Shown: positions 1 to 64,000, counted from the first letter of the stretch. The stretch: DNA of 64,000 bases from an uncultured Nitrososphaeraceae archaeon (GCA_963837175.1 CAWIMJ010000034.1:129055-193054); one strand, 5' to 3'. The notes: generated by a model from the letters alone, not told the origin. Numbers and translations: made by a program.

Positions 1-621
1 AATTGCAGCTATCAACAAAATAGATATACCAAGAAAGTTATTTTTATTATTAGTATTAGTAGAGGAGTTAGTTTGAGCTCCAAACAACATATCTTCAAAT
101 GATGGATATATGAGTATAACAAGTCCTATTGATCCTGCTATTATTCCTAAAAGAGTATATTTATTTAATTTTAAATGATAATAAAACTTACCAATCAATA
201 ATACCCATATAGGAACAGTAGAGAACAATAATGCAGTAATATCAGAAGAAAGATATTGTTCACCATATGCTAATAATCCTTGTCCAGCAACTATCAGACT
301 AATTCCAATTATTATTGCATCTTTCCATTGTTTTCTTCTTGAACTTATTGTTTGTAATAGATTTGGATTCTTATTCTCTTTTTGTTGTTGTTGTTTTTTT
401 GATGTCTGGATTTTTTCTGTTTTCTGTTTTCTTTTCTTATTATCAAATCTTTCAAGTGAATATATTTTAAATATAAAAAATAGCATTAAACCTGAAATTG
501 TGTATCGAATTCCTGACATTAGCAAAGGAGGAATTGTATCAATTGAAATTTTTATTGCAAGATATGTAGATGCTATAATAATCCATGTAAATATTAGTAT
601 TAGCCATATCTTGTGATCCAA
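1..621 (-). CDS. EamA/DMT family transporter, runs off left edge
   Basis: Manual translation from TTG at 621: KIWLILIFTWIIIASTYLAIKISIDTIPPLLMSGIRY...GEQYLSSDITALLFSTVPIWVLL; open to position 1. Confidence 0.85.
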   Translation of the reverse strand, partial: MDHKIWLILIFTWIIIASTYLAIKISIDTIPPLLMSGIRYTISGLMLFFIFKIYSLERFDNKKRKQKTEKIQTSKKQQQQKENKNPNLLQTISSRRKQWKDAIIIGISLIVAGQGLLAYGEQYLSSDITALLFSTVPIWVLLIGKFYYHLKLNKYTLLGIIAGSIGLVILIYPSFEDMLFGAQTNSSTNTNNKNNFLGISILLIAAI

Positions 622-759
622 TTAAATATAAAAATAGATATAGCAGGAGAACTCTGTAAACTTATCGGTTGATTCATCTTTTTCTAACTGTAATATTAGA
701 TATATTAGTGCTGTTAACTTAAGAAAAATCTATAGCTGTGAACGTTCTATTCTAACATA

Positions 760-1101
760 GATAGGTCTTGGTATTATAGTTATTATATTGTCGATTATAG
801 TTCTGTCATTCCCAGTAGGAACAGCTGCGTTTTTGATAATCTTACTTACAATTGCTTTACTAATTGATGGTATTGCAAGAGTAATTCATGGTATTGCAGA
901 CAAGACAGGCCGTAGTTGGTCAAGGATGTTCAGAATTCGGCAGGTGTAATAGCTATTGTATTGGCTCTAGTGATAATCGCATCTCCTGTTATAGGAGCAG
1001 CGCTTGTAGGCATATTACTAGGAATAGCTCTGTTAATAATAGGCATCGAAATCATAGCAAGAGGTATAGCTGGGAGAAAAATATCATTAACACAATATTA
1101 A
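760..1101 (+). pseudogene. HdeD/DUF308-like membrane protein, frameshifted
   Basis: IGLGIIVIILSIIVLSFP...LLIDGIARVIHG then frameshift near 935 into SAGVIAIVLALVIIASP...LLIIGIEIIARG. Confidence 0.65.
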
Positions 1102-1234
1102 GTGGACAGAGACATTCCAATTTTCCTAATTCATTATGATTGTTATCATCAAATTTTATTTTTCAAAAAGACCGCTAATTTCTTAAGAAAAATTTTCACA
1201 AAAGTTAAAGAAAAACCCTAGCTTATGCCAGATT

Positions 1235-1771
1235 GTGAGAAAGAACACAGTAATGTGGTTATCCATTCCATCACTCATGTTACTAATGACAGTAATTACG
1301 GTAATGACATTTCTCCCGATATTGCATATAGATGCTCAAGGGAATACAAATACCCCAGCTCCACCCATGACTGCTGCAGAGGCATTAGCTGATACAATAA
1401 ATTCTATTGCTTTATTAGTAGGAGTAGTTGCACCTCTAATTGTGTCAGGGCTTGCTTATGTGAAGTCTAAGTCCCAAGACCCACATATCAATAAAGCATT
1501 AGAGGATGCAAAGAATGTGGGTCTGACAGCCACAGCAATGGCAAACAAGGTCCTAGAAAATAAGCAAAACATTAAGGCTTTCATAGAAACTGGACTCGAG
1601 GCTGCTCCTGAAAATATACAAAAAACAATAGAACAAAGAAAGGCATTGATTGACAAACTCGATAAAGAAATTCAGGCGACTAACGCGCAAATAAATCGAT
1701 TAGTGCCACTGATTCCAGGAGAAGCAAATGCTGACACAATTCCAGATTTGCCGAGAGAGAAGGATTTTTAA
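1235..1771 (+). CDS. Hypothetical membrane protein with coiled-coil C-terminus
   Basis: 178-aa ORF, two hydrophobic segments then helical charged region. Confidence 0.7.
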   Translation: MRKNTVMWLSIPSLMLLMTVITVMTFLPILHIDAQGNTNTPAPPMTAAEALADTINSIALLVGVVAPLIVSGLAYVKSKSQDPHINKALEDAKNVGLTATAMANKVLENKQNIKAFIETGLEAAPENIQKTIEQRKALIDKLDKEIQATNAQINRLVPLIPGEANADTIPDLPREKDF

Positions 1772-2030
1772 AACTTTCTGGAGATCCGCATGCACCAATT
1801 AGAATAGGTTGATTATCTTAGGGCAATAATTGTTGTTGATTTTGGTTTATGGATATATGGAAAGATAATGAGTAGAATGGTAAATAGTTTTTGATAAAGA
1901 TGTAATATCAAGGTCATAAGCAGTGATTCGGTACAGGGCATTATTGTTGCAACCATACTTTGAAAGAAGCCTAAGATAATGAAATACCTCAATAAATCTT
2001 ATTAATCAGATAAGGTTATACTATTTTTAA

Positions 2031-2207
2031 TTGAACCACTATTCTGATAATATTCCATTAGACCAAAGAAAATATATTGAATCCATCACCAGTGGAACTG
2101 CAACAAACTCAAGAACAATCTGTAAGGATTGTGATCAGGGAAGACATATTGAGTGTAGTACTAGGTCTAATTGTTATTGTGCGAAAAATGGACACAGGAT
2201 GTTATAA
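2031..2207 (+). CDS. Small Cys/His-rich putative Zn-binding protein (58 aa, absent from ORF track)
   Basis: TTG..TAA: MNHYSDNIPLDQRKYIESITSGTATNSRTICKDCDQGRHIECSTRSNCYCAKNGHRML. Confidence 0.65.
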   Translation: MNHYSDNIPLDQRKYIESITSGTATNSRTICKDCDQGRHIECSTRSNCYCAKNGHRML

Positions 2208-2719
2208 GGTCGGATCAGATGGAAAAAGCGATCTACTAGTTTCTTCAAAAATCATCATACCATCCCAGTGATACATATGACGAGTCATAATGAATTTAAA
2301 CTGTTTTTTACCTGTTTTCAGCGTTTCGTTATCCCAAAATGACATGACATGTGGTCTACAGGGACATTATGCCATCCAGTCATGTTTAACTTTGAACTTA
2401 AATCACTACATACTAACTTAGCATCAGCAGATTCAAGAAATGCCATTCCTCCCCATTCGTCACTTTCAAAATGTAGAAATGCTACAAAAGTTAGTTTTTG
2501 TAATGAAATTACTTCTTTAACTTTTTCTTCTATTTTCTTGTACATTCCAATAGGACTAGTATGAATAAGCATTGGCTGTTCATCGTCAATTAAGAACTGA
2601 TTGAATGTAATTCCAAATGTGCTATTATATCCAGAAATTCTGTATATTCCATCATTTATCTCTGCAATTTTAACATCAATATCCTTTGGGCTATAGTTAG
2701 TCTGGCTTATGTGTGGCAA
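2208..2719 (-). pseudogene. MBL-fold di-iron (ODP/FprA-like) protein, frameshifted and truncated
   Basis: TFNQFLIDDEQPMLIHT, HFESDEWGG; continues in other frames as FWDNETLKTG...HWDGMMIFEETSRSLFPSD; GACAT duplication at 2341-2350 at the frameshift. Confidence 0.75.
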
Positions 2720-2944
2720 GTATTAGATTTTATATTTGAAATTGTATTAGATATAGAATTGTATTCGATCACACCAAAAGGTAAGAGACTCCTGCAATGC
2801 TGGATTAGTTTCCTATCAGCATATTCTTGAAAACAATAAGCATTCTGCAGATAAATCTTATCTATAGAATATTACATCACTTTACTGATAGAGAGAACTT
2901 TAGAATCGTGAAAATGAAATGACATCGAACCATAATGAGGTATT

Positions 2945-3430
2945 TTGATATTCGACGAAGGAAAGTCATATTTATCCGAGTTTCCTGGTGGATGGCTCAA
3001 CTTCAAAAAGAATGTAAACCATTGTTTAACATATGTTTCAACAGATGATAAGATAGATACAGAATTAAAGAAGTGGTTTGATGAAAAATTTGGTGTGCAT
3101 AATAAAACCTCAGAAGATGGAATATCTATTTTAAAAAAACTTTCTCTTATCGAAAGAAAAGATACAAGGATCCAACTCACTCCTAAGGGATTAGAATGCG
3201 TCACTCTAACAAATGCTGACAAGCATGATCAGTTTCTTTTTGAAATTCTCAACTCGACGTATGCCAGAATATCAGAATTAATCGACATTCTTAAGAAGAA
3301 TGGACCTCTTGAGGTCAAGGAGATTATGAAACAGTTAGGCACCTTATCAAGAACGATTGTTTTTATTTTCAGGTTTGGTATTTTGAGAGGTCCTAGAGTA
3401 ACAGGATTCGCATTGAAAGTCAGTTTCTGA
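2945..3430 (+). CDS. Winged-helix-like hypothetical protein, probably truncated
   Basis: ILKKLSLIE...IQLTPKG wing motif; C-terminus looks unrelated. Confidence 0.45.
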   Translation: MIFDEGKSYLSEFPGGWLNFKKNVNHCLTYVSTDDKIDTELKKWFDEKFGVHNKTSEDGISILKKLSLIERKDTRIQLTPKGLECVTLTNADKHDQFLFEILNSTYARISELIDILKKNGPLEVKEIMKQLGTLSRTIVFIFRFGILRGPRVTGFALKVSF

Positions 3431-3906
3431 TGATAGATATGCTTGATGAAGCGGCTGTCCCAAATGACAAAAGAGATAGAAAACCCATTAGAATGGCTTT
3501 ATATTCTATAACTCCAAAAGGTAAGAGACCCATTAAACTGCTGAATTGCTTTCCTTTCTGCATTATAGAGTAATTTTAGTCGTCAAATAACGGCCAGATA
3601 ATTGTCATATTATCGTCAAATAGTAGTCAGATGCAATATATACACCGATATGACATTTGTGATTTAACCAATAGCCATAATTATCAAACCACCTAGAGTA
3701 AGAGATCACAAGAAGATGGCTGTAATTTTATAGTTTTCACCTAGCTAAAACATTATTTTATTTTTGTACGGAAAGTCGTATCAATAATTTTGTCCTGAAT
3801 AATAATTGTAACCACAATAACTTTATAGACAACTTACAAAACATCTCCTCTAAGATTGTCTGCTTAGCAGCACCGAGCCTGTTTAGTATTTATCAAAATT
3901 TACTCA

Positions 3907-4803
3907 TTATCTTTGGACATTGCTTTTCAATACATTCCATGCTGCTTCAATATCTACTAATGGAGGTATAATTGATGACTTACGAGGACTATATAAAGAA
4001 TTGGCTGTTCTAATAGCAAGAATTATCTCTGCTGCTGTAGCTTTTGGAAATACAGACCAAAGAAGTGCTAGAGCCCCCGTTACAAATGGAGTGCAAAGCT
4101 TGTACCACTCATCTGTATATATCCTCCACCGCCTTCGTCTGAAGATGTACTGGTTATATTTACACCAGGGGCCATCAATCCACGATTTCCTATTGATTTA
4201 CCGAAATTTGACATTGAATCAAGTTGCCCGTACTCATCACATGCTGCTACAGGAATGATCCATTGGTTGTTTATAAGAGAGATGCTGCCGATATTTCCTT
4301 GATTTCCTGATGCAGCTACTATTATTGTTCCGTGTAGACGGGCGTAATCATAAGCTTCTTGTAGCCTAGAATATGTTATCAATGAAGATGAGGACAAGCC
4401 TAAACTTAGGTTTATAATTTTCACTTGCGCATCTACCACTTCTATAATTGCTTCAGATAATTCTTCAGGAAGTAGGACGAGGTAGTATAATGTCTCTATT
4501 AGTTAGTGTTTGATCCATGAAAATGGGGCGTAATAGCAATGTACATCCTGGACATATTGCAGGCGCGGATAATCCACGTTTGGCACACAATATTCCTCCT
4601 ACAAACGTACCATGTCTGCAGGCTATACTGCTAGCACTTTTGCACACTGCAAGTTGGGATTCTTTAACAGCACTTATTCTGGATCCCTGGAAAGCAGGAT
4701 GGGTATAGTCGAGAGGTCCATCAATAAGACCTATACTTATGTCAGGATTACCATTAGAAATATTCATCAGGGATTGTAATCTTATTTGGCTTAATGGATC
4801 CAT
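3907..4803 (-). pseudogene. S8 subtilisin-like peptidase, PatA/PatG cyanobactin-protease type, two frameshifts
   Basis: Triad IGLIDG / HGTFVGG / SGTS and oxyanion AASGN across three frames (shifts ~4470 and ~4095); tail PFVTGALALLWS...SIIPPLVDIEAAW. Confidence 0.85.
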
Positions 4804-4849
4804 TATCTTTACATTATCTTTACTCTTCTTTGCTTTGCTCTTATTTTAT

Positions 4850-5813
4850 TTAACGCTCAAAATACTGTTGCATAGGACTTACTAGGAATGGAAATTCTTC
4901 TGTTACATCTACTCTAACAAACCATTTCTGTATTGCTCTGTTAGTACGATTCTCATATGAGAATATGACATCAACTATTTTACGAGTACCGCTAAGTCGT
5001 GATGGGAGAACATCTACAGCAGTAAATGAATAGTTTTCATCCTGCATCAATTGAGTTCTATGATATATCTCATCATAACGAACTACTAAATAGTTAAGAG
5101 CACGATGCTCGTCTGTCGTACCCGCATTATCAGCAATTTGAATTATATGATTAAAAAGTACGTCAGTAGTTTTTCTAAATTGATCCTCACTTTCACCTTT
5201 TCGCTTAGGAATTGATTTCATAAGAGTATTTCTGTCAAAAGAGTATATTTGATCTACTACAACAATGGGTACCATAAGTCCATTACACTTTTCAGGTGAA
5301 GCCATTGGCCCTCTTCTTCCAATAATTACATCAATATCTACAAAGGGACCAGGAGCAGGTCGAAGTGCTTGAGCCAGTCTGTCTATATCTAAAGGATCAG
5401 TTGGAACTAGAATATATGTTTCTAAGCCTTCAATATTCATTACATAACAAATTTGACGAGCTATATACCGGTTAACTGGATCAGTAAGAGGCAGCATGGA
5501 TAATGTCTTCGCGGGTTCGACCCCTTGTCTCCTCTTCAGGCCTGCGACCCGTAGCTTGTGCTAATTCTAGCTCCAAAGATCTAGTAGGAAAGCGATGAAC
5601 AACTTTTCCTATAGCATATACATACAATGGATCAGCCATTTTACCATCCTCAGAACCACAGGAACAACCTTCTTGTTTGCCGCATGCACAGGGTTTATCC
5701 ATGGTGGTTTGTGGAGATATTTCTGTTTTATGATTGTTAGCGTTAGAGTGTCGATGTTCTGATGAAGGAATCTCGATGCTTGCTCCATTTTCTATATTTT
5801 GTTCATCTTGCAT
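4850..5813 (-). pseudogene. Stand-alone PatA/PatG C-terminal DUF protein, one frameshift ~5495
   Basis: YVYAIGKV..RFP.RSLELE, NRYIARQICYV, DNAG.TDEHRALNYL, SRLSGTRKIVDVIFSY, FVRVDVTEEFPFLVSPMQQYFER. Confidence 0.85.
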
Positions 5814-6726
5814 CTAACTATTGCTACAATATCAGTTATATCCTTTTCTCTAAACTTTTTAACTATTTGTTTTTAATGAATTAGTTTAAAAGATTTTTAA
5901 AATATCTGACTGAGATCTACCCACTCTCGATATTTATTAATCTAAAATCAATTACATACTGAATAACATTAATTCGTAGACCTAAGTAGAAATTTGTAAT
6001 ATTACCGTGAAATCACTTTTAGAATAGTCAAACATTGCATAACGATGGAAGAGGCTTAGTTTTAATAAAGCACCTATCTATCAATTCACTTGACTGGCTT
6101 CCCGAGGAGTTTCAAGGACTTATACAGCCAATTCAGGGTGAAGATGCGACCTAGCGATGAGACGTTCAACAGCCTGTTCAAGATACTTCATTGTGGGTGA
6201 GGGAGCGCTGGTGTTAAACCCATTTTCTTCATATGGGTAAGAGTGTTGATATCAGGAATGAATTCAGCACAAGCCATATTCCAATTTACTAAAGTCGATT
6301 TTAGCTAGGTACATTATTAATAAAAGAATACAACAATTCGATGTCGAAGTGGTTCTTACATGATATAAGAAAATTAAAGGAAATTTATAGCCGTCATCCT
6401 AATCCTCCCTGTTGGATATAAGTTTGATCATCTTACGACTAGTTTTATTCTTGGGATAATTGATTGTTATAACCAAGCAGCATATTTAGTATAGTTGCTT
6501 TAGAGTTATTTATTCAATTTTTCACTTCTATTTTTATCTATCTGCTATACACATTTCCTACTAACTGTTACTTTTATATTTCCCATATATAGAACATTTA
6601 TGACTGTACCGTTTTAATATTTCGCAATTGAGCTGAGCCGAACTGCAATAAATCTATATGCGTTCCAGGACATTAAGGACAAGTGGAGCAGGTTGGCTTA
6701 CCACAACAATTTCCACCGTCTGCGCA

Positions 6727-6984
6727 TTAGCAGCCTCCACACTCTTTATAGCACTCAAGCTTGCAAACTTGAATACAGCGCTCTCTTCGTGATCCTGACA
6801 GCCCCTCGCATTCCCCTCTATAACATCTTCCAAAACAATCGCTACAACAGGAAGCAGGTTTTATTACTGCTGTTAAACCTGAATAACGATTCCTTAAAGA
6901 GGGGGAGGCTTCATGCCTATAGACAAACAAATTTTGAGCAGTAAAACCTGGTAAAGACCTTTCCTTATAATCTCCTTTTACCAT
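6727..6984 (-). CDS. Leader plus Cys-rich peptide, candidate precursor of adjacent S8/PatG-DUF cassette
   Basis: Cys-free 45-aa N-terminus (SLPGFTAQN...VIKPAS) then 40 aa with 10 Cys, mostly CX3C. Confidence 0.75.
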   Translation of the reverse strand: MVKGDYKERSLPGFTAQNLFVYRHEASPSLRNRYSGLTAVIKPASCCSDCFGRCYRGECEGLSGSRRERCIQVCKLECYKECGGC

Positions 6985-7006
6985 AAATAAGTCTTTAAGC
7001 TTATAT

Positions 7007-7014
7007 TATTTAAA
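7007..7014 (-). promoter_or_regulatory. Putative archaeal TATA box for the Cys-rich peptide gene
   Basis: TTTAAATA 23-30 nt upstream of ATG at 6984; AT-rich background weakens it. Confidence 0.4.
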
Positions 7015-7118
7015 GAATTCTCATTTCGCCAGCATGTATCTAATTTCAGAATTACTATATAATATAATTTCTGTTTTTAACTTGTTATTGGTTATATATA
7101 CATGCTCAAGGAATTCTG

Positions 7119-7285
7119 GGCTCTGTTCACTTAATTTTTCCTTTAATAAGTATTCTATTATGCATATAAACAAACTGACTCATCATCCAATTGCTAACAT
7201 GACGTTCTAGTTTACAGTTATCTCTTTTTCTACATGGAAAATAATAATCATCAAAACATTCTGTTCTATCTTTAAAGTTGTATAG
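7119..7285 (-). mobile_element. IS6-family remnant (transposase C-terminus plus terminal IR)
   Basis: KDRTECFDDYYFPCRK..CKL..HV.NW; IR GGCTCTGTTCACTTAA at 7119-7134. Confidence 0.8.
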
Positions 7286-7572
7286 ACATACCTGATGCAT
7301 TTGCTGCACTTTTTAATTTCTCATCAACACTTTCTAATGCCGTCGTAACATCATCATCATCTTTATTATCACTATATCTACTGCCGGTCAGGAAGTCTTG
7401 TTACCCATCATCATCATTTCCATGATGCTTTGAGGAATCATTACTATAGCACTTTAATCAACTGCTTTTTCTCTGCATGTTTGATTAGCTGCTTTTGCTG
7501 CTGCTGCATCTAAACCTGGTATAGTAGTAGTTGGTGGTGGTAGTAGTAGCAGGGGTTATGATACTGTAGAAA

Positions 7573-7803
7573 TTACACAGTGTTTGAAATAACATTGGTC
7601 ACATAAACCAAGCCATTAGTTGGGTTAATAGCAACTCCATGTGGATTTTGACAAACAGGTATAGTAGCAATTACAGAATATTTCTGTGCATTAGCTGTAC
7701 CTATTTCGGAAGAAAATACTGTAGTAGAAATCAGGAGTGTCATAGTCAAAAGTGAAAACAATTTAAGAGAAATGGTAGTTTTCATGGGGGTTTCATAACT
7801 CAT
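7573..7803 (-). pseudogene. Secreted YVTN beta-propeller protein, N-terminal fragment
   Basis: Signal peptide plus single blade VIATIPV..NPHGVAINPTNGLVYVTN. Confidence 0.75.
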
Positions 7804-7901
7804 TATAAACCATCTTGTTATAGCAGCAGCAACTGCTAAATTCTAGCATTTATGACAAGGATATGATATATATTATTTATAGTTTTATGATGTGTTTTCT
7901 G

Positions 7902-8572
7902 GGCTCTGTTCACTTAAGGTTAAACCTATAGCTTTCAATATATTAATTCCCTTTATGTTCAAAAGAAATAGAACATCTTCAAAGTATATCTATTATGCAA
8001 AGTTATATTTTTCAGGTCTATCACTTCGAAAAGCATCAGAATATTTGTCTGCATTTATCAAAAGAAACCATGTTTCTATTTGGAACTGGGTTCAACGATA
8101 TAAGCCAAGATATCTCAAAAGAGAAAGAAGGTATCAGAATTTATTATAGATGAAACTTTGCTTAAAGTTCGTAATGAATTTGTATGGCTGTGGATTGCAA
8201 TTGAACCAATAGATAAAATAATTCTTGGTATTCATATTTCCTTTAAAAGAACAATGCTTGTTGCTGCAGAACGATTTCTACAAGAATTGGTTAGGAAATA
8301 TGGAAAACATCCAGTTTCAACCAATGGAGGTACATGGTATCCACAGGCTTGTAAATTCCTGAATATGAATCATCATCATCTGCATTCCTCCTATGAGAAA
8401 AGCATGATTGAAAGAACCATACAGAGTACATCAAAAGGATAGAACCGAAAGCTTTGATCATGACTACTTTCCTTGTAGAAAAGAAAAATGTAAACTACAA
8501 CATATCAGAAATTGGTTCAATTTTTTCGTTGATTATCATAATACGGAGATGATGGCTTAAGTAAACAGAGCC
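7902..8572 (+). mobile_element. IS6-family insertion sequence, transposase frameshifted
   Basis: 16-bp IRs 7902-7917 GGCTCTGTTCACTTAA and 8557-8572 TTAAGTAAACAGAGCC (1 mismatch); GLSLRKAS, NHVSIWNWVQRY, DET, WLWIAIEP, YGKHPVSTNGGTWYPQAC. Confidence 0.9.
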
Positions 8573-9405
8573 GAATTCTATGAGATTTTTTCTTGTCTCT
8601 TCCAATTTTTTCTGCAAAGTGTTCTTTTCTTGACCTATTGCTTTTTCAACTAATTTTTCTATGGATATTATAGTTAGATCTGGCTGCACAGGTGTTTTCA
8701 TAGCTTTTAAATTCCAATGTGTCGGATTCTCCTTTATTGATTAACTCTTCCAAAATCTCTTTATCATCAATTTCAGTAGAAAGTTTTTGTTGTATGATTT
8801 TGTCAGTTGATCTGCAAGTGGTTCAATAATAATACTTCTATCAAGCATATTTATCCGAGTTTAAATTCAAATAGTTTCACAATATTCATATTAACGCTAA
8901 GTAAACATAGAATAGAAATCCACGTACCATCAAGGTTTAGATGGCAAAAAATTAACTTACAGTTCTGTCGTTAGCATTTATAAAACATACATTATAGCCT
9001 CTATAGCAGTAACTTCGATATTTGATGTATTTTCATATTATCAACCTACAATAAAATTACCTCCGAAGCAACATCCCTTATGGGTGAATTTTTAATTTTC
9101 TGTGCTAGATCATAGATAGAACTTAAAAGTGGTTCGATGTTCTTTGTCTCATTCTTATAGAATAATATATTATCCATCTTTTCTCTTGTCTCGGTAGCGT
9201 GTTTCGCTATACTTCTTTCAAACTGTACATGAGCAAAAATAGACAATGAACTAAGTGATTCAATCTTTGAAATGAGATCATCAAACTAATTCCTTTTGAT
9301 CCTCTTTATCTAAAAACGTCATTCCCTCAGGTACTGAACCTTAAGCTTTTTACTTTATTCTAAATAGATATCGCATTATTAATTAAATTTGTATTCATAT
9401 TAATA

Positions 9406-11031
9406 TTATTTCAATTTAAGTTTGGTTTGGATTTTTTTACCAGCTTCAATTAAAAGTTTAGCATCCTCAGTATTTTGGTCCTTTATTTCATTCATAAAGT
9501 TATTAAGTTGACTAGAAGCCTGTTCAACTCCTTTGGATATCTTTAGATCTTTTACAAGAGTTTCTAAAGCATCTTCGACTCCTTGTCTTATTAACCAGTT
9601 TTTAGTGTCGGTAGAACAATCACACCATTTATTTGAAATGTCGTTAGGGTCACCGCTCCTTTCAATACGTATTAATTTAGTTATATCAAAGCGTTTCTCT
9701 AAGAGGTTTCGGTATTTTCTTTTGTCGCCTGTATGATGTTTACTTTTGCCAGTTTTATCTAAAATTTCATTTATTTCCTCGTTTGTAGCGTTCTTTCTTT
9801 TTGCTAAATCTAACAATTCTTTTGATAAATTAAGGTAATCTGATACAATATTGGTAACCTTCTCATCGTAGGGTGTTTTATCTTGATAGGTCAATCCATT
9901 CTTTCTGTTGATTACTGAATCATAATCTGAACTAACTGGATAATTTTTTTCCTCCATCCAAGGCCACACATCAACAACATAAACTTCTAGATTAGGAATT
10001 TTTTCTGCGTCTTCTACATCTGTCCAATAGTTCTGATGTGACTGTATTAGATCCCTTAGTGGAGTATTGCTTAATATACCACCATCCCAAAATCGTCTAT
10101 GACTTACAAGGTTGCCTTGCCGCAAGTCTTCTTTTAATCTCTCTTCTCGTTCTTTATCGCCAATGTTATTATAGTCATAATGTATTGGCACATAAGTATA
10201 TTCGTAATGTATTGGAACTGAAGCGCTAGCAATTATATGTTCTATCATCAATCCTTTATCGTATTCGATTTTTTGAGTGTATTTTTTTGTTAATTCTTCA
10301 TCAAATCCATATTCTGAACTTCTAGAGCCATCTTTTTTTGTATAGCTATCAAAAACTACTGTTTCACCTTCTTCTACATCAACACTAACTGTAAGTAATC
10401 TTGGTTGTTTTATTGGTTGTTTCTTATCATCATAATAACTTGTTGCTATTGGGAAGTGGACATTTCTCTTTATACTTTCCCTTAACGGTTTATTATCATA
10501 CATATACCAAGTATTGCTTGGTATAGTAAAATCATCAAAGAATTTGTCATCATAGATCTCCCTTGGTCTTGAGAAGACATTTGGAGCTCCTGATAATATA
10601 TACTCTTTTGCAGAAAAATACCTTCTAGCCGCTTCTCCAGTAGCGGCAGTAGGATTACTTTTGTTTCTTTGATCCCATACATTCATCCATGAGTTTTCAC
10701 TCCAAGCAAAGGGGAAGTTAAACCAAAATGGCCACCAATTACTTAAATCTGGAGTAGACGATATATCATCCCAGAATTTTAAAAGTTGTAAATGTGCACC
10801 TTCCCATGTTTTATTCTCTTGAACATAATTTACCAATATTGCGCCATTGATTGCGCCAATAGATGTCCCCGCAACTATATCAAACATATTTTCATTGTCA
10901 TTCTCATTTTGAATATCTTTTCTTAGCCAATGATATAATGCAACGAAAACACCTGCTTCATAGGCACCGATAGAACCACCGCCTTGTAATACTAGAGCTC
11001 TCTGTTTAGGGGGAATATGTTTAGAAACCAT
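9406..11031 (-). CDS. Patatin-like phospholipase (DUF3734-type C-terminus)
   Basis: LQGGGSIGAY, GTSIG nucleophile, WDGG..SNTPL. Confidence 0.9.
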   Translation of the reverse strand: MVSKHIPPKQRALVLQGGGSIGAYEAGVFVALYHWLRKDIQNENDNENMFDIVAGTSIGAINGAILVNYVQENKTWEGAHLQLLKFWDDISSTPDLSNWWPFWFNFPFAWSENSWMNVWDQRNKSNPTAATGEAARRYFSAKEYILSGAPNVFSRPREIYDDKFFDDFTIPSNTWYMYDNKPLRESIKRNVHFPIATSYYDDKKQPIKQPRLLTVSVDVEEGETVVFDSYTKKDGSRSSEYGFDEELTKKYTQKIEYDKGLMIEHIIASASVPIHYEYTYVPIHYDYNNIGDKEREERLKEDLRQGNLVSHRRFWDGGILSNTPLRDLIQSHQNYWTDVEDAEKIPNLEVYVVDVWPWMEEKNYPVSSDYDSVINRKNGLTYQDKTPYDEKVTNIVSDYLNLSKELLDLAKRKNATNEEINEILDKTGKSKHHTGDKRKYRNLLEKRFDITKLIRIERSGDPNDISNKWCDCSTDTKNWLIRQGVEDALETLVKDLKISKGVEQASSQLNNFMNEIKDQNTEDAKLLIEAGKKIQTKLKLK

Positions 11032-11702
11032 ATCAAACTACGCTTCTATAATTACTCTCATATAAAACTCCTACATATAGAGGAGACTCTAGACTACTAC
11101 TTGTGCCAACAATGGCTGCTCATTGTTTTCCTCTTGTAGTGGATTTAGGCCCATCTAGAGAATTTGAAGCATTAGACATATTCGTAAACAAGGTCATAAA
11201 GAAATTATCTGATAATGGAAAATGAGAGAGAAAACCTTCATATGCACCATAAATTTGGCAGAACCACAATAGCCAATATCAACCCAATAAGAAAGAAACT
11301 GAAGTCCTGAAGTTAACGTAAGATGTAACCTATTGAAAAACGTTTTAAGGATATACCAGTGTAGAATGTTTCTTTGGATCAGTCAAAACTTTATATATTT
11401 ATAGCTTTATGGCCGCTCATTTGGGCAGGGATGAAATGAGGAGAAATGAGAGCTTTCAGGACTTTTGTCGTTCTTATAGTTATTGTTAATAGTAAATCTG
11501 CTCATATGAAAGAATGGTAATAAAGGACAGATTACGATATTAAGTCTATTCTGGGAGTAACTGTAACAAAGCTCTGATGTTTAGATATGAAAATATCTGA
11601 ACCCCCTCATGAATGGTTTTCTATTTGTTGTCTCGGCAAATTACCGATAAAGCGATTAAGTATTCGAGAATATTTTTCTTTTTCCATGCCTAGTAAAAGA
11701 GT

Positions 11703-11733
11703 TGAACCCCTTTACCACAAGGGATATAATCCC
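11703..11733 (+). repeat. Dispersed ~30-bp repeat copy 1
   Basis: TGAACCCCTTTACCACAAGGGATATAATCCC; also at 28682 and 58771. Confidence 0.85.
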
Positions 11734-11829
11734 GCCCAGTCCACTAAACCATATGCCAGAAAAGTGCTCTCTTGTTTTTATATATAGATTAGTCAAAAAG
11801 TTGACCCATAACTCATTGCACCTGGGCTA

Positions 11830-12763
11830 CTATGTATATTTTTTCAAGAATGCCAATGTCTTTTGCCAAGCATCTACAGTTTCATTTGGAGCATAATTAC
11901 CTCCGGAAGGATTTGCAAATGCATGTCCTAATCCTTTGTATATGTGAATTTCATTTGATATACCAGTACCATCTAGTGCTGTTTTGAATTGTTGTATCTT
12001 TGACAATGGAATAGCTTGGTCTTTATCTCCAAATATTCCAAGCACAGGCCATTTTATCTTTGAGAGTTCTTGTTTATCTGTGACCAATGGAGTTCCATAG
12101 TATAATATAGTTGCGACTAATGGATGTTGTTCGCTATGTAATGCTAGTTGCAGCGATTGTCCTCCACCAAAACACCAACCAACAGAAGCTATTTTAGAAC
12201 TATCAACGAAAGGAAGGGAGCTTACGTACTTTACTGCTGCTTGTAAATTAGAAATAGATTGTTCAGGATTATTACTGGCTGCCCTTACTAGTTGCATAGC
12301 CTGGTTCTGTTCTTTAGCTGACTGACCTTTGAATAAATCAGCTGCCAATACTACATAGCCTTGCTTAGCAAGGGTGTTGGCCATACTTCGTATATTGTCG
12401 TTTATGCCCCACCATTCATGAATCATTATTACTGCTGGAAATTTCTTGTCAGTAGTAGATGAAGGGTACACGAGGTAACCCAAACTACTGTCAAAATAAT
12501 TGACTCCTGTTTTGATTTGTAAGCCTTGAGTTGTATTACTACTATTAGAGGTAATGGTATTAGCTGTAGCGCTAGACACTGTGGTATTATTTATAAAGTT
12601 GCTATCATTGTTGTTATTATTAGTTGCTAAAGCAGTCAACATAGGCAGCATTTGTTTGAGCATATGCAAATGGTATCACCCTATAGTTGGCCATGCTCAT
12701 CGGCAAGACTAAAGATCCAATAATTAACGATAGAGAAAGTAAAACTTGGATAATTTTTTTCAT
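11830..12763 (-). CDS. Dienelactone hydrolase; signal peptide separated by a frameshift ~12635
   Basis: IHEWWG, GWCFGG, GHAFAN; upstream frame MKKIIQVLLSLSLIIGSLVLP...AYAQ starts at 12763. Confidence 0.85.
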
Positions 12764-13460
12764 TAATGTATTAGTGATCGTAATTACTTTTCTATGTTAT
12801 CCTTTATTGAACACCAACATACTGAAGGATGCTGGATAGTATAAAAAAATATTCTGCGATTGTTAAGAACGCAAGTCTACTGTAATCTTTGGATTTACTG
12901 CAAGAATTGTAATCATTATCCGCTTAGATATGGAAGGCAGTTAACCACTTCACTTCTTTTTTATATAAAAGCGACTTCAGATTAACAATTATTTTTGTTA
13001 TACTTGAAAATGCATACACATATTTTTTATAAAGGAGATAATGCATAATTTGAATTCATCTGGGCATAATTTCAAGTAAAAAGAATAAGCTATCTTGTAG
13101 AGATATGTATAGTTATAGATATGTATAGGGATTCTATCTAATATTTTGTGCTGCTTACTAATATATTTGGTAATTTCTAGTTGGTACAAGTTTTATAGCT
13201 CTTAAACAATAATAGTATTGGGTAGTAAATAGACACAGAACAACATAAGTCAGACATAAAAAGAAGATAATATAAGTCAAAAGAATCTGATTATCATCAA
13301 GATGATAAACAACTAGAAGGAGAGCAAGCCAAAGAAACTCACAAACGAGCAATAAACCAAATTTTTGACATCAAGTATATTTTACTACATTTCTTGTGTA
13401 TGAAAGTAACACAGAGCAATGGTAGATTTATAATAGATAACTTATAGTCTAATACTTATA

Positions 13461-14126
13461 TTGATACAAGCAAGAAAAAATTCTCTATCAGTTATATCAG
13501 CAGCAATGCTGGCATCAGGAATAGTCTTAATAGCTTCGTTAGATGCAATGCAATATAATGCCGTAGCATATCCGCAACAACAAGAAGGATATTCTCATTA
13601 TGGTATGATGAAGCCGCCAGGAGTATACGCAGCTGGAACCATAGCAGGCTTGCAAAATGATCAGAATGGTAATCCTACATGGATAGTCTCAGGTTACTGG
13701 AAAGGCAGCTTGACAATGGATAATAAGACAGAAGGAGGAGGAGGAGGAACAGGCAATCAAACTACCATCACTACTACTGCTACTGCAAATACTAATAGTA
13801 CCGCTACTACTGCTAATAACCTCACCACTGCAAGATTCAATGCTATGTTCAATATGGTTATGACAGATGGTTCTGCTATGCACAAACATGCAATTTATAA
13901 CTTCAAACTTATGAATATGTCTAACCCAAATAATACAACATCGGTATTTAATGGAACTGCTACTATAACTATGAAAGACGGACCAGTAGATAGCGTTCCT
14001 GTTAGTATAAAGCGTATAGATGACAATGTCATAAGTATATGGGCAGATCCGGCTAAGGTCAATAATCACTTTGGAACCACCCCAATATATGGTACAATTA
14101 TGAAAAGTGTAATAGTAAAGAAATAA
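13461..14126 (+). CDS. Secreted hypothetical protein (paralog of 44388-44996)
   Basis: Signal peptide, Thr/Gly linker, HKHAIYNF...ISIW.D...NNHFGTTPIYG. Confidence 0.8.
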   Translation: MIQARKNSLSVISAAMLASGIVLIASLDAMQYNAVAYPQQQEGYSHYGMMKPPGVYAAGTIAGLQNDQNGNPTWIVSGYWKGSLTMDNKTEGGGGGTGNQTTITTTATANTNSTATTANNLTTARFNAMFNMVMTDGSAMHKHAIYNFKLMNMSNPNNTTSVFNGTATITMKDGPVDSVPVSIKRIDDNVISIWADPAKVNNHFGTTPIYGTIMKSVIVKK

Positions 14127-14289
14127 CATTAGCTGCTTAATGTTCTCAGTAGTAGAACAGCAGTATCCTGAGAACCGGTACTTCTTTCTTTATAACGTTA
14201 TCTGTAACTATATCTAATGCCTTAAGTTCTCTGGACGGCTCTACGTGCACTATAAGATACTGAATACCAGGTTCTTCAAGCCAGACGGC

Positions 14290-14430
14290 AAAAATACAAA
14301 GCCCAGCAGCAACAAGAATGGCTATCTTCCAAAGCATACAACTCTTTTCCGAAAAGAAACTCATTAGAAGTAGCGATTGCAGTAAACCTGAGAGAGTCAG
14401 AGGCAACTAAATTCTGTAGAGGGTAAACAT
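14290..14430 (+). pseudogene. Remnant of a helix-turn-helix-like hypothetical family recalled as multicopy in Nitrososphaeraceae
   Basis: LSSKAYN...LEVAIAVNLRESEATKF; recognition from memory only. Confidence 0.4.
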
Positions 14431-14574
14431 TTAGCTTGAAAATCTGCTGTTTACACTTGCGACGGCTTACAAGACGGTCAAACATCTTCCGACTATCAGA
14501 AAAATCCCTGATGAATTATATGGGATGGAGATCGGACTAATAATTCCACCAGAAAAATAAAATAAGACTATACG

Positions 14575-14705
14575 GCGTCCACTAGTTTAACTAGTGGGCT
14601 TTGCTAGAACAACATTACTATAATTTTAGTTACTGAATAATAGTAAAAAGAAGATAACTTGTCCGACTAACATTCGAAGACATGTGGCTTCCCCTGCAAG
14701 ACTAC
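14575..14705 (-). mobile_element. IS200/IS605-like end hairpin remnants
   Basis: Perfect hairpin CCACTAGT-TTA-ACTAGTGG at 14579-14597 read as AAGCCCAC...GTGG on minus; second GGGGAAGCCACATGTCTTC near 14677-14695; no transposase seen. Confidence 0.4.
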
Positions 14706-15609
14706 TTTGATAGGCTAAGAGATAGCCCCGTGGTTTGCCCATATCATCCTACGCTCATACTCCCCACTTTTGGAGTGGTTAACCTACTGCTTAGAATGAC
14801 ATACATCATTTCTGAAGCGAATGCAAGCCTTTACTTGCAAACGTGGACCAAAATGATGTATAATCTACTCTTTCGGTCAGTCGGAGATTATACCTTTGAA
14901 TAAACCTATATTTAACTATCCTTGTTAAAATTAATTTATCTAGTAATTTGAGTCTATTCACTTTACAATAAATTTATAGCCAAAGACACTCACTTCTTTT
15001 TCTTTCTAATTGTTAGATTCAAAAAAAGAGGTATGATAGCAATATCGCTGGTGCTATTATCTTATGTTGTGAATATCATAGCTAATAACATATCAATAAA
15101 TTTTACATGACAAATAAGAGAAGAGATATAGAACATTACTTGAATATGATAATATAAAAAAAGAGTTGCAGTTATAGAATCAGTGGGTAGCAGCAGATGC
15201 TTCGAAGATTAAAATTGATCATCTTTAATTCTTAATTCTCCCTTCTACTCAGGATATTTTTAATTTTTTCGGCTAAACTGAGAGAAACTGAGACAATATT
15301 ATGCACAAGATTCTCTATTTGTTCAAGTCTTACTAAATATACAGTAATATCTATCTTATCTAAATCCATACTTTATGTTGGCTTCATCCTTCTAAAAAGA
15401 TAATAATCTGGCTTGAATAAGAAGTGAAAATACAATAATCTGATAATATCTCTAGGATGTGAAAACCTTCACTGTATGACCGTGTGGCTCGGTAACATGC
15501 TGTAAACAAATTCTATCCCAGAGACACATAAAAATTCTTTAAAAATAAGAAATATCTCTTTCTCTGGGTGTGGTTATATGTTTTACAATAGAAGAGGACT
15601 GAGTTACTA

Positions 15610-15860
15610 TCAGCTATCAATTCTGCAATAAACAACATCTGATGCATCCACTATTTTTCCAATATATTTTCCACTGCATTTGTCACTTAAAATATTAAAT
15701 TTACCTCTACCTTTGTGTATTATCTTTGCCTCTATTACAGCTTCATCAATAACTAGAAAGCACCAGCAGGAGTATTTTTCTGCTACTATACTGCTTCTAA
15801 CATCATTACATGGTTCCAATATAGTCTTATTGTACTTTCCAAGCTGAATTATGGAAATAA
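15610..15860 (-). CDS. Small hypothetical protein (3' part of ORF 15610-16071)
   Basis: Protein-like C-terminus EAKIIHKGRGKFNILSD...GKIVDASDV; true start uncertain. Confidence 0.4.
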
Positions 15861-16089
15861 TGATCTTCTCCTTAAGAAAATTACCAATCACAGACGCATT
15901 AGCAAATTTTTTTCTTGCTAGAAGTATTGTGGTTAGCTGTATCAATAATATGAATAATGAGTTAATAGATTTAAACATTATTCTACTTAATCTTAACGTC
16001 TGTAAAGCATTATTTGAAGGTACTTTGTAATTATAAGTTCTATACCCTATTTTAGAATCGATATTTATCAACTGTAAAAGCTATAGTTT

Positions 16090-16344
16090 TTGAAAGATTT
16101 TAAACAATGTTATAATCCTGAAAATAGACACAGAAGAAAGGAAACAGAAAGATTCAAGAGTTTTACATATGACGAACTTTTAAAAAGAGATAGAGTCAAT
16201 CTTGATATTTTCTGGTTGAGAGATGAAAGCCTTGAAGAATCAGATAATCTTTCTCCACCAAATATTATAGCACAGAAGATAGTGGAAAATCCAGAAGCGG
16301 CCGTAGAATTTTCTCAAATTGAAGAAAGCTTAACAATAAAATAA
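16090..16344 (+). pseudogene. hsdM: Type I R-M methyltransferase (HsdM) C-terminal fragment
   Basis: YDELLKRDRVNLDIFWLRDESLEESDNL.PP.IIA..IVEN. Confidence 0.8.
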
Positions 16345-16381
16345 TGTATCGATATAATATAATTAATATAATCAACTCCAA

Positions 16382-16530
16382 ATGTCTTCTGGAACCAACA
16401 ATAAAAATGATAATTCCAAACTTCATGAACTAAAAATTCAAAATGTAATTACAACTCAGACTTAAAACAACTGATAGATATTACTAAGTTCAACGAATTT
16501 CATTGGGGAAGGTTATGATATTACATGATG
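16382..16530 (+). pseudogene. TATA-binding protein-like N-terminal remnant
   Basis: LKIQNVITT / DLKQLIDITKF across a frameshift resembles TBP I.NVVAT.DL...IDL. Confidence 0.5.
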
Positions 16531-16619
16531 CAGGCGGAAGAATTCTGATATTGAAGAATATAAGTCATTAGATCTTTTGTCTTATCCCCCTCAAAATCCA
16601 AAGACAATAATCGGCATTT

Positions 16620-17470
16620 ATTAGTGAATAAGGGAAATCACTGTACTTGAGCCTGCTTGTGGAAGTGGTCATTTCTTAACATCGGCCATGAAAGAGCTAT
16701 TTTGATTCATAAGATCTTTATTTTTTTCATCTAACAAGAAAATGAGTAACTATGAAATAAAGATGGACATAATTACTGGTAGTCTAGTTGGGGTCGATAT
16801 AGAGAGTTCTGGAGTAGAGATTACTCAAGGTCATAGTTAAGTCTCATTGACGATTTCGATGTTAGCAGAGAGGAAAGAGAAATAGATACACTTCCCAAGA
16901 TCGATATAACGTTGAAGAAGGTGGTGCCTTACCTGGTTTTAGCTCACTGCCTACTGCGGAGCAAATGGGAATAGATGAAGATGATACAACTATTACAACA
17001 ATATTTAGAGAAATTGATGAGATAAAGAGAAGTTTTAGAATGAATCCCCATCCTCAGCACGCAAAAGAAATAAAAAAGATTATTGAAGAACTAATTAATC
17101 CTTACAATAATGCTTTAAATTGGAGGCTTATTACGAACTTTAGTTGAACATAAAATTAGATTCTCAATTGAAGAGATATCTCAATTAAATCCATTTCATT
17201 GGAGATTAAAATTCACTGAAGTGTTCAGAATGAAGGAAGGCTTTGACGCGATTGTGGGCAATCCACCCTATGTTGAGCGTAGTAAACTAAATTATCCAAC
17301 AGCATTATTCAATATCAATAGCTGTGGTAATACATATGCATACTTCTTTGAAATATTGCTCAAATCTTGAATTCTAACGGTTATTTGGGATTCATCGTGC
17401 CCGTTCTAGCATTTCTATCGATAGAACGATACCACTCCAGGAGATACTTATGACAAAGTGTAGTCGAATC
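16620..17470 (+). pseudogene. Type IIG/Eco57I-like N6-adenine methyltransferase remnant
   Basis: VLEPACGSGHFL, GVDI, FHW.L.F.EVF...GFDAIVGNPPYV, NTYAYFFE with multiple stops and shifts. Confidence 0.85.
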
Positions 17471-18337
17471 AATGCAGGAAATAACAGTAAAGGAAAATAG
17501 CAAATCTACATACAGCATCGATTTTATTTCTAAAATAATAAGATCTATTGCTAATCATTCTTCATCTAATCTAGTCACACTAAAACATTCCTCAAATAAG
17601 CCTCTGAAATTATAGAACTACTCTGTCAGATGCGGTAAAATTGCAATTCTACCTAGCACCTAGAATACAAGTTCAATTGATAACCACATACTATTGGATC
17701 CTACAATCAAAATTTAAAACATCATAATTTCAAAAATGCACAAATATACAATAGGAAAAACTCTGGTAAGAACCTCTTTCTTTCATATACTTGATTTGGA
17801 CATTTACCGACAATTCATGGTATGATAATAATTTGGTTTAGTTTCGCAACCTGTATTACATGTGTGACGTTTTCAGATTGCATTTTATTCAATACTCAAT
17901 GGGTAAATTTTTCTCTGCAATATGAAACAAACTCTAAGCAATAAGATTATCCCCGAGTAAAAAATTGTATATAATGAATATAAATAGAAATGAAGAAGAA
18001 TTTTAAGCATCAGTCGATTAAGAACAGATATTGGTTGTTTATTTTTATTGAACCCATAGAAGATTCTATTTAGAAGTGGTCGTATCCATATGGCTAATTC
18101 GTTTAGTCCACTAACGATACGGCTTTATGTATTGCATGAATAATATCCAATTTTTACATGCGAGGGACTTATCGAAAATATTATTAAATGTATATACTAC
18201 TTTTTGATAAAAGAACATAGAGTCGATTTAAAAACTCTGACAAGACCGGTTTCCGCCAGTAATCTTAAAAGATTTTAGAAAAAAGACGGATCAAAATAGT
18301 AAAATAACAGTAAATTCGATTTGGTTGCACAATTCAC

Positions 18338-18496
18338 CTAATCTTCTTTAAAGAAAGGTCTAAACTGAATATCGAAACCAGGGGAATCATTAGCAAATTG
18401 CTTTATTGTGATCATTTCACATATTTTGTCTTGGAGCTTTGAATGTTCAGCCAATTTCTTTTTACAAACAGGACATATCATCGTTTCATGACTCAT
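18338..18496 (-). pseudogene. Small Zn-finger protein, frameshifted
   Basis: MICPVCK / KLAEHSKLQDKICE (CxxC..H..C). Confidence 0.5.
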
Positions 18497-19276
18497 TATA
18501 TAACAATAACAAATGATCTTAAATCACAATTATAAAGATTTAAGAAGTATAAAAGCAGATCCAAATAATAAAATGAGAAAAGAACTGAACTCACCAACTG
18601 AAAAATACTGAAGAAGAAAAAATTAAGGAATATAGTGACAATATAAAATAACATCGATCTAGCATAGCATCAAATTAATGGAATTCAATTCTAATGTTTT
18701 TGGGTATGCTACTGAAAGGTAAGGTTGATGACCATAAGTAGCGATATCGTAAGCATTTTGATACATAGAGATTTGGCGCAACTTTATTGCTATTAGATAA
18801 TTTATACATCAAAGGATTCTCGTAGTGCATTTGTCCTTTTGGAGATTCAAACTCATACCCTTGAGAGGCTATTGGATCTGCTCTTTGTTCTTCGAATGGT
18901 CATTCATCTCCTTTGTATAATTGAAATATTTCTGATTTGCAGACTACGGTTACTTTTATCTTATGCTACTTAGGTTCAAATGCTATAATTCCAAAATCTT
19001 AAAGTTGCTTAAATTAATTACTTTACGAAGCTTTACTACATAGAAGAAAGTAGATGGTTATAAGGAAATATTTTACTACCATTGATGAAATCAAACGGTA
19101 TCAGAATCATTCCTATTTTGTCCCAGCGGCAATATTGATTCTTTGATCCATCATGATTCATAGATTATAACATGAAGATATATTTATTGGGTTACTATTA
19201 GAATTTAGGAGCAATATATGTAACGTTTTAAAATCTATATTGTGCACATATCGCTTTTCTTATTTTCTGTAAATTT

Positions 19277-19668
19277 TTATACCATTTCTTCTGTACCATA
19301 AAAAACACTTGATTTTAATATTAACTCATCTTTGAATTCAAATTTTTCAATTACAGACCATTTAATTTTGTTATCAGGGGTGGCATAATATTCTAATATT
19401 ATAATATTTTCCTTGATTACAAGATCTATCGGTGTAAAATGTAGGCTTGAGAACTTCTTTAATCCTAAAGAAAAATATTCCTGCAAATCCTTCTTGTTGG
19501 TAATTACAGCAGTAGTTCTATCAGGATAGACTATTTTTATTTTAGGACTACGAAACTTAATCTCTCCAGAGTAAAGAGAAAGAAGTGCTTTTAAGTATGG
19601 GTGTTCCAAGCCTTAATCCATTGATCAACATGATCTTTGGCAAAAAATTCAGTGATTGGCATTCTCAT
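19277..19668 (-). pseudogene. SnoaL-like/NTF2 family protein, frameshift ~19595
   Basis: FAKDHVDQWIKAWN / LKALLSLYSGEIKFRSP...LQEYFSLGL. Confidence 0.75.
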
Positions 19669-20232
19669 CACCTTCGAATTATAAATCATAGTTCATCTAT
19701 AATATTTTTGTGTATAATTTCTGTAATGTTCAAGTACTTGGGAGACAAGAACCAGTGCTAAAGTAAAAAGGCATTGAAAAAGTAAATAGATAATAATAGT
19801 AACCAAGAACGAGCCAATGATAGTAAAAAATATTGAAGATTAATTATAATATAAAAAAACATTTATTTAAATGCATACGGATAACTTCAACGCAATATTA
19901 AAGTAAGGAAATCTTTGATAAACAACAGTAAATTATCAGCAGACAATCTCATTATGAGATAGACTTCTAGGATTATAATTGTATCGGCATGCGAATAGAA
20001 AATCTTGATTAATTGGGATAAGTCTTATTTTTATTTATTTTGATAAGCCTAATCTATTTTGGAGTATAATAAAACAAGCTAAGTATATAGAATTGCCAAA
20101 CCTGTCTTGATTTATTGCCAATAGCATTTTAAATCGCATAACAGCATAATTTAAAGTTTGAAATCTTTTATGCTACTAGTATTATATATACCGCTATAAA
20201 ACAATTGCCTTCGATACAAAAAATGAAGTAAT

Positions 20233-20964
20233 ATGACAACTGTACTCGAATATAAGAAATTAGGATTAAGATTCTATAGTATTTGTCCTAAAACATCAAA
20301 CACCATATCGAAGAGAGAAACGATTTTAGATCCATATGGAGTCAGCATAGTAGGATACTTTGAAGATCAACAACAAAAGTACGATGATGTAATTAAACAT
20401 CTAGAAGACTTAGGGCTTGGTTTTGTACGAGTAAAAAAATTACACTTTACTCTTCTATCCCTTTTTGACGAAAAAAGAAAACAGAATCCGTTCTATTTAC
20501 GATCAACAATCACCGCAGTTAAAAAATTCTTTGAAGGATATAAAAGCGAATTGAGCGGTCCTCTGAATATTAAAATTAATCTCATTCGACCTGGTTCATG
20601 GTATAATAATGATATGAAGGAAATTCGTATGCTTAGTGATGGTACAGTAGTAGCAATGGCTGATCTAGAGGATTCTGATACTCAAAAGTTTACAAGAGTA
20701 GGTAATCTTCTTGCAAGATATCTACAAGAAGAATTACCTTATATTTTTGATTTATCATTTGGGCGCAAATTTCCTTCAGCAGTATGGTGTACTCTGGGAT
20801 ATTTTGATCATGATGATTTTGAAATTACTGAAAACATAAGAGATTCATTTAATTTTATCACTAGAAACATCATAACTGTAAATATTAAAGAAGTACAGAT
20901 AATAGAATTCAACAAAAGAACACTTGAAGACGTTCGACCTATCGGGATCCCTTTTCCTTTGTGA
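20233..20964 (+). CDS. 2H-phosphoesterase-fold protein with degenerate second motif
   Basis: LHFTLL first HxT motif; WCTLGY at expected second motif. Confidence 0.55.
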   Translation: MTTVLEYKKLGLRFYSICPKTSNTISKRETILDPYGVSIVGYFEDQQQKYDDVIKHLEDLGLGFVRVKKLHFTLLSLFDEKRKQNPFYLRSTITAVKKFFEGYKSELSGPLNIKINLIRPGSWYNNDMKEIRMLSDGTVVAMADLEDSDTQKFTRVGNLLARYLQEELPYIFDLSFGRKFPSAVWCTLGYFDHDDFEITENIRDSFNFITRNIITVNIKEVQIIEFNKRTLEDVRPIGIPFPL

Positions 20965-21599
20965 TCATTCTTGATTTAATATCTAAAATACAGGTTAATA
21001 CATGATTTCACAATATCCTAATATGTAGATTCACAGATGAATCTAAAGAAATGAGTTTATGCTATTAGCTCCTGAGTATATCTGGATAAACAGCATATTA
21101 CTAAGCTGCAAGCCTGCATTATCAAACGCACAAATCCGGCAGGCAAACAGTTCTCACCATAACCAGCAAAAATATAATAAGAATTTTGCAAGATTGTGTT
21201 GGACGGTGATTAGATCTAAATAGATCTATAATAATCAATCCGAGATGATTTTGAAGCGCCATAAGCAAGCAGATGATATGTGTAGTCGATCATTTTCATA
21301 ATGCACAGACTATTTAAAATTAATCACTTAAAGATTCGGCTTCTCGATTGTATCAGACAATATCGACTTCTTCGATTATTTCGCCGATGTACCTAATAAA
21401 TATTGTCCTGAAATATGAGATAGACCTTGTTGCCTCCTACGAAGTGCTGAAAAATAGTTTAGTACCAGTAGAATAGTCCTCTCTATAATAAGATTTTTAT
21501 GTATCTAGATTTCACTATTATTGTGAAATTTATTTTATTATATCAGAGTTACTCAGCAAACCTCCGAGGGATGCGTCGAAATACGAAAAGGAGATTATA

Positions 21600-21869
21600 A
21601 TGAGATTTCCAAATTGGGTTTGTAGCGATTGTGGAAGACCTTTTGGCAGAAGATGGAATGGACAACGTCACCTACAAATTTGTCATCATGGATTTGGAGC
21701 CTTAGTGAGCTTTATAGACTACTTGTCAGGCAGACAATCGGGCTTTTACCCTTCAAGTTCTCCTCCTTCTTATAGAAGAAAGACGACTAGCTTTTTTGAT
21801 ATTTACAAGGATGAATTCAATAGAGCGCTAGCAAGGGAATCGGTCAATCGGTTTTTCCATCCACCTTAG
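21600..21869 (+). CDS. C2H2 Zn-finger protein
   Basis: CSDCGRPFGRRWNGQRHLQICH. Confidence 0.75.
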   Translation: MRFPNWVCSDCGRPFGRRWNGQRHLQICHHGFGALVSFIDYLSGRQSGFYPSSSPPSYRRKTTSFFDIYKDEFNRALARESVNRFFHPP

Positions 21870-21875
21870 CCAGGA

Positions 21876-22565
21876 ATGAAGAAAAATTTTAACATTGGCA
21901 ACCAGCTTGGACTTAATCGTCACCATCCAGAGGACGCAGAGAAAATATTTGGATTTAGAGCTAACGCATGCGAAAAATGCTTAACGACTGAATCGCTTAG
22001 GGTTTATTTTGTTGATAATCAAAAAAAGAATGTAACAAGGAGAGAGGAAAGACATATTTGTAATTCCCAATGGGTAGAGGAGGCGAAACAGCTAGGTAGC
22101 AGAGACATTTATGCCAAAGAAGCGTATGGTAAATTGCCAGAATACTTGAAAAAAACAATAAAAGGATGGACAAAAAACAAAGCTTACCTAACTGCAATAG
22201 AATTACCACGCTATCCGCCAGATAATGCTATTAAATTAATGCAAACGATAAACCCGCAAAACTCAATCACATTACAATACTCCAATGAGAAAATTATCGA
22301 ATTAGTATCACCATCAAATGAGCAAAACGATTGGGCCACTAGAGCAATCAATAATAAACTGACCACATTAAATGATGAGGAAATAGGAGATTTCTGTCAG
22401 AAGGTCAAGGATGCAACATTTGCCTTCTTCAAGGTTAAGACAGAGGAAGAATCTACACACTTTTATCTAATGGTAATTGCAAAGAATAATAATAATGATA
22501 ATAATATTCAATCAACACTTTCTTTGGATGATGAGCAACGAAATCCTAAGACATTGCCAAATTAA
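21876..22565 (+). CDS. Hypothetical protein with CxxC..HxC; possibly split from upstream ORF
   Basis: CEKC and RHIC; same frame as 21600 ORF, 6 bp after its stop. Confidence 0.65.
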   Translation: MKKNFNIGNQLGLNRHHPEDAEKIFGFRANACEKCLTTESLRVYFVDNQKKNVTRREERHICNSQWVEEAKQLGSRDIYAKEAYGKLPEYLKKTIKGWTKNKAYLTAIELPRYPPDNAIKLMQTINPQNSITLQYSNEKIIELVSPSNEQNDWATRAINNKLTTLNDEEIGDFCQKVKDATFAFFKVKTEEESTHFYLMVIAKNNNNDNNIQSTLSLDDEQRNPKTLPN

Positions 22566-23884
22566 CACAATATGAGAATATCGTCAATGATAGCGGTATC
22601 ATAACAGAGGAATATTCTTTGATAAGTATTGCTAACAGCAATTCCTGAATTGATAAAAACGATAATAATAACATGTGAATTAGATTTTTTGTTTTGTTAT
22701 TCTGTTCTTCTATTATTCTTAAAATACTGCATTTGGATCTCTGATTTGCCAAATTTCTTCTTGTTTTAGTTTTTCATTTTTAAGGTGATCTTCTAATGCA
22801 CTTTCTAGTAATTTTTCTCTTCGGCCAATCTCTTGTTCTCTTATTCTAAGAGTCTCTTCATCACTTTGTACTTTTTTTGTATAATCTAAAAACTGTTTGT
22901 TAAAAACTTCTGAATCTATTAATTTTGATCTCATATAATAGCATTGCATTATCAGGTTCATAGACTTCATTAGTTCTTTTACCGCAATTTTTGGATTATC
23001 TATAATGAACCACAGATTTTTTCATTAGTTCCTGACACCCTCCAAGCAATTCTGTTGTTTATAATAATAACGGTAAGCAAGGTTTTTCCTTTTTGTGGCT
23101 GTACTATTCTGTTTTATAATAAAATCAATTTCTCTAGAAATAGTAGGTAGACTTAAATGTAAATTATTAGATTGTCATAATAAATACTCCACATTCATAA
23201 AATATTGATCAAAACATACTTAGTTTTTACTTGAAGATGCTCTAAGCTCAAAAAGCACTATTAAAATACCTATTAGATAATAAAAAATATTGGTATTTCA
23301 GCATTTACAACAGCTTAGGTGACTTTGATGTATAGGAAACTATAACATGATTTGTTTCATAAATTCATTGTTAACCTTGTAGAAATTTGCATGAGCTTTT
23401 AATATCATATATTCATATAAATTGACTTTGATTTTCTCATAAAATTATGAAAGGTCTACATACTCATCATGTAAAGGAGGATTTGCAACTACCGATGGAT
23501 CTTTTGTCCTTTAGTTCCTGTTCGTCATTTGGAGACGCCCATGGTCTAATACTTAAATCTGGTGTTCTACCTTCAGCCCAAGATTGAAGATACTCCAAAA
23601 GGTCTGGATCATCTGTCGCTCTACCATAAATTTGATTTGGATCAAGTCTCCATCTGTTTTTAGGTTTAAGTTGCCAACTGGTCAAGACAAGTCAACTAAG
23701 GTTAATTTGCGTTGTAACAACAGATTGAGCCAATTGATAATGTGTTTTAAAATACACTTCTGTTTTTTACATGGAAATGATCGTCAAAACATTCTGTTCT
23801 ATCGGAAGAGTATCTGGATATGAATAGATAACTGAAAAATATGCATATGAATCCTTATCTATCTACTGCTTCTTGATGATGATT

Positions 23885-24327
23885 ATAACGAGTAATGTTA
23901 AAGAAGAAAATATGCTACTGAAGACATTAGACGACGCATGGAATAGTCAAGATTTGGATACATTCAATAAACCTCATACCAAGGATGTCATAGTAAGGTG
24001 GCCTGGTCAATATGAGCCAACAATAGGCTAGAAACACGTAGAAATGAAGGTGTTGAAATGTTCAAGATCTTTCCTGACAACCATGCCCAAAACAATCCGT
24101 ATAGGGTGCTCTTTGGTCAAGGTGAGTGGAGTTGGTCAATTGCTATATTCACTAGCACTCATAAAGGTCCAATGATGACTCCTGAAGGTAAAACGATTTC
24201 ATCCGCGAACAAGAAATTGCAAGTCGAATTTTGCACAGTAGCCCACTGGAAGAATGCTAAGATTGACGAAGAGAATATTTTCTATGACCAAGTGGGAATG
24301 ATGAGACCACTTGGCTTAGCTCAATAA
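23885..24327 (+). pseudogene. SnoaL-like ester cyclase, frameshifted
   Basis: KTLDDAWNSQD...VRWPGQ..PT / FKIFPDNH..NNPYRVLFGQG...EFCTVAHW. Confidence 0.75.
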
Positions 24328-24652
24328 CCAAAAGATCCAATATCATATCTCATAAACTGACAAACAACATGATATTAGAGAATTCTCTAATGGAAAAAGG
24401 AGAACAAGCATGTCTAATATATCAAGGACAAAGTTTGCACTGGTGAGTTAGAATATCTTTTTTACTTGAGATTATTGTTTGATTTTAATCTGCATTAGTG
24501 CTCTGTTGATATATTACAGTAAGTGCATATAAATAGTATAGTTACCTTCTATATACTCCCTTACCATATGTTAACTTAGTGTCTAAAACTTAACTTTTAT
24601 ATTTATACATGATGAACGTTATAGTTATGTAGGTGAAAAGGACAAAAGAACT

Positions 24653-25594
24653 ATGATTATTCCTGTTAATGAAGATTTAGTTATAAATGCAGTTGAGAAG
24701 GTAAGCAAGAGTGTAGTAAATATTGCCAGCGTAAGAATGGTACAAGACCAGTTATTAAGAGTATTTCCTATTGAAGGTGTTGGTTCAGGTATCGTAGTAA
24801 ATCAGAGAGGATACATACTTACGAACAATCATGTAGTTGACAAAGCACACAACTTAAAGATTACATTAAGAGATGGAAATGTATTCAATGGAGTAGTTAT
24901 AGGTACAGATAAAGTTAGCGATTTAGCCGTTGTAAGAGTAGATTCAAAAGATGCACTTCCATCTGTACAATTTGGAAATTCAGATGAATTAAGAATAGGA
25001 CAAATAGTTATTGCAATAGGAAATCCGTTTGGACTCGTAGGAGGACCAACTGTAACAGCTGGAATAGTAAGTGCATTAAACAGAAATCTAGAGTTTGAGA
25101 GTGGCATACTTGAATTGATTCAAACTGATGCTGCTATAAATCCTGGTAATTCGGGTGGTCCCTTAGCTAATACAAATGGAGAAATTATAGGAATTAATAC
25201 TGCTAAAATGCCATATGCACAAGGTATTGGATTTGCAGTTCCTATAAATGCCGCTAGAACAATAATGAACGATCTAATAGAAAATGGTCGAGTTACTAAT
25301 AGGCCGTGGATTGGAATTGCTACTATGAAGATAACAAGACAATTATCACAATACTATGGGTTACCAGCAGATGAAGGTGCGCTGATTACCAAAGTAGAAC
25401 TGTATAGTCCGGCAGATAATGCTGGATTGCGGAAAGGAGACATTATTGAATCAATTGATGGAAAGAGAATAAATGATCCTTCTCAGATATCATCCAACAT
25501 TCGTAAGAAAAGCGTTAATGATAGTATTGGAATAACCGTTAATAGATATGGCAAAATCTTTGAAGTTCAGGTTAAGCTTGATGCACATCCTTAA
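24653..25594 (+). CDS. htrA: HtrA/DegP trypsin-like serine protease with PDZ
   Basis: TNNHV, DLAVV, QTDAAINPGNSGGPL, C-terminal PDZ (SPADNAGLRKGDII). Confidence 0.95.
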   Translation: MIIPVNEDLVINAVEKVSKSVVNIASVRMVQDQLLRVFPIEGVGSGIVVNQRGYILTNNHVVDKAHNLKITLRDGNVFNGVVIGTDKVSDLAVVRVDSKDALPSVQFGNSDELRIGQIVIAIGNPFGLVGGPTVTAGIVSALNRNLEFESGILELIQTDAAINPGNSGGPLANTNGEIIGINTAKMPYAQGIGFAVPINAARTIMNDLIENGRVTNRPWIGIATMKITRQLSQYYGLPADEGALITKVELYSPADNAGLRKGDIIESIDGKRINDPSQISSNIRKKSVNDSIGITVNRYGKIFEVQVKLDAHP

Positions 25595-25885
25595 TTTTTT
25601 CCTCTTTTTATAAGATATGGTGCTGAACAAATTTGATTCCCCTATATTCTAATCAGAAAAGTAATAGTATTGGATCTGACGTCACTTCTAAATACATATA
25701 GAGTAATGATACTTGTAAGTGAACCTTTTACAGAAACTAATAGGTTCAGCATCGCATCGAAACGTCCACGTCAAAGATCAATGGGCTTAGAGGTAAAATA
25801 GATATGTTACTAATAGATAGCAATCAGATATATCTCAGATAATGTTTTTATTGCAGCTGTTAAATGCAGAAACTAAAAATGACAA

Positions 25886-26058
25886 AGACTCCATACAGGT
25901 TTTAAAAATCTGAACAATCTTTTAGGTGTCGATGGTATAGAGACAGGAGCAGTCACACAACTTTATGGCGCACCTGGCAGTGGGAAAACACAGGTTTGCT
26001 ATACTGCATATGTGATATTGTCCTCACAGTACAAAGATATCTATCTACATTGTTACTG
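25886..26058 (+). pseudogene. RadA/RadB-like ATPase fragment
   Basis: TGFKNLNNLLG..GIETGAVTQLYGAPGSGKTQVC (Walker A). Confidence 0.8.
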
Positions 26059-26180
26059 AAAATACATGCTGTACCAGATGTTTACTAGCATAAACATCTA
26101 GTTTGAAAGGATGTAGTTGTGAACAAAGGAACATTTATGCAACACAGCTACTTTAAGTAATCTATTATCTATTATCCTTT

Positions 26181-26969
26181 ATGGCACCAGGGTTTGGTAC
26201 TTCTCATAAGAGTAACGACTATAGCAGGTACTATTTCCTAATGTATGAATGGCTTCATAGAAATAAATCATTACTCTTGGAACTTAATATAATCAATATA
26301 ATTATGCTGTGTTTTATTCACTTTTTTATCCTCACTGTACAAATTAATCCATCATCTACTGTCGAAAAAATTCTACAGATTATTACTATTAGTCTAACTT
26401 CTATTATAGCACTTTCTATTATATGGAGAGGGTCAATTTGTATAGCCATAGGTATCCTTGGACTTTCTCTGATATATGCAGGTATTCTTCTCCCGTCTTA
26501 TGGTCTCAACATTTTGCAAGACGAAAAACAAAGTTACCCTGATGGTAAAAATGAAACATCTATGCTAACTATAGACCAGCCAATATTTGTGGCTACTCAA
26601 GGCTTCTTCTTTCTAGGAATAGCAATGGTTGTACTCAGCATGATAATTGGGTATAGGCCAGATCTATTATATGTTAGAAATAGACCTGAGCCATTGGACA
26701 CAATTTGGGATAAATATCCTATATGGTATGATTATAATAAAAAACTTGTAGGGCGTAGATATTCTGAACCTATGGTACGTCTTAAGAGTTTAATGACAGC
26801 TGAAGAAAACTATCTTGTATGGCGTTATGAGTATATTCTAGCTGACGTCTATGATACACCACATCTAGTTAAACCAGACAGTTATCTTCCAAAAAGCTCG
26901 AAAATTTTCAGGGATAAAGAAAGTGGAAAAATGATTGGCAAGGCAAAATATATCGGATATTTTGTGTAA
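26181..26969 (+). CDS. Hypothetical membrane protein
   Basis: About four hydrophobic helices plus soluble C-terminus. Confidence 0.7.
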   Translation: MAPGFGTSHKSNDYSRYYFLMYEWLHRNKSLLLELNIINIIMLCFIHFFILTVQINPSSTVEKILQIITISLTSIIALSIIWRGSICIAIGILGLSLIYAGILLPSYGLNILQDEKQSYPDGKNETSMLTIDQPIFVATQGFFFLGIAMVVLSMIIGYRPDLLYVRNRPEPLDTIWDKYPIWYDYNKKLVGRRYSEPMVRLKSLMTAEENYLVWRYEYILADVYDTPHLVKPDSYLPKSSKIFRDKESGKMIGKAKYIGYFV

Positions 26970-27569
26970 TATACTAACTAACAAAAGTTCGTTTACAGAT
27001 TTTTCTTAATATGTAAGGTTTACTATGCTTAAAAAATCCTTTTACTTGGTTTTTAAAACATATACGAAATTATGTTAGGCAGTATAGTATATACACATGA
27101 TACGATGATCCTAATGATATTAGTTTGTTTATTATATATCTATGACGAAACTATTTATGTGGCCGATGGTTAGAAAAGCGTTTTGTAAAGTGTTATCATA
27201 ATTTTATTGTTATTGTATAGTAGTAACAGCCTTTCACAAAATCTTTTGTTAAAGATATAATAGAGTATTTACAATCTATGTCATCATTATCCATCCACTA
27301 CTGCTAAATACTGATATTACTACTAGAACTACAGCAGCTGAAATTCCAAGATAGTATATGAAAGCAGATTATGTTGAAACTTTTAGGAAAAGGAATTATT
27401 ATTCAAAAAGAAAAAGAACTAAAATTACCGCTTACCTGCGCGATTACAAATGCTTATGATGCTGTATCGAAGAAGTAAGATCAACTATTCAATATTCTTA
27501 ATTTTTTTCTCATCTGTAGATAGTTGACATTATTCTAAATATATTTGCAAATTCAATAATAATCTAAAT

Positions 27570-27920
27570 AAGCTTTGGCAGAAAAGCTTCAAACCCATAA
27601 GTGTAATAGATATAACGCTACTACTATTCATGATGTATTCGTTTAGCACTTATTATCCTTTAGAAGCATTATAAAATTTCGACCAAACTTCTACGATCTT
27701 CTACTTATTGATATCAACATGCCTATGATTAATGCTTTGAATTATCTGCAAAGATATTAGATTTTGATATCAATCCTACGATATGATTTATTTCATCACG
27801 CCTAATAAATCAAGAAGCATTAAGAGAAACAATACACAACATTGAGTATAGAATGCTTTATTAGAACGCCAATTACAATAGAGTATTTGATTAAACGGGT
27901 AAAGGCAGAATTAGGTTAGG
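27570..27920 (+). pseudogene. Response-regulator receiver remnant
   Basis: FRPNFYDLLLIDINMP...CFIRTPITIEYLIKRVKAEL with stops and shifts. Confidence 0.75.
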
Positions 27921-27947
27921 ATAGAAGGAGGAGGTGGAGTAAACTTA

Positions 27948-28568
27948 TTGATTAGCTTAAATGCCAGAAAAGAATATGGTCACCTATATAGCAATATAGA
28001 CTTTATAAAAAGCATGCAAATTCCCAAATTATATCTTATATTTGGTATATTTGTCACTTTAATGTCTATATTATTATTACATCCTAATAGTCAAGCGCTT
28101 GCTCAGGAGCAATTTTTAACTTATGAAAATCCTGAATTAGGAATAAGCATACAATATCCTTCAAACTGGGAAAAGTTAGTAAATCTAGATAAATTTGTTA
28201 CCTTTACAGCCCCACCTGAAACTGATACACGCATATATCCAGCAGCACTTGGTTTAAAAGTTCAAGAATTATCATCCAAAAATATATCGTTACAGGAAAT
28301 TACAAAGGTGCAAATGTCAAATTTAAAAAAAAGTAATCCAAATCTGAATGTTTTAGAATCAACATCCATTACCATTGCAGACAAACCTGCTCATAAAATA
28401 GTGTTTAGTGCTATAGACAATAAGGAAGTTGAACGTAAGGCTATGCAAGTTTGGACAGTAATTGGTAATAAAGCATTTTTGATTACATACAAGGCAGAAC
28501 CTGATAAATTCTCAAGTTACTTGCCGACTATAGAAAGAATGATTGATTCCTTTAAAGTTATAGAATAG
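27948..28568 (+). CDS. PsbP-related secreted protein
   Basis: FLTYENPELGISIQYPSNW, PAHKIVF, KAFLITY, YLPTIERMIDSF. Confidence 0.85.
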   Translation: MISLNARKEYGHLYSNIDFIKSMQIPKLYLIFGIFVTLMSILLLHPNSQALAQEQFLTYENPELGISIQYPSNWEKLVNLDKFVTFTAPPETDTRIYPAALGLKVQELSSKNISLQEITKVQMSNLKKSNPNLNVLESTSITIADKPAHKIVFSAIDNKEVERKAMQVWTVIGNKAFLITYKAEPDKFSSYLPTIERMIDSFKVIE

Positions 28569-28681
28569 GGGAAGTGGCCGTTGGATGTGCTGCAAAAATG
28601 AAGAATAATTGGAGTAGTCTTTTCGAGGTTGGTTGATAATATTACTTATAGACTTTTATCAATTTGAAATAATATTAAAAT

Positions 28682-28715
28682 AGCTGAACCCCTTTACCAC
28701 AAGGGATATAATCCC
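28682..28715 (+). repeat. Dispersed ~30-bp repeat copy 2
   Basis: AGCTGAACCCCTTTACCACAAGGGATATAATCCC. Confidence 0.85.
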
Positions 28716-28927
28716 CCAATCTACTCTCGTACTGTGATGTGAATACTCGGTAATTTGAAGCATAATTTTAAAAAATTGTTAACAAAAAATATATTCATCT
28801 AATGCAAGAAGATTATAGCTATCCGATTTACATAAGGACTACGTTTGGTACAAATAAGAAAATGATAGTATCTTATATAACAAATATATTAAAAGCGTAA
28901 ATAAAATCTTGAAAGTTAATTCTCATC

Positions 28928-29114
28928 ATGGGAAAGAGGTAAAGTAACTGACTTATCAGAACAAGCTACTTGTGAAGTATGTCGACTAACAGCTCGTACT
29001 AAAGATGAACTTAAAGTTCATATTCATAATGCACACGAGACTGCTAATTCAAACAAAGTTTCATCAGATCAAAAAATTGATGCCTTTCCTTCAGAGTTTA
29101 CTTTCTGTAAGTAA
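28928..29114 (+). pseudogene. Small C2H2 Zn-finger protein, start out of frame
   Basis: CEVCRLTARTKDELKVHIHNAH. Confidence 0.6.
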
Positions 29115-29186
29115 GAGTTAGGACTTCAACGTTCTCTTCTAATAACCCTACTAATTATATTAGTTGTATAGAATAAACATATAGGT

Positions 29187-31454
29187 TTGAGTTTAAGCAG
29201 GATTGCCGAAACCCCCTATACTCTTGTAGTTTGTGAAAAACCCGATGTCGCACGAAGAATAGCACAGGCCCTGGGAATCTCAAGTTTTGAAAAAATATCA
29301 GGAGTAGAAATAGGAAGAGGAAGAAGCATACCAACTGTTTTTTCCGTAAAATCATCACCTAACAGTCGACGCTTTGTTGTATGCTCTGCATTGGGACACT
29401 TGTACGGATTAGTCGATGTTAAAGGAAACCGAAGTATGTATCCTGTATTTGATGTTAAATGGAGACCAATTTTAAAAAAGAGAAATGGAAGCGGTCGAAA
29501 AACATCTACAAAATCTGAACAAATCATAAAGGCAATATCCTTGCTTTCCCGGAAAGCTACAAGGTTTGTTCATGCTTGTGATTATGATCAGGAAGGTGAG
29601 GTAATTGGGTACAATATTCTCGAATATGCCTGTAATAACAAATATCAAAACTCACTAAGGGCTAAATTTTCAACTCTCACAGATGAGGAAATAAGAAATT
29701 CATTTGATAATTTGTTAAAACCTAGTAAAGGATTAGCAGAAGCAGGGATATCCCGTCATATGGTCGATTTTATTTACGGAGTTAATCTCTCAAGAGCCCT
29801 TACACAATCTTTTAAGGTTAGCAATGATGGCAAAAGGTATTATAACTTATCAATGGGCAGAGTACAAGGTCCAGCCCTTGCTTTTGTAGTGGATAGAGAA
29901 ATAGATATTAGAAAACATATTCCAGAACCTTACTGGAGGATATCCGCAGAGTTTAAAAAAAATGGAAATATAATTAACGCACATTATTACCAGCAAATAG
30001 TAAACACACTATCTAAAGCCACTTCAATAGTTAATGCCTGCACAAACAAAGAAGGTAAGATTACGGGCATTAAAGATCAAAAGGTCACACTCAGAGCTCC
30101 AACTCCTTTTAACCTAGGTGATCTACAGAAGGAAGCATATAGAGTATTCAAATTTTCTCCCAATTATACGCTAACAATTGCAGAGAAACTATACATCCAT
30201 GCACTAATTTCTTATCCAAGGACATCTAGCCAAAAGCTGCCTACTTCCATAAACTATAAGAAAATTATTTCAAGTCTTTCCAAGATTGGTTCTGGTATTG
30301 GTAGCAGTAACGAAGGTAGTAGTTGTGGTGGTCGTATCAGTAATAGTAGTAGTAGCAGTACCTATACAAACCTGACTGCAATATTGCTCTCAAGAGATTA
30401 TCTTTCTCCAAACGAAGGAAGCAAAACTGATCCAGCACATCCAGCGATCTACCCTACAGGGGAGATGCCAAAAGCTAAACTTGAGGGTGTTGAACTTAAA
30501 TTATTTGATCTCATAATCAAAAGGTTTTTGGCAACTTTTGGAGATCCAGCGATAAGTAAGCACACAACAGTCACGATTCTCATTAATGATGACCACGTTT
30601 TCAAAGCTGATGAAAAGAAAATTATATCTGAAGGATGGATATTCTTTTATAAACCATATATTAATACTACTGGTCTAGGAACTCAAACTAATCTGCCAGC
30701 ACTACACGACGGTGACATATTAAAAAATGTTGCTGTAACAAAGGATGAAAGGTTTACCAAACCTACATTTCGATTCAATCAAGCTAGCTTATTAGAAGAA
30801 ATGGAAAAAGAAAAGATCGGCACTAAAGCCACTAGGTCAGATGTTATCAGCACGCTCTTTAAGAGAAATTATATTAGTAGTACTACTATTACTTACCAAA
30901 AAGAAAATAATGTAGCAAGAGAAGGAGGAATTCAGGCTACAGATATTGGATTTGAAATAATACAATCAATGCGCAAATACATACCAAACATAATATCAAC
31001 AGATCTTACCAGATCATTGGAAGAACAACTGGAAGGAGTTGAATCAGGCAAAATCAGCAGTGCGTTTGTGATAGAATATGCAATAAGTAAATTAAAAGAA
31101 GCAATTGTTCCTTTCAAGGAAAAAGAGGTTGAGATAGGCCATCAAATAACTGATGCAATAGTAAGTACTAAGAATAAACAACAAATAGTACTAGGAACTT
31201 GTCCCGCTTGTAGTAAGGGCAGCTTGATAATTATAAGATCAGGCGTAACAAAGAAGAGGTTTGTAGGATGTTCTAATTATTCATCGGGTACATGTAATGC
31301 GACCGCTCCACTACCACAGAAAGGAATAATAAAAACTACGGGTAAGAACTGTTCTGTATGCCGTTGGCCCATAGTCAAGGCTGTTTACGACCGTCAGGCA
31401 GATCATAACTGGAGTTTCTGTATTAATATGCACTGTCCATCAAAAAAGCAATAG
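29187..31454 (+). CDS. topA: DNA topoisomerase type IA
   Basis: TOPRIM CEKP and DYDQEGE, GRVQ, catalytic ISYPRT, AHPAIYPT, GTKATR, C-terminal Zn ribbons. Confidence 0.95.
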   Translation: MSLSRIAETPYTLVVCEKPDVARRIAQALGISSFEKISGVEIGRGRSIPTVFSVKSSPNSRRFVVCSALGHLYGLVDVKGNRSMYPVFDVKWRPILKKRNGSGRKTSTKSEQIIKAISLLSRKATRFVHACDYDQEGEVIGYNILEYACNNKYQNSLRAKFSTLTDEEIRNSFDNLLKPSKGLAEAGISRHMVDFIYGVNLSRALTQSFKVSNDGKRYYNLSMGRVQGPALAFVVDREIDIRKHIPEPYWRISAEFKKNGNIINAHYYQQIVNTLSKATSIVNACTNKEGKITGIKDQKVTLRAPTPFNLGDLQKEAYRVFKFSPNYTLTIAEKLYIHALISYPRTSSQKLPTSINYKKIISSLSKIGSGIGSSNEGSSCGGRISNSSSSSTYTNLTAILLSRDYLSPNEGSKTDPAHPAIYPTGEMPKAKLEGVELKLFDLIIKRFLATFGDPAISKHTTVTILINDDHVFKADEKKIISEGWIFFYKPYINTTGLGTQTNLPALHDGDILKNVAVTKDERFTKPTFRFNQASLLEEMEKEKIGTKATRSDVISTLFKRNYISSTTITYQKENNVAREGGIQATDIGFEIIQSMRKYIPNIISTDLTRSLEEQLEGVESGKISSAFVIEYAISKLKEAIVPFKEKEVEIGHQITDAIVSTKNKQQIVLGTCPACSKGSLIIIRSGVTKKRFVGCSNYSSGTCNATAPLPQKGIIKTTGKNCSVCRWPIVKAVYDRQADHNWSFCINMHCPSKKQ

Positions 31455-32690
31455 CAACAACAGCTCTAAGAGGCTGAAACTATTTAGAAGTTTGTATCAA
31501 TAATAAATGGAAACATCTGTAGAATTTACCAGTACCTGAAAAAGAAAACTACAGAAAAATTCGAATAACAAAAAGAAAAGAGCATTATTGGATACATCCC
31601 AGAAGGAAAAAGAATAAATGACAATAACAAAAAAAGTTATAGATAAAAACAATAATATGACATTTGACTTTCCTTCTATGACAAGAACTGTTATTTTTTA
31701 GAATATTAAAAATTCAATTCTTCCGATAGTTGCTTTAGACTAAAGTTTTGAATCAAAGCAGGTCGGAAAATATTTCATGGTGTCAGCTGAAGAGTTAGGA
31801 GAGTATAAAAAAGATAAAACAAATAATAGGTGGAAAATAATCAACGACAAATTCTCATAATACCTTCTGAAGGTTAGCCAAATAAGTCTTGATCATCCCT
31901 TTACCATTTCAGCAATTATTCTAAGTTCAGTTTTAATATATCAGGCTACCATAATATTAGGATTTGATAATTTAATTTTTAAATTTATTCTAATTACTTT
32001 ATGAATTTGTTAACAATACAATTCATCCTTGAAATCGTTCATTGTATAATTTCATCTCGAAGTGCAAGGCGTTCTTCACTAATCTTGTATTCTAATTTTA
32101 AGCGTTACTTTAACCAATCGCTTATCCACTTTCTAATATCGTTTAGAATGTTTCCGCTACTCTTCTGCTCCCACCCATCAATATCATGTTCTAGTATCAT
32201 GCAAGTTTATCCATGACATCAGAAAAGCTTACCTCAAAGCGATTTCAATTTAATAGTCAAAAGTCTGTTAAATTCATATAGAATATTATCAAGAAGATTA
32301 CATAATCAAAGAAGCATAAAAATGCAGAAGATGAAATTGTACCTTCAGACTTTGAAACTTTATCACGAAGGCACATTTCGATAGAAAGCATGCTGCAAAA
32401 CGATACTTTTCTGTTAATAATTTGCGGTTTTGTGTTAACATGAGAAATTCCTTGTTAACAATCTAAGCGTTATTGCTTATAGGTTACAATGCAAAGATGA
32501 TAGTATTTTGCAGATTGTAACACTATCAGGCTCTATGTCATGCACAATTTCATCAAATTCCTTTTCCATTTCGTTACCTGCAGACGATATCAATATTATT
32601 GCTTTCTCTTCTCCATTTTTAAGAGTATATATATTTTGAAAAATATTTAAGTTTGGCTCCTTATGAGTAGAGGTAATTAGACAAGGAATT

Positions 32691-33029
32691 TTACATATGC
32701 GTAGAGGCCGAATCGGTTAACCCTGTCGTGGTGGGTTTAGGCTTTAATATAACTCTCATACCTCCTTCTCCTTTAGCACTAAGTACAAGCTTTGTTAGTG
32801 CTCCTGTCTCCATCACGCCACTAATATTTAGTTCAATTGATTCTACCTGATATTGTTTGAACCAGTCTGCTATTGCACCCATACTTGTGGATAGATGCTT
32901 AACCATGCCTTCTTCTATACCACCTCTTTTTGATATATATTCATCATCTGCTTCTTCATATTTTGGAAATGCCAGTTCTACTTTTCTGATAGGATTTTCT
33001 ATGTTGGTAGATTTATTAGAATCTTCCAT
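32691..33029 (-). CDS. Pepco/Trypco-like peptidase-co-occurring small protein
   Basis: Strand-KRGG-helix-YQVESIELNISG..TG..LVLSAKGEGGMRVILKP; downstream of caspase on same strand. Confidence 0.6.
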   Translation of the reverse strand: MEDSNKSTNIENPIRKVELAFPKYEEADDEYISKRGGIEEGMVKHLSTSMGAIADWFKQYQVESIELNISGVMETGALTKLVLSAKGEGGMRVILKPKPTTTGLTDSASTHM

Positions 33030-33124
33030 AGTAATTTGTAATATTGCAATTATATATGATTACTGATCAAAAATATGATGATAGTAAGTATCCGTTAATA
33101 CATAAAAGACAACTATAACCGCAT

Positions 33125-33251
33125 TCATCATGCCATTAATCCATAGTTCAATTGATTCTACCTAATATTGTTTGAACCAGTCTGCTGCTGCTATTGCACC
33201 CATACTTGTGGATAGATGCTTAACCATGCCTTCTTCTATAACATCTCTTTA
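33125..33251 (-). pseudogene. Partial degenerate duplicate of the Pepco-like gene
   Basis: Near-copy of ~32810-32930 with extra GCT repeats and CAG>TAG stop. Confidence 0.85.
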
Positions 33252-33908
33252 CCATAGATAAATTGAAATGGATTTGCCACCATTATCATAGAATATGCGG
33301 CCAATACCGAAATAAATGACATCATTAATGTTTTATTTTTCAAATGTCTGTTTGATGTTAATGCTGAGATTATGAAATTGGCCTTAACATCAGAAGGAAT
33401 TTCATAGAAAATAAGGAAGTTTGATAGATATCTTCAAAGGACAGAAGAATCTGAATTTGATGTCAAATCATATGAGCTCAAATTCGTAGAAAATGACGAT
33501 AGAGAAAGATTTCAGATGGGTCCATTAAATAAAACAATCATGGCTAGAGGAGGCGAAAAGAAGAAAAGAACACTTAATCAATACGAAACCACCACTTATA
33601 ATTGACGCAGAACGGGTGTAGAAATATCCTTGTGTGATAGATAAAAAATATTATTTTTTTACAATACTATTTTTAAATCATCTATACATTTATGATGTTA
33701 CTTGTATCAGACAATTGAAAATAAGGAGATTCTTCTGTAGCATTCTCTATTTCAACCCCTACCCTTTTTTTCAGCTATATATCTTGCCTTTAAGCCCCAA
33801 TCTCTGAGTGGATAAGAATTGAGGATATTGGTATCCGCAGTGAGTTTTTAGTTGGCTTTTCTGCCAAAGGCTAGTAGATACAGGCGAGCACCCCTGGTTA
33901 AATTATTG

Positions 33909-36119
33909 TCATGGACGATAAATCTTTATCTCCATATTAGCAGTAGTCCACTCGTTGCTTGGAGTAGCTGAAGAATTAATATGACGTGTAACAGGCCTAT
34001 CTTTGGTAATTCAGCCATTAGTTGTTCTAAGGGATTAGTAGGTTCACCAGCACCACCACCTCTCGTAATTTCTCGTCGTATAACTGGTTGGTCTAATACT
34101 GGAAGCTCAAGCCACCGGAAATTAGTCTGATCTAACGTTGCAAAAACCTTGATCACATCTTTGCCTTCCTTGTAATCTGATGGCAAATCAACTTGCAAAG
34201 GAAATAATTCCTCATGACCTGGATCGATAGGTATAAAATAAGCACCAGTGCCTGATGGATATATTTGACTTACGCCCCAATCTGGCTGTAGGTCAAGGAT
34301 AGTCACATTAAGAACTTTTTTTGATGTATTCCTTATTCGTAAAATCAGTTTTTGCCCAACCTCTGCTATCTTTGTATTTCCCTCAGCTGCAATTGGCTGC
34401 AAGTCGCTCAGTCTGTCGCCACGCTCATAATCATCTGGAACTTCAAATAATTCTACGACAAGTTTTCGAGATAATTCTGAAGCAGCATCAAGATTATCTA
34501 TTAATTGTATATTGCTATATTTTGTTAAATGTTCAAGCCTTTGTATGATCTTAGAAACAGATCCACTGTCATTTATCATTAAAGGAGGGTTTAAGTTAGG
34601 AATAGCATTACCTGCTGGATCCCAAATTTCGTATTCCCCTTGTTTGTTAATAGCTATTTGAAAATCAGCCTGATCATCAATGTCTGCTAGTGCTAGTTCT
34701 AAAAGGCTTTCATTATTTTTGTTTTTCTCCATTATGGTATCCCTTATTTTATCAAGTGCTTGCTGTTGGGTCATAGTTAGATTGCGAGTTGTTGTTAATG
34801 ATGGTGATAATTCTTTATTGTCATTAATCTCATTATTTTCATATACTAAATACACCTTTCTCTTGAGACGAACATCTACAGGGTTTATTAGGACAGCTTG
34901 TGCTCCTTGTTCTATATTACCTCTACGAAAATCTGCGATAATCTTTGCCCAAGAATCGGTTGCCCCCCGTTTATCAATCTCAACTATCGCTAATCGCTTA
35001 TCAACCTGGCCAAAGTCGGTAATAGCCAATGGATAGATAGCAAATCTTGTACCTTTTCTGATACCATGAGACTGACCTGCATTTAGCAGCAATAGTTCAT
35101 TTGACCTATCTATCTTCATAACTGAAACTGCATAGACTGTCTGTAATTTATTAATTCCAAATACTTCCCGATCGCCTTCACCTTCAAGCATTGGAGTCTG
35201 CAGAGGAAATTGACTATGAATTTGGGCTACAACACGATCATGTATGACTTTATAGGTAAGGCCTTTATCTATTTGTTCAAATGATTTTAGAAACCAATAT
35301 GTAAGAGCACCATTTTTTTCGTTTCCTTCAAACGCATACTCATAAGCAGATTCTGAAGGCCTGCATGCTCGCTAAGAGTACATAACCTTTTGGTTGAGGA
35401 AGCCAACCGCTTGCAGAAAATCCTCTTGTGGTTGCTGCTGTCGTCGTCTTCGTTGTTGCTGTAGTTGCTGCTCCTGAACTCGACAAACCTTTCCAAATCA
35501 GCTCCAATTCATCTATTGAAGCTATTAAGCTATCTTGAGGTCTTGGAGTTTTATCTTCAACGTCACTACCGCGCACAGTAGCACCCCCTTTACCTCTGGT
35601 CAGGCCTCCAGAATGACAACTATCTATTACTAAGGTAACAATCAACTTTTTGTCCAACATCCTCTTTAACAACGCAGCAATCTCAATGTCCCTTAGGTGA
35701 CGAGTTTGCGGGTTATCAATATCTGCTGGAACCAACGTTTCATCAAATGCATTTGGTCCTTTTGTATTTGTGAGTAAAGTCCTTATCCTCCCTCCATGTC
35801 CAGCATAATGAATGTAGACCTGATCTCCAGCTTTAGCTGCTTCAATTATTTTATTAAATGCATTCTTTATATTTGTGTATGTTGGCCATTTTTCTTGTGA
35901 TTCAGTTGGTTTACTAGAATCAGTATTACTGCGCGAACTAGTTAATTTTAGTATATTATCTGCAGAAATTCCCTTTACTTTACGGAGCAAAAAATCTTCG
36001 ACATGATTAATATCCCGAACACATCCTCCAAGACTAGAGTACAGAGGATTAGTGAAGTAATAATCTATTCCTATTAAGAGAACATGCAGATTTGAATTTT
36101 CGACATTAGAGTTACTCAT
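33909..36119 (-). pseudogene. Caspase-family (C14) peptidase with C-terminal beta-sandwich (DUF4384-like) region; frameshifts ~35370 and ~34010
   Basis: LLIGIDYY, LGGCVRD, HYAGHG, IDSCHSG; repaired LAACRPSESAYE..NGALTYW..QTPMLEG; tail TRHINSSATPSNEWTT. Confidence 0.9.
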
Positions 36120-36818
36120 TATTTATTATTCTCGTTTGTAAAATCATAAAAACTAGTTATTAAATGATTTTATTTCAATACATCAAAGATCAAGGTATAG
36201 GATGTGCAAAGGTGTAATCTTATTTTACCTACTACAACAATTTCTTGATACCAAAGTTGATTCATAGATAGAGTTTTTGTGTTTATTGCCTTAATCGGTA
36301 TATTCTCTAGAACTTGTGCGTCGTTAATAATTTTTTCAAGTCTTACAGGCTTATTGTCATTCCAAACCCATTTCAATTAGATACAATCTAGAAAATCAAC
36401 CATCAGAATCATCATATCAATTAATAAAAACTTCTTTGAGGTTTATGTTCCATGGGAAAAGCATTGATCCTGCACCAACTTCCTAAAACCCAATTCGTTT
36501 TTCTAAATAAAAAAAGAATGACTTCAAGCTTATGTGCACAGATGGATAATTTTGTTGAATGCTGAATAAATAGCCTTAAATTATTATAGAATATAAAATA
36601 AGGTATCGTGACTAAAGTTATATAGTTCCAATTCTACTGAATACTATCCTAGTTTCTGCTGTTTCAAGAGCATTTCTGAATTTATGATAGCATTATAATA
36701 ATAATATTCTTAAATTGCCTTTAGAAAGATAAGTGTTAAGTACTTACAAAGATAATAAATATATTAAATTGCAAGATAATATTAAAAAAAGAATAATAAT
36801 AATACTCATTACAGAATA

Positions 36819-37190
36819 ATGCTTATTGATGATGAGCCCGATATTATTACAACATTTAAAGTAGGACTAGAAGAGAATGGATTTTCTGTTACTGCATTTC
36901 AGAATCCTTTCGAAGCATTGGCAACACTTAAGAACAGCAATGAAATAACTTATGATCTCTTACTGATAGATATAAGATACGATGGTTTGGATATTGATGG
37001 ATTTCAATTATACCAAGAACTTAGAAATTCCGGTAAAAAACTTCCTCCCGTATGCTTTATTACAGCATTTCAAGAATATTATGATAGGATAAAACAATTA
37101 TCTCCAGAAATAGATATTAAATGTTTTATTAGGAAACCAATTCAAATAGTAGATTTAATAGCACGACTAAAGCAAGAATTACAAGCTTAA
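36819..37190 (+). CDS. Stand-alone response-regulator receiver domain
   Basis: LIDDE, DLLLIDI, FITA, FIRKP. Confidence 0.9.
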   Translation: MLIDDEPDIITTFKVGLEENGFSVTAFQNPFEALATLKNSNEITYDLLLIDIRYDGLDIDGFQLYQELRNSGKKLPPVCFITAFQEYYDRIKQLSPEIDIKCFIRKPIQIVDLIARLKQELQA

Positions 37191-38443
37191 TTATAAGAAA
37201 ATTCTAGCTGTGCAACATGAACTGCTTGATACCTGAGCGCATTTCTTTACTATGAGTTTACATATTTGTTATATCGTTGTCTGTAAATTATATTTATTGT
37301 ATAACAAGCGGATACTTGGCATATCATTTGTATCAGATATAATTATTTATTAATGATTCAACTTAGTAGAGGTTTTGTCAATCTGAATTGTATATGGATC
37401 AACGTTACGTGAAGTTAAATTACTTTAATTATATGCCAAATCCGATCGCAATATTTTCAAAAGTAAACAAGGCATATCTTGAAACTGCTAAAGATATATT
37501 TAGATCTAAAATGATAGAATGTTCTGTTCTACCTCCAAAAAGTTCAAATCGCAGATACTACTATTTTTGTCTCCAATATTAAAAATATTGTAACACATAA
37601 ACGTGAACAGTCCAAGTATCACTACCTGATTGTTGGAATACATATAATATCATGAAACCAAGTAAAAAAAATTTTTGTCGTTACAAGTTACCTAATTTAC
37701 ATTTAAATTAATTCATTGGTTCCATTGTACAAGCATAACAAAGATTGAGCAATTACCAATTAAGACAAATGAAACACTTGATTCAAATTATCAGTTCTAA
37801 GCTCGGCAGGAAATATTTGACACAGCCAGCTTTTAATCTTACATTTTCTTTGTCCTTGATTTGGGAAATTGGTTATTATTCTCCACATTTGGCAGAATTT
37901 GCATATTAGTTGAAATAACTTGGTATGAAATTCGCAGGATATTTGCACATATTATTAGGAAACCAAGATTATTATTTATAATAATTGGAATGAAGTATTA
38001 GTAGTCATTCAAATAAATAACAATATGAGAGGGAAAAGGATTATATTTTATCCCCAATACTACCAAATATGGTACGGAATTTGCATATATGGATATCTCG
38101 CATGAGATTTTCTCGATGGGGGAATCCATATCTATGGATTTGGACAATTATTTTCGTTCTAAAGACGCTTTATAGGAATAAAGAGATTGAATTTCACAAG
38201 CTATTAGCGAGTGTGTTATACCATAATCTAATACTATATAAAATGAAAAATGAATTCTTATTGGGTCAGCCAGCATCAAGACAATTGTTGGTAATGTATA
38301 TGCATTTGTATATTCCCTTTGGAAGCATCTCACTTAAGGCAATGACTACCTATACTAGATCGTATATTTATCATAGTATCAGAGGGAATTTTCAATGACA
38401 AGTTATTGGATGCTAGGTTTAGCCTTAGAGGGGATACTATCTG

Positions 38444-39782
38444 TTGTCAAGTGATAAAGAATCTCCAAATCGTAAGGCAATAATTGTAGGCGTAAATCAA
38501 TACGAACCAGGTTCAGATATAACAACTTTAGCAGGACCAGAGAATGATGCAAGAGAGGTTTATGAACGATTTAAAAATAATGGCAATTTTGACATTTCGT
38601 CTAATCATCTCTTGTTAGGGCCAGATGCTACCAGGAGGAAAATTTTGAAAGCTGTTAGTGAAATATTTCGCAGGAAGGTCAATAATGATCTTGTAGCCTT
38701 GTATTTTTCCGGCCACGGGATGCTGGATGAAAATAACGAAGGTTATATCGCACCTTATGATATGGATCCCGAGGATCCATATGTTAGCGGTATAAATATG
38801 GAAGATTTAAGAAATTATATCTCTAAATCTGAAAATAAAGCAAGTGTAATTATATTGCTTGACTGCTGCTATGCAGGAATAGCTACAAAAGATGGCCCTG
38901 CAAAATCTGCTACTCTTATGGATAATCCTAATACAAAGAATCTATATGCTACGCAACTTCAAAAGATCGTTAAATCTTCTGATCAAGCCGATACTCAAAA
39001 TGGAGGCAGTGGTAAGATAATACTTGCATCAAGCGAAGCAACTGCAGTTTCAAGAGAAAAGAATAATTGTACACACCTTGGTAAAGAGGATCCCCATACT
39101 CATGGTGCATTTACATTTCATCTAATAAAAGGATTAGATGGAGAAGCAGCAGATCCTGATACTGGAGTTATTAGAATAGACAGCCTTAGAAGATATATTG
39201 AAAATCAAATGATGGCTGAAGAAAGACAAAGACCAATGTACTATGTTGCAGACGCATCTCGTATAGAGAGCATAAAAATAGGAGTCTCCCAAAAGCAGTT
39301 TAACGCTAAAATACTGAATCTGATCGAGAATGCAATTAAGCAATCTTCAATCAAGTATCCTAATTCTCCTCTAAATGATATACGTTATTTGACAGATGCA
39401 GCCAAGAAGCTTAGCGAATTAGTTAGTTTAGATCAAAATAATAAAGATATACCAAGGCTACAGACTAGTATCGATGAAGCAGTAAAAGCATATTTTGACC
39501 CAACACTAGAGTGGCTAAATAGAAACAATACATTTGCTAAACCTAAGGTTGATGAAATAAAGCCTGGCCTATATGACTTTGAATTACCCGATTTAGTTTT
39601 AAACCTATCTTTTAGTGATTTACAAAAAATGGATCAAAACAAACTTAACAGCATGATAGTTATATGTACCTGAAGTTGCAAGAAATACAATATTTACGTC
39701 TGAAGATGACCCGAGGTTAAGACTTCTTCAAGGAAAACTTCGTGCATCATTCTTAACAACCAAACAATCTAGCGCATCATGA
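38444..39782 (+). CDS. Caspase-family (C14) peptidase with helical C-terminal domain; probable frameshift ~39670
   Basis: AIIVGVNQY, YFSGHG, LDCCYAG, HGAFTFHL; shifted frame EVARNTIF...SSAS ends at 39782, adjacent to the next start. Confidence 0.85.
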
Positions 39783-42700
39783 TTGACAATGAAGAGATTT
39801 TCTTCACCTTCTATTGACAATATTGCAGAGGACAATACAAATATACGTCAACTTATTCGTAACGCAGAAAGTAACCCATCTGACTATAATGCCTGGAATA
39901 AATTAGCTGAAAGACTATTAGAGGAAGAAGAATACAAGCAGGCTATAATTTCCTATGACAAAGCTATAGAGATAAATCCCAATAACAAGGATTCGTGGTA
40001 TAATAGAGGACTAGCACTTACCAAGGTCGGAAAGTATGATGAAGCTATCCAATCATTTGATAAAGCCATAAGCATAGATCCAGACCATATTTATGCATGG
40101 AATAGCAAAGCCCATCTTCTCAATTACTTAGGTAAATTCCGAGAGGCTATCTCATCTTATGATAGAGTAATAGATATAGATGCAAATAATGTCATTGCAT
40201 GGTATAACAAGGGATTAGCATTTAGCAATCTCGGTAAATATGATGAGGCTATTTTATGCTATAATAAAGTACTAAAAATAAATGCAAATAACACTGATGC
40301 ACTTAATGCTAAAGGTTTAGCTCTTGAAAGACTTGGTAAATATGATGAGGCTATTTTATGCTATAATAAAGTAATAGAAATAGATGCAAATAACACTGAT
40401 GCACTTAATGCTAAAGGTTTAGCTCTTGAAAGACTTGGTAAATATGATGAGGCTAATCAGTATTATAACAAAGTCAAAGAGATTTATGCCTTTCAGGTAA
40501 AAGAGTATAACGAGAAGGGTGATTTTCTTAGAGAATCCCGTCAATTCGGAGAGTCAATCAAATCCTATGATAGAGTAATAGATATAGATGCAAATAATGT
40601 GATTGCATGGTATAACAAGGGATTAGCATTTAGCAATCTCGGTAAATATGATGAGGCTATTTTATGCTATAATAAAGTACTAAAAATAAATGCAAATAAC
40701 ACTGATGCACTTAATGCTAAAGGTTTAGCTCTTGAAAGACTTGGTAAATATGATGAGGCTATTTTATGCTATAATAAAGTAATAGAAATAGATGCAAATA
40801 ACACTGATGCAATATATAATAAAGCTCTATCTCATGATAGATGATGGGAAATATGATGAGGCTGCAGAATTGTTTAACAAGATCCTTGCTTTTGATCCTG
40901 CTAATATCTCTGCTCTAGATTCTCTTCATCTGTTGTATTCAAACTACACATTTGAGTTTGATAAATCTCTGCCAATTGCTATGAAATTGTTTGAAATACA
41001 ACCTACCCCTGAAAGAAAAATGGTGTTAGCAGAAGATTTCATAAAGACAGGCAAATATAAAAGAGGAAGAGAACTTGCTTTTGAGGTTAAAAAAGAAATC
41101 CCAGAGAACAAAATAAGGCGTCAATCTATTATTAGGTTTCTGATATTATCCTCGTACTTGATGGAAGGAGATTCAATTAAAGGAAATGAACAACTTTCCG
41201 ACTTTCTTAGATATTATAAAGAACAGGAATCCTTCAAAATAGAAGAAGATGAATGGAACTTTGAGGGATTAATTAAAGCAGTAAATCCTAACTCCACTGT
41301 ATGGTACACAAAAACCATTTTAATCGATCTGATTGACCTCCTAAGAGGTAAAGGAGACAGAGATAAGATCCTTGCCAGGTTAGCAGCGAATATTTCTGAG
41401 AGTCGCTTACAAATAAGTCGTCGAACCTCTACTGGCTGGAAAGTTCTCTTACCTGTAATCATTTTTGCTGCCATAGCTGTGCCATTGATAATTATCACAT
41501 TTGCGTATATGAATATGATAAATCATCAACCTTGCTCTGTCGAAGGCAAGAGAGATCTATATACAATAGAAAAAGGCAAGCCAAGGGATATAGCAGTTAA
41601 CCCAATTACACATATTGTCTACGTAGCCAATTCTAATTCAAAAAACATTTTAGCTATAGATTGTATCAACCAAAAAATAATGAGAAACACTATACCAACC
41701 AATGGAATCGTTAGAGAGTTAGATGTTGATCCCACTAGTAACAAGATATACGCAGTAATTCCAGATAATAATAACATCTTATATAATTGATGGCAATAAT
41801 GATCTTGGTATCAATGACATTGGTGAGATGGTTGATGATTTAAGTAAAGGAAAATTTGATGAAATTATATATGACAGCCCTGAATACTATCCAAAACCCA
41901 TAAAAACATCTGCAGGAATGCCTGTTACTGTAACAGATATAGCCTTTAATCCAAAAACAGGCAAATTATATGCTGCCAATGATAAGTCTGATATAATCTC
42001 AGTAGTAGATTCCAAGAATGGACACTGTAAAAAATATAACAGGGGTAGGGGCAACTAAACTTAGCAATTCTCTTGTTGTTAATCCAAATACAAATAAAAT
42101 ATACGTAACCAATCCCACTTTACAGAAAGTATCAGTTATAGACGGTAAGTCAGATAGTATAATAGAAAACATACCAGTAGGTAGATATCCATTCAAGATA
42201 GCCGTTGACAGTAGCAATAATAGGATATATGTTGCACACCAACTCTCAAATGCAATATCAATTATAGATGGTAACAAAGATCAAGTAGTACAAATCCTGC
42301 CAACTTCATTGGAGAACAATGTGGAACTTAATTCAATAGCAGTCGATTCAAAAACACATATGCTATATTTGGGCTTTGAGCATAATGATGGTTCTCATTC
42401 AATACGCATGGTGAATCCAGCTACAAATAATAATACCTATATTCAGGTAGCCCAACAGCCAGTTGATTTGGAGTTTAACGTAAATAATTCCAAGCTGTAC
42501 GTAGCTGAATATAACAATGGCTCAATAGCCGTAATAGATAGTAATACTAACACTCTTTCAAATGATATCAGTTTAGGACAAAATCGCCTTCCATTTAATA
42601 TAGCTGTCAATCCAAAGACCAACAATGTATATGTGTCCAATCTTGTTTCCTACAATGGCAGCAGAGTAGTAGCATAGTCTCAGTAATAGATTCTGAAAAT

Positions 42701-43480
42701 GATAGTATTTTGAAAAATGTATCCATTCCATTTCAAGTATCTGATATGGCTGTTAATCCAAATAATAACAACATATATGTTGTTGGTGGAAGTAATACTA
42801 ATAATAATAATTACAATTACTTATCAATTATAGATGGTCAAAATAACACTAAATTGAAAAATGATATATCCATTCCATTCAGCCCCTCGGATATGGCTGT
42901 TAATCCCTATACCAACAAGATATACCTTGCTAATAACAAAGATTGGAGTGTCACAATCATAAATGACAAAGGCGATAATGCTACTACTATCAAACTCAGT
43001 ATACCTCCAGAATCCCTAGTAGTAGATCCTAATCCAGAAATCAATAGAATATATGTTACTAGTTATACAAAGCCTACTTCTTCCAAGGATGAAAATTCTT
43101 TTGATCCTATAGCTCTTGCATATCCTAGACTTACTCAAATACAGATTATCAATGGGTCCAATGATACTCTGGGATGGGAGGGGAAAATCCTGAGCCTAGA
43201 TCCTAAATATGGCTCTCTCATCCTGACTATTAATCCAGCTAACCATGATTTCCTAGCAACTTCTTTATCCACAGACACAATTTTATCGTGGGATGATAAC
43301 AAGAATGAAAAGGCCGTTGCTTCAGGACGTATTCTTCGTCTGCAAAACCCAATATCTGGTGGCATAGGTCCTTCACAATTAGCTATGAACCCCAAGGGAG
43401 ACAAGTTATACATTGTAAATCCCACCCTAAATGCAATAAAAGTCGAAGATCTCAAAGCTTTCGAATCTTCTAAAAAATGA
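39783..43480 (+). pseudogene. TPR - single TM - YVTN/YncE beta-propeller receptor-like protein split by ~4 frameshifts
   Basis: ORFs 39783, 40792, 41828, 42018 and 42710 join at overlaps; ~10 TPRs, TM WKVLLPVIIFAAIAVPLIIITFAY, many AVNP.TNKIYV blades. Confidence 0.8.
40158..40811 (+). repeat. Intragenic TPR DNA duplication
   Basis: 40158-40403 and 40566-40811 near-identical, offset 408 = 4 x 102 bp. Confidence 0.9.
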
Positions 43481-44089
43481 TGTCAGTCGGGCATCACTAT
43501 AGGTTTTGGTTAGACGTTATTTCAAAGGAAAGAAAAAAACAAACTAATAGGACAAAAAAAGAATATTCTTTAATATTACCAAATAAACTCCTACGGATTA
43601 AAATGCAGAAATGCCGAAAAATGTTGTCTGCCAGGACTTTATGTATTATAAATCCGGCTTGCAGCTTAGGAAAGCTTAATAAATAGCACAAGTATATAGT
43701 ATATATATGAAATCTAGAATACATATAGAATATAGTTCTATATATCTTGTGGTAACCGTAATTATGGTCCTATTCTTAGTTCCAGTTATGGTGAATGTTT
43801 CTATCCCGGTTATGAGGAATGTTCCTATCATTGCCTATTTTGAAGGGGGACATACAGGATCAATTACAAATGTATTTTGCGACCCAGATTGGGAATGCTG
43901 ACTGATACTCTACAAATCATTTATTATTTCTCAATGGTATTGGTCTGACGATAGTAGTAGAATTCTTTTGCTTAAAGTGGCTCCTATAATGGATTAACAA
44001 GTATATATACCAGATTTCTTTTTGGATTGACAACTATACTGTCTGTCTCATTGGTTATTATATAAAAATTATTTAGTTTGGTTTTGAAC

Positions 44090-44335
44090 TGATTCCTGTC
44101 TTAAATATAGAAGCTAATGATACAGACATATTAACTAACAAAGACATAGTTCTTATCAAGTTAGAAATATATGATGAGGTTCTTCAGGTATTAGACAAGA
44201 TATTATCTATAGATCCTAATAGTGCATAGGTGGAATATACAATGAATGTGTGGCATTTGATAGATTAAGCAAAGATTTAGAGGCCAAACATTACCAAGGT
44301 AAAGCGCTAGATATAGATCCTAATTATTTGGTGAA
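44090..44335 (+). pseudogene. TPR protein remnant
   Basis: NDTDILTNKDIVLIKLEIYDEVLQVLDKILSIDPN, KALDIDPN with stops. Confidence 0.6.
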
Positions 44336-44387
44336 TCACACGATTGAAAAACCTGCATACCTGCACCTGGTTTCCCTCCGCACGGCG

Positions 44388-44996
44388 CTATTGAAGTAAT
44401 GAGTCCATATATAGGCTCCCTGCAAAATGATGATTTGTCTTTTCATCATCTAATGAAATAGATATTGTCTTTCCTTCATTGATAGTAATATTAGTACCAA
44501 CATGCTTCCAAGGATTCATATGATTTGTTGTAACGACCGAGTCTCCTATCAACTTTACACTATTGTTAGGTGTTAGTGTTACCTCGTCGTCATTATCAAA
44601 GTTTTGAATTTCATGCGTATGTGAAGGTGGGGAAGGTGATCCATTGCTGTTGATAAATCTCATTGCTGTTCCAAAATCTTCCACATCTCCATCTATTACT
44701 CTCATACTAAAAGTACCATCACCAATCCATGTGTTAGGAAGAGCATAATTAATAGTGTTTATTTTACCAGTTGCTATGAAACTCTTAAATCCATTTTGTT
44801 GTCCTGGCAGCTCTCCTTGTTGTGGAGATATTGGTTGTTGTTGTAGTTGTGGAGATATTGGTTGTTGTTGTAGTTGTGGAGATATTGGTTGTTGTTGTAG
44901 TTGTGCAGACGCTTGCAAAGTATTTGGAATCAATATTGCTAAAATGACTGATAATAATACTCCTCCTTTTAAGAATGTCATATCTATATCTTTCAT
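44388..44996 (-). CDS. Secreted hypothetical protein (paralog of 13461-14126)
   Basis: Signal peptide, HTHEIQNF...ISISLDD..TNHHFAG; last codons probably frameshifted. Confidence 0.75.
   Translation of the reverse strand: MKDIDMTFLKGGVLLSVILAILIPNTLQASAQLQQQPISPQLQQQPISPQLQQQPISPQQGELPGQQNGFKSFIATGKINTINYALPNTWIGDGTFSMRVIDGDVEDFGTAMRFINSNGSPSPPSHTHEIQNFDNDDEVTLTPNNSVKLIGDSVVTTNHMNPWKHVGTNITINEGKTISISLDDEKTNHHFAGSLYMDSLLQ
44821..44901. repeat. 27-bp perfect tandem repeat x3
   Basis: TGTGGAGATATTGGTTGTTGTTGTAGT x3, encodes (LQQQPISPQ)3. Confidence 0.95.
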
Positions 44997-45420
44997 AACC
45001 CCGTCATATGGACAATCTTACTTAAAGTTTTCCTTTTTCAAGGAAAATGTCAGAATCATGTCTCAATCAGCAAAAGCCTATATAGACTGTAGCGTGTAAT
45101 TTTGACAAGAACCAAGTTAATGGTAGTAAGACCTATGATGAAACTTTCATAAATCAGTACTTGTAAAGTATTTGCACAGTCATTCTATATACTTGCTTAT
45201 TTTGATTAGTTGTAGGTTTTGTCAGATATTACATGTTTGATATAGTTTATATATTTCACTGCTCTAGTTATTCTCTTAAATTTAGAACAAAATGAAATAT
45301 TTAATTATCATTTAAGCATAATAACAGCAGTTATTTATTAAGGATGCTTCTATCTAATTCATTGAAGTTTCATCAATTACTACCATTATTCTTCTTCCCC
45401 TCTTCCTTGCCTTCTTCTCC

Positions 45421-45870
45421 CTATTCTTGTTGTTGTGGCATTGCACCATATTTTTCATTTTCTACGATAACCTCTCCAATCATTACAGGATGCACTACAC
45501 AAAAATATGGAAATACTCCTGGTTTAGAGAATTTGTAAAAAAACATTTGGTCTGGTTGAATTAATGGAGAGTCAAACTCATTGCCCTTCTCTTGATCTCC
45601 TATCCCATATCCAGATGTTATGGTATGTAAAATATTATCTCCGTTTTGTCATTTTATTGCCATCCCAGGTTTAATAATTATCTGATTCGGTTGATATGCT
45701 TTATCGCCCTTTGAAGAGCTCCAGAAACAATTTTCACTGTTTGAATTGCTGTCTCTGATGATAGTTGCTGCTGAGGAGGAAGGTAAGATGGAATAGCATT
45801 TTCGTTCGAAGGATGAGCAGAAGTCACATTTAATGGTACTGATTGGTTACACTCTATAGTAACGACCAAC
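45421..45870 (-). pseudogene. Cupredoxin/plastocyanin-like blue copper protein
   Basis: K*QNGDNILHTITSG...KPGVFPYFCVVHPVMIGEVIV; TGA in place of conserved Trp plus a frameshift. Confidence 0.85.
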
Positions 45871-46094
45871 CTTAAATAGAATAGCTATGTAAGCACATGT
45901 AGATGACTAAGAAGAAAAATCCTATAGTACAGTCATCAACTTTTATACTATTTGCCGTTTTCATAGTTATTGCATCTAGCACCTCTGTAATTTAAATTGG
46001 TTCAAATCAATTCCAGATTACAATGGCACAACAGCAACAACAACAATCACAAGTTAACCAAACATCTTCTGTTCTAAAATAACAGCAACCTAAT

Positions 46095-47001
46095 ATGCTA
46101 GGGGTATCTTTTGATATTGATAATACGAGATTTTATCATCATATGGCTTCTGTTAATGGTATTCAACTGCACTACGTAATAGGCGGTCAAGCCGAGCCCA
46201 TAGTCTTGCTGCATGTTTGGCCGCAAACATGGTATGAATGGCGTCATGTTATGCCAACTTTGGCTAAAAATTATACTGTTATTGTTCCTGATCTAAGAGG
46301 ACTTGGAGATTCTTCAAAGCCAACTACAGGCTATGATGGAAATACTAACTGCAGAAAATATCTACCAATTAGTATCTCAACTAGAATTCAATAAAATTTT
46401 TTTAGTAGCACATAATATAGGAGCACAGACAGCTTATTCATATGCTCCAGCTCACCCCAACAATGTAACTAAATTAGTAATAATGGATTATATTTTCGCA
46501 GGTTTTCTACCTCCAGAATTTGGTGAGAATGGACCTTGGTGGTTTGCTTTTCATCAAACGCCTAACTTGCCAGAAGCTCTAGTACAAGGTAAAGAGCGAG
46601 AATACCTTTCTTGGTTTTATAAAGGCCTTGCGTATAACCCCGATGCCATTGCTCAAGCCGACATAGATGAATTTGTCAGAAAATACTCTGCTCCAGGTGC
46701 AATGCGAGCTGGATTTGAATATTATAGAGCCTCCCCCATAGATGCAGAACAAAACAAAGCATTAGTAAACGAATCTAAGCTTCAAATTCCTGTTCTTGTA
46801 TTGGCAGGCGACTTTTATCCAGCATTTGGAGGAGATATACCAGGCAATTCAGTTTTGAACGGAGTAAAGGCTCTGGCTGAAAACGTCAGTGGCACAGTCG
46901 TTCCTTTGTCCGGACACTGGATTCCGGAAGAGCAAACAGGATTTGTTATAAAACAGCTTGTCAATTTCTTTGGTGCTAATAATACTGATACTAATAAATG
47001 A
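46095..47001 (+). pseudogene. Alpha/beta hydrolase (epoxide hydrolase-like), frameshifted
   Basis: LHVWPQTWYEW, PDLRGLGDS, AHNIGA (nucleophile Asp>Asn), SGHWIPEE. Confidence 0.85.
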
Positions 47002-47107
47002 ATGAGTACTGTCTTTTGGCTTCAATTATATTATCAACGTCCTGCCATTCAATGGCAGAAGTATCTTCTGCCATCTACAAATTTAACTTACCAATAGAAA
47101 TAAAATT

Positions 47108-47345
47108 ATGGAAAAGCTCGAAGGAAAAATCGCAGTAGTCATGGGCGGAAACAGCGGCGGAGGCTTCGTTATAGCACAGCGGTTCGTCGCAGATAGTGCT
47201 CACATTTTTATCACGGGGGTTGTTGGCAAAGCAAATTCGATGCTGCAGTCTAGATTATCGGTAAAAAATGCCACTGGCGTTTAGCGACATCTCAAATCTT
47301 GCAAGCTTTGACAGATTACATGCGACTGTGAAACAGCAAACAGGT
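47108..47345 (+). pseudogene. SDR oxidoreductase N-terminal remnant
   Basis: MEKLEGKIAVVMGGNSGGGFVIAQRFV...FITG. Confidence 0.75.
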
Positions 47346-47505
47346 ATATTCAATCTACATAGTGCCTAACAATCATATTATAGGGATAATATTTAAAAAG
47401 AAACAATACATTCTAATTTCAATGAACAATAAACATTATTTAATCACATATAATAGATATCTGCTAATAAACACTGACGCATATCTCATAGTCTAAGAAA
47501 TAGAG

Positions 47506-48003
47506 GTGCTATCGTTGTATCCCTTTATCATTGGTTTGATCGGAGGAATATTATCAACTGCTGCTATGACTATAACTGAAATACCATCATGGAAAAAGTG
47601 GGGCATTTATGGTGTCTTTGAATGGCATGAAAACTATATTATAACCAAACGTTTGTATTTTCGTTTCTCAAACACAATAGAAAAAGAAAGACAAAGTTAT
47701 TTTAAGGGAATCTTTTTCTTTCATTTTCTAAATGGTACTTTAGCCGGAATAGCATTTCCATATATTATTTCCTTTCTGTCACACTCTTTTTCATTTACCA
47801 TTATATCGTTTTCTTTATTTGGAATTTTATATGGTTTTGCATTATGGATTCTTACTCTTGTACCTATCCATAAACCCATCACTGGATATTCTGTATGGAA
47901 TCATCCGTTAGGTCACGTTCCAGCATTTGCAAGTTTAAGTGGACATGCAGTATATGGTATTGTATTAGGTCTTGTGGTTGCATACATAAATGTAATTTTA
48001 TGA
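47506..48003 (+). CDS. Membrane protein, four TM with conserved-looking His residues
   Basis: GLIGGILSTAAMT, FHFLNG, GHAVYGIVLG. Confidence 0.75.
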   Translation: MLSLYPFIIGLIGGILSTAAMTITEIPSWKKWGIYGVFEWHENYIITKRLYFRFSNTIEKERQSYFKGIFFFHFLNGTLAGIAFPYIISFLSHSFSFTIISFSLFGILYGFALWILTLVPIHKPITGYSVWNHPLGHVPAFASLSGHAVYGIVLGLVVAYINVIL

Positions 48004-49124
48004 TGATTATGAATAATAAACATCCTTTCACTTTACTAAGAAAACTATATTTCTAGTGGTCATGCTCCTATATCATCCTTTAATAAATCCTAGAGTAAAT
48101 CTAGCTGCTGATATACTACCCGTTAATGGAATACCAAAACTAGTCATGCTAATGAGGAGGCTGATGCTGCTGCTTGATCATTAAATTTGTTGTCATTCTT
48201 CTTCTTCCTTAAATAAAGATACTTCCTCTGACTATATTCTAAAAATGGTTGTAAATAACGCACTAGATCATAATTATAATAAAATATCTGCCTTCGCAAT
48301 ATCTTTATATAACATCTATATTACCATCATGAAATATATTATATATCATATTACACATCTTTTAAGCAAAGGTGTTGTGCAGTATGTGTAATGCCAAAAC
48401 AAATACCTAAAATATAGACTCATAATCATGAGTGTTAAGATAATAGATAACTCATGAAATTATAAATGAGGTGAAGACCGTCAATTATACAAAATACCAC
48501 AAAAGTAAAAGTAGAGAGAAAATTCAATCAATGCTAAAGGTTACTTCCTCTGGTTGCTTTGATGGCGAATTTGTCAAAGTATTGCAATCTGAGAATCCTC
48601 CAATAGTAAAATTAGCACAAGAATAGATGAAAAAAAGAATGCTAAACAAGTAAGATTAAATGAACAAGAGTTAAGTCTTGGTACTATAGAGCAATCTTAT
48701 CTTATAGTCTCTGAAAAAGAAATATTCAGGCATATTTGTAATTTTAATTAAGAATGAAAATAGAAAAAGATAATTATTAAATATTCTTTTAGGTATGCTG
48801 TTTAGCTTCTGCATCTTTCTCATCCTCTCTTCTGTTTTTGTTATATTTTCGCCGGGTAAGGTAGTCTGCTAAATGCATCAGCATTATTCCAAAACCAAAC
48901 ATTGTATTATTATAGAGATGATTATATTTATAGATAAGATTCAATTCTACATAGGATAAAAATTATTTTCTGTATGCTTTCATCTTCATTTAAATAACCA
49001 GATCACCGTGGAGTATCAAAAGAAATTTCATAACCTCATCCTAACAATGTAACCAAATTGGTGACTTTTTTGGACCTTTAAAGTTTTTTCCATTTTTAGT
49101 AATACAGTCTTTTAAAAAATTACA

Positions 49125-50183
49125 TTATATAAGTGACCAATCTGCATTTATATGTCTATGTAATAACTTCTTGGAATTCTTTACTACTTTTTCAATATCA
49201 GTATTCTTGTTATTTTTAATAATTTCAGCTAATTCTTCTCCATTAGATACTGCAAAGCAGTTGTATCCTTCTTTAAAATCTTGGTATTTTTTATCTACTG
49301 ATTCAATCCAATTTCTATTGATTATTAAGGCTGCGTTGTGATATATTGCCTCTAAAAATGTATACTGTGTGCCTCCTCCGTCATGAGGTATTAGAGTCAC
49401 ATCAACTACAAATTTTGCTTTATTTAATATACGTGAAATGGCTGCAAATGATTTTTCAAATGTACCGTAGTAGTATTGCATAAAATTCTCTTTTCCACCT
49501 AGCATATGGTTGACATATTTTAAATCGAATGGTCCATGAATTTTTATTGTGAAATCATTATTGCACTTCTTATCTGTACCTCCTTGTTCTTTTCGTAGCA
49601 AAGTATTAGCCTCCATTATAATTTCTGTATTTTTACCATAATCTATTCTTGATATTGAAACCGCATCTTTTTTTCCATGTCGGCTACTATTATTATAGCA
49701 ACCGCATTTGGTGTCTTTCGCTAATTTGTCAAGATTGTTCTTTATATATGTAGGATAAGAATAAAATGGGTGATATAGAAACCTTGAGTTCACGCCATAC
49801 TTATCTCTCAAGTATTGCTGCATGGTTTTTCTTATGCAAATAATATTCCAATATTTTAGATAGGATTCGTTTTCCTTTGAAATCTCCGTTGGATCGTGGA
49901 TGACAACAGTAATGTCATCACGTTTCAATTTAGGGAGAACATGATTGTATTGAAAAAAGTCAACTATGAATGGATTCCGAATACTGTCTATAAAACCAGT
50001 AGGAACAGTTCGATATTGCAGACCATAACCAAAATTTCCTTTCTCTTTCTCTTGTTGATAAGGATTTTCTACAAGCAGTATTGTATCTTTTCCTAGTGAA
50101 TTAAGCAAATGTGCAGTGAATGTAGTAGTTCCGCCCCAATAATAAAACTGAGACAAAAAGAAATATTGTCTTTCTTCTGTCAT
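49125..50183 (-). CDS. GT-B fold glycosyltransferase-like protein
   Basis: GGTTTFTAHL, VIHDPTE, SISRIDYGKN, GGGTQYTFLEAI, EGYNCFAV..GEELA. Confidence 0.65.
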   Translation of the reverse strand: MTEERQYFFLSQFYYWGGTTTFTAHLLNSLGKDTILLVENPYQQEKEKGNFGYGLQYRTVPTGFIDSIRNPFIVDFFQYNHVLPKLKRDDITVVIHDPTEISKENESYLKYWNIICIRKTMQQYLRDKYGVNSRFLYHPFYSYPTYIKNNLDKLAKDTKCGCYNNSSRHGKKDAVSISRIDYGKNTEIIMEANTLLRKEQGGTDKKCNNDFTIKIHGPFDLKYVNHMLGGKENFMQYYYGTFEKSFAAISRILNKAKFVVDVTLIPHDGGGTQYTFLEAIYHNAALIINRNWIESVDKKYQDFKEGYNCFAVSNGEELAEIIKNNKNTDIEKVVKNSKKLLHRHINADWSLI

Positions 50184-50278
50184 TGTGTTCAGACCGACCT
50201 CTGATCATTGTATATGCTATTAGATATGTATAATTTAATCTAGCAAAAATTATCCACATTTTTGAATTAAAAAAAGGT

Positions 50279-50870
50279 TTGTTTTATTCTTTATATCCTG
50301 GAGCGCTCCTAAAATTTGAAATTATTCAAATGTGTTTATCTGATCTAGGAAAGGAAACTGGAATACCTCTAAAGGCCGATAAGCTTTTCTATTATGATAG
50401 AAATATTCTTGAAAATATAAGAATTGTTACCAACAGCTTAGGGTACAAATCATACCTGTCAGAGGCAGTTTAGACACTGAAAATAACGGCGGAAGGATAT
50501 TTAGACTCAAATTATGATTGGAAAGCATATGAGGAATCATTAAATGACAATGAAAAATGGAAGATTGTTGATTACAGAAGGCCAACAAAGGATTTTAACT
50601 ATTTGTTTCGATTATACAATAGAAACAAAAGTAGCGATATAGCATTACCCGATATAGAAAAGAACTTAGATATGATTATATTTATAATGACGGCTTGCGA
50701 GTTTAGCAATGGCAATGAGTTCAGTAATAGTAGTTGAAAACTCGATATTACTTGATATATAGCCAAAACTTGCAAGTATAAAGCCAACGAATGGAGAGAA
50801 GAAATCTTTACCAATGAGGATTTCAAACAAGCCTATTCGGTACATCCAACTACTAGATACTTATAATCTC
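50279..50870 (+). pseudogene. Unidentified gene remnant
   Basis: Protein-like reading continues in frame through several stops after ORF 50279-50473. Confidence 0.4.
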
Positions 50871-50899
50871 TTCAAAAAGACAAAGTCATAATGACATTA

Positions 50900-51131
50900 T
50901 CTGGTAATTGTAGTCGTCCTAACAAACTTGTAACCTGATCTTTCTAATCTATTTTTTTATCTCTTCTCTAGTTATGAGTAATGGATCATATTCTACTATA
51001 ACACTATCTGTCATGTAATCAATGTCAATTTTCTTTACAGCTTCTTCATCTTTTAATTGTTTTTCTACAATCGGTTTACATGTAGTACAATACATTCCAA
51101 CTACCTTAAAGAATGCTTTCTGTGTTTTCAT
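50900..51131 (-). CDS. HMA-domain copper chaperone (CopZ-like), homopolymer frameshift at C-terminus
   Basis: VVGMYCTTC...VEYDP; shifted tail RLERSGYK. Confidence 0.85.
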
Positions 51132-51726
51132 AGTAATACATTGAGTTTATAAATGGATTTTCACGTACTAAAACAAAACTGTTAGAATTATTACTTCTTG
51201 ATAATAACTCAGATGACAATTCCTCGAACCTAGCTCACTTTTATAAAGAAGAAAGAAAGATAAGGTATGGCATTCCTAAAATGACATTACAAACTGCTAT
51301 CTTTTTAAGCAATTCTACATATCCATTAGTCTCATAAACCGAATTTATTATATCGTTAGCCAGATCTGAGATACTTATTTTAAAGAATTGGTTGGAATGA
51401 ATATCCCAATTAGCCATAATCTGTATCTTATTATTTTTAGTTGTAGTAGCAAATACAAAAATCAAATGCTTAATTGTATTATTATAATGATTGTACTACC
51501 ATGCTATAAGAGTGGTCTATACTCAACTAATAATCATGCCAATATCCTGGACCAGGTAGATTGGATAAGGATAAAATTGTATAGACTTAACAGTTCTCCG
51601 CTCTCTTGCAAACTCAAGTAAGTATATCAAACACATGGTTTGAGAAATAATGTTAAATGATATAATCGAACATAAATAAGTAATACTCTTTGTCTAACCT
51701 AAAGAACTAATAATAATAATATTCGA

Positions 51727-52896
51727 TTGACCTTAGAGCTAGTTGAAAAACTAAATGAAGCATTGTCTACTGAAAATGCATCAGTAGATAGAATAAAATC
51801 AAGAATAGATCAGACACCGATACAAGAAGTAAAACAAAAACTAAAACAGCATTTAGAAGAAACGCACATTCAAAAAAGCAGGCTTGAAAGAATAATTACA
51901 GGATTACGAGGAAAGCCAACTGATGCTAAAGCAGATTTATCAAGGTCAAACCTACTTACTACAATAACTAAGAGAAAGAATTTTCCAAAGACTGCAGAAT
52001 CAAAAACAGAAAATAACAGTCGAGAAAATTCTACGCAAGAAGAAGACGAATTAATGCAAATGAAGCAAGATTTCATAATAGAACATGATGAACTGGTAGC
52101 TTATGAATCGCTAATACGGTCAATGCAAATGACAGATACGCCGCAGCAGCATCAGATTACATTTTTACTGGAACAGAGTATGCAAGAAGAAGAATCAATG
52201 GCGTATTGGTATAAAATACATACACCGTTGATACTTGATAACCTATGGCCAAAGATGATCCATACTTCAATAAGACGTGGTCAAAAGTTTCTTCTTAACC
52301 ACATTAGTTCCAAAATTCCGCTCATTATTATATATGCTGATCTGGTCGGCTCAACGAGCATGAGCATGACTTTACCCGTAGACAACCTTATTACAATAAT
52401 TAGAGCTTTTACCCACCAAATATCGCATGTTGTAGATAGTCATGATGGATATGTCTTAAAATACGTAGGCGATGCAGTAATCTCATTTTTTCCTGGTCGT
52501 GTCAACAATAAGAACAAATATCTTGCTTCAGAGACGTCAGTAGAATGTGGGAAATCGATGATTAATGTAATCAAGGAGGAGATTAATACAATCTTTAAAA
52601 GATATGGGTATCCAGAACTATTTGTCAAGATAGGGATAGATGCAGGAGAAAACGCAGTTGTTCAGTACGGCTACGAACAACTCTCGCCTATTGATATACT
52701 GGGATATAGTATGAATATAGCAGCAAAAATAACTTCTCTAACAGGTGCAAATAAAATATCTATAGGAGATAATGTATACAAATCATTAGATCATAAAAAG
52801 CAGTCAGAATTTCACGAGTTATCAATATCTGATAATCGATGGAAATATATTAACTATGGAACTGATAAGCCCTACAAAGTTTACACACTAAAATAA
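51727..52896 (+). CDS. DUF892/ferritin-like domain fused to class III nucleotide cyclase
   Basis: HLEETHIQKSRL, EHDELVAY, QEEE; ADLVGST, KYVGDAV, KIGID.G, DILG.SMNIAAKI. Confidence 0.85.
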   Translation: MTLELVEKLNEALSTENASVDRIKSRIDQTPIQEVKQKLKQHLEETHIQKSRLERIITGLRGKPTDAKADLSRSNLLTTITKRKNFPKTAESKTENNSRENSTQEEDELMQMKQDFIIEHDELVAYESLIRSMQMTDTPQQHQITFLLEQSMQEEESMAYWYKIHTPLILDNLWPKMIHTSIRRGQKFLLNHISSKIPLIIIYADLVGSTSMSMTLPVDNLITIIRAFTHQISHVVDSHDGYVLKYVGDAVISFFPGRVNNKNKYLASETSVECGKSMINVIKEEINTIFKRYGYPELFVKIGIDAGENAVVQYGYEQLSPIDILGYSMNIAAKITSLTGANKISIGDNVYKSLDHKKQSEFHELSISDNRWKYINYGTDKPYKVYTLK

Positions 52897-53511
52897 ACGT
52901 TTTTTGATTCCATCATGTTTGGAATTATAGAGAATCTCCAATTTATGTAATAAAATGCAAACACTTGATTAAAAGGAAGACTTTCCCTCCGATAAGAATA
53001 ATATTTGATTTCAAATCAAGGACCTCTTTTGGTTCCTCTCATAAGAGCTATTTTTGTTATGAGGCTGTTGTAAAAAAATTCAATCTATTCCATATTCAGA
53101 ATCATCATCACAATAGACGGTAGTAATATCCCTTAATTGGACTGGAACCCCAACAACTCAAACTTTCATTGAATACCACAACGAATAAGACATTGAGATA
53201 TGCGAACAACAGATTCCTTAAAATGGAAAATAGGAATAATTGTAGAGCAATGGCATTGTCGTAAATTACTTGAATTTACTTAAGTGAACAGGGACAATTA
53301 CTTTAAGCAACAAACAAGTCAAAAACTATCATCAGACTACAAAGCAGAACTTTCTCTTCTCTTTTATGGTTTTAGATGTTTGCAGACATTTTTACCCAAG
53401 CAGGATCATCAAAATGTACTCCAGAATTTCCCACTTCTTTAGCAATGTTAAGAAAAGCTCTTTTTGATCATGGAACTTATCCTCAGCAAGAACAGCCAAT
53501 CATCAACTTCA

Positions 53512-54894
53512 TCATATGTAGTAGGGGGTTACTATGGATCTTATCATCGCCCTATTCAATGCTTGAATTGTTTTCATTTCTCCTTCTTTAATTGAATTTT
53601 TAATCGTCTGTGGCGAGAAGTCCGCATTTTCATACATATGAGGAAAAGGTTCATCACGTGTTACATAAACAATGTCCTTTATTTCAGCGCCTCGTTCTTG
53701 CTTGTATTTTTTATATTTTTTGCGAATTCTTTTAAGCTGCTTTGGATCCACTTTCGAGAGGTCCATACGGGTTTCTATTAATTGGTAAAGTTCTTCAATG
53801 TAGCGCAGATATTGTGTTATTACTTTAGACATTCTTACATTATACTCTGTCTTGTCAGAAAACATTATATCTCTTGCTCTATGATAAACTTCTGGTAGGT
53901 TCTTTGGCAGTGCATTGACTCTTTTTGGATAGTTTTCTACCAGAAATATTCGTTTATCATTCACTGGAGATGCATCTATTACCTCTCTTAATGGGGTATT
54001 ACTCAATAAACCTCCGTCCCATGCATATACTCCATCTTCTACTTCTATCCAACGAAAGTTATACAGTGGATAGGCAGATGTTGCAAGGATATGTTTTGGT
54101 GTTATTTGTTGCTTAGAGCTATCGAATGTCAGTGGATCTGCAGTTAAAATGTTTACTGCTGTTAAGATCAAACGTGCATTAGGATTTCCATTAGGTTTCA
54201 ATTTATCATAATCAATATACTTTTCTAAAGTTTTTACTAAAGGTGCAAGATCATACAAATAAGTCCATTTTTGTGGTGTAAAATATTCTGGGTCGGTTAG
54301 AGCAGTTTCTTGTCTCCACCTAGGTTTAAACATTTTATCATTTCCAAAAATAGCCGAGCTGTAGAAAGATCTTAACTGCTTCATTTTTATAGCATGTTCA
54401 TTTGCATTTGTAGTTGTTGAATAATTTTCTTGCTCTGATGAGTATATAGGTAAGTTATTATAATAATAACGAGCTGGTAATAGCAAATCTTCTACAAATT
54501 TAGGTAGAGAAGAAAAATAAGGAAGAATATGCTTATCAAATTCTACAAAGCCTTCAGATAATTCCAACCAGAACTGTTCTAACGCTTGTTCGGGATGTTT
54601 TTCATCCTTGCTGCCAGATATAATTGCAGCATTTATGCCACCAATAGATGTGCCTGCAATAATGTCAAGCTTGATGTCATTATTTGCAATCGCTTTAAAT
54701 ACTCCACATCCAAATGCTCCCAAAGATCCGCCACCTTGAAGTACTAATACATTTTCAATTTTGTTGTTGTTGTGTGCTGATGATGACCGTGATGATGACA
54801 CAGTGCTACTACTATTATAATTATTATTATTGTCTTTGTTTGCTAGAGTATCTGCCTGATTCATTGTTATCATTCTTTCATTATTTGTATTCAT
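53512..54894 (-). CDS. Patatin-like phospholipase (DUF3734-type C-terminus)
   Basis: LQGGGSLGAF, GTSIG, WDGGLLSNTPL, ADFS. Confidence 0.9.
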   Translation of the reverse strand: MNTNNERMITMNQADTLANKDNNNNYNSSSTVSSSRSSSAHNNNKIENVLVLQGGGSLGAFGCGVFKAIANNDIKLDIIAGTSIGGINAAIISGSKDEKHPEQALEQFWLELSEGFVEFDKHILPYFSSLPKFVEDLLLPARYYYNNLPIYSSEQENYSTTTNANEHAIKMKQLRSFYSSAIFGNDKMFKPRWRQETALTDPEYFTPQKWTYLYDLAPLVKTLEKYIDYDKLKPNGNPNARLILTAVNILTADPLTFDSSKQQITPKHILATSAYPLYNFRWIEVEDGVYAWDGGLLSNTPLREVIDASPVNDKRIFLVENYPKRVNALPKNLPEVYHRARDIMFSDKTEYNVRMSKVITQYLRYIEELYQLIETRMDLSKVDPKQLKRIRKKYKKYKQERGAEIKDIVYVTRDEPFPHMYENADFSPQTIKNSIKEGEMKTIQALNRAMIRSIVTPYYI

Positions 54895-55239
54895 TTTTTA
54901 ATTTTCCTATCTCTCTTCTTTTTGTATTTATCTATTACCAATCGTTACTACTGTATGATTTGAAGATACTAATCTATTAAGCAGACTAGATTCAAGAGTC
55001 AAATTCAGATTTTCAACCAATAAATCAATCAATCAATGAATTAACAAGATGGATAACTTATATTTTTATAAAATTATTATCAACTGCTTTAAAGTTGAAT
55101 TTAATTTTTTACATATACTATGAATCACCTAGATGAAGATAAAAAAGGTTTTGATTTCAAAGCCTCATATTGTAATCGAAATCTGCAGAAAAAGGCAGTT
55201 AGCCCAATTTGTTAAATATTACTTACCTGAAATACATAA

Positions 55240-57081
55240 ATGGATGAAAATAAGAAGAAAAAACAGTCAAACCACCGCTCATGTGAAGTCCTAATTATAG
55301 GTGGTGGTTCTGCTGGTCTTCGAGCGGCAATTGAAGCTCATGATGCCGGTGCTCGTGTTCTCGTAATTAGTAAAAGTAGAAAAGGAGATCCTCATACAGT
55401 GCTTGCAAGAGGCGGTATCAACGCAGCTGTTGGTACTATGGATCCCCAAGATAACTGGACGATACACGCAGCTGATACTCTAAGAGAAGGAGAATTCCTT
55501 GCAGAGTACGAAAGAGTTGAGCTACTTTGCAAAAATGCACCTGCTGCTGTGAATGAATTAGCAAATTGGGGCGCAAGGTTTCATAGAGAGAAAGATGGCA
55601 GATTAACACAACGATTCTTTGGAGCCCATACTTATAGAAGAACTGTATTTTATGAAGATAGGACCGGTGAGGAAATAATTCGTGTTCTGATGTACCAAGT
55701 TAGTCAGCGGAAAATTGAAATTATAGACAATGTCTTCATCACAAAATTATTAAAATCAGATGATGTAATTGAAGAAGGGCCAGCAGTGGGAGAAGAAGGA
55801 GAACGGGAAGGGGAGGAAGAAGAAGTCAAAGGAGCACTTGGCATAGATATCGAAAAAAAAGAAATTGTGATATTTGAGTGCAAATCTTTGATACTTGCTG
55901 CTGGTGGATATACGCGAGTCTATTCAGTCAGTAGTTCTAGAATTTTTGAAAACTATGGTGAAGGTGTGGCTCTAGCATATGAAGCAGGTGCAGATTTAGT
56001 AGATATGGAGATGGTACAGTTCCATCCTACTGGAATGGTTTGGCCAGAGAAAGCATTAGGTACCCTAGCCACTGAAGCAATACGTGGTGAAGGAGGCATA
56101 TTACTAAATTCAAAAGGTGAGCGGTTCATGAAAAATTACTATCCTGAAAGAATGGAGCTAGGACCACGCGATATAGTAGCCCGTGCAAATTATAATGAAA
56201 TAGTCGCTGGCAGAGGTACGGAACATGGAGGAGTTTGGTTGGACATAACCCATCTACAAAAGGAAAAAATATTAGACAGGCTGCCCACAATGTATGAACA
56301 ATTCAAAAATATTGCTGGGACTGATATATCCAAGGAGAAAATGGAAGTTGGACCGACTGCACATTATTCAATGGGCGGAGTGGTAGTAGATATAAAGTGT
56401 AGAACAAAGATAATGGGTCTATATGCTGTTGGAGAAGTAATAAGTCAGATTCATGGTGCTAATCGTTTAGGTGGAAATAGCTTACTGGACACAGTAGTTT
56501 TCGGAAAAATTGTTGGTAGTGAAGCGGCGAAATTAGCAAAGGAACTATCAGGAATAAAGAAAACTGGACAATCACAGCTGCGATTGAACGTTAATAACCA
56601 AAAAGAATTTGAAAATGGAATTTTTATAGTTAAGGAACCAATTAAGTTTCTCAATGAAATACAAGAGTTAATGAACCAGGATGCAGGAATAATAAGAGAA
56701 GAGACAAAGTTGCAAAATGGATTGAAAAGAATTTTGGAATTAAAGAACGAGTTTTACTCTAAAGATAATATTTTAAAAGAATTCAAAATTGACGATGATA
56801 ATGGTGAAAATGTTGTTTTAACTTGGGAAGTAAAGTCGTCGCTAGTTGTTTGTGAGGCTATAATAAGAAGTGCCCTAATGCGACAAGAGAGCAGAGGAGC
56901 TCACTATCGGTCTGATTTTCCAAAGATAGATGACGAAAAATGGAATGTAAATATCTATTGCAGGAATGAAGGAGCAGCAGAAATGGTATTGTTTAAGCAG
57001 AATGTGAAAGAAATTAAAGGACCGTTGGCGGATTTGCTTGAAACACACATCAAACCGGAACACCAACGTGAATTCGAATAA
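55240..57081 (+). CDS. SdhA/FrdA/NadB-family FAD-binding oxidoreductase
   Basis: IGGGSAGL, HTVLARGG, QFHPTG, TEAIRGEG, AHYSMGG, HGANRLGGNSL, ESRGAH; no partner subunits adjacent. Confidence 0.9.
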   Translation: MDENKKKKQSNHRSCEVLIIGGGSAGLRAAIEAHDAGARVLVISKSRKGDPHTVLARGGINAAVGTMDPQDNWTIHAADTLREGEFLAEYERVELLCKNAPAAVNELANWGARFHREKDGRLTQRFFGAHTYRRTVFYEDRTGEEIIRVLMYQVSQRKIEIIDNVFITKLLKSDDVIEEGPAVGEEGEREGEEEEVKGALGIDIEKKEIVIFECKSLILAAGGYTRVYSVSSSRIFENYGEGVALAYEAGADLVDMEMVQFHPTGMVWPEKALGTLATEAIRGEGGILLNSKGERFMKNYYPERMELGPRDIVARANYNEIVAGRGTEHGGVWLDITHLQKEKILDRLPTMYEQFKNIAGTDISKEKMEVGPTAHYSMGGVVVDIKCRTKIMGLYAVGEVISQIHGANRLGGNSLLDTVVFGKIVGSEAAKLAKELSGIKKTGQSQLRLNVNNQKEFENGIFIVKEPIKFLNEIQELMNQDAGIIREETKLQNGLKRILELKNEFYSKDNILKEFKIDDDNGENVVLTWEVKSSLVVCEAIIRSALMRQESRGAHYRSDFPKIDDEKWNVNIYCRNEGAAEMVLFKQNVKEIKGPLADLLETHIKPEHQREFE

Positions 57082-57260
57082 TAATTAGATATGTCAACGG
57101 CTAACAAACTGCTGTGACATCAAGAAAAAAGTGAAATGAATGAAATGAATAAAAAGAACTGTTTCAAGTAGGTATAATTTCCTGATGATGTTATAATACT
57201 TTAGATTTTTAGGTGATAAATTCGTATATACCAATATCTCATATATTCATTCTGCTAAAA

Positions 57261-57875
57261 TTAGGATATCATACTATAATTGCTTATGTAGGAGAAGACT
57301 GCTCCACTTTCAATCTCCTGGTCCAGTTTACAAGATTCTGAAGTAGTTGTCTCAAAAAAAGTTTTGGTATTATCATCAACTAAATTGCCATTTGCATCAA
57401 ATTTTTGCTGTGCAAAGGTGACTATGACCTCTGGGCCATTGACCGGATGCATATTCAGAAATACAAACATCTGACGAAGATGATACTGAGCTCTTGCACC
57501 ATCCAACATCCCAATAGATGCACTCATGATAGCAACCGGTTTTCCATCAAAAGGATTGTCTCCATATGGTCTTGAGGCCCAATCAATAGCATTCTTTAAA
57601 ACTCCTGGAACGGAGTAGTTATATTCCGGAGTTGCAATCAAAATAGCATCTGCTTCCCTTATTTTTGATTTAAACTCTTTTATCTTTGGTGGCATATCCA
57701 TTTCAATATCCTGATTAAAGAGAGGAATGTCAGCAAGGTCAAAGATTTCGAGAATTGCATCATTGGGAAGCAATTTCCCTGCCGCACGTAAAAGTGACTT
57801 ATTATATGAGCCTGCTCTCAGACTCCCTGCAAAACCGAGGATTTTTAATTTGTTTTTCAAATTTTTTTGGTGCAC
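57261..57875 (-). CDS. NADPH-dependent FMN reductase; C-terminus likely shifted at a T-run
   Basis: GSLRAGSYN, TPEYNYSVPGVLKNAIDW, GARAQYHLRQ. Confidence 0.9.
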   Translation of the reverse strand: MHQKNLKNKLKILGFAGSLRAGSYNKSLLRAAGKLLPNDAILEIFDLADIPLFNQDIEMDMPPKIKEFKSKIREADAILIATPEYNYSVPGVLKNAIDWASRPYGDNPFDGKPVAIMSASIGMLDGARAQYHLRQMFVFLNMHPVNGPEVIVTFAQQKFDANGNLVDDNTKTFFETTTSESCKLDQEIESGAVFSYISNYSMIS

Positions 57876-58770
57876 CTAGAGCATTGTATTATTCAATTTG
57901 ATTACAATAAGAACGTTAGTATATTCATTATCATATAGATCGGTATCACAAAGTTTGAAGAAATCGCTGTAGTAACTGGACTACGAGGATCAAAAGTCTG
58001 ATAATAAGAAATATAATAACTCATAAAAAGAAGATGAGGGGAAAGCATCCTAATCATAGTAATGGGTCTAGTTAGATTATGCTAAATTCTTCTTTATCTA
58101 GAATTAAGCTTTAATAGTGCATATTGCAAGAGATATTTCTTATCTTTGAAACCTGTTGACTTCTAGTAATACTTATTGACAATAAAAGAGATAAGCATCC
58201 AAATAGCACTGTTTACAATAATAGTAAATAAAAAACCATAATAGTAAGTTAGTATCATGCCAGTTATAGTACCACTTGTCAAGAAGGGCATTTGTCGTTT
58301 CATAGCTGCGTTGCGAATTTTGTCCACTCTATTTGTTCTCTATATAAAATGGATAGATTACTTTGCTTATCAATATATGTATTCCAATATCTATAATACT
58401 CATCCTGAGAAGAACCTGTTCAGATAGGTCAAGGAGATCAAGTAACATAATTTGTAAACAACGCAGGTGCATTCTATAATGATAAAATCCAAGTCATTGC
58501 AGTAGATCTTCATATATACAGAGATAACGACAATTTTTGAAAATATACAAAAACATCATTTGGCTATGCTTCTGCTGCATTGCTAAGTGTACTATCATAT
58601 TTATCAGACAATTATACGAAACAACATACACAAAGTAATAAGATATTGTCAGAGTATTTTGAAAAGGAGTTTGATAAGTTTTTGAATAGGTTTAACCAGC
58701 ACATTTAGCAATCATATTTGATATCTATATTAACCAGCGCATGTTGTTCAATTCATAGTTAATACTAAAT

Positions 58771-58801
58771 AGCTGAACCACTTTACCACAAGGGATATAA
58801 T
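58771..58801 (+). repeat. Dispersed ~30-bp repeat copy 3
   Basis: AGCTGAACCACTTTACCACAAGGGATATAAT. Confidence 0.85.
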
Positions 58802-58865
58802 AACACCATAGAACCCGCAAGTGATGGAATAATAACAAAAATACAACTCTCATTGAATACAGCGT

Positions 58866-59093
58866 TTACAAACGATGTCGACGATTCTTCTGTATCTCCT
58901 CTTGTCGTCTTGCAATTTCTATATCTTCTTCTGTAGTATTATCCCTTAGTTCCCCACGAGATTCTTTTTCCAAATGATCTCTTCTATCCTCATCAGTAGT
59001 GAAGATAGAACCGCATACAAAGCATTGAAAATCAGAAGTCACTTTTGGTATCTTATCAGATCTATTATTGGATGAACCAAAACTCTTAGCCAT
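58866..59093 (-). CDS. Small C2H2-like Zn-finger protein (copy 1)
   Basis: FQCFVCGSIFTTDEDRRDHL. Confidence 0.8.
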   Translation of the reverse strand: MAKSFGSSNNRSDKIPKVTSDFQCFVCGSIFTTDEDRRDHLEKESRGELRDNTTEEDIEIARRQEEIQKNRRHRL

Positions 59094-59311
59094 CTACTAC
59101 ATATATTTTCATTTACACCAGAATAAAAGGTTTGGTTGAATTATATACCAAAAGGTTTGATAAGATGTAATTCTCCTGAAGTAATAATAATTAATATTGC
59201 TGAAGATAGCACACACTCTTTTTATGAATATCCCCATCAGTTTGTATGTGAATAGATAAGGTGATGATGAGGAGGATAGTAGTAAAGGGACAAAATATAA
59301 CATAGGACAAA

Positions 59312-59911
59312 TTAGCCTATGCCATTGAATATGGCCTTTACTGTCCCAAGCCATGCTTGTCTATTTTTATTCTCACTTATACCTAATACTTTACTTATTG
59401 ATAAGCCATCAAATAGCGAGACCAAACCTGCTGCTATGGCATTTATGTCTATATCTTTCTTGATGAATCCTCTTTTTACTTGTAAATTTAAATATTCTAT
59501 TATTACGTCAAATGTCCTTATTCGTTGTTCATATAACATCTTTTGTAACTTAGATTTACGTGATGATTCTGCAATTATTTCGAAAAATACTTTTTCAAAA
59601 TCTTGACCTATTTCTTTGTAAAAGTTATCATAAAACTTTTCTGCATTCAATATAAGATCTTCCTTTTTTGTTGTAAATAATGCAGACAATTGTTCTTTTA
59701 ATTTTGTAATATTCCTTTCAGATATAGCATAAAATAATTCTTCTTTGCTTCTAAAATAAAGGTACAATGTACCCTTACTTACCTTAGCTGCTTCAGATAT
59801 ATCCCCCATTCTTGTTCTGTCATAGCCATATTTTGAGAAAGTGATTAGTGCTGATTCAACAATTTTTTCCTTAACTCTAACTTTATATTGAACAGAAACC
59901 TTGGGACACAT
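59312..59911 (-). CDS. TetR/AcrR family transcriptional regulator
   Basis: FSKYGYDRTRMGDISEAAKVSKGTLYLYFRSKEEL. Confidence 0.95.
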   Translation of the reverse strand: MCPKVSVQYKVRVKEKIVESALITFSKYGYDRTRMGDISEAAKVSKGTLYLYFRSKEELFYAISERNITKLKEQLSALFTTKKEDLILNAEKFYDNFYKEIGQDFEKVFFEIIAESSRKSKLQKMLYEQRIRTFDVIIEYLNLQVKRGFIKKDIDINAIAAGLVSLFDGLSISKVLGISENKNRQAWLGTVKAIFNGIG

Positions 59912-60523
59912 ATTCTTATTTCTCTTTTGGTTGATCTTCTCTTATTCTCATTGCCTATAGAACTATATTTGGAATGCTTGGATATCAGAAATTCTTTTTG
60001 TCTTTCTGCTCTTCTTCTTTGTCTAGTAACGGCACTCGCAAATACTGAGGTAATGAAGAAGATAGTATTATTTTCTTTGATGTTTTATTTGTATTATTAA
60101 TTTCGTCTTTACACAGCATTTTCATGTTCGTATTATAATGAGCCTATCTGAAAAACTTCATGGTATAGGCATATTTCGAACAGAATGCGAATATAACACT
60201 AGCTGCGATAGCATTGTCTCACACTATTTCTATTATCTACTACTTTTGTTAACTCGGCCCATACCGATGCACAAACTCTTACTACTGATAAAATTCTTGA
60301 TAAAGCGTTATGAAGTCTAACATTGCCTACTCATATTGGATATCCTTATGATTCAGAATAGGAGAAAATTTTATATGAACCATGGACTCCATCAAGTAGA
60401 TAAAATAGAGTAGATAAACCATCATAATCTAAGCAATGGATTGTCTGGGAAATAATAGTTCTCATATGGCTCAACCTAGAACAAAATTCCTCCACTCTGT
60501 ATGTTTTTCTATCTATCTATCAA

Positions 60524-61215
60524 TCATCTATTCTTCCTTATTAGATCTTCTTTCAATTGTTTAAACTCTTCTTCTGTTAGTATTCCTTCTTCTTTTAGCT
60601 TTGCAAATTTGCGTAATTCATCTGCAATTGAAATTGACTGATTGAAGGGTACAGTATACTCTTTGGATTCAAGTAATTCGGAGGAGGGTTTTTGTTTTTT
60701 TGAAAGTGCAGATTTACTACTACTTTGCATACCGAACGAATTATTTCAACCAAATCTTATGCCTTATCCTTTAGAATGGCTTCAATTATGCCTCCTTAAT
60801 CATTATCTTCGCCACCATCAACTATACTATTCATCATTCCTAACCTAGTTGAGCTCAATAATCCTGGCGCCTTAAATCTGATTGTAGAGGATAACAACCC
60901 TTTTTCCAGTTTTATACTTGTAATTATATCATATGGAATATCTACTACATTTTCTTTTATCCCAAGCATATATGGATCTCTGATTATGATTCTTCTATCT
61001 GTTGCATAGACGATGTTTGGTGTAAAATGAGAACCACCTGGTTTTAACCTTGATTGTCTTGCAACAAGGAATACTCTTTCATCTGAATTTAGCATTTCAG
61101 TTATTTTACTAGTTTCCTCTAAATCATCTGCTCCATATGTTGAGACCTTCTTAACATATGGAGAATCTTCTTTGTCTTGTTTGCTGCCATAGAAGCCAAA
61201 AGGCATATTATACAA
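60524..61215 (-). pseudogene. Bacterial PH-domain plus SHOCT protein with nonsense mutations
   Basis: ATDRRIIIRDP.MLG...; GEDND*GGIIEAI; SHOCT IADELRKFAKLKEEGILTEEEF..LK. Confidence 0.8.
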
Positions 61216-61303
61216 TATAGCTCTAGAAAGTCTTATTTAAGAAATATGCTAGGTTGGATTAGTTAGATAGCGTTAACAAAAATATATTATTTCTTAGAAT
61301 AGT

Positions 61304-61600
61304 TTACATCAATAATATCCTTATTGTCAAAGTTATTTTTTGATTCACTTGATATTTTGAAAGTTTATCAATTAATTTACTAATCATTTTTTGCTGCTGA
61401 AATATCAAAGCCATAAACAATGATTCAGTAGAGTTGTATTCGCCTTTAGCGTTGAAGGCTTTAGTGTATTCTTCTTTTTGACATTCATTTAACATCTTGT
61501 TGAAAAGAATACTCTCTTCTTCCCTCAAAGCATATTCAAAATTACTCCAGGATTTTATTTCCTTCGTAATTATGTTTTCTTGTTCTTCTTCCTTTGTCAT
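61304..61600 (-). CDS. Hypothetical protein
   Basis: EIKSWSNFEYALREE...ESLFMALIFQQQKMI; likely start at MTKEEE. Confidence 0.65.
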   Translation of the reverse strand: MTKEEEQENIITKEIKSWSNFEYALREEESILFNKMLNECQKEEYTKAFNAKGEYNSTESLFMALIFQQQKMISKLIDKLSKYQVNQKITLTIRILLM

Positions 61601-61755
61601 ATATGTATTCCTATAATACTCTACTGTTGACGGGTCTAATTTAAGAATTAAAACACCAATCAGGGAAAGAGGGAGTAGCCTATATATTGTTTGGTTCATA
61701 ATCTGCAATACTTGATCACCAAAGATAGACTTATGATCTTACAGCAATCATAGAA

Positions 61756-61968
61756 GTGACAGATGTTAAGGAAAAGATAACAGATGTAGAAAAACATATA
61801 TCAAAATTTCCAAACATCTGTGCTGTTTGTGATATAACTGGATTATCAGATATGTTAATAGTTACAAAATTCAAAAATCGAAAAGAACTTAAATTCCACG
61901 AAATAGAGACCTACATCAGAAGTAACTGGGTTCCAAAGGGCCTTGTTCCTTTTGCCCTGAAGATTTGA
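61756..61968 (+). pseudogene. Lrp/AsnC ligand-binding domain fragment
   Basis: ISKFPNICAVCDITGLSDMLIVTKFKNRKEL; HTH missing. Confidence 0.7.
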
Positions 61969-62332
61969 CGATCCTGTAGTACATGGAGGACAACCAATTT
62001 GGTTAATTTGTTTTATTTGAAATGCTGAAATATACTTTCAGAATTAGTCATCAATTGAATATTATTAATTATTTTAATTAGATAAATTATAATTGTCATC
62101 AAATTAGCCTTTGAAACATGAAGTATTGAAAATTTTGAAAGTACATATATATATTTTCTCAACTTTATAACACATCAGTAACAGTATTGTCAGATAATAA
62201 CCAAAGATCTATAACTTGGCTAATTCGAGCTTGGATAGGAAAAAATTGGCGAAATTTGCTGTAGAGAAAAATAGATCCATCCATCGTTTGCAGGTCGAGT
62301 GCTGTATAACAAAGGACCATAAGTGATCTATA

Positions 62333-63188
62333 ATGCTTAAGCGCAAGTTCGGTTGGACTGATGTAAAGGTACCGGTGATTGGTCAAGGTACATGGATGAT
62401 TGAGGGAGATCCAAATACCGAGCGGCTCGCGGTTGAGGCACTCCGGCTAGGGCTTGACCTAGGACTCACCCACATTGATACTGCAGAGATGTACGGCAAC
62501 GGTCATGTAGAAGAATTGGTGGCTGAAGCCATCGCCGGTCGACGTGACGAGGTTTTTTTAGTTAGCAAGGTTCTACCCTCCAATGCCTCATATGAAGGTA
62601 CTCTGAGGGCTTGCAAGCAAAGCCTGAAACGACTAAAGACTGACTGGCTTGACTTGTACTTGTTGCACTGGCCTAGCAATAATATCCCCATAGGAGAGAC
62701 CATGCGTGCGATGGAAAAGCTTGTGGCAGAAGGCCTAGTCCGGTTCATCGGCGTCAGTAACTTTGACTTGGAAGAACTAAAGGAGGCTGAGGACTCACTT
62801 CGCAACGAGCGAATGGCGTGCGATCAGGTATTGTATCATCTGGGTTATCGGGGGATCGAACGGCATCTATTGCCGTATTGCACTGAGCAGGGAATAACTG
62901 TGGTGGGTTACTCACCATTTGGACATGGCAATTTTCCTTCTCCACAAAGTGCTGGTGGTCGAGTATTGACTAAGATCGCTGAGCGACACAGTCGCACTCC
63001 ACGGCAGGTTGTGCTTAACTTTCTGACTCGCCATAGCTGCGTCTTCACGATTCCTAAGAATAGCCGCCCGGAGCGTGCTAGAGAGAATAGCGGCGGTGTA
63101 GGTTGGGAGCTGACGGAGGACGAAGTCGACTGCTATCAATAAGGCCTTTCCCGTTCCTGACCACGACGTACCTCTGGAGATGATTTAA
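62333..63188 (+). CDS. Aldo/keto reductase, frameshift in final codons
   Basis: IGQGTW, HIDTAEMYG, LDLYLLHWP, IGVSNF, YSPFG; shifted tail AINKAFPVP...LEMI. Confidence 0.9.
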
Positions 63189-63727
63189 GAAGCAGAAGCC
63201 AGACTACCGAGGAAGCAAAGAAGAAAACAGTGAGTACAGAAGATATATCGGAGGACCTCCCTTATGGCTTTCATATGATGCTGCTCAAATCAAATCACTT
63301 GGGATTACAGATTTACACGTAGTAGTCGTCATCATACGCTACTGTGTAGGACAGTATAGGCTGCCCAGCTTTGACCCACCAGCCTACTATGGAAAACTAT
63401 TCTATTAATAATAGATAGAAAAATCAATCCTCCCATACAGGAATTAAACTCCTACCGATCTCCAATATAACTATGGGTTCTACAATCATGTCAAATTGAT
63501 TCACAAATCATTGGCTCCATCTAATTTGAATTAGTTATTTTTGTCAAAAAATTTATCATTGCAATGTTAATAGAGCACACTTTTGAGCCTCTTTACATGC
63601 ATCACTCAAAACTCCCTTGTACCAGATAGCTGCATCAAAATCATAAATAATAAAGCAATTTAAATATATCTATTTACATCTATATCTATACACATTGCTA
63701 TTGTTTATTGAATTAAATATTAGACTT

Positions 63728-64000
63728 TCATTGAATACAGCGTTTACAAACGATGTCGACGATTCTTCTGTATCTCCTCTTGTCGTCTTGCAATTTCTAT
63801 ATCTTCTTCTGTAGTATTATCCCTTAGTTCCCCACGAGATTCTTTTTCCAAATGATCCCTTCTATCCTCATCAGTAGTGAAGATAGAACCGCATACAAAG
63901 CATTGAAAATCAGAAGTCACTTTTGGTATCTTATCAGATCTATTATTGGATGAACCAAAACTCTTAGCCATCTATTACATATATTTTCATTTATACCAGA
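63728..64000. repeat. Direct duplication of 58850-59122 including Zn-finger gene copy 2 (63744-63971, minus)
   Basis: Offset 4878 bp, three mismatches seen, identical protein; runs to window edge. Confidence 0.95.

Follow-up and report, generated by a model that had tools for sequence, protein, structure and literature searches.

An archaeal island of two caspase modules: a partly decayed, putative protease-licensed effector locus in soil Nitrososphaeraceae

Results

The host is a soil ammonia-oxidising archaeon of the Nitrososphaeraceae, represented by a draft genome of 58 contigs, and the window analysed here (64,000 nt) carries an island of five genes in two divergent arms (Table 1). Caspase-1 and a gene for a small protein form one arm; a stand-alone receiver (REC), caspase-2 and a receptor-like gene form the other. 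All five were located where the initial annotation had placed them, and its statement that both caspases keep an intact His-Cys dyad was upheld by an alignment of 14 caspases, in which the His (AGHGG / SGHGM) and the Cys (IDSCHSGG / LDCCYAG) are invariant (14/14). It had also described the island as partly decayed, and the decay goes further than it reported, with seven frame breaks (two in caspase-1, one in caspase-2 and four in the receptor). The flanks are not syntenic with same-genus genomes, the island was not found in the six same-genus genomes searched, and a dispersed repeat of ~120 nt is present in the region.

Table 1 Features of the island, with coordinates counted from the first base of the window
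Feature	Position	Strand	Details
Small Pepco/Trypco1-like protein, candidate effector	32691–33029 (read 33029→32691)	minus	ORF, 112 aa
Partial pseudo-copy, central part of the small gene	33126–33260	minus	~135 nt, 88–92% identical
Caspase-1 pseudogene	33912–36122 (read 36119→33912)	minus	Three frame segments: 36119–35361, 35368–34001, 34010–33912
Caspase-1 frameshift 2	34001–34010	minus	Final 33 residues in a different frame
Caspase-1 frameshift 1	35361–35368	minus	Directly after ...KGYVLLA, ahead of the p10-like part
Receiver (REC)	36819–37190	plus	123 aa; PF00072 2e-17
Caspase-2	38444–39781	plus	C14 domain and conserved C-terminal extension; ORF 38444–39673, stop at 39673
Caspase-2 frame break	~39669	plus	1-nt shift; one nt absent in 3 of 4 soil runs
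Receptor-like pseudogene	39783–43480	plus	TPR/TM/propeller; five ORF pieces: 39783–40844, 40792–41790, 41828–42058, 42018–42677, 42710–43480
Receptor frame break 1	40826–40852	plus	
Predicted TM helix WKVLLPVIIFAAIAVPLIIITFAYM	41437–41511	plus	Hydropathy scan; the only one, in the 40792–41790 piece
Receptor frame break 2	41782	plus	Window has one base more than the contigs from each of the four soil runs
Receptor frame break 3	42022	plus	Missing in run X2; run X1 reads across it in the same state as the window
Receptor frame break 4	42665–42667	plus	Two bases absent in X2, frame restored

Caspase-1 joins a C14 domain to a C-terminal region of ~400 aa made of beta-sandwich domains. PF00656 matches the N-terminal fragment (3.9e-13, 50.1 bits; cut-off 21.4), the PADLOC 'caspase' model PDLC02987 matches both fragments, and the AF2 model (pLDDT 83.7) gives Ig/PapD/Wzt-CBD-like matches in Foldseek. 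Intact orthologues compared with the window by tblastn measure 728, 724 and 737 aa, the last being ~96–98% identical to the window's protein, and full-length relatives, called 'caspase family protein' where named, come from Nitrososphaeraceae, Cyanobacteriota, Halobacteriota, Blastocatellia and KSB1. In the window copy the p20-p10-like catalytic domain is interrupted, with frameshift 1 falling between the Cys and the p10-like part. We take the D-x-C-H-S-G-type motif of caspase-1 to be the signature of Arg/Lys-specific metacaspases. The distribution is patchy, with caspase-1 in 5 of 200 family genomes. A caspase-2 homologue lies next to it in three genomes, in tandem and followed by a TPR/TM gene in G161, and divergently in G165, as in the window; G067 and G131 have caspase-1 orthologues without caspase-2 orthologues.

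The C14 domain of caspase-2 is uninterrupted, the 39669 shift lying beyond it, and scores 77 bits against PF00656 (2.3e-21; cut-off 21.4). Orthologues are 447–456 aa long, and by frame comparison the true final ~40 residues of the window protein (including PEVARNTIFTSEDDPRLRLLQGKLRASF) are encoded in another frame that ends at 39781. Among NCBIfam models, 'caspase, EACC1-associated type' fits best, both for caspase-2 and for the caspases that partner the small protein (102–109 bits; cut-off 140).

The receptor-like gene encodes about nine TPRs, a helical linker, one TM helix and YVTN/NHL beta-propeller repeats, with Pfam TPR families on 39783–40844 and NHL/Lactonase/YncE-type propeller families on 42018–43480. 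An intact orthologue of 1278 aa (L065:5494–9330), with TPRs, one TM helix and YVTN repeats, matches all pieces in the window, and the receptor orthologues have one TM helix each, at residues 476–613. Because basic residues are commoner on the N-terminal side of this helix, the positive-inside rule suggests that the TPRs lie inside and the propeller outside. Caspase-2 and the receptor recur as nine adjacent pairs in six other Nitrososphaeraceae genomes, from three other genera (G030, G075 (×2), G161 (×3), G162, G165 and G185), and in these pairs stops and starts abut or overlap. Judged by such junctions, caspase-2 is translationally coupled to a predicted single-pass membrane receptor. Among what would refute its reading, the initial annotation had listed a gene linkage conserved nowhere; this pair is conserved, and that refutation fails.

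The receiver scores 63.8 bits against PF00072 (cut-off 30.2). Its start is the Met of ...RIM-LIDDE, which leaves it ~8–16 residues shorter than its orthologues, and the motifs DDE, LLLID, CFIT and RKP are readable, presumably as the canonical acidic pocket, phospho-Asp, Thr and Lys positions. Orthologues with 47–51% identity lie upstream in only two of the nine other caspase-2/receptor pairs (L065 and L067), and a fixed place for the receiver in the system is not supported. ORFs upstream of caspase-2 and its orthologues are otherwise unconserved and have no Pfam match. Neither caspase, none of the receptor pieces and none of the intact orthologues matched a P-loop NTPase family, the domain expected in STAND/Avs-type protease sensors; such a domain occurs in L121 only, a separate locus. 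Secreted-type peptidases (astacin, M14, S8, S41) and GMC oxidoreductases are encoded nearby in related loci.

The small protein has a conserved C-terminal core (WF.xY.V.SIEL.I.G...TG..TKL.VSA.GEGG.KV.LKPK) followed by a 14-residue tail, and its 262 homologues (128 cluster representatives; alignment A1) are all 'hypothetical' where named. It has no match in Pfam, NCBIfam or PADLOC, in Pfam not even at E ≤ 10, and no sequence or fold match among solved structures. PF24393 (Pepco) is the top family among its relatives, matching 5 of 61 members (best 0.0043), and Trypco1 (PF19493) matches 4 of 61 (best 0.0081), with scores of 15–18 bits, below the respective cut-offs of 27 and 24.6. The four Pepco matches open to inspection pair the protein's C-terminus with the last part of the profile, at positions 72–111 (three) or 35–111 (one) of 112. 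Across 201 family genomes the Pepco HMM finds nothing above its cut-off. In the ESM Atlas, a protein language model resource, the neighbours of the small protein are Pepco/Trypco1 clusters (0.85–0.90), the first of which shares 210 of 256 features with it. The monomer model predicts N-terminal helices and a C-terminal three-strand beta-meander, the size and predicted secondary structure agree with Pepco, and the hydropathy scan finds no TM helix, as for a soluble protein. The earlier label 'Pepco-like' is therefore not borne out by a direct family match, and by profile the resemblance stays below threshold.

In the available portion of Evans et al. (bioRxiv 10.1101/2025.11.14.688446), Pepco is a protein of ~117 aa that a linked protease licenses to become a pore toxin, its oligomer being a denaturation-resistant 9-10-mer beta-barrel; SsPepco loses a charged, proline-rich C-terminal tail of ~2 kDa after a conserved Ile, a rule described for serine-protease partners. 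This Ile-plus-tail pattern was not found in the small-protein family, whose caspase-linked clade ends 1–5 residues past the conserved LKPK/R (14 in the window protein). Activation in the way published for SsPepco may not carry over to the small protein. The pseudo-copy beside the gene (71% aa identity) has two in-frame stops (1 TAG, 1 TAA) and forms direct repeats with it at a spacing of 315/321 nt.

In 10 of 20 metagenome loci, or 8 of 16 when near-duplicates are merged, a relative of the small protein lies directly beside a C14 gene; an eleventh locus (L079) holds only an NHL-repeat C-terminal piece resembling that of L080. Genome loci were fetched for 29 of 34 matched places: in 7 a C14 gene lies no more than 4 kb from the small gene, 1 (L121) has it beside a trypsin-STAND-pentapeptide protein, the classical Trypco/Pepco partner, 1 has a TPR protein at the contig edge, 9 have MarR/SnoaL contexts and 11 have no recognised partner. 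A small stand-alone protein next to a serine/cysteine protease gene is thus found in both metagenome and genome loci, and the co-occurrence with caspases that had been proposed holds for the close clade; more distant homologues lie in MarR/SnoaL operons without a protease. Related loci also carry fusions in the same order (C14-TPR-NHL, C14-TPR and C14-TM-PKD/Big_9/cadherin). The window has 0.9 kb between caspase-1 and the downstream small gene, and the two do not abut directly; in G185 the distance between a homologue of the small gene and the caspase-1 orthologue is 1.6 kb. Close relatives of the small protein pair with caspases nearer to caspase-2 than to caspase-1.

The window copy is broken while near-identical strains retain intact frames: at least four of the seven breaks are missing from near-identical soil populations. 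An assembly artefact, in which the seven indels are draft consensus errors and the organism itself has an intact system, would fit the 58-contig draft, the intact 737-aa caspase-1 and the contigs themselves, given that every indel-bearing contig restores the frame at 39669, 41782 and 42665/42667, with all four runs doing so at 41782. However, none of the seven sites is in a homopolymer, near-identical contigs otherwise match the window with 0 gaps across hundreds of bases, and X1 spans 42022 with the window's state. A 427-aa protein record (P0290; internal-Met start, correct C-terminus) suggests another sequence with frameshift 1 and without frameshift 2, long genes elsewhere in the window are open (755, 613 and 541 aa), and homologous loci are independently broken in G165, G025, G071 and G081. 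We therefore regard the artefact as improbable.

Discussion

The island consists of two linked modules, A (caspase-1 and the small protein) and B (caspase-2 and the receptor). The initial annotation had treated the five genes as one system, which is not established, the modules being neighbours only sometimes. We read the locus as two neighbouring protease modules, recurrent in soil Nitrososphaeraceae, of which this copy was inactivated recently and which work by a caspase-licensed effector mechanism, a reading to which we give a probability of roughly 55%. It would probably be a system like the Pepco-protease modules, with an effector licensed by a protease, in an archaeal, receptor-coupled variant. 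Of the sensor-protease-effector system first proposed, conserved linkages and agreement with published Pepco-protease modules stand; the single five-gene unit is not established, and the Pepco profile matches are below threshold.

In module B, a cytoplasmic caspase-2 would work with a membrane protein holding its TPRs in the cytoplasm and its large YVTN propeller outside, sometimes with a receiver upstream. In module A, caspase-1 with its C-terminal beta-sandwich binding domains would accompany the small, divergent Pepco/Trypco1-like protein. The propeller would sense a cell-surface or membrane signal and the TPR arm would recruit or release the caspase, a step supported by the same-order fusions. 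The caspase would then cut the small protein, the site probably lying just past a conserved basic residue (ISK↓GG or LKPK↓), and the cut protein would act as the effector, most likely as a membrane-permeabilising oligomer as in bacterial Pepco. If this reading is true, a bacterial cell-death or defence design extends to archaea.

The same genes could instead serve proteolytic signalling or surface maintenance rather than death or defence, with the receptor sensing a cue from the envelope or matrix, the caspases processing regulatory or surface substrates, and the small protein acting as a regulator, inhibitor, chaperone-like partner or substrate and not as a toxin. The extracellular-type sensor domains (YVTN, NHL, PKD, Big_9, cadherin) would suit such a role, as would the receiver with its hint of phosphorelay input, the peptidases and GMC oxidoreductases near related loci, the MarR/SnoaL and other non-protease contexts of the small-protein family, and post-LKPK tails too short for published Pepco licensing. 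We nevertheless consider it unlikely, if worth keeping in view, given fast turnover with repeated independent decay (G165, G025, G071, G081 and the window), the patchy distribution of caspase-1, a best NCBIfam match to a conflict-system caspase type, and varied partner architectures around a constant small gene together with one trypsin-STAND locus, a pattern that the available portion of Kaur et al. (PMC7159879) gives as typical of conflict systems. It is doubtful, too, that caspase-2 and the receptor are the sole real operon and that a variable, repeat-rich region has brought caspase-1, the receiver and the small gene together as unrelated genes. The non-syntenic flanks, the ~120-nt repeat, the 2 of 9 pairs with a receiver, the genomes with caspase-1 and no caspase-2 orthologue (G067, G131), and the 0.9 kb and pseudo-copy between the small gene and caspase-1 all point that way, but caspase-1/caspase-2 homologues are adjacent in three genomes and in two different orientations, a small-gene homologue lies close to caspase-1 in G185, and small-gene/C14 adjacency recurs across many architectures.

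Comparison with known systems

With orthocaspases and metacaspases (MEROPS C14B-like) the island shares the PF00656 fold and the His-Cys dyad, although caspase-2 has DCCYAG, and its domain partners, a separate TPR-TM-propeller gene and a receiver, differ from those of characterised cyanobacterial orthocaspases. Caspase-1 aligns over its full length with bacterial caspase family proteins of ~700 aa (655–737 aa; C14 and C-terminal beta-sandwich; PDLC02987), but is here split by two frameshifts. The two-gene, membrane-associated EACC1-caspase system ('System 4' in the accessible part of Kaur et al. 2020, PMC7159879) likewise has a constant N-terminal caspase and highly variable C-terminal domains, often TM helices with extracellular binding domains, and its model NF047832 is the best for caspase-2 and the partner caspases, at 101.6 bits for caspase-2, 104.6 for its orthologue and 101.6–109 overall, against a cut-off of 140. 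Unlike in that system, the 5' side of caspase-2 has no conserved EACC1-like single-TM gene (by ORF conservation and Pfam), the small partner is soluble and Pepco-like, and the module B sensor is a separate gene.

The Pepco (Trypco1/Trypco2)-protease modules, too, are among the closest known systems. They differ from the island in that its small protein is below Pfam thresholds, its post-LKPK tail is very short compared with the 2-kDa tail past a conserved Ile (as given in the available portion of the preprint), and part of the small-protein family lies in MarR/SnoaL operons. Most of the family's partners are C14 caspases that carry TM and extracellular domains, the island in the window is without an NTPase, and the host is an archaeon, where the main text of Evans et al. 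does not contain 'archaea' and that of Kaur et al. does not contain 'thaumarchae'. Shared with these modules, as far as the consulted parts of both sources describe them (PMC7159879; bioRxiv 10.1101/2025.11.14.688446), is a stand-alone protein of ~100–120 aa beside a serine/cysteine protease with varied fused or coupled sensors. The weak, register-consistent Pepco/Trypco1 profile matches of the relatives, the nearest language-model neighbours and the one family member beside a trypsin-STAND-pentapeptide protein point in the same direction.

Results

The ORF list and Pfam bear out the five-gene layout that the initial annotation had claimed at 32691-43480, with caspase-1 and a small protein on one strand (module A) and a receiver, caspase-2 and a TPR/TM/propeller receptor gene on the other (module B). 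Both His-Cys dyads are intact, as was also claimed: aligning 14 caspases of the window and related loci shows no variation at the His (AGHGG / SGHGM) or the Cys (IDSCHSGG / LDCCYAG). The window spans C34:129055-193054 of the genome (G000), a 3.81-Mb draft of 58 contigs at 91% completeness, and the share lying in ORFs of at least 100 aa is 59.5% for the genome, 49.8% for the window and 71.9% for the island. No DNA-level counterpart of the island was found in six same-genus genomes, where the flanks show no synteny, and protein searches found none of three island genes in the same genus (those genomes are 72-96% complete). A search of 31000-45000 against Rfam gave no match, and in the RNA run X20 a fraction of 0.05 of words was present.

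Features of the window and of related loci (window positions unless a locus is named; X1, X2, X3 and X12 are soil metagenome runs)
Feature	Position	Strand	Detail
C14 caspase-1, N-terminal fragment	35340-36119	minus	PF00656, 3.9e-13
Caspase-1 C-terminal fragment, 421-aa ORF	33926-35191	minus	PADLOC PDLC02987 "caspase", model common to N-terminal fragment
Small 112-aa ORF	32691-33029	minus	no family match
Receiver	36819-37190	plus	PF00072, 2e-17
Caspase-2, second C14	38444-39673	plus	PF00656, 2.3e-21
Receptor, five consecutive ORF pieces	39783-43480	plus	TPRs, hydrophobic helix, YVTN/NHL-type propeller repeats (Pfam)
Phospholipase/cyclase/PatG/HtrA neighbour genes	9406-11031, 53512-54894, 51727-52896, 4850-5497, 24653-25594
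~120-nt repeat	26968-27092
Type IA topoisomerase	29187-31454
202-aa ORF	44388-44996	minus	no family match
Caspase-2/receptor pair	L065 (G030)		receptor partner intact, 1278 aa
Caspase-2/receptor pair	L066 (G161:C194)
Two caspase-2/receptor pairs	L067 (G075:C2)		partners 1194 and 1691 aa
Caspase-2/receptor pair	L068 (G162)		TPR/TM partner shorter, 463 aa
Caspase-2/receptor pair	L069 (G165:C176)		partner in two pieces
Caspase-2/receptor pair	L070 (G185:C43)
Caspase-2/receptor pair	L071 (G161:C135)
Caspase-2/receptor pair	L031 (G161:C291)
C14-TPR-NHL fusion	L080		700 aa
C14-TPR fusion	L085; several in G067
C14-TM-PKD-Big_9-cadherin fusion	L076		TM helix 358-376
C14-TM-Big_9 fusion	L015
~215-aa protein and GMC-oxidoreductase	L067 17419-20000; L071 2819-6162; L072 10516-13859
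Break site	39669		X1 no indel listed; X2, X3, X12 leave out 1 base (X3: one contig, 3.4 of 33 depth)
Break site	41782		X1, X2, X3, X12 each leave out 1 base
Break site	42022		X1 covers, same state as window; X2 leaves out 1 base; X3, X12 no depth
Break sites	42665 and 42667		X2 leaves out 2 bases; X1, X3, X12 no depth

Module B was searched for in 200 genomes of the same family, sampled evenly from a larger group. Clear caspase-2 orthologues (E<=1e-60) occur in G030, G075, G161, G162, G165 and G185, and the same six genomes hold strong matches (E<=1e-20) to the TM piece of the receptor; matches to this piece extend to 48 of 201 genomes overall, most of those beyond the six being weak propeller-repeat matches, one of them from G192. 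Among the contexts fetched, the caspase-2 and receptor genes lie side by side on the same strand in nine pairs, with stop and start abutting or overlapping. The caspase-2/receptor pair thus recurs nine times outside the window, in agreement with the earlier expectation of conserved gene linkage. Each intact receptor partner has one strongly hydrophobic segment, located at residues 476-613. In the window receptor the helix is closely preceded by four basic residues and closely followed by one, from which the positive-inside rule would predict cytoplasmic TPRs and an external propeller. Upstream of the pair, a receiver of 47-51% identity is encoded on the same strand at L065 and divergently at L067, so a receiver accompanies two of the nine other pairs besides the window's own. 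The window receiver retains the DDE, LLLID, CFIT and RKP motifs, and starts 8-16 residues later than its orthologues because no start codon lies upstream. Related loci encode single polypeptides with the same domain order as caspase-2 plus receptor (fusions in the table), and this shared order supports the view that the caspase and the TPR/sensor protein are functionally linked. The 80-109-aa ORFs upstream of caspase-2, considered as EACC1-like partners, were rejected as unconserved and low-complexity. A protein of about 215 aa and a long GMC-oxidoreductase (899 aa) recur beside caspase-2/receptor genes at three loci in two or three genomes.

In metagenome contigs, 20 loci contain a relative of the small gene (55-77% identity), and in 10 of them (L073, L076, L077, L078, L080, L083, L084, L085, L086 and L087) it stands directly beside a C14 gene. 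Pfam confirms eight of these neighbours, whereas L077 and L086 are assigned from BLAST and from near-identity to L076 and L087; at L079 all that can be seen is an NHL-repeat C-terminal piece resembling the one in L080. When near-duplicates are merged (L076/77, L079/80, L086/87 and L091/92), the count becomes 8 of 16 loci, with L081, L088 and L089 among the other eight shorter than 1.5 kb and L088-L092 partial matches. The orientation of the two genes varies (upstream, divergent or convergent), as does the caspase architecture. Among 201 species-representative genomes, 28 (G000, the window's own, included) have a small-gene match, and 29 of the 34 places outside that genome were fetched; the five omitted (G147:C188, G070:C1, G171:C8, G104:C4 and G142:C123) were weak or fragmentary. 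Seven of the fetched loci have a C14 gene within 4 kb (L011, in which both genes are decayed, L015, L030, L113, L114, L115 and L116), nine have MarR and/or SnoaL neighbours (L012, L013, L014, L016, L017, L018, L112, L119 and L123), one has a TPR protein alone at the contig edge (L105) and 11 have no recognised partner (L106-L111, L117, L118, L120, L122 in G063, and L124). In the remaining one, L121, the partner is a divergent 1220-aa Trypsin_2 / NPHP3_N-type STAND / pentapeptide protein, a trypsin-STAND combination that is the classical Trypco/Pepco context. The protease link is clade-specific and holds for the window's close clade; the more distant MarR/SnoaL clade, at 25-41% identity, has no protease nearby. 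Its members share a conserved order of divergent MarR regulator, small gene and SnoaL-like cyclase (L012, L014, L017, L018 and others). L121 (G119:C145, 1856-7877), in which the small-family homologue diverges from the 1220-aa protein and an adenylate/guanylate cyclase-domain protein follows, represents an Avs-like module of a Nitrososphaeraceae genome.

Two caspase types come into question as partner of the small protein. Caspase-1 is its neighbour in the window, 0.9 kb upstream on the same strand, and in G185 a 43%-identical homologue lies 1.6 kb from a caspase-1 orthologue. The partner caspases of the close clade are much nearer to caspase-2 (E 1e-18 to 1e-24) than to caspase-1 (1e-5 to 1e-7) and share their best NCBIfam model with caspase-2. 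A further partner-type caspase fragment, 62% identical to the L076 and L087 caspases, is encoded elsewhere in the genome (C19:6826-7242); a remnant of this type was sought beside the window's small gene and not found. The C19 fragment is the third, fragmentary caspase of the genome and has YVTN-repeat genes nearby.

The small protein itself has no match in Pfam (even at E<=10), NCBIfam or PADLOC. Its family comprises 262 proteins in a 90%-clustered set and 128 representatives at 50% clustering, all of 34-180 aa except for one 795-aa repeat/HTH protein, with a conserved C-terminal core (WF.xY.V.SIEL.I.G...TG..TKL.VSA.GEGG.KV.LKPK). When 61 members were scanned singly, the top two Pfam families were Pepco (PF24393; 5 of 61, best 0.0043) and Trypco1 (PF19493; 4 of 61, best 0.0081). 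Among 69 representatives, P0187, P0195, P0204 and P0221 match Pepco at 15-18 bits against a cut-off of 27, their C-termini aligning with profile positions 72-111 of 112 in three cases and 35-111 in P0221. An ESM Atlas feature search placed Pepco and Trypco1 clusters at ranks 1, 3, 4 and 5 (scores 0.85-0.90), and in the AF2 model (pLDDT 72) short helices at the N-terminus are followed by a three-strand meander at the C-terminus. The Pepco HMM run over the 201 family genomes returned noise only, of a kind also seen in three control genomes. Foldseek of the model against the PDB gave no match at E<=0.001, and the profile of the family alignment gave chance-level hits only against PDB sequences (E 0.17). 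In a 5.8-billion-protein set, the 120 matches listed for this profile are all close relatives lacking Pfam labels and so offer no bridge to canonical Pepco. Prediction of a complex of four copies with the same alignment gave a median of 0.36 against a mark of 0.42. Of the initial label "Pepco-like", a resemblance survives as plausible, through sub-threshold but register-consistent matches of relatives, language-model neighbours and gene context; profile membership was tested and does not hold.

The partial decay noted initially amounts to seven frame breaks, two in caspase-1, one in caspase-2 and four in the receptor, located by placing intact orthologues on the window sequence. The caspase-1 orthologues from G185 (728 aa) and G161 (724 aa) and the 737-aa P0291 (about 96-98% identical) map in three frame segments (36119-35361, 35368-34001 and 34010-33912) and thereby reveal two frameshifts, the first of which falls directly after ...KGYVLLA and cuts the His and Cys off from the p10-like part. 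The caspase-2 ORF has 409 aa against 447-456 aa in orthologues, and its missing C-terminus (...PEVARNTIFTSEDDPRLRLLQGKLRASF...) is found in another frame, ending at 39781, directly before the TPR gene start. Relative to the intact 1278-aa orthologue (L065:5494-9330), the receptor has four frame changes (~40826-40852, 41782, 42022 and 42665) and lacks some sequence between orthologue residues 676 and 822.

Assembly error is possible at some of these sites. Contigs from four soil metagenome runs of four studies were compared with the window, which shows presence rather than frequency as contigs and not reads were used. Every soil-contig change at the tabulated sites restores the frame, so at least four of the seven breaks are absent from 97-99% identical populations; among the indels listed (34 further rows lie beyond the listing), the others are intergenic except for an in-frame 3-nt deletion at 42799. 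None of the seven break sites has a homopolymer, and one break is common to the window and a second data set. P0290 (427 aa), which has the correct C-terminus but begins at the internal Met of caspase-1, suggests a record with frameshift 1 and without frameshift 2. Independent decay of homologous loci is common (G165 in caspase-1 and receptor, G025:C189, G071:C1 and G081:C86). The inactivation reads as recent and polymorphic, and the window copy is non-functional or nearly so. Between the small gene and caspase-1 lies a 135-nt pseudo-copy of the small gene, and X2 and X3 contigs skip 321 nt (32866 to 33188) between 53-nt identical stretches of gene and pseudo-copy; this may be a deletion allele that loses the 5' part of the small gene or a de Bruijn/assembler collapse of the 53-nt repeat.

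The C-terminal ~400 residues of caspase-1 have no Pfam match above threshold, with weak FlgT_C and DUF4384 signals. The model of this part (57-row alignment, pLDDT 83.7) consists of beta-sandwich domains joined by long helices, for which Foldseek returned generic Ig/PapD/MSP-like and Wzt carbohydrate-binding-domain folds (best E 1e-4; TM-score <=0.26 over the whole model), and it reads as a putative binding region. The whole architecture (655-737 aa) is widespread, with 404 proteins at E<=1e-5, called "caspase family protein" where named, in Nitrososphaeraceae, Cyanobacteriota, Halobacteriota, Blastocatellia and KSB1, and is rare in the family sample (5 of 200 genomes). At least seven C14 genes are clustered in G067 (L032/L033, G067:C10, about 297-320 kb). 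Among them are a caspase-1 orthologue, a caspase-pentapeptide-alpha/beta-hydrolase and caspase-TPR fusions (515-841 aa); the cluster also encodes a CHAT protein, and the C-terminal domain of caspase-1 occurs there in two stand-alone copies.

The island neighbourhood contains two patatin-like phospholipases, a DUF892-adenylate/guanylate cyclase fusion, a PatG C-terminal-domain fragment and an HtrA-like trypsin-PDZ protease, gene kinds common in conflict islands. The adjoining type IA topoisomerase has only 65-74% DNA identity to same-genus genomes, nearby segments having 91-93%. Contig C46 carries another copy at 71% identity, and the gene beside the island may be a paralogue that has diverged. 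The ~120-nt repeat has more than 35 copies of 93-98% identity on many contigs of the genome, is much weaker (75%) in same-genus genomes and looks like a MITE or other dispersed element. The 202-aa ORF is hydrophobic in an N-terminal segment and contains the repeat QQQPISP(Q)L three times.

Discussion

Conflict systems typically show a patchy distribution, diverse partners and fast decay. The wider reading, to which we give a probability of roughly 30%, is that in soil ammonia-oxidising archaea outside-in "receptor caspases" license a membrane-damaging effector that belongs to a divergent, sub-threshold Pepco-fold branch, in a surface-sensing death or dormancy pathway, the same small fold being re-used protease-free in MarR/SnoaL operons. 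An extracellular propeller, PKD or cadherin sensor would act through one TM helix on a cytoplasmic TPR and/or C14 caspase, with sensor and caspase either fused or split within an operon, and the shared logic would run from death receptor to caspase to pore. DxCHSG-type metacaspases prefer basic P1 residues; if the present caspases do so too, the conserved motifs ISK↓GG and LKPK↓ would be candidate cleavage sites (arrows). Protease-licensed death effectors are a class now tested in bacteria. If the reading is true, there would be an archaeal Pepco-fold branch that current Pfam models miss, and caspases wired to extracellular sensors, not to intracellular phage-protein sensors; intact alleles of sister strains would be open to direct testing, with a bearing on death or virus resistance of abundant soil nitrifiers. 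Since the window copy is broken, it serves as a pointer to the family and not as a working example.

A full-text literature search on caspases in the Nitrososphaer lineage, covering sources outside subscription journals, listed no match relevant by title. The accessible text of Evans et al. (bioRxiv 10.1101/2025.11.14.688446) and of Kaur et al. (PMC7159879) does not discuss ammonia-oxidising archaea for protease-licensed death effectors, and the latter text gives only a few archaeal occurrences. Evans et al., in that text, describe Pepco, which they equate with Trypco1/2, as a pre-assembled beta-barrel of ~117 aa that becomes a pore toxin once the linked protease cleaves after a conserved Ile and so takes off a C-terminal tail of 2 kDa. 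In the corresponding text of Kaur et al., Trypco1/2 are defined beside trypsin-like peptidases, and in the EACC1-caspase system a constant caspase is joined to one of up to 50 different C-terminal domains, in some cases with TM helices and extracellular domains. The present locus is like both the Pepco-protease and EACC1-caspase systems in architecture, but its host lineage is archaeal. Compared with Pepco, the small protein is sub-threshold for the profile and, in place of a 2-kDa tail, only 1-5 residues follow LKPK in the caspase-linked clade and 14 in the window protein. Unlike in the known systems, the sensor of module B is a separate gene and is accompanied by a receiver.
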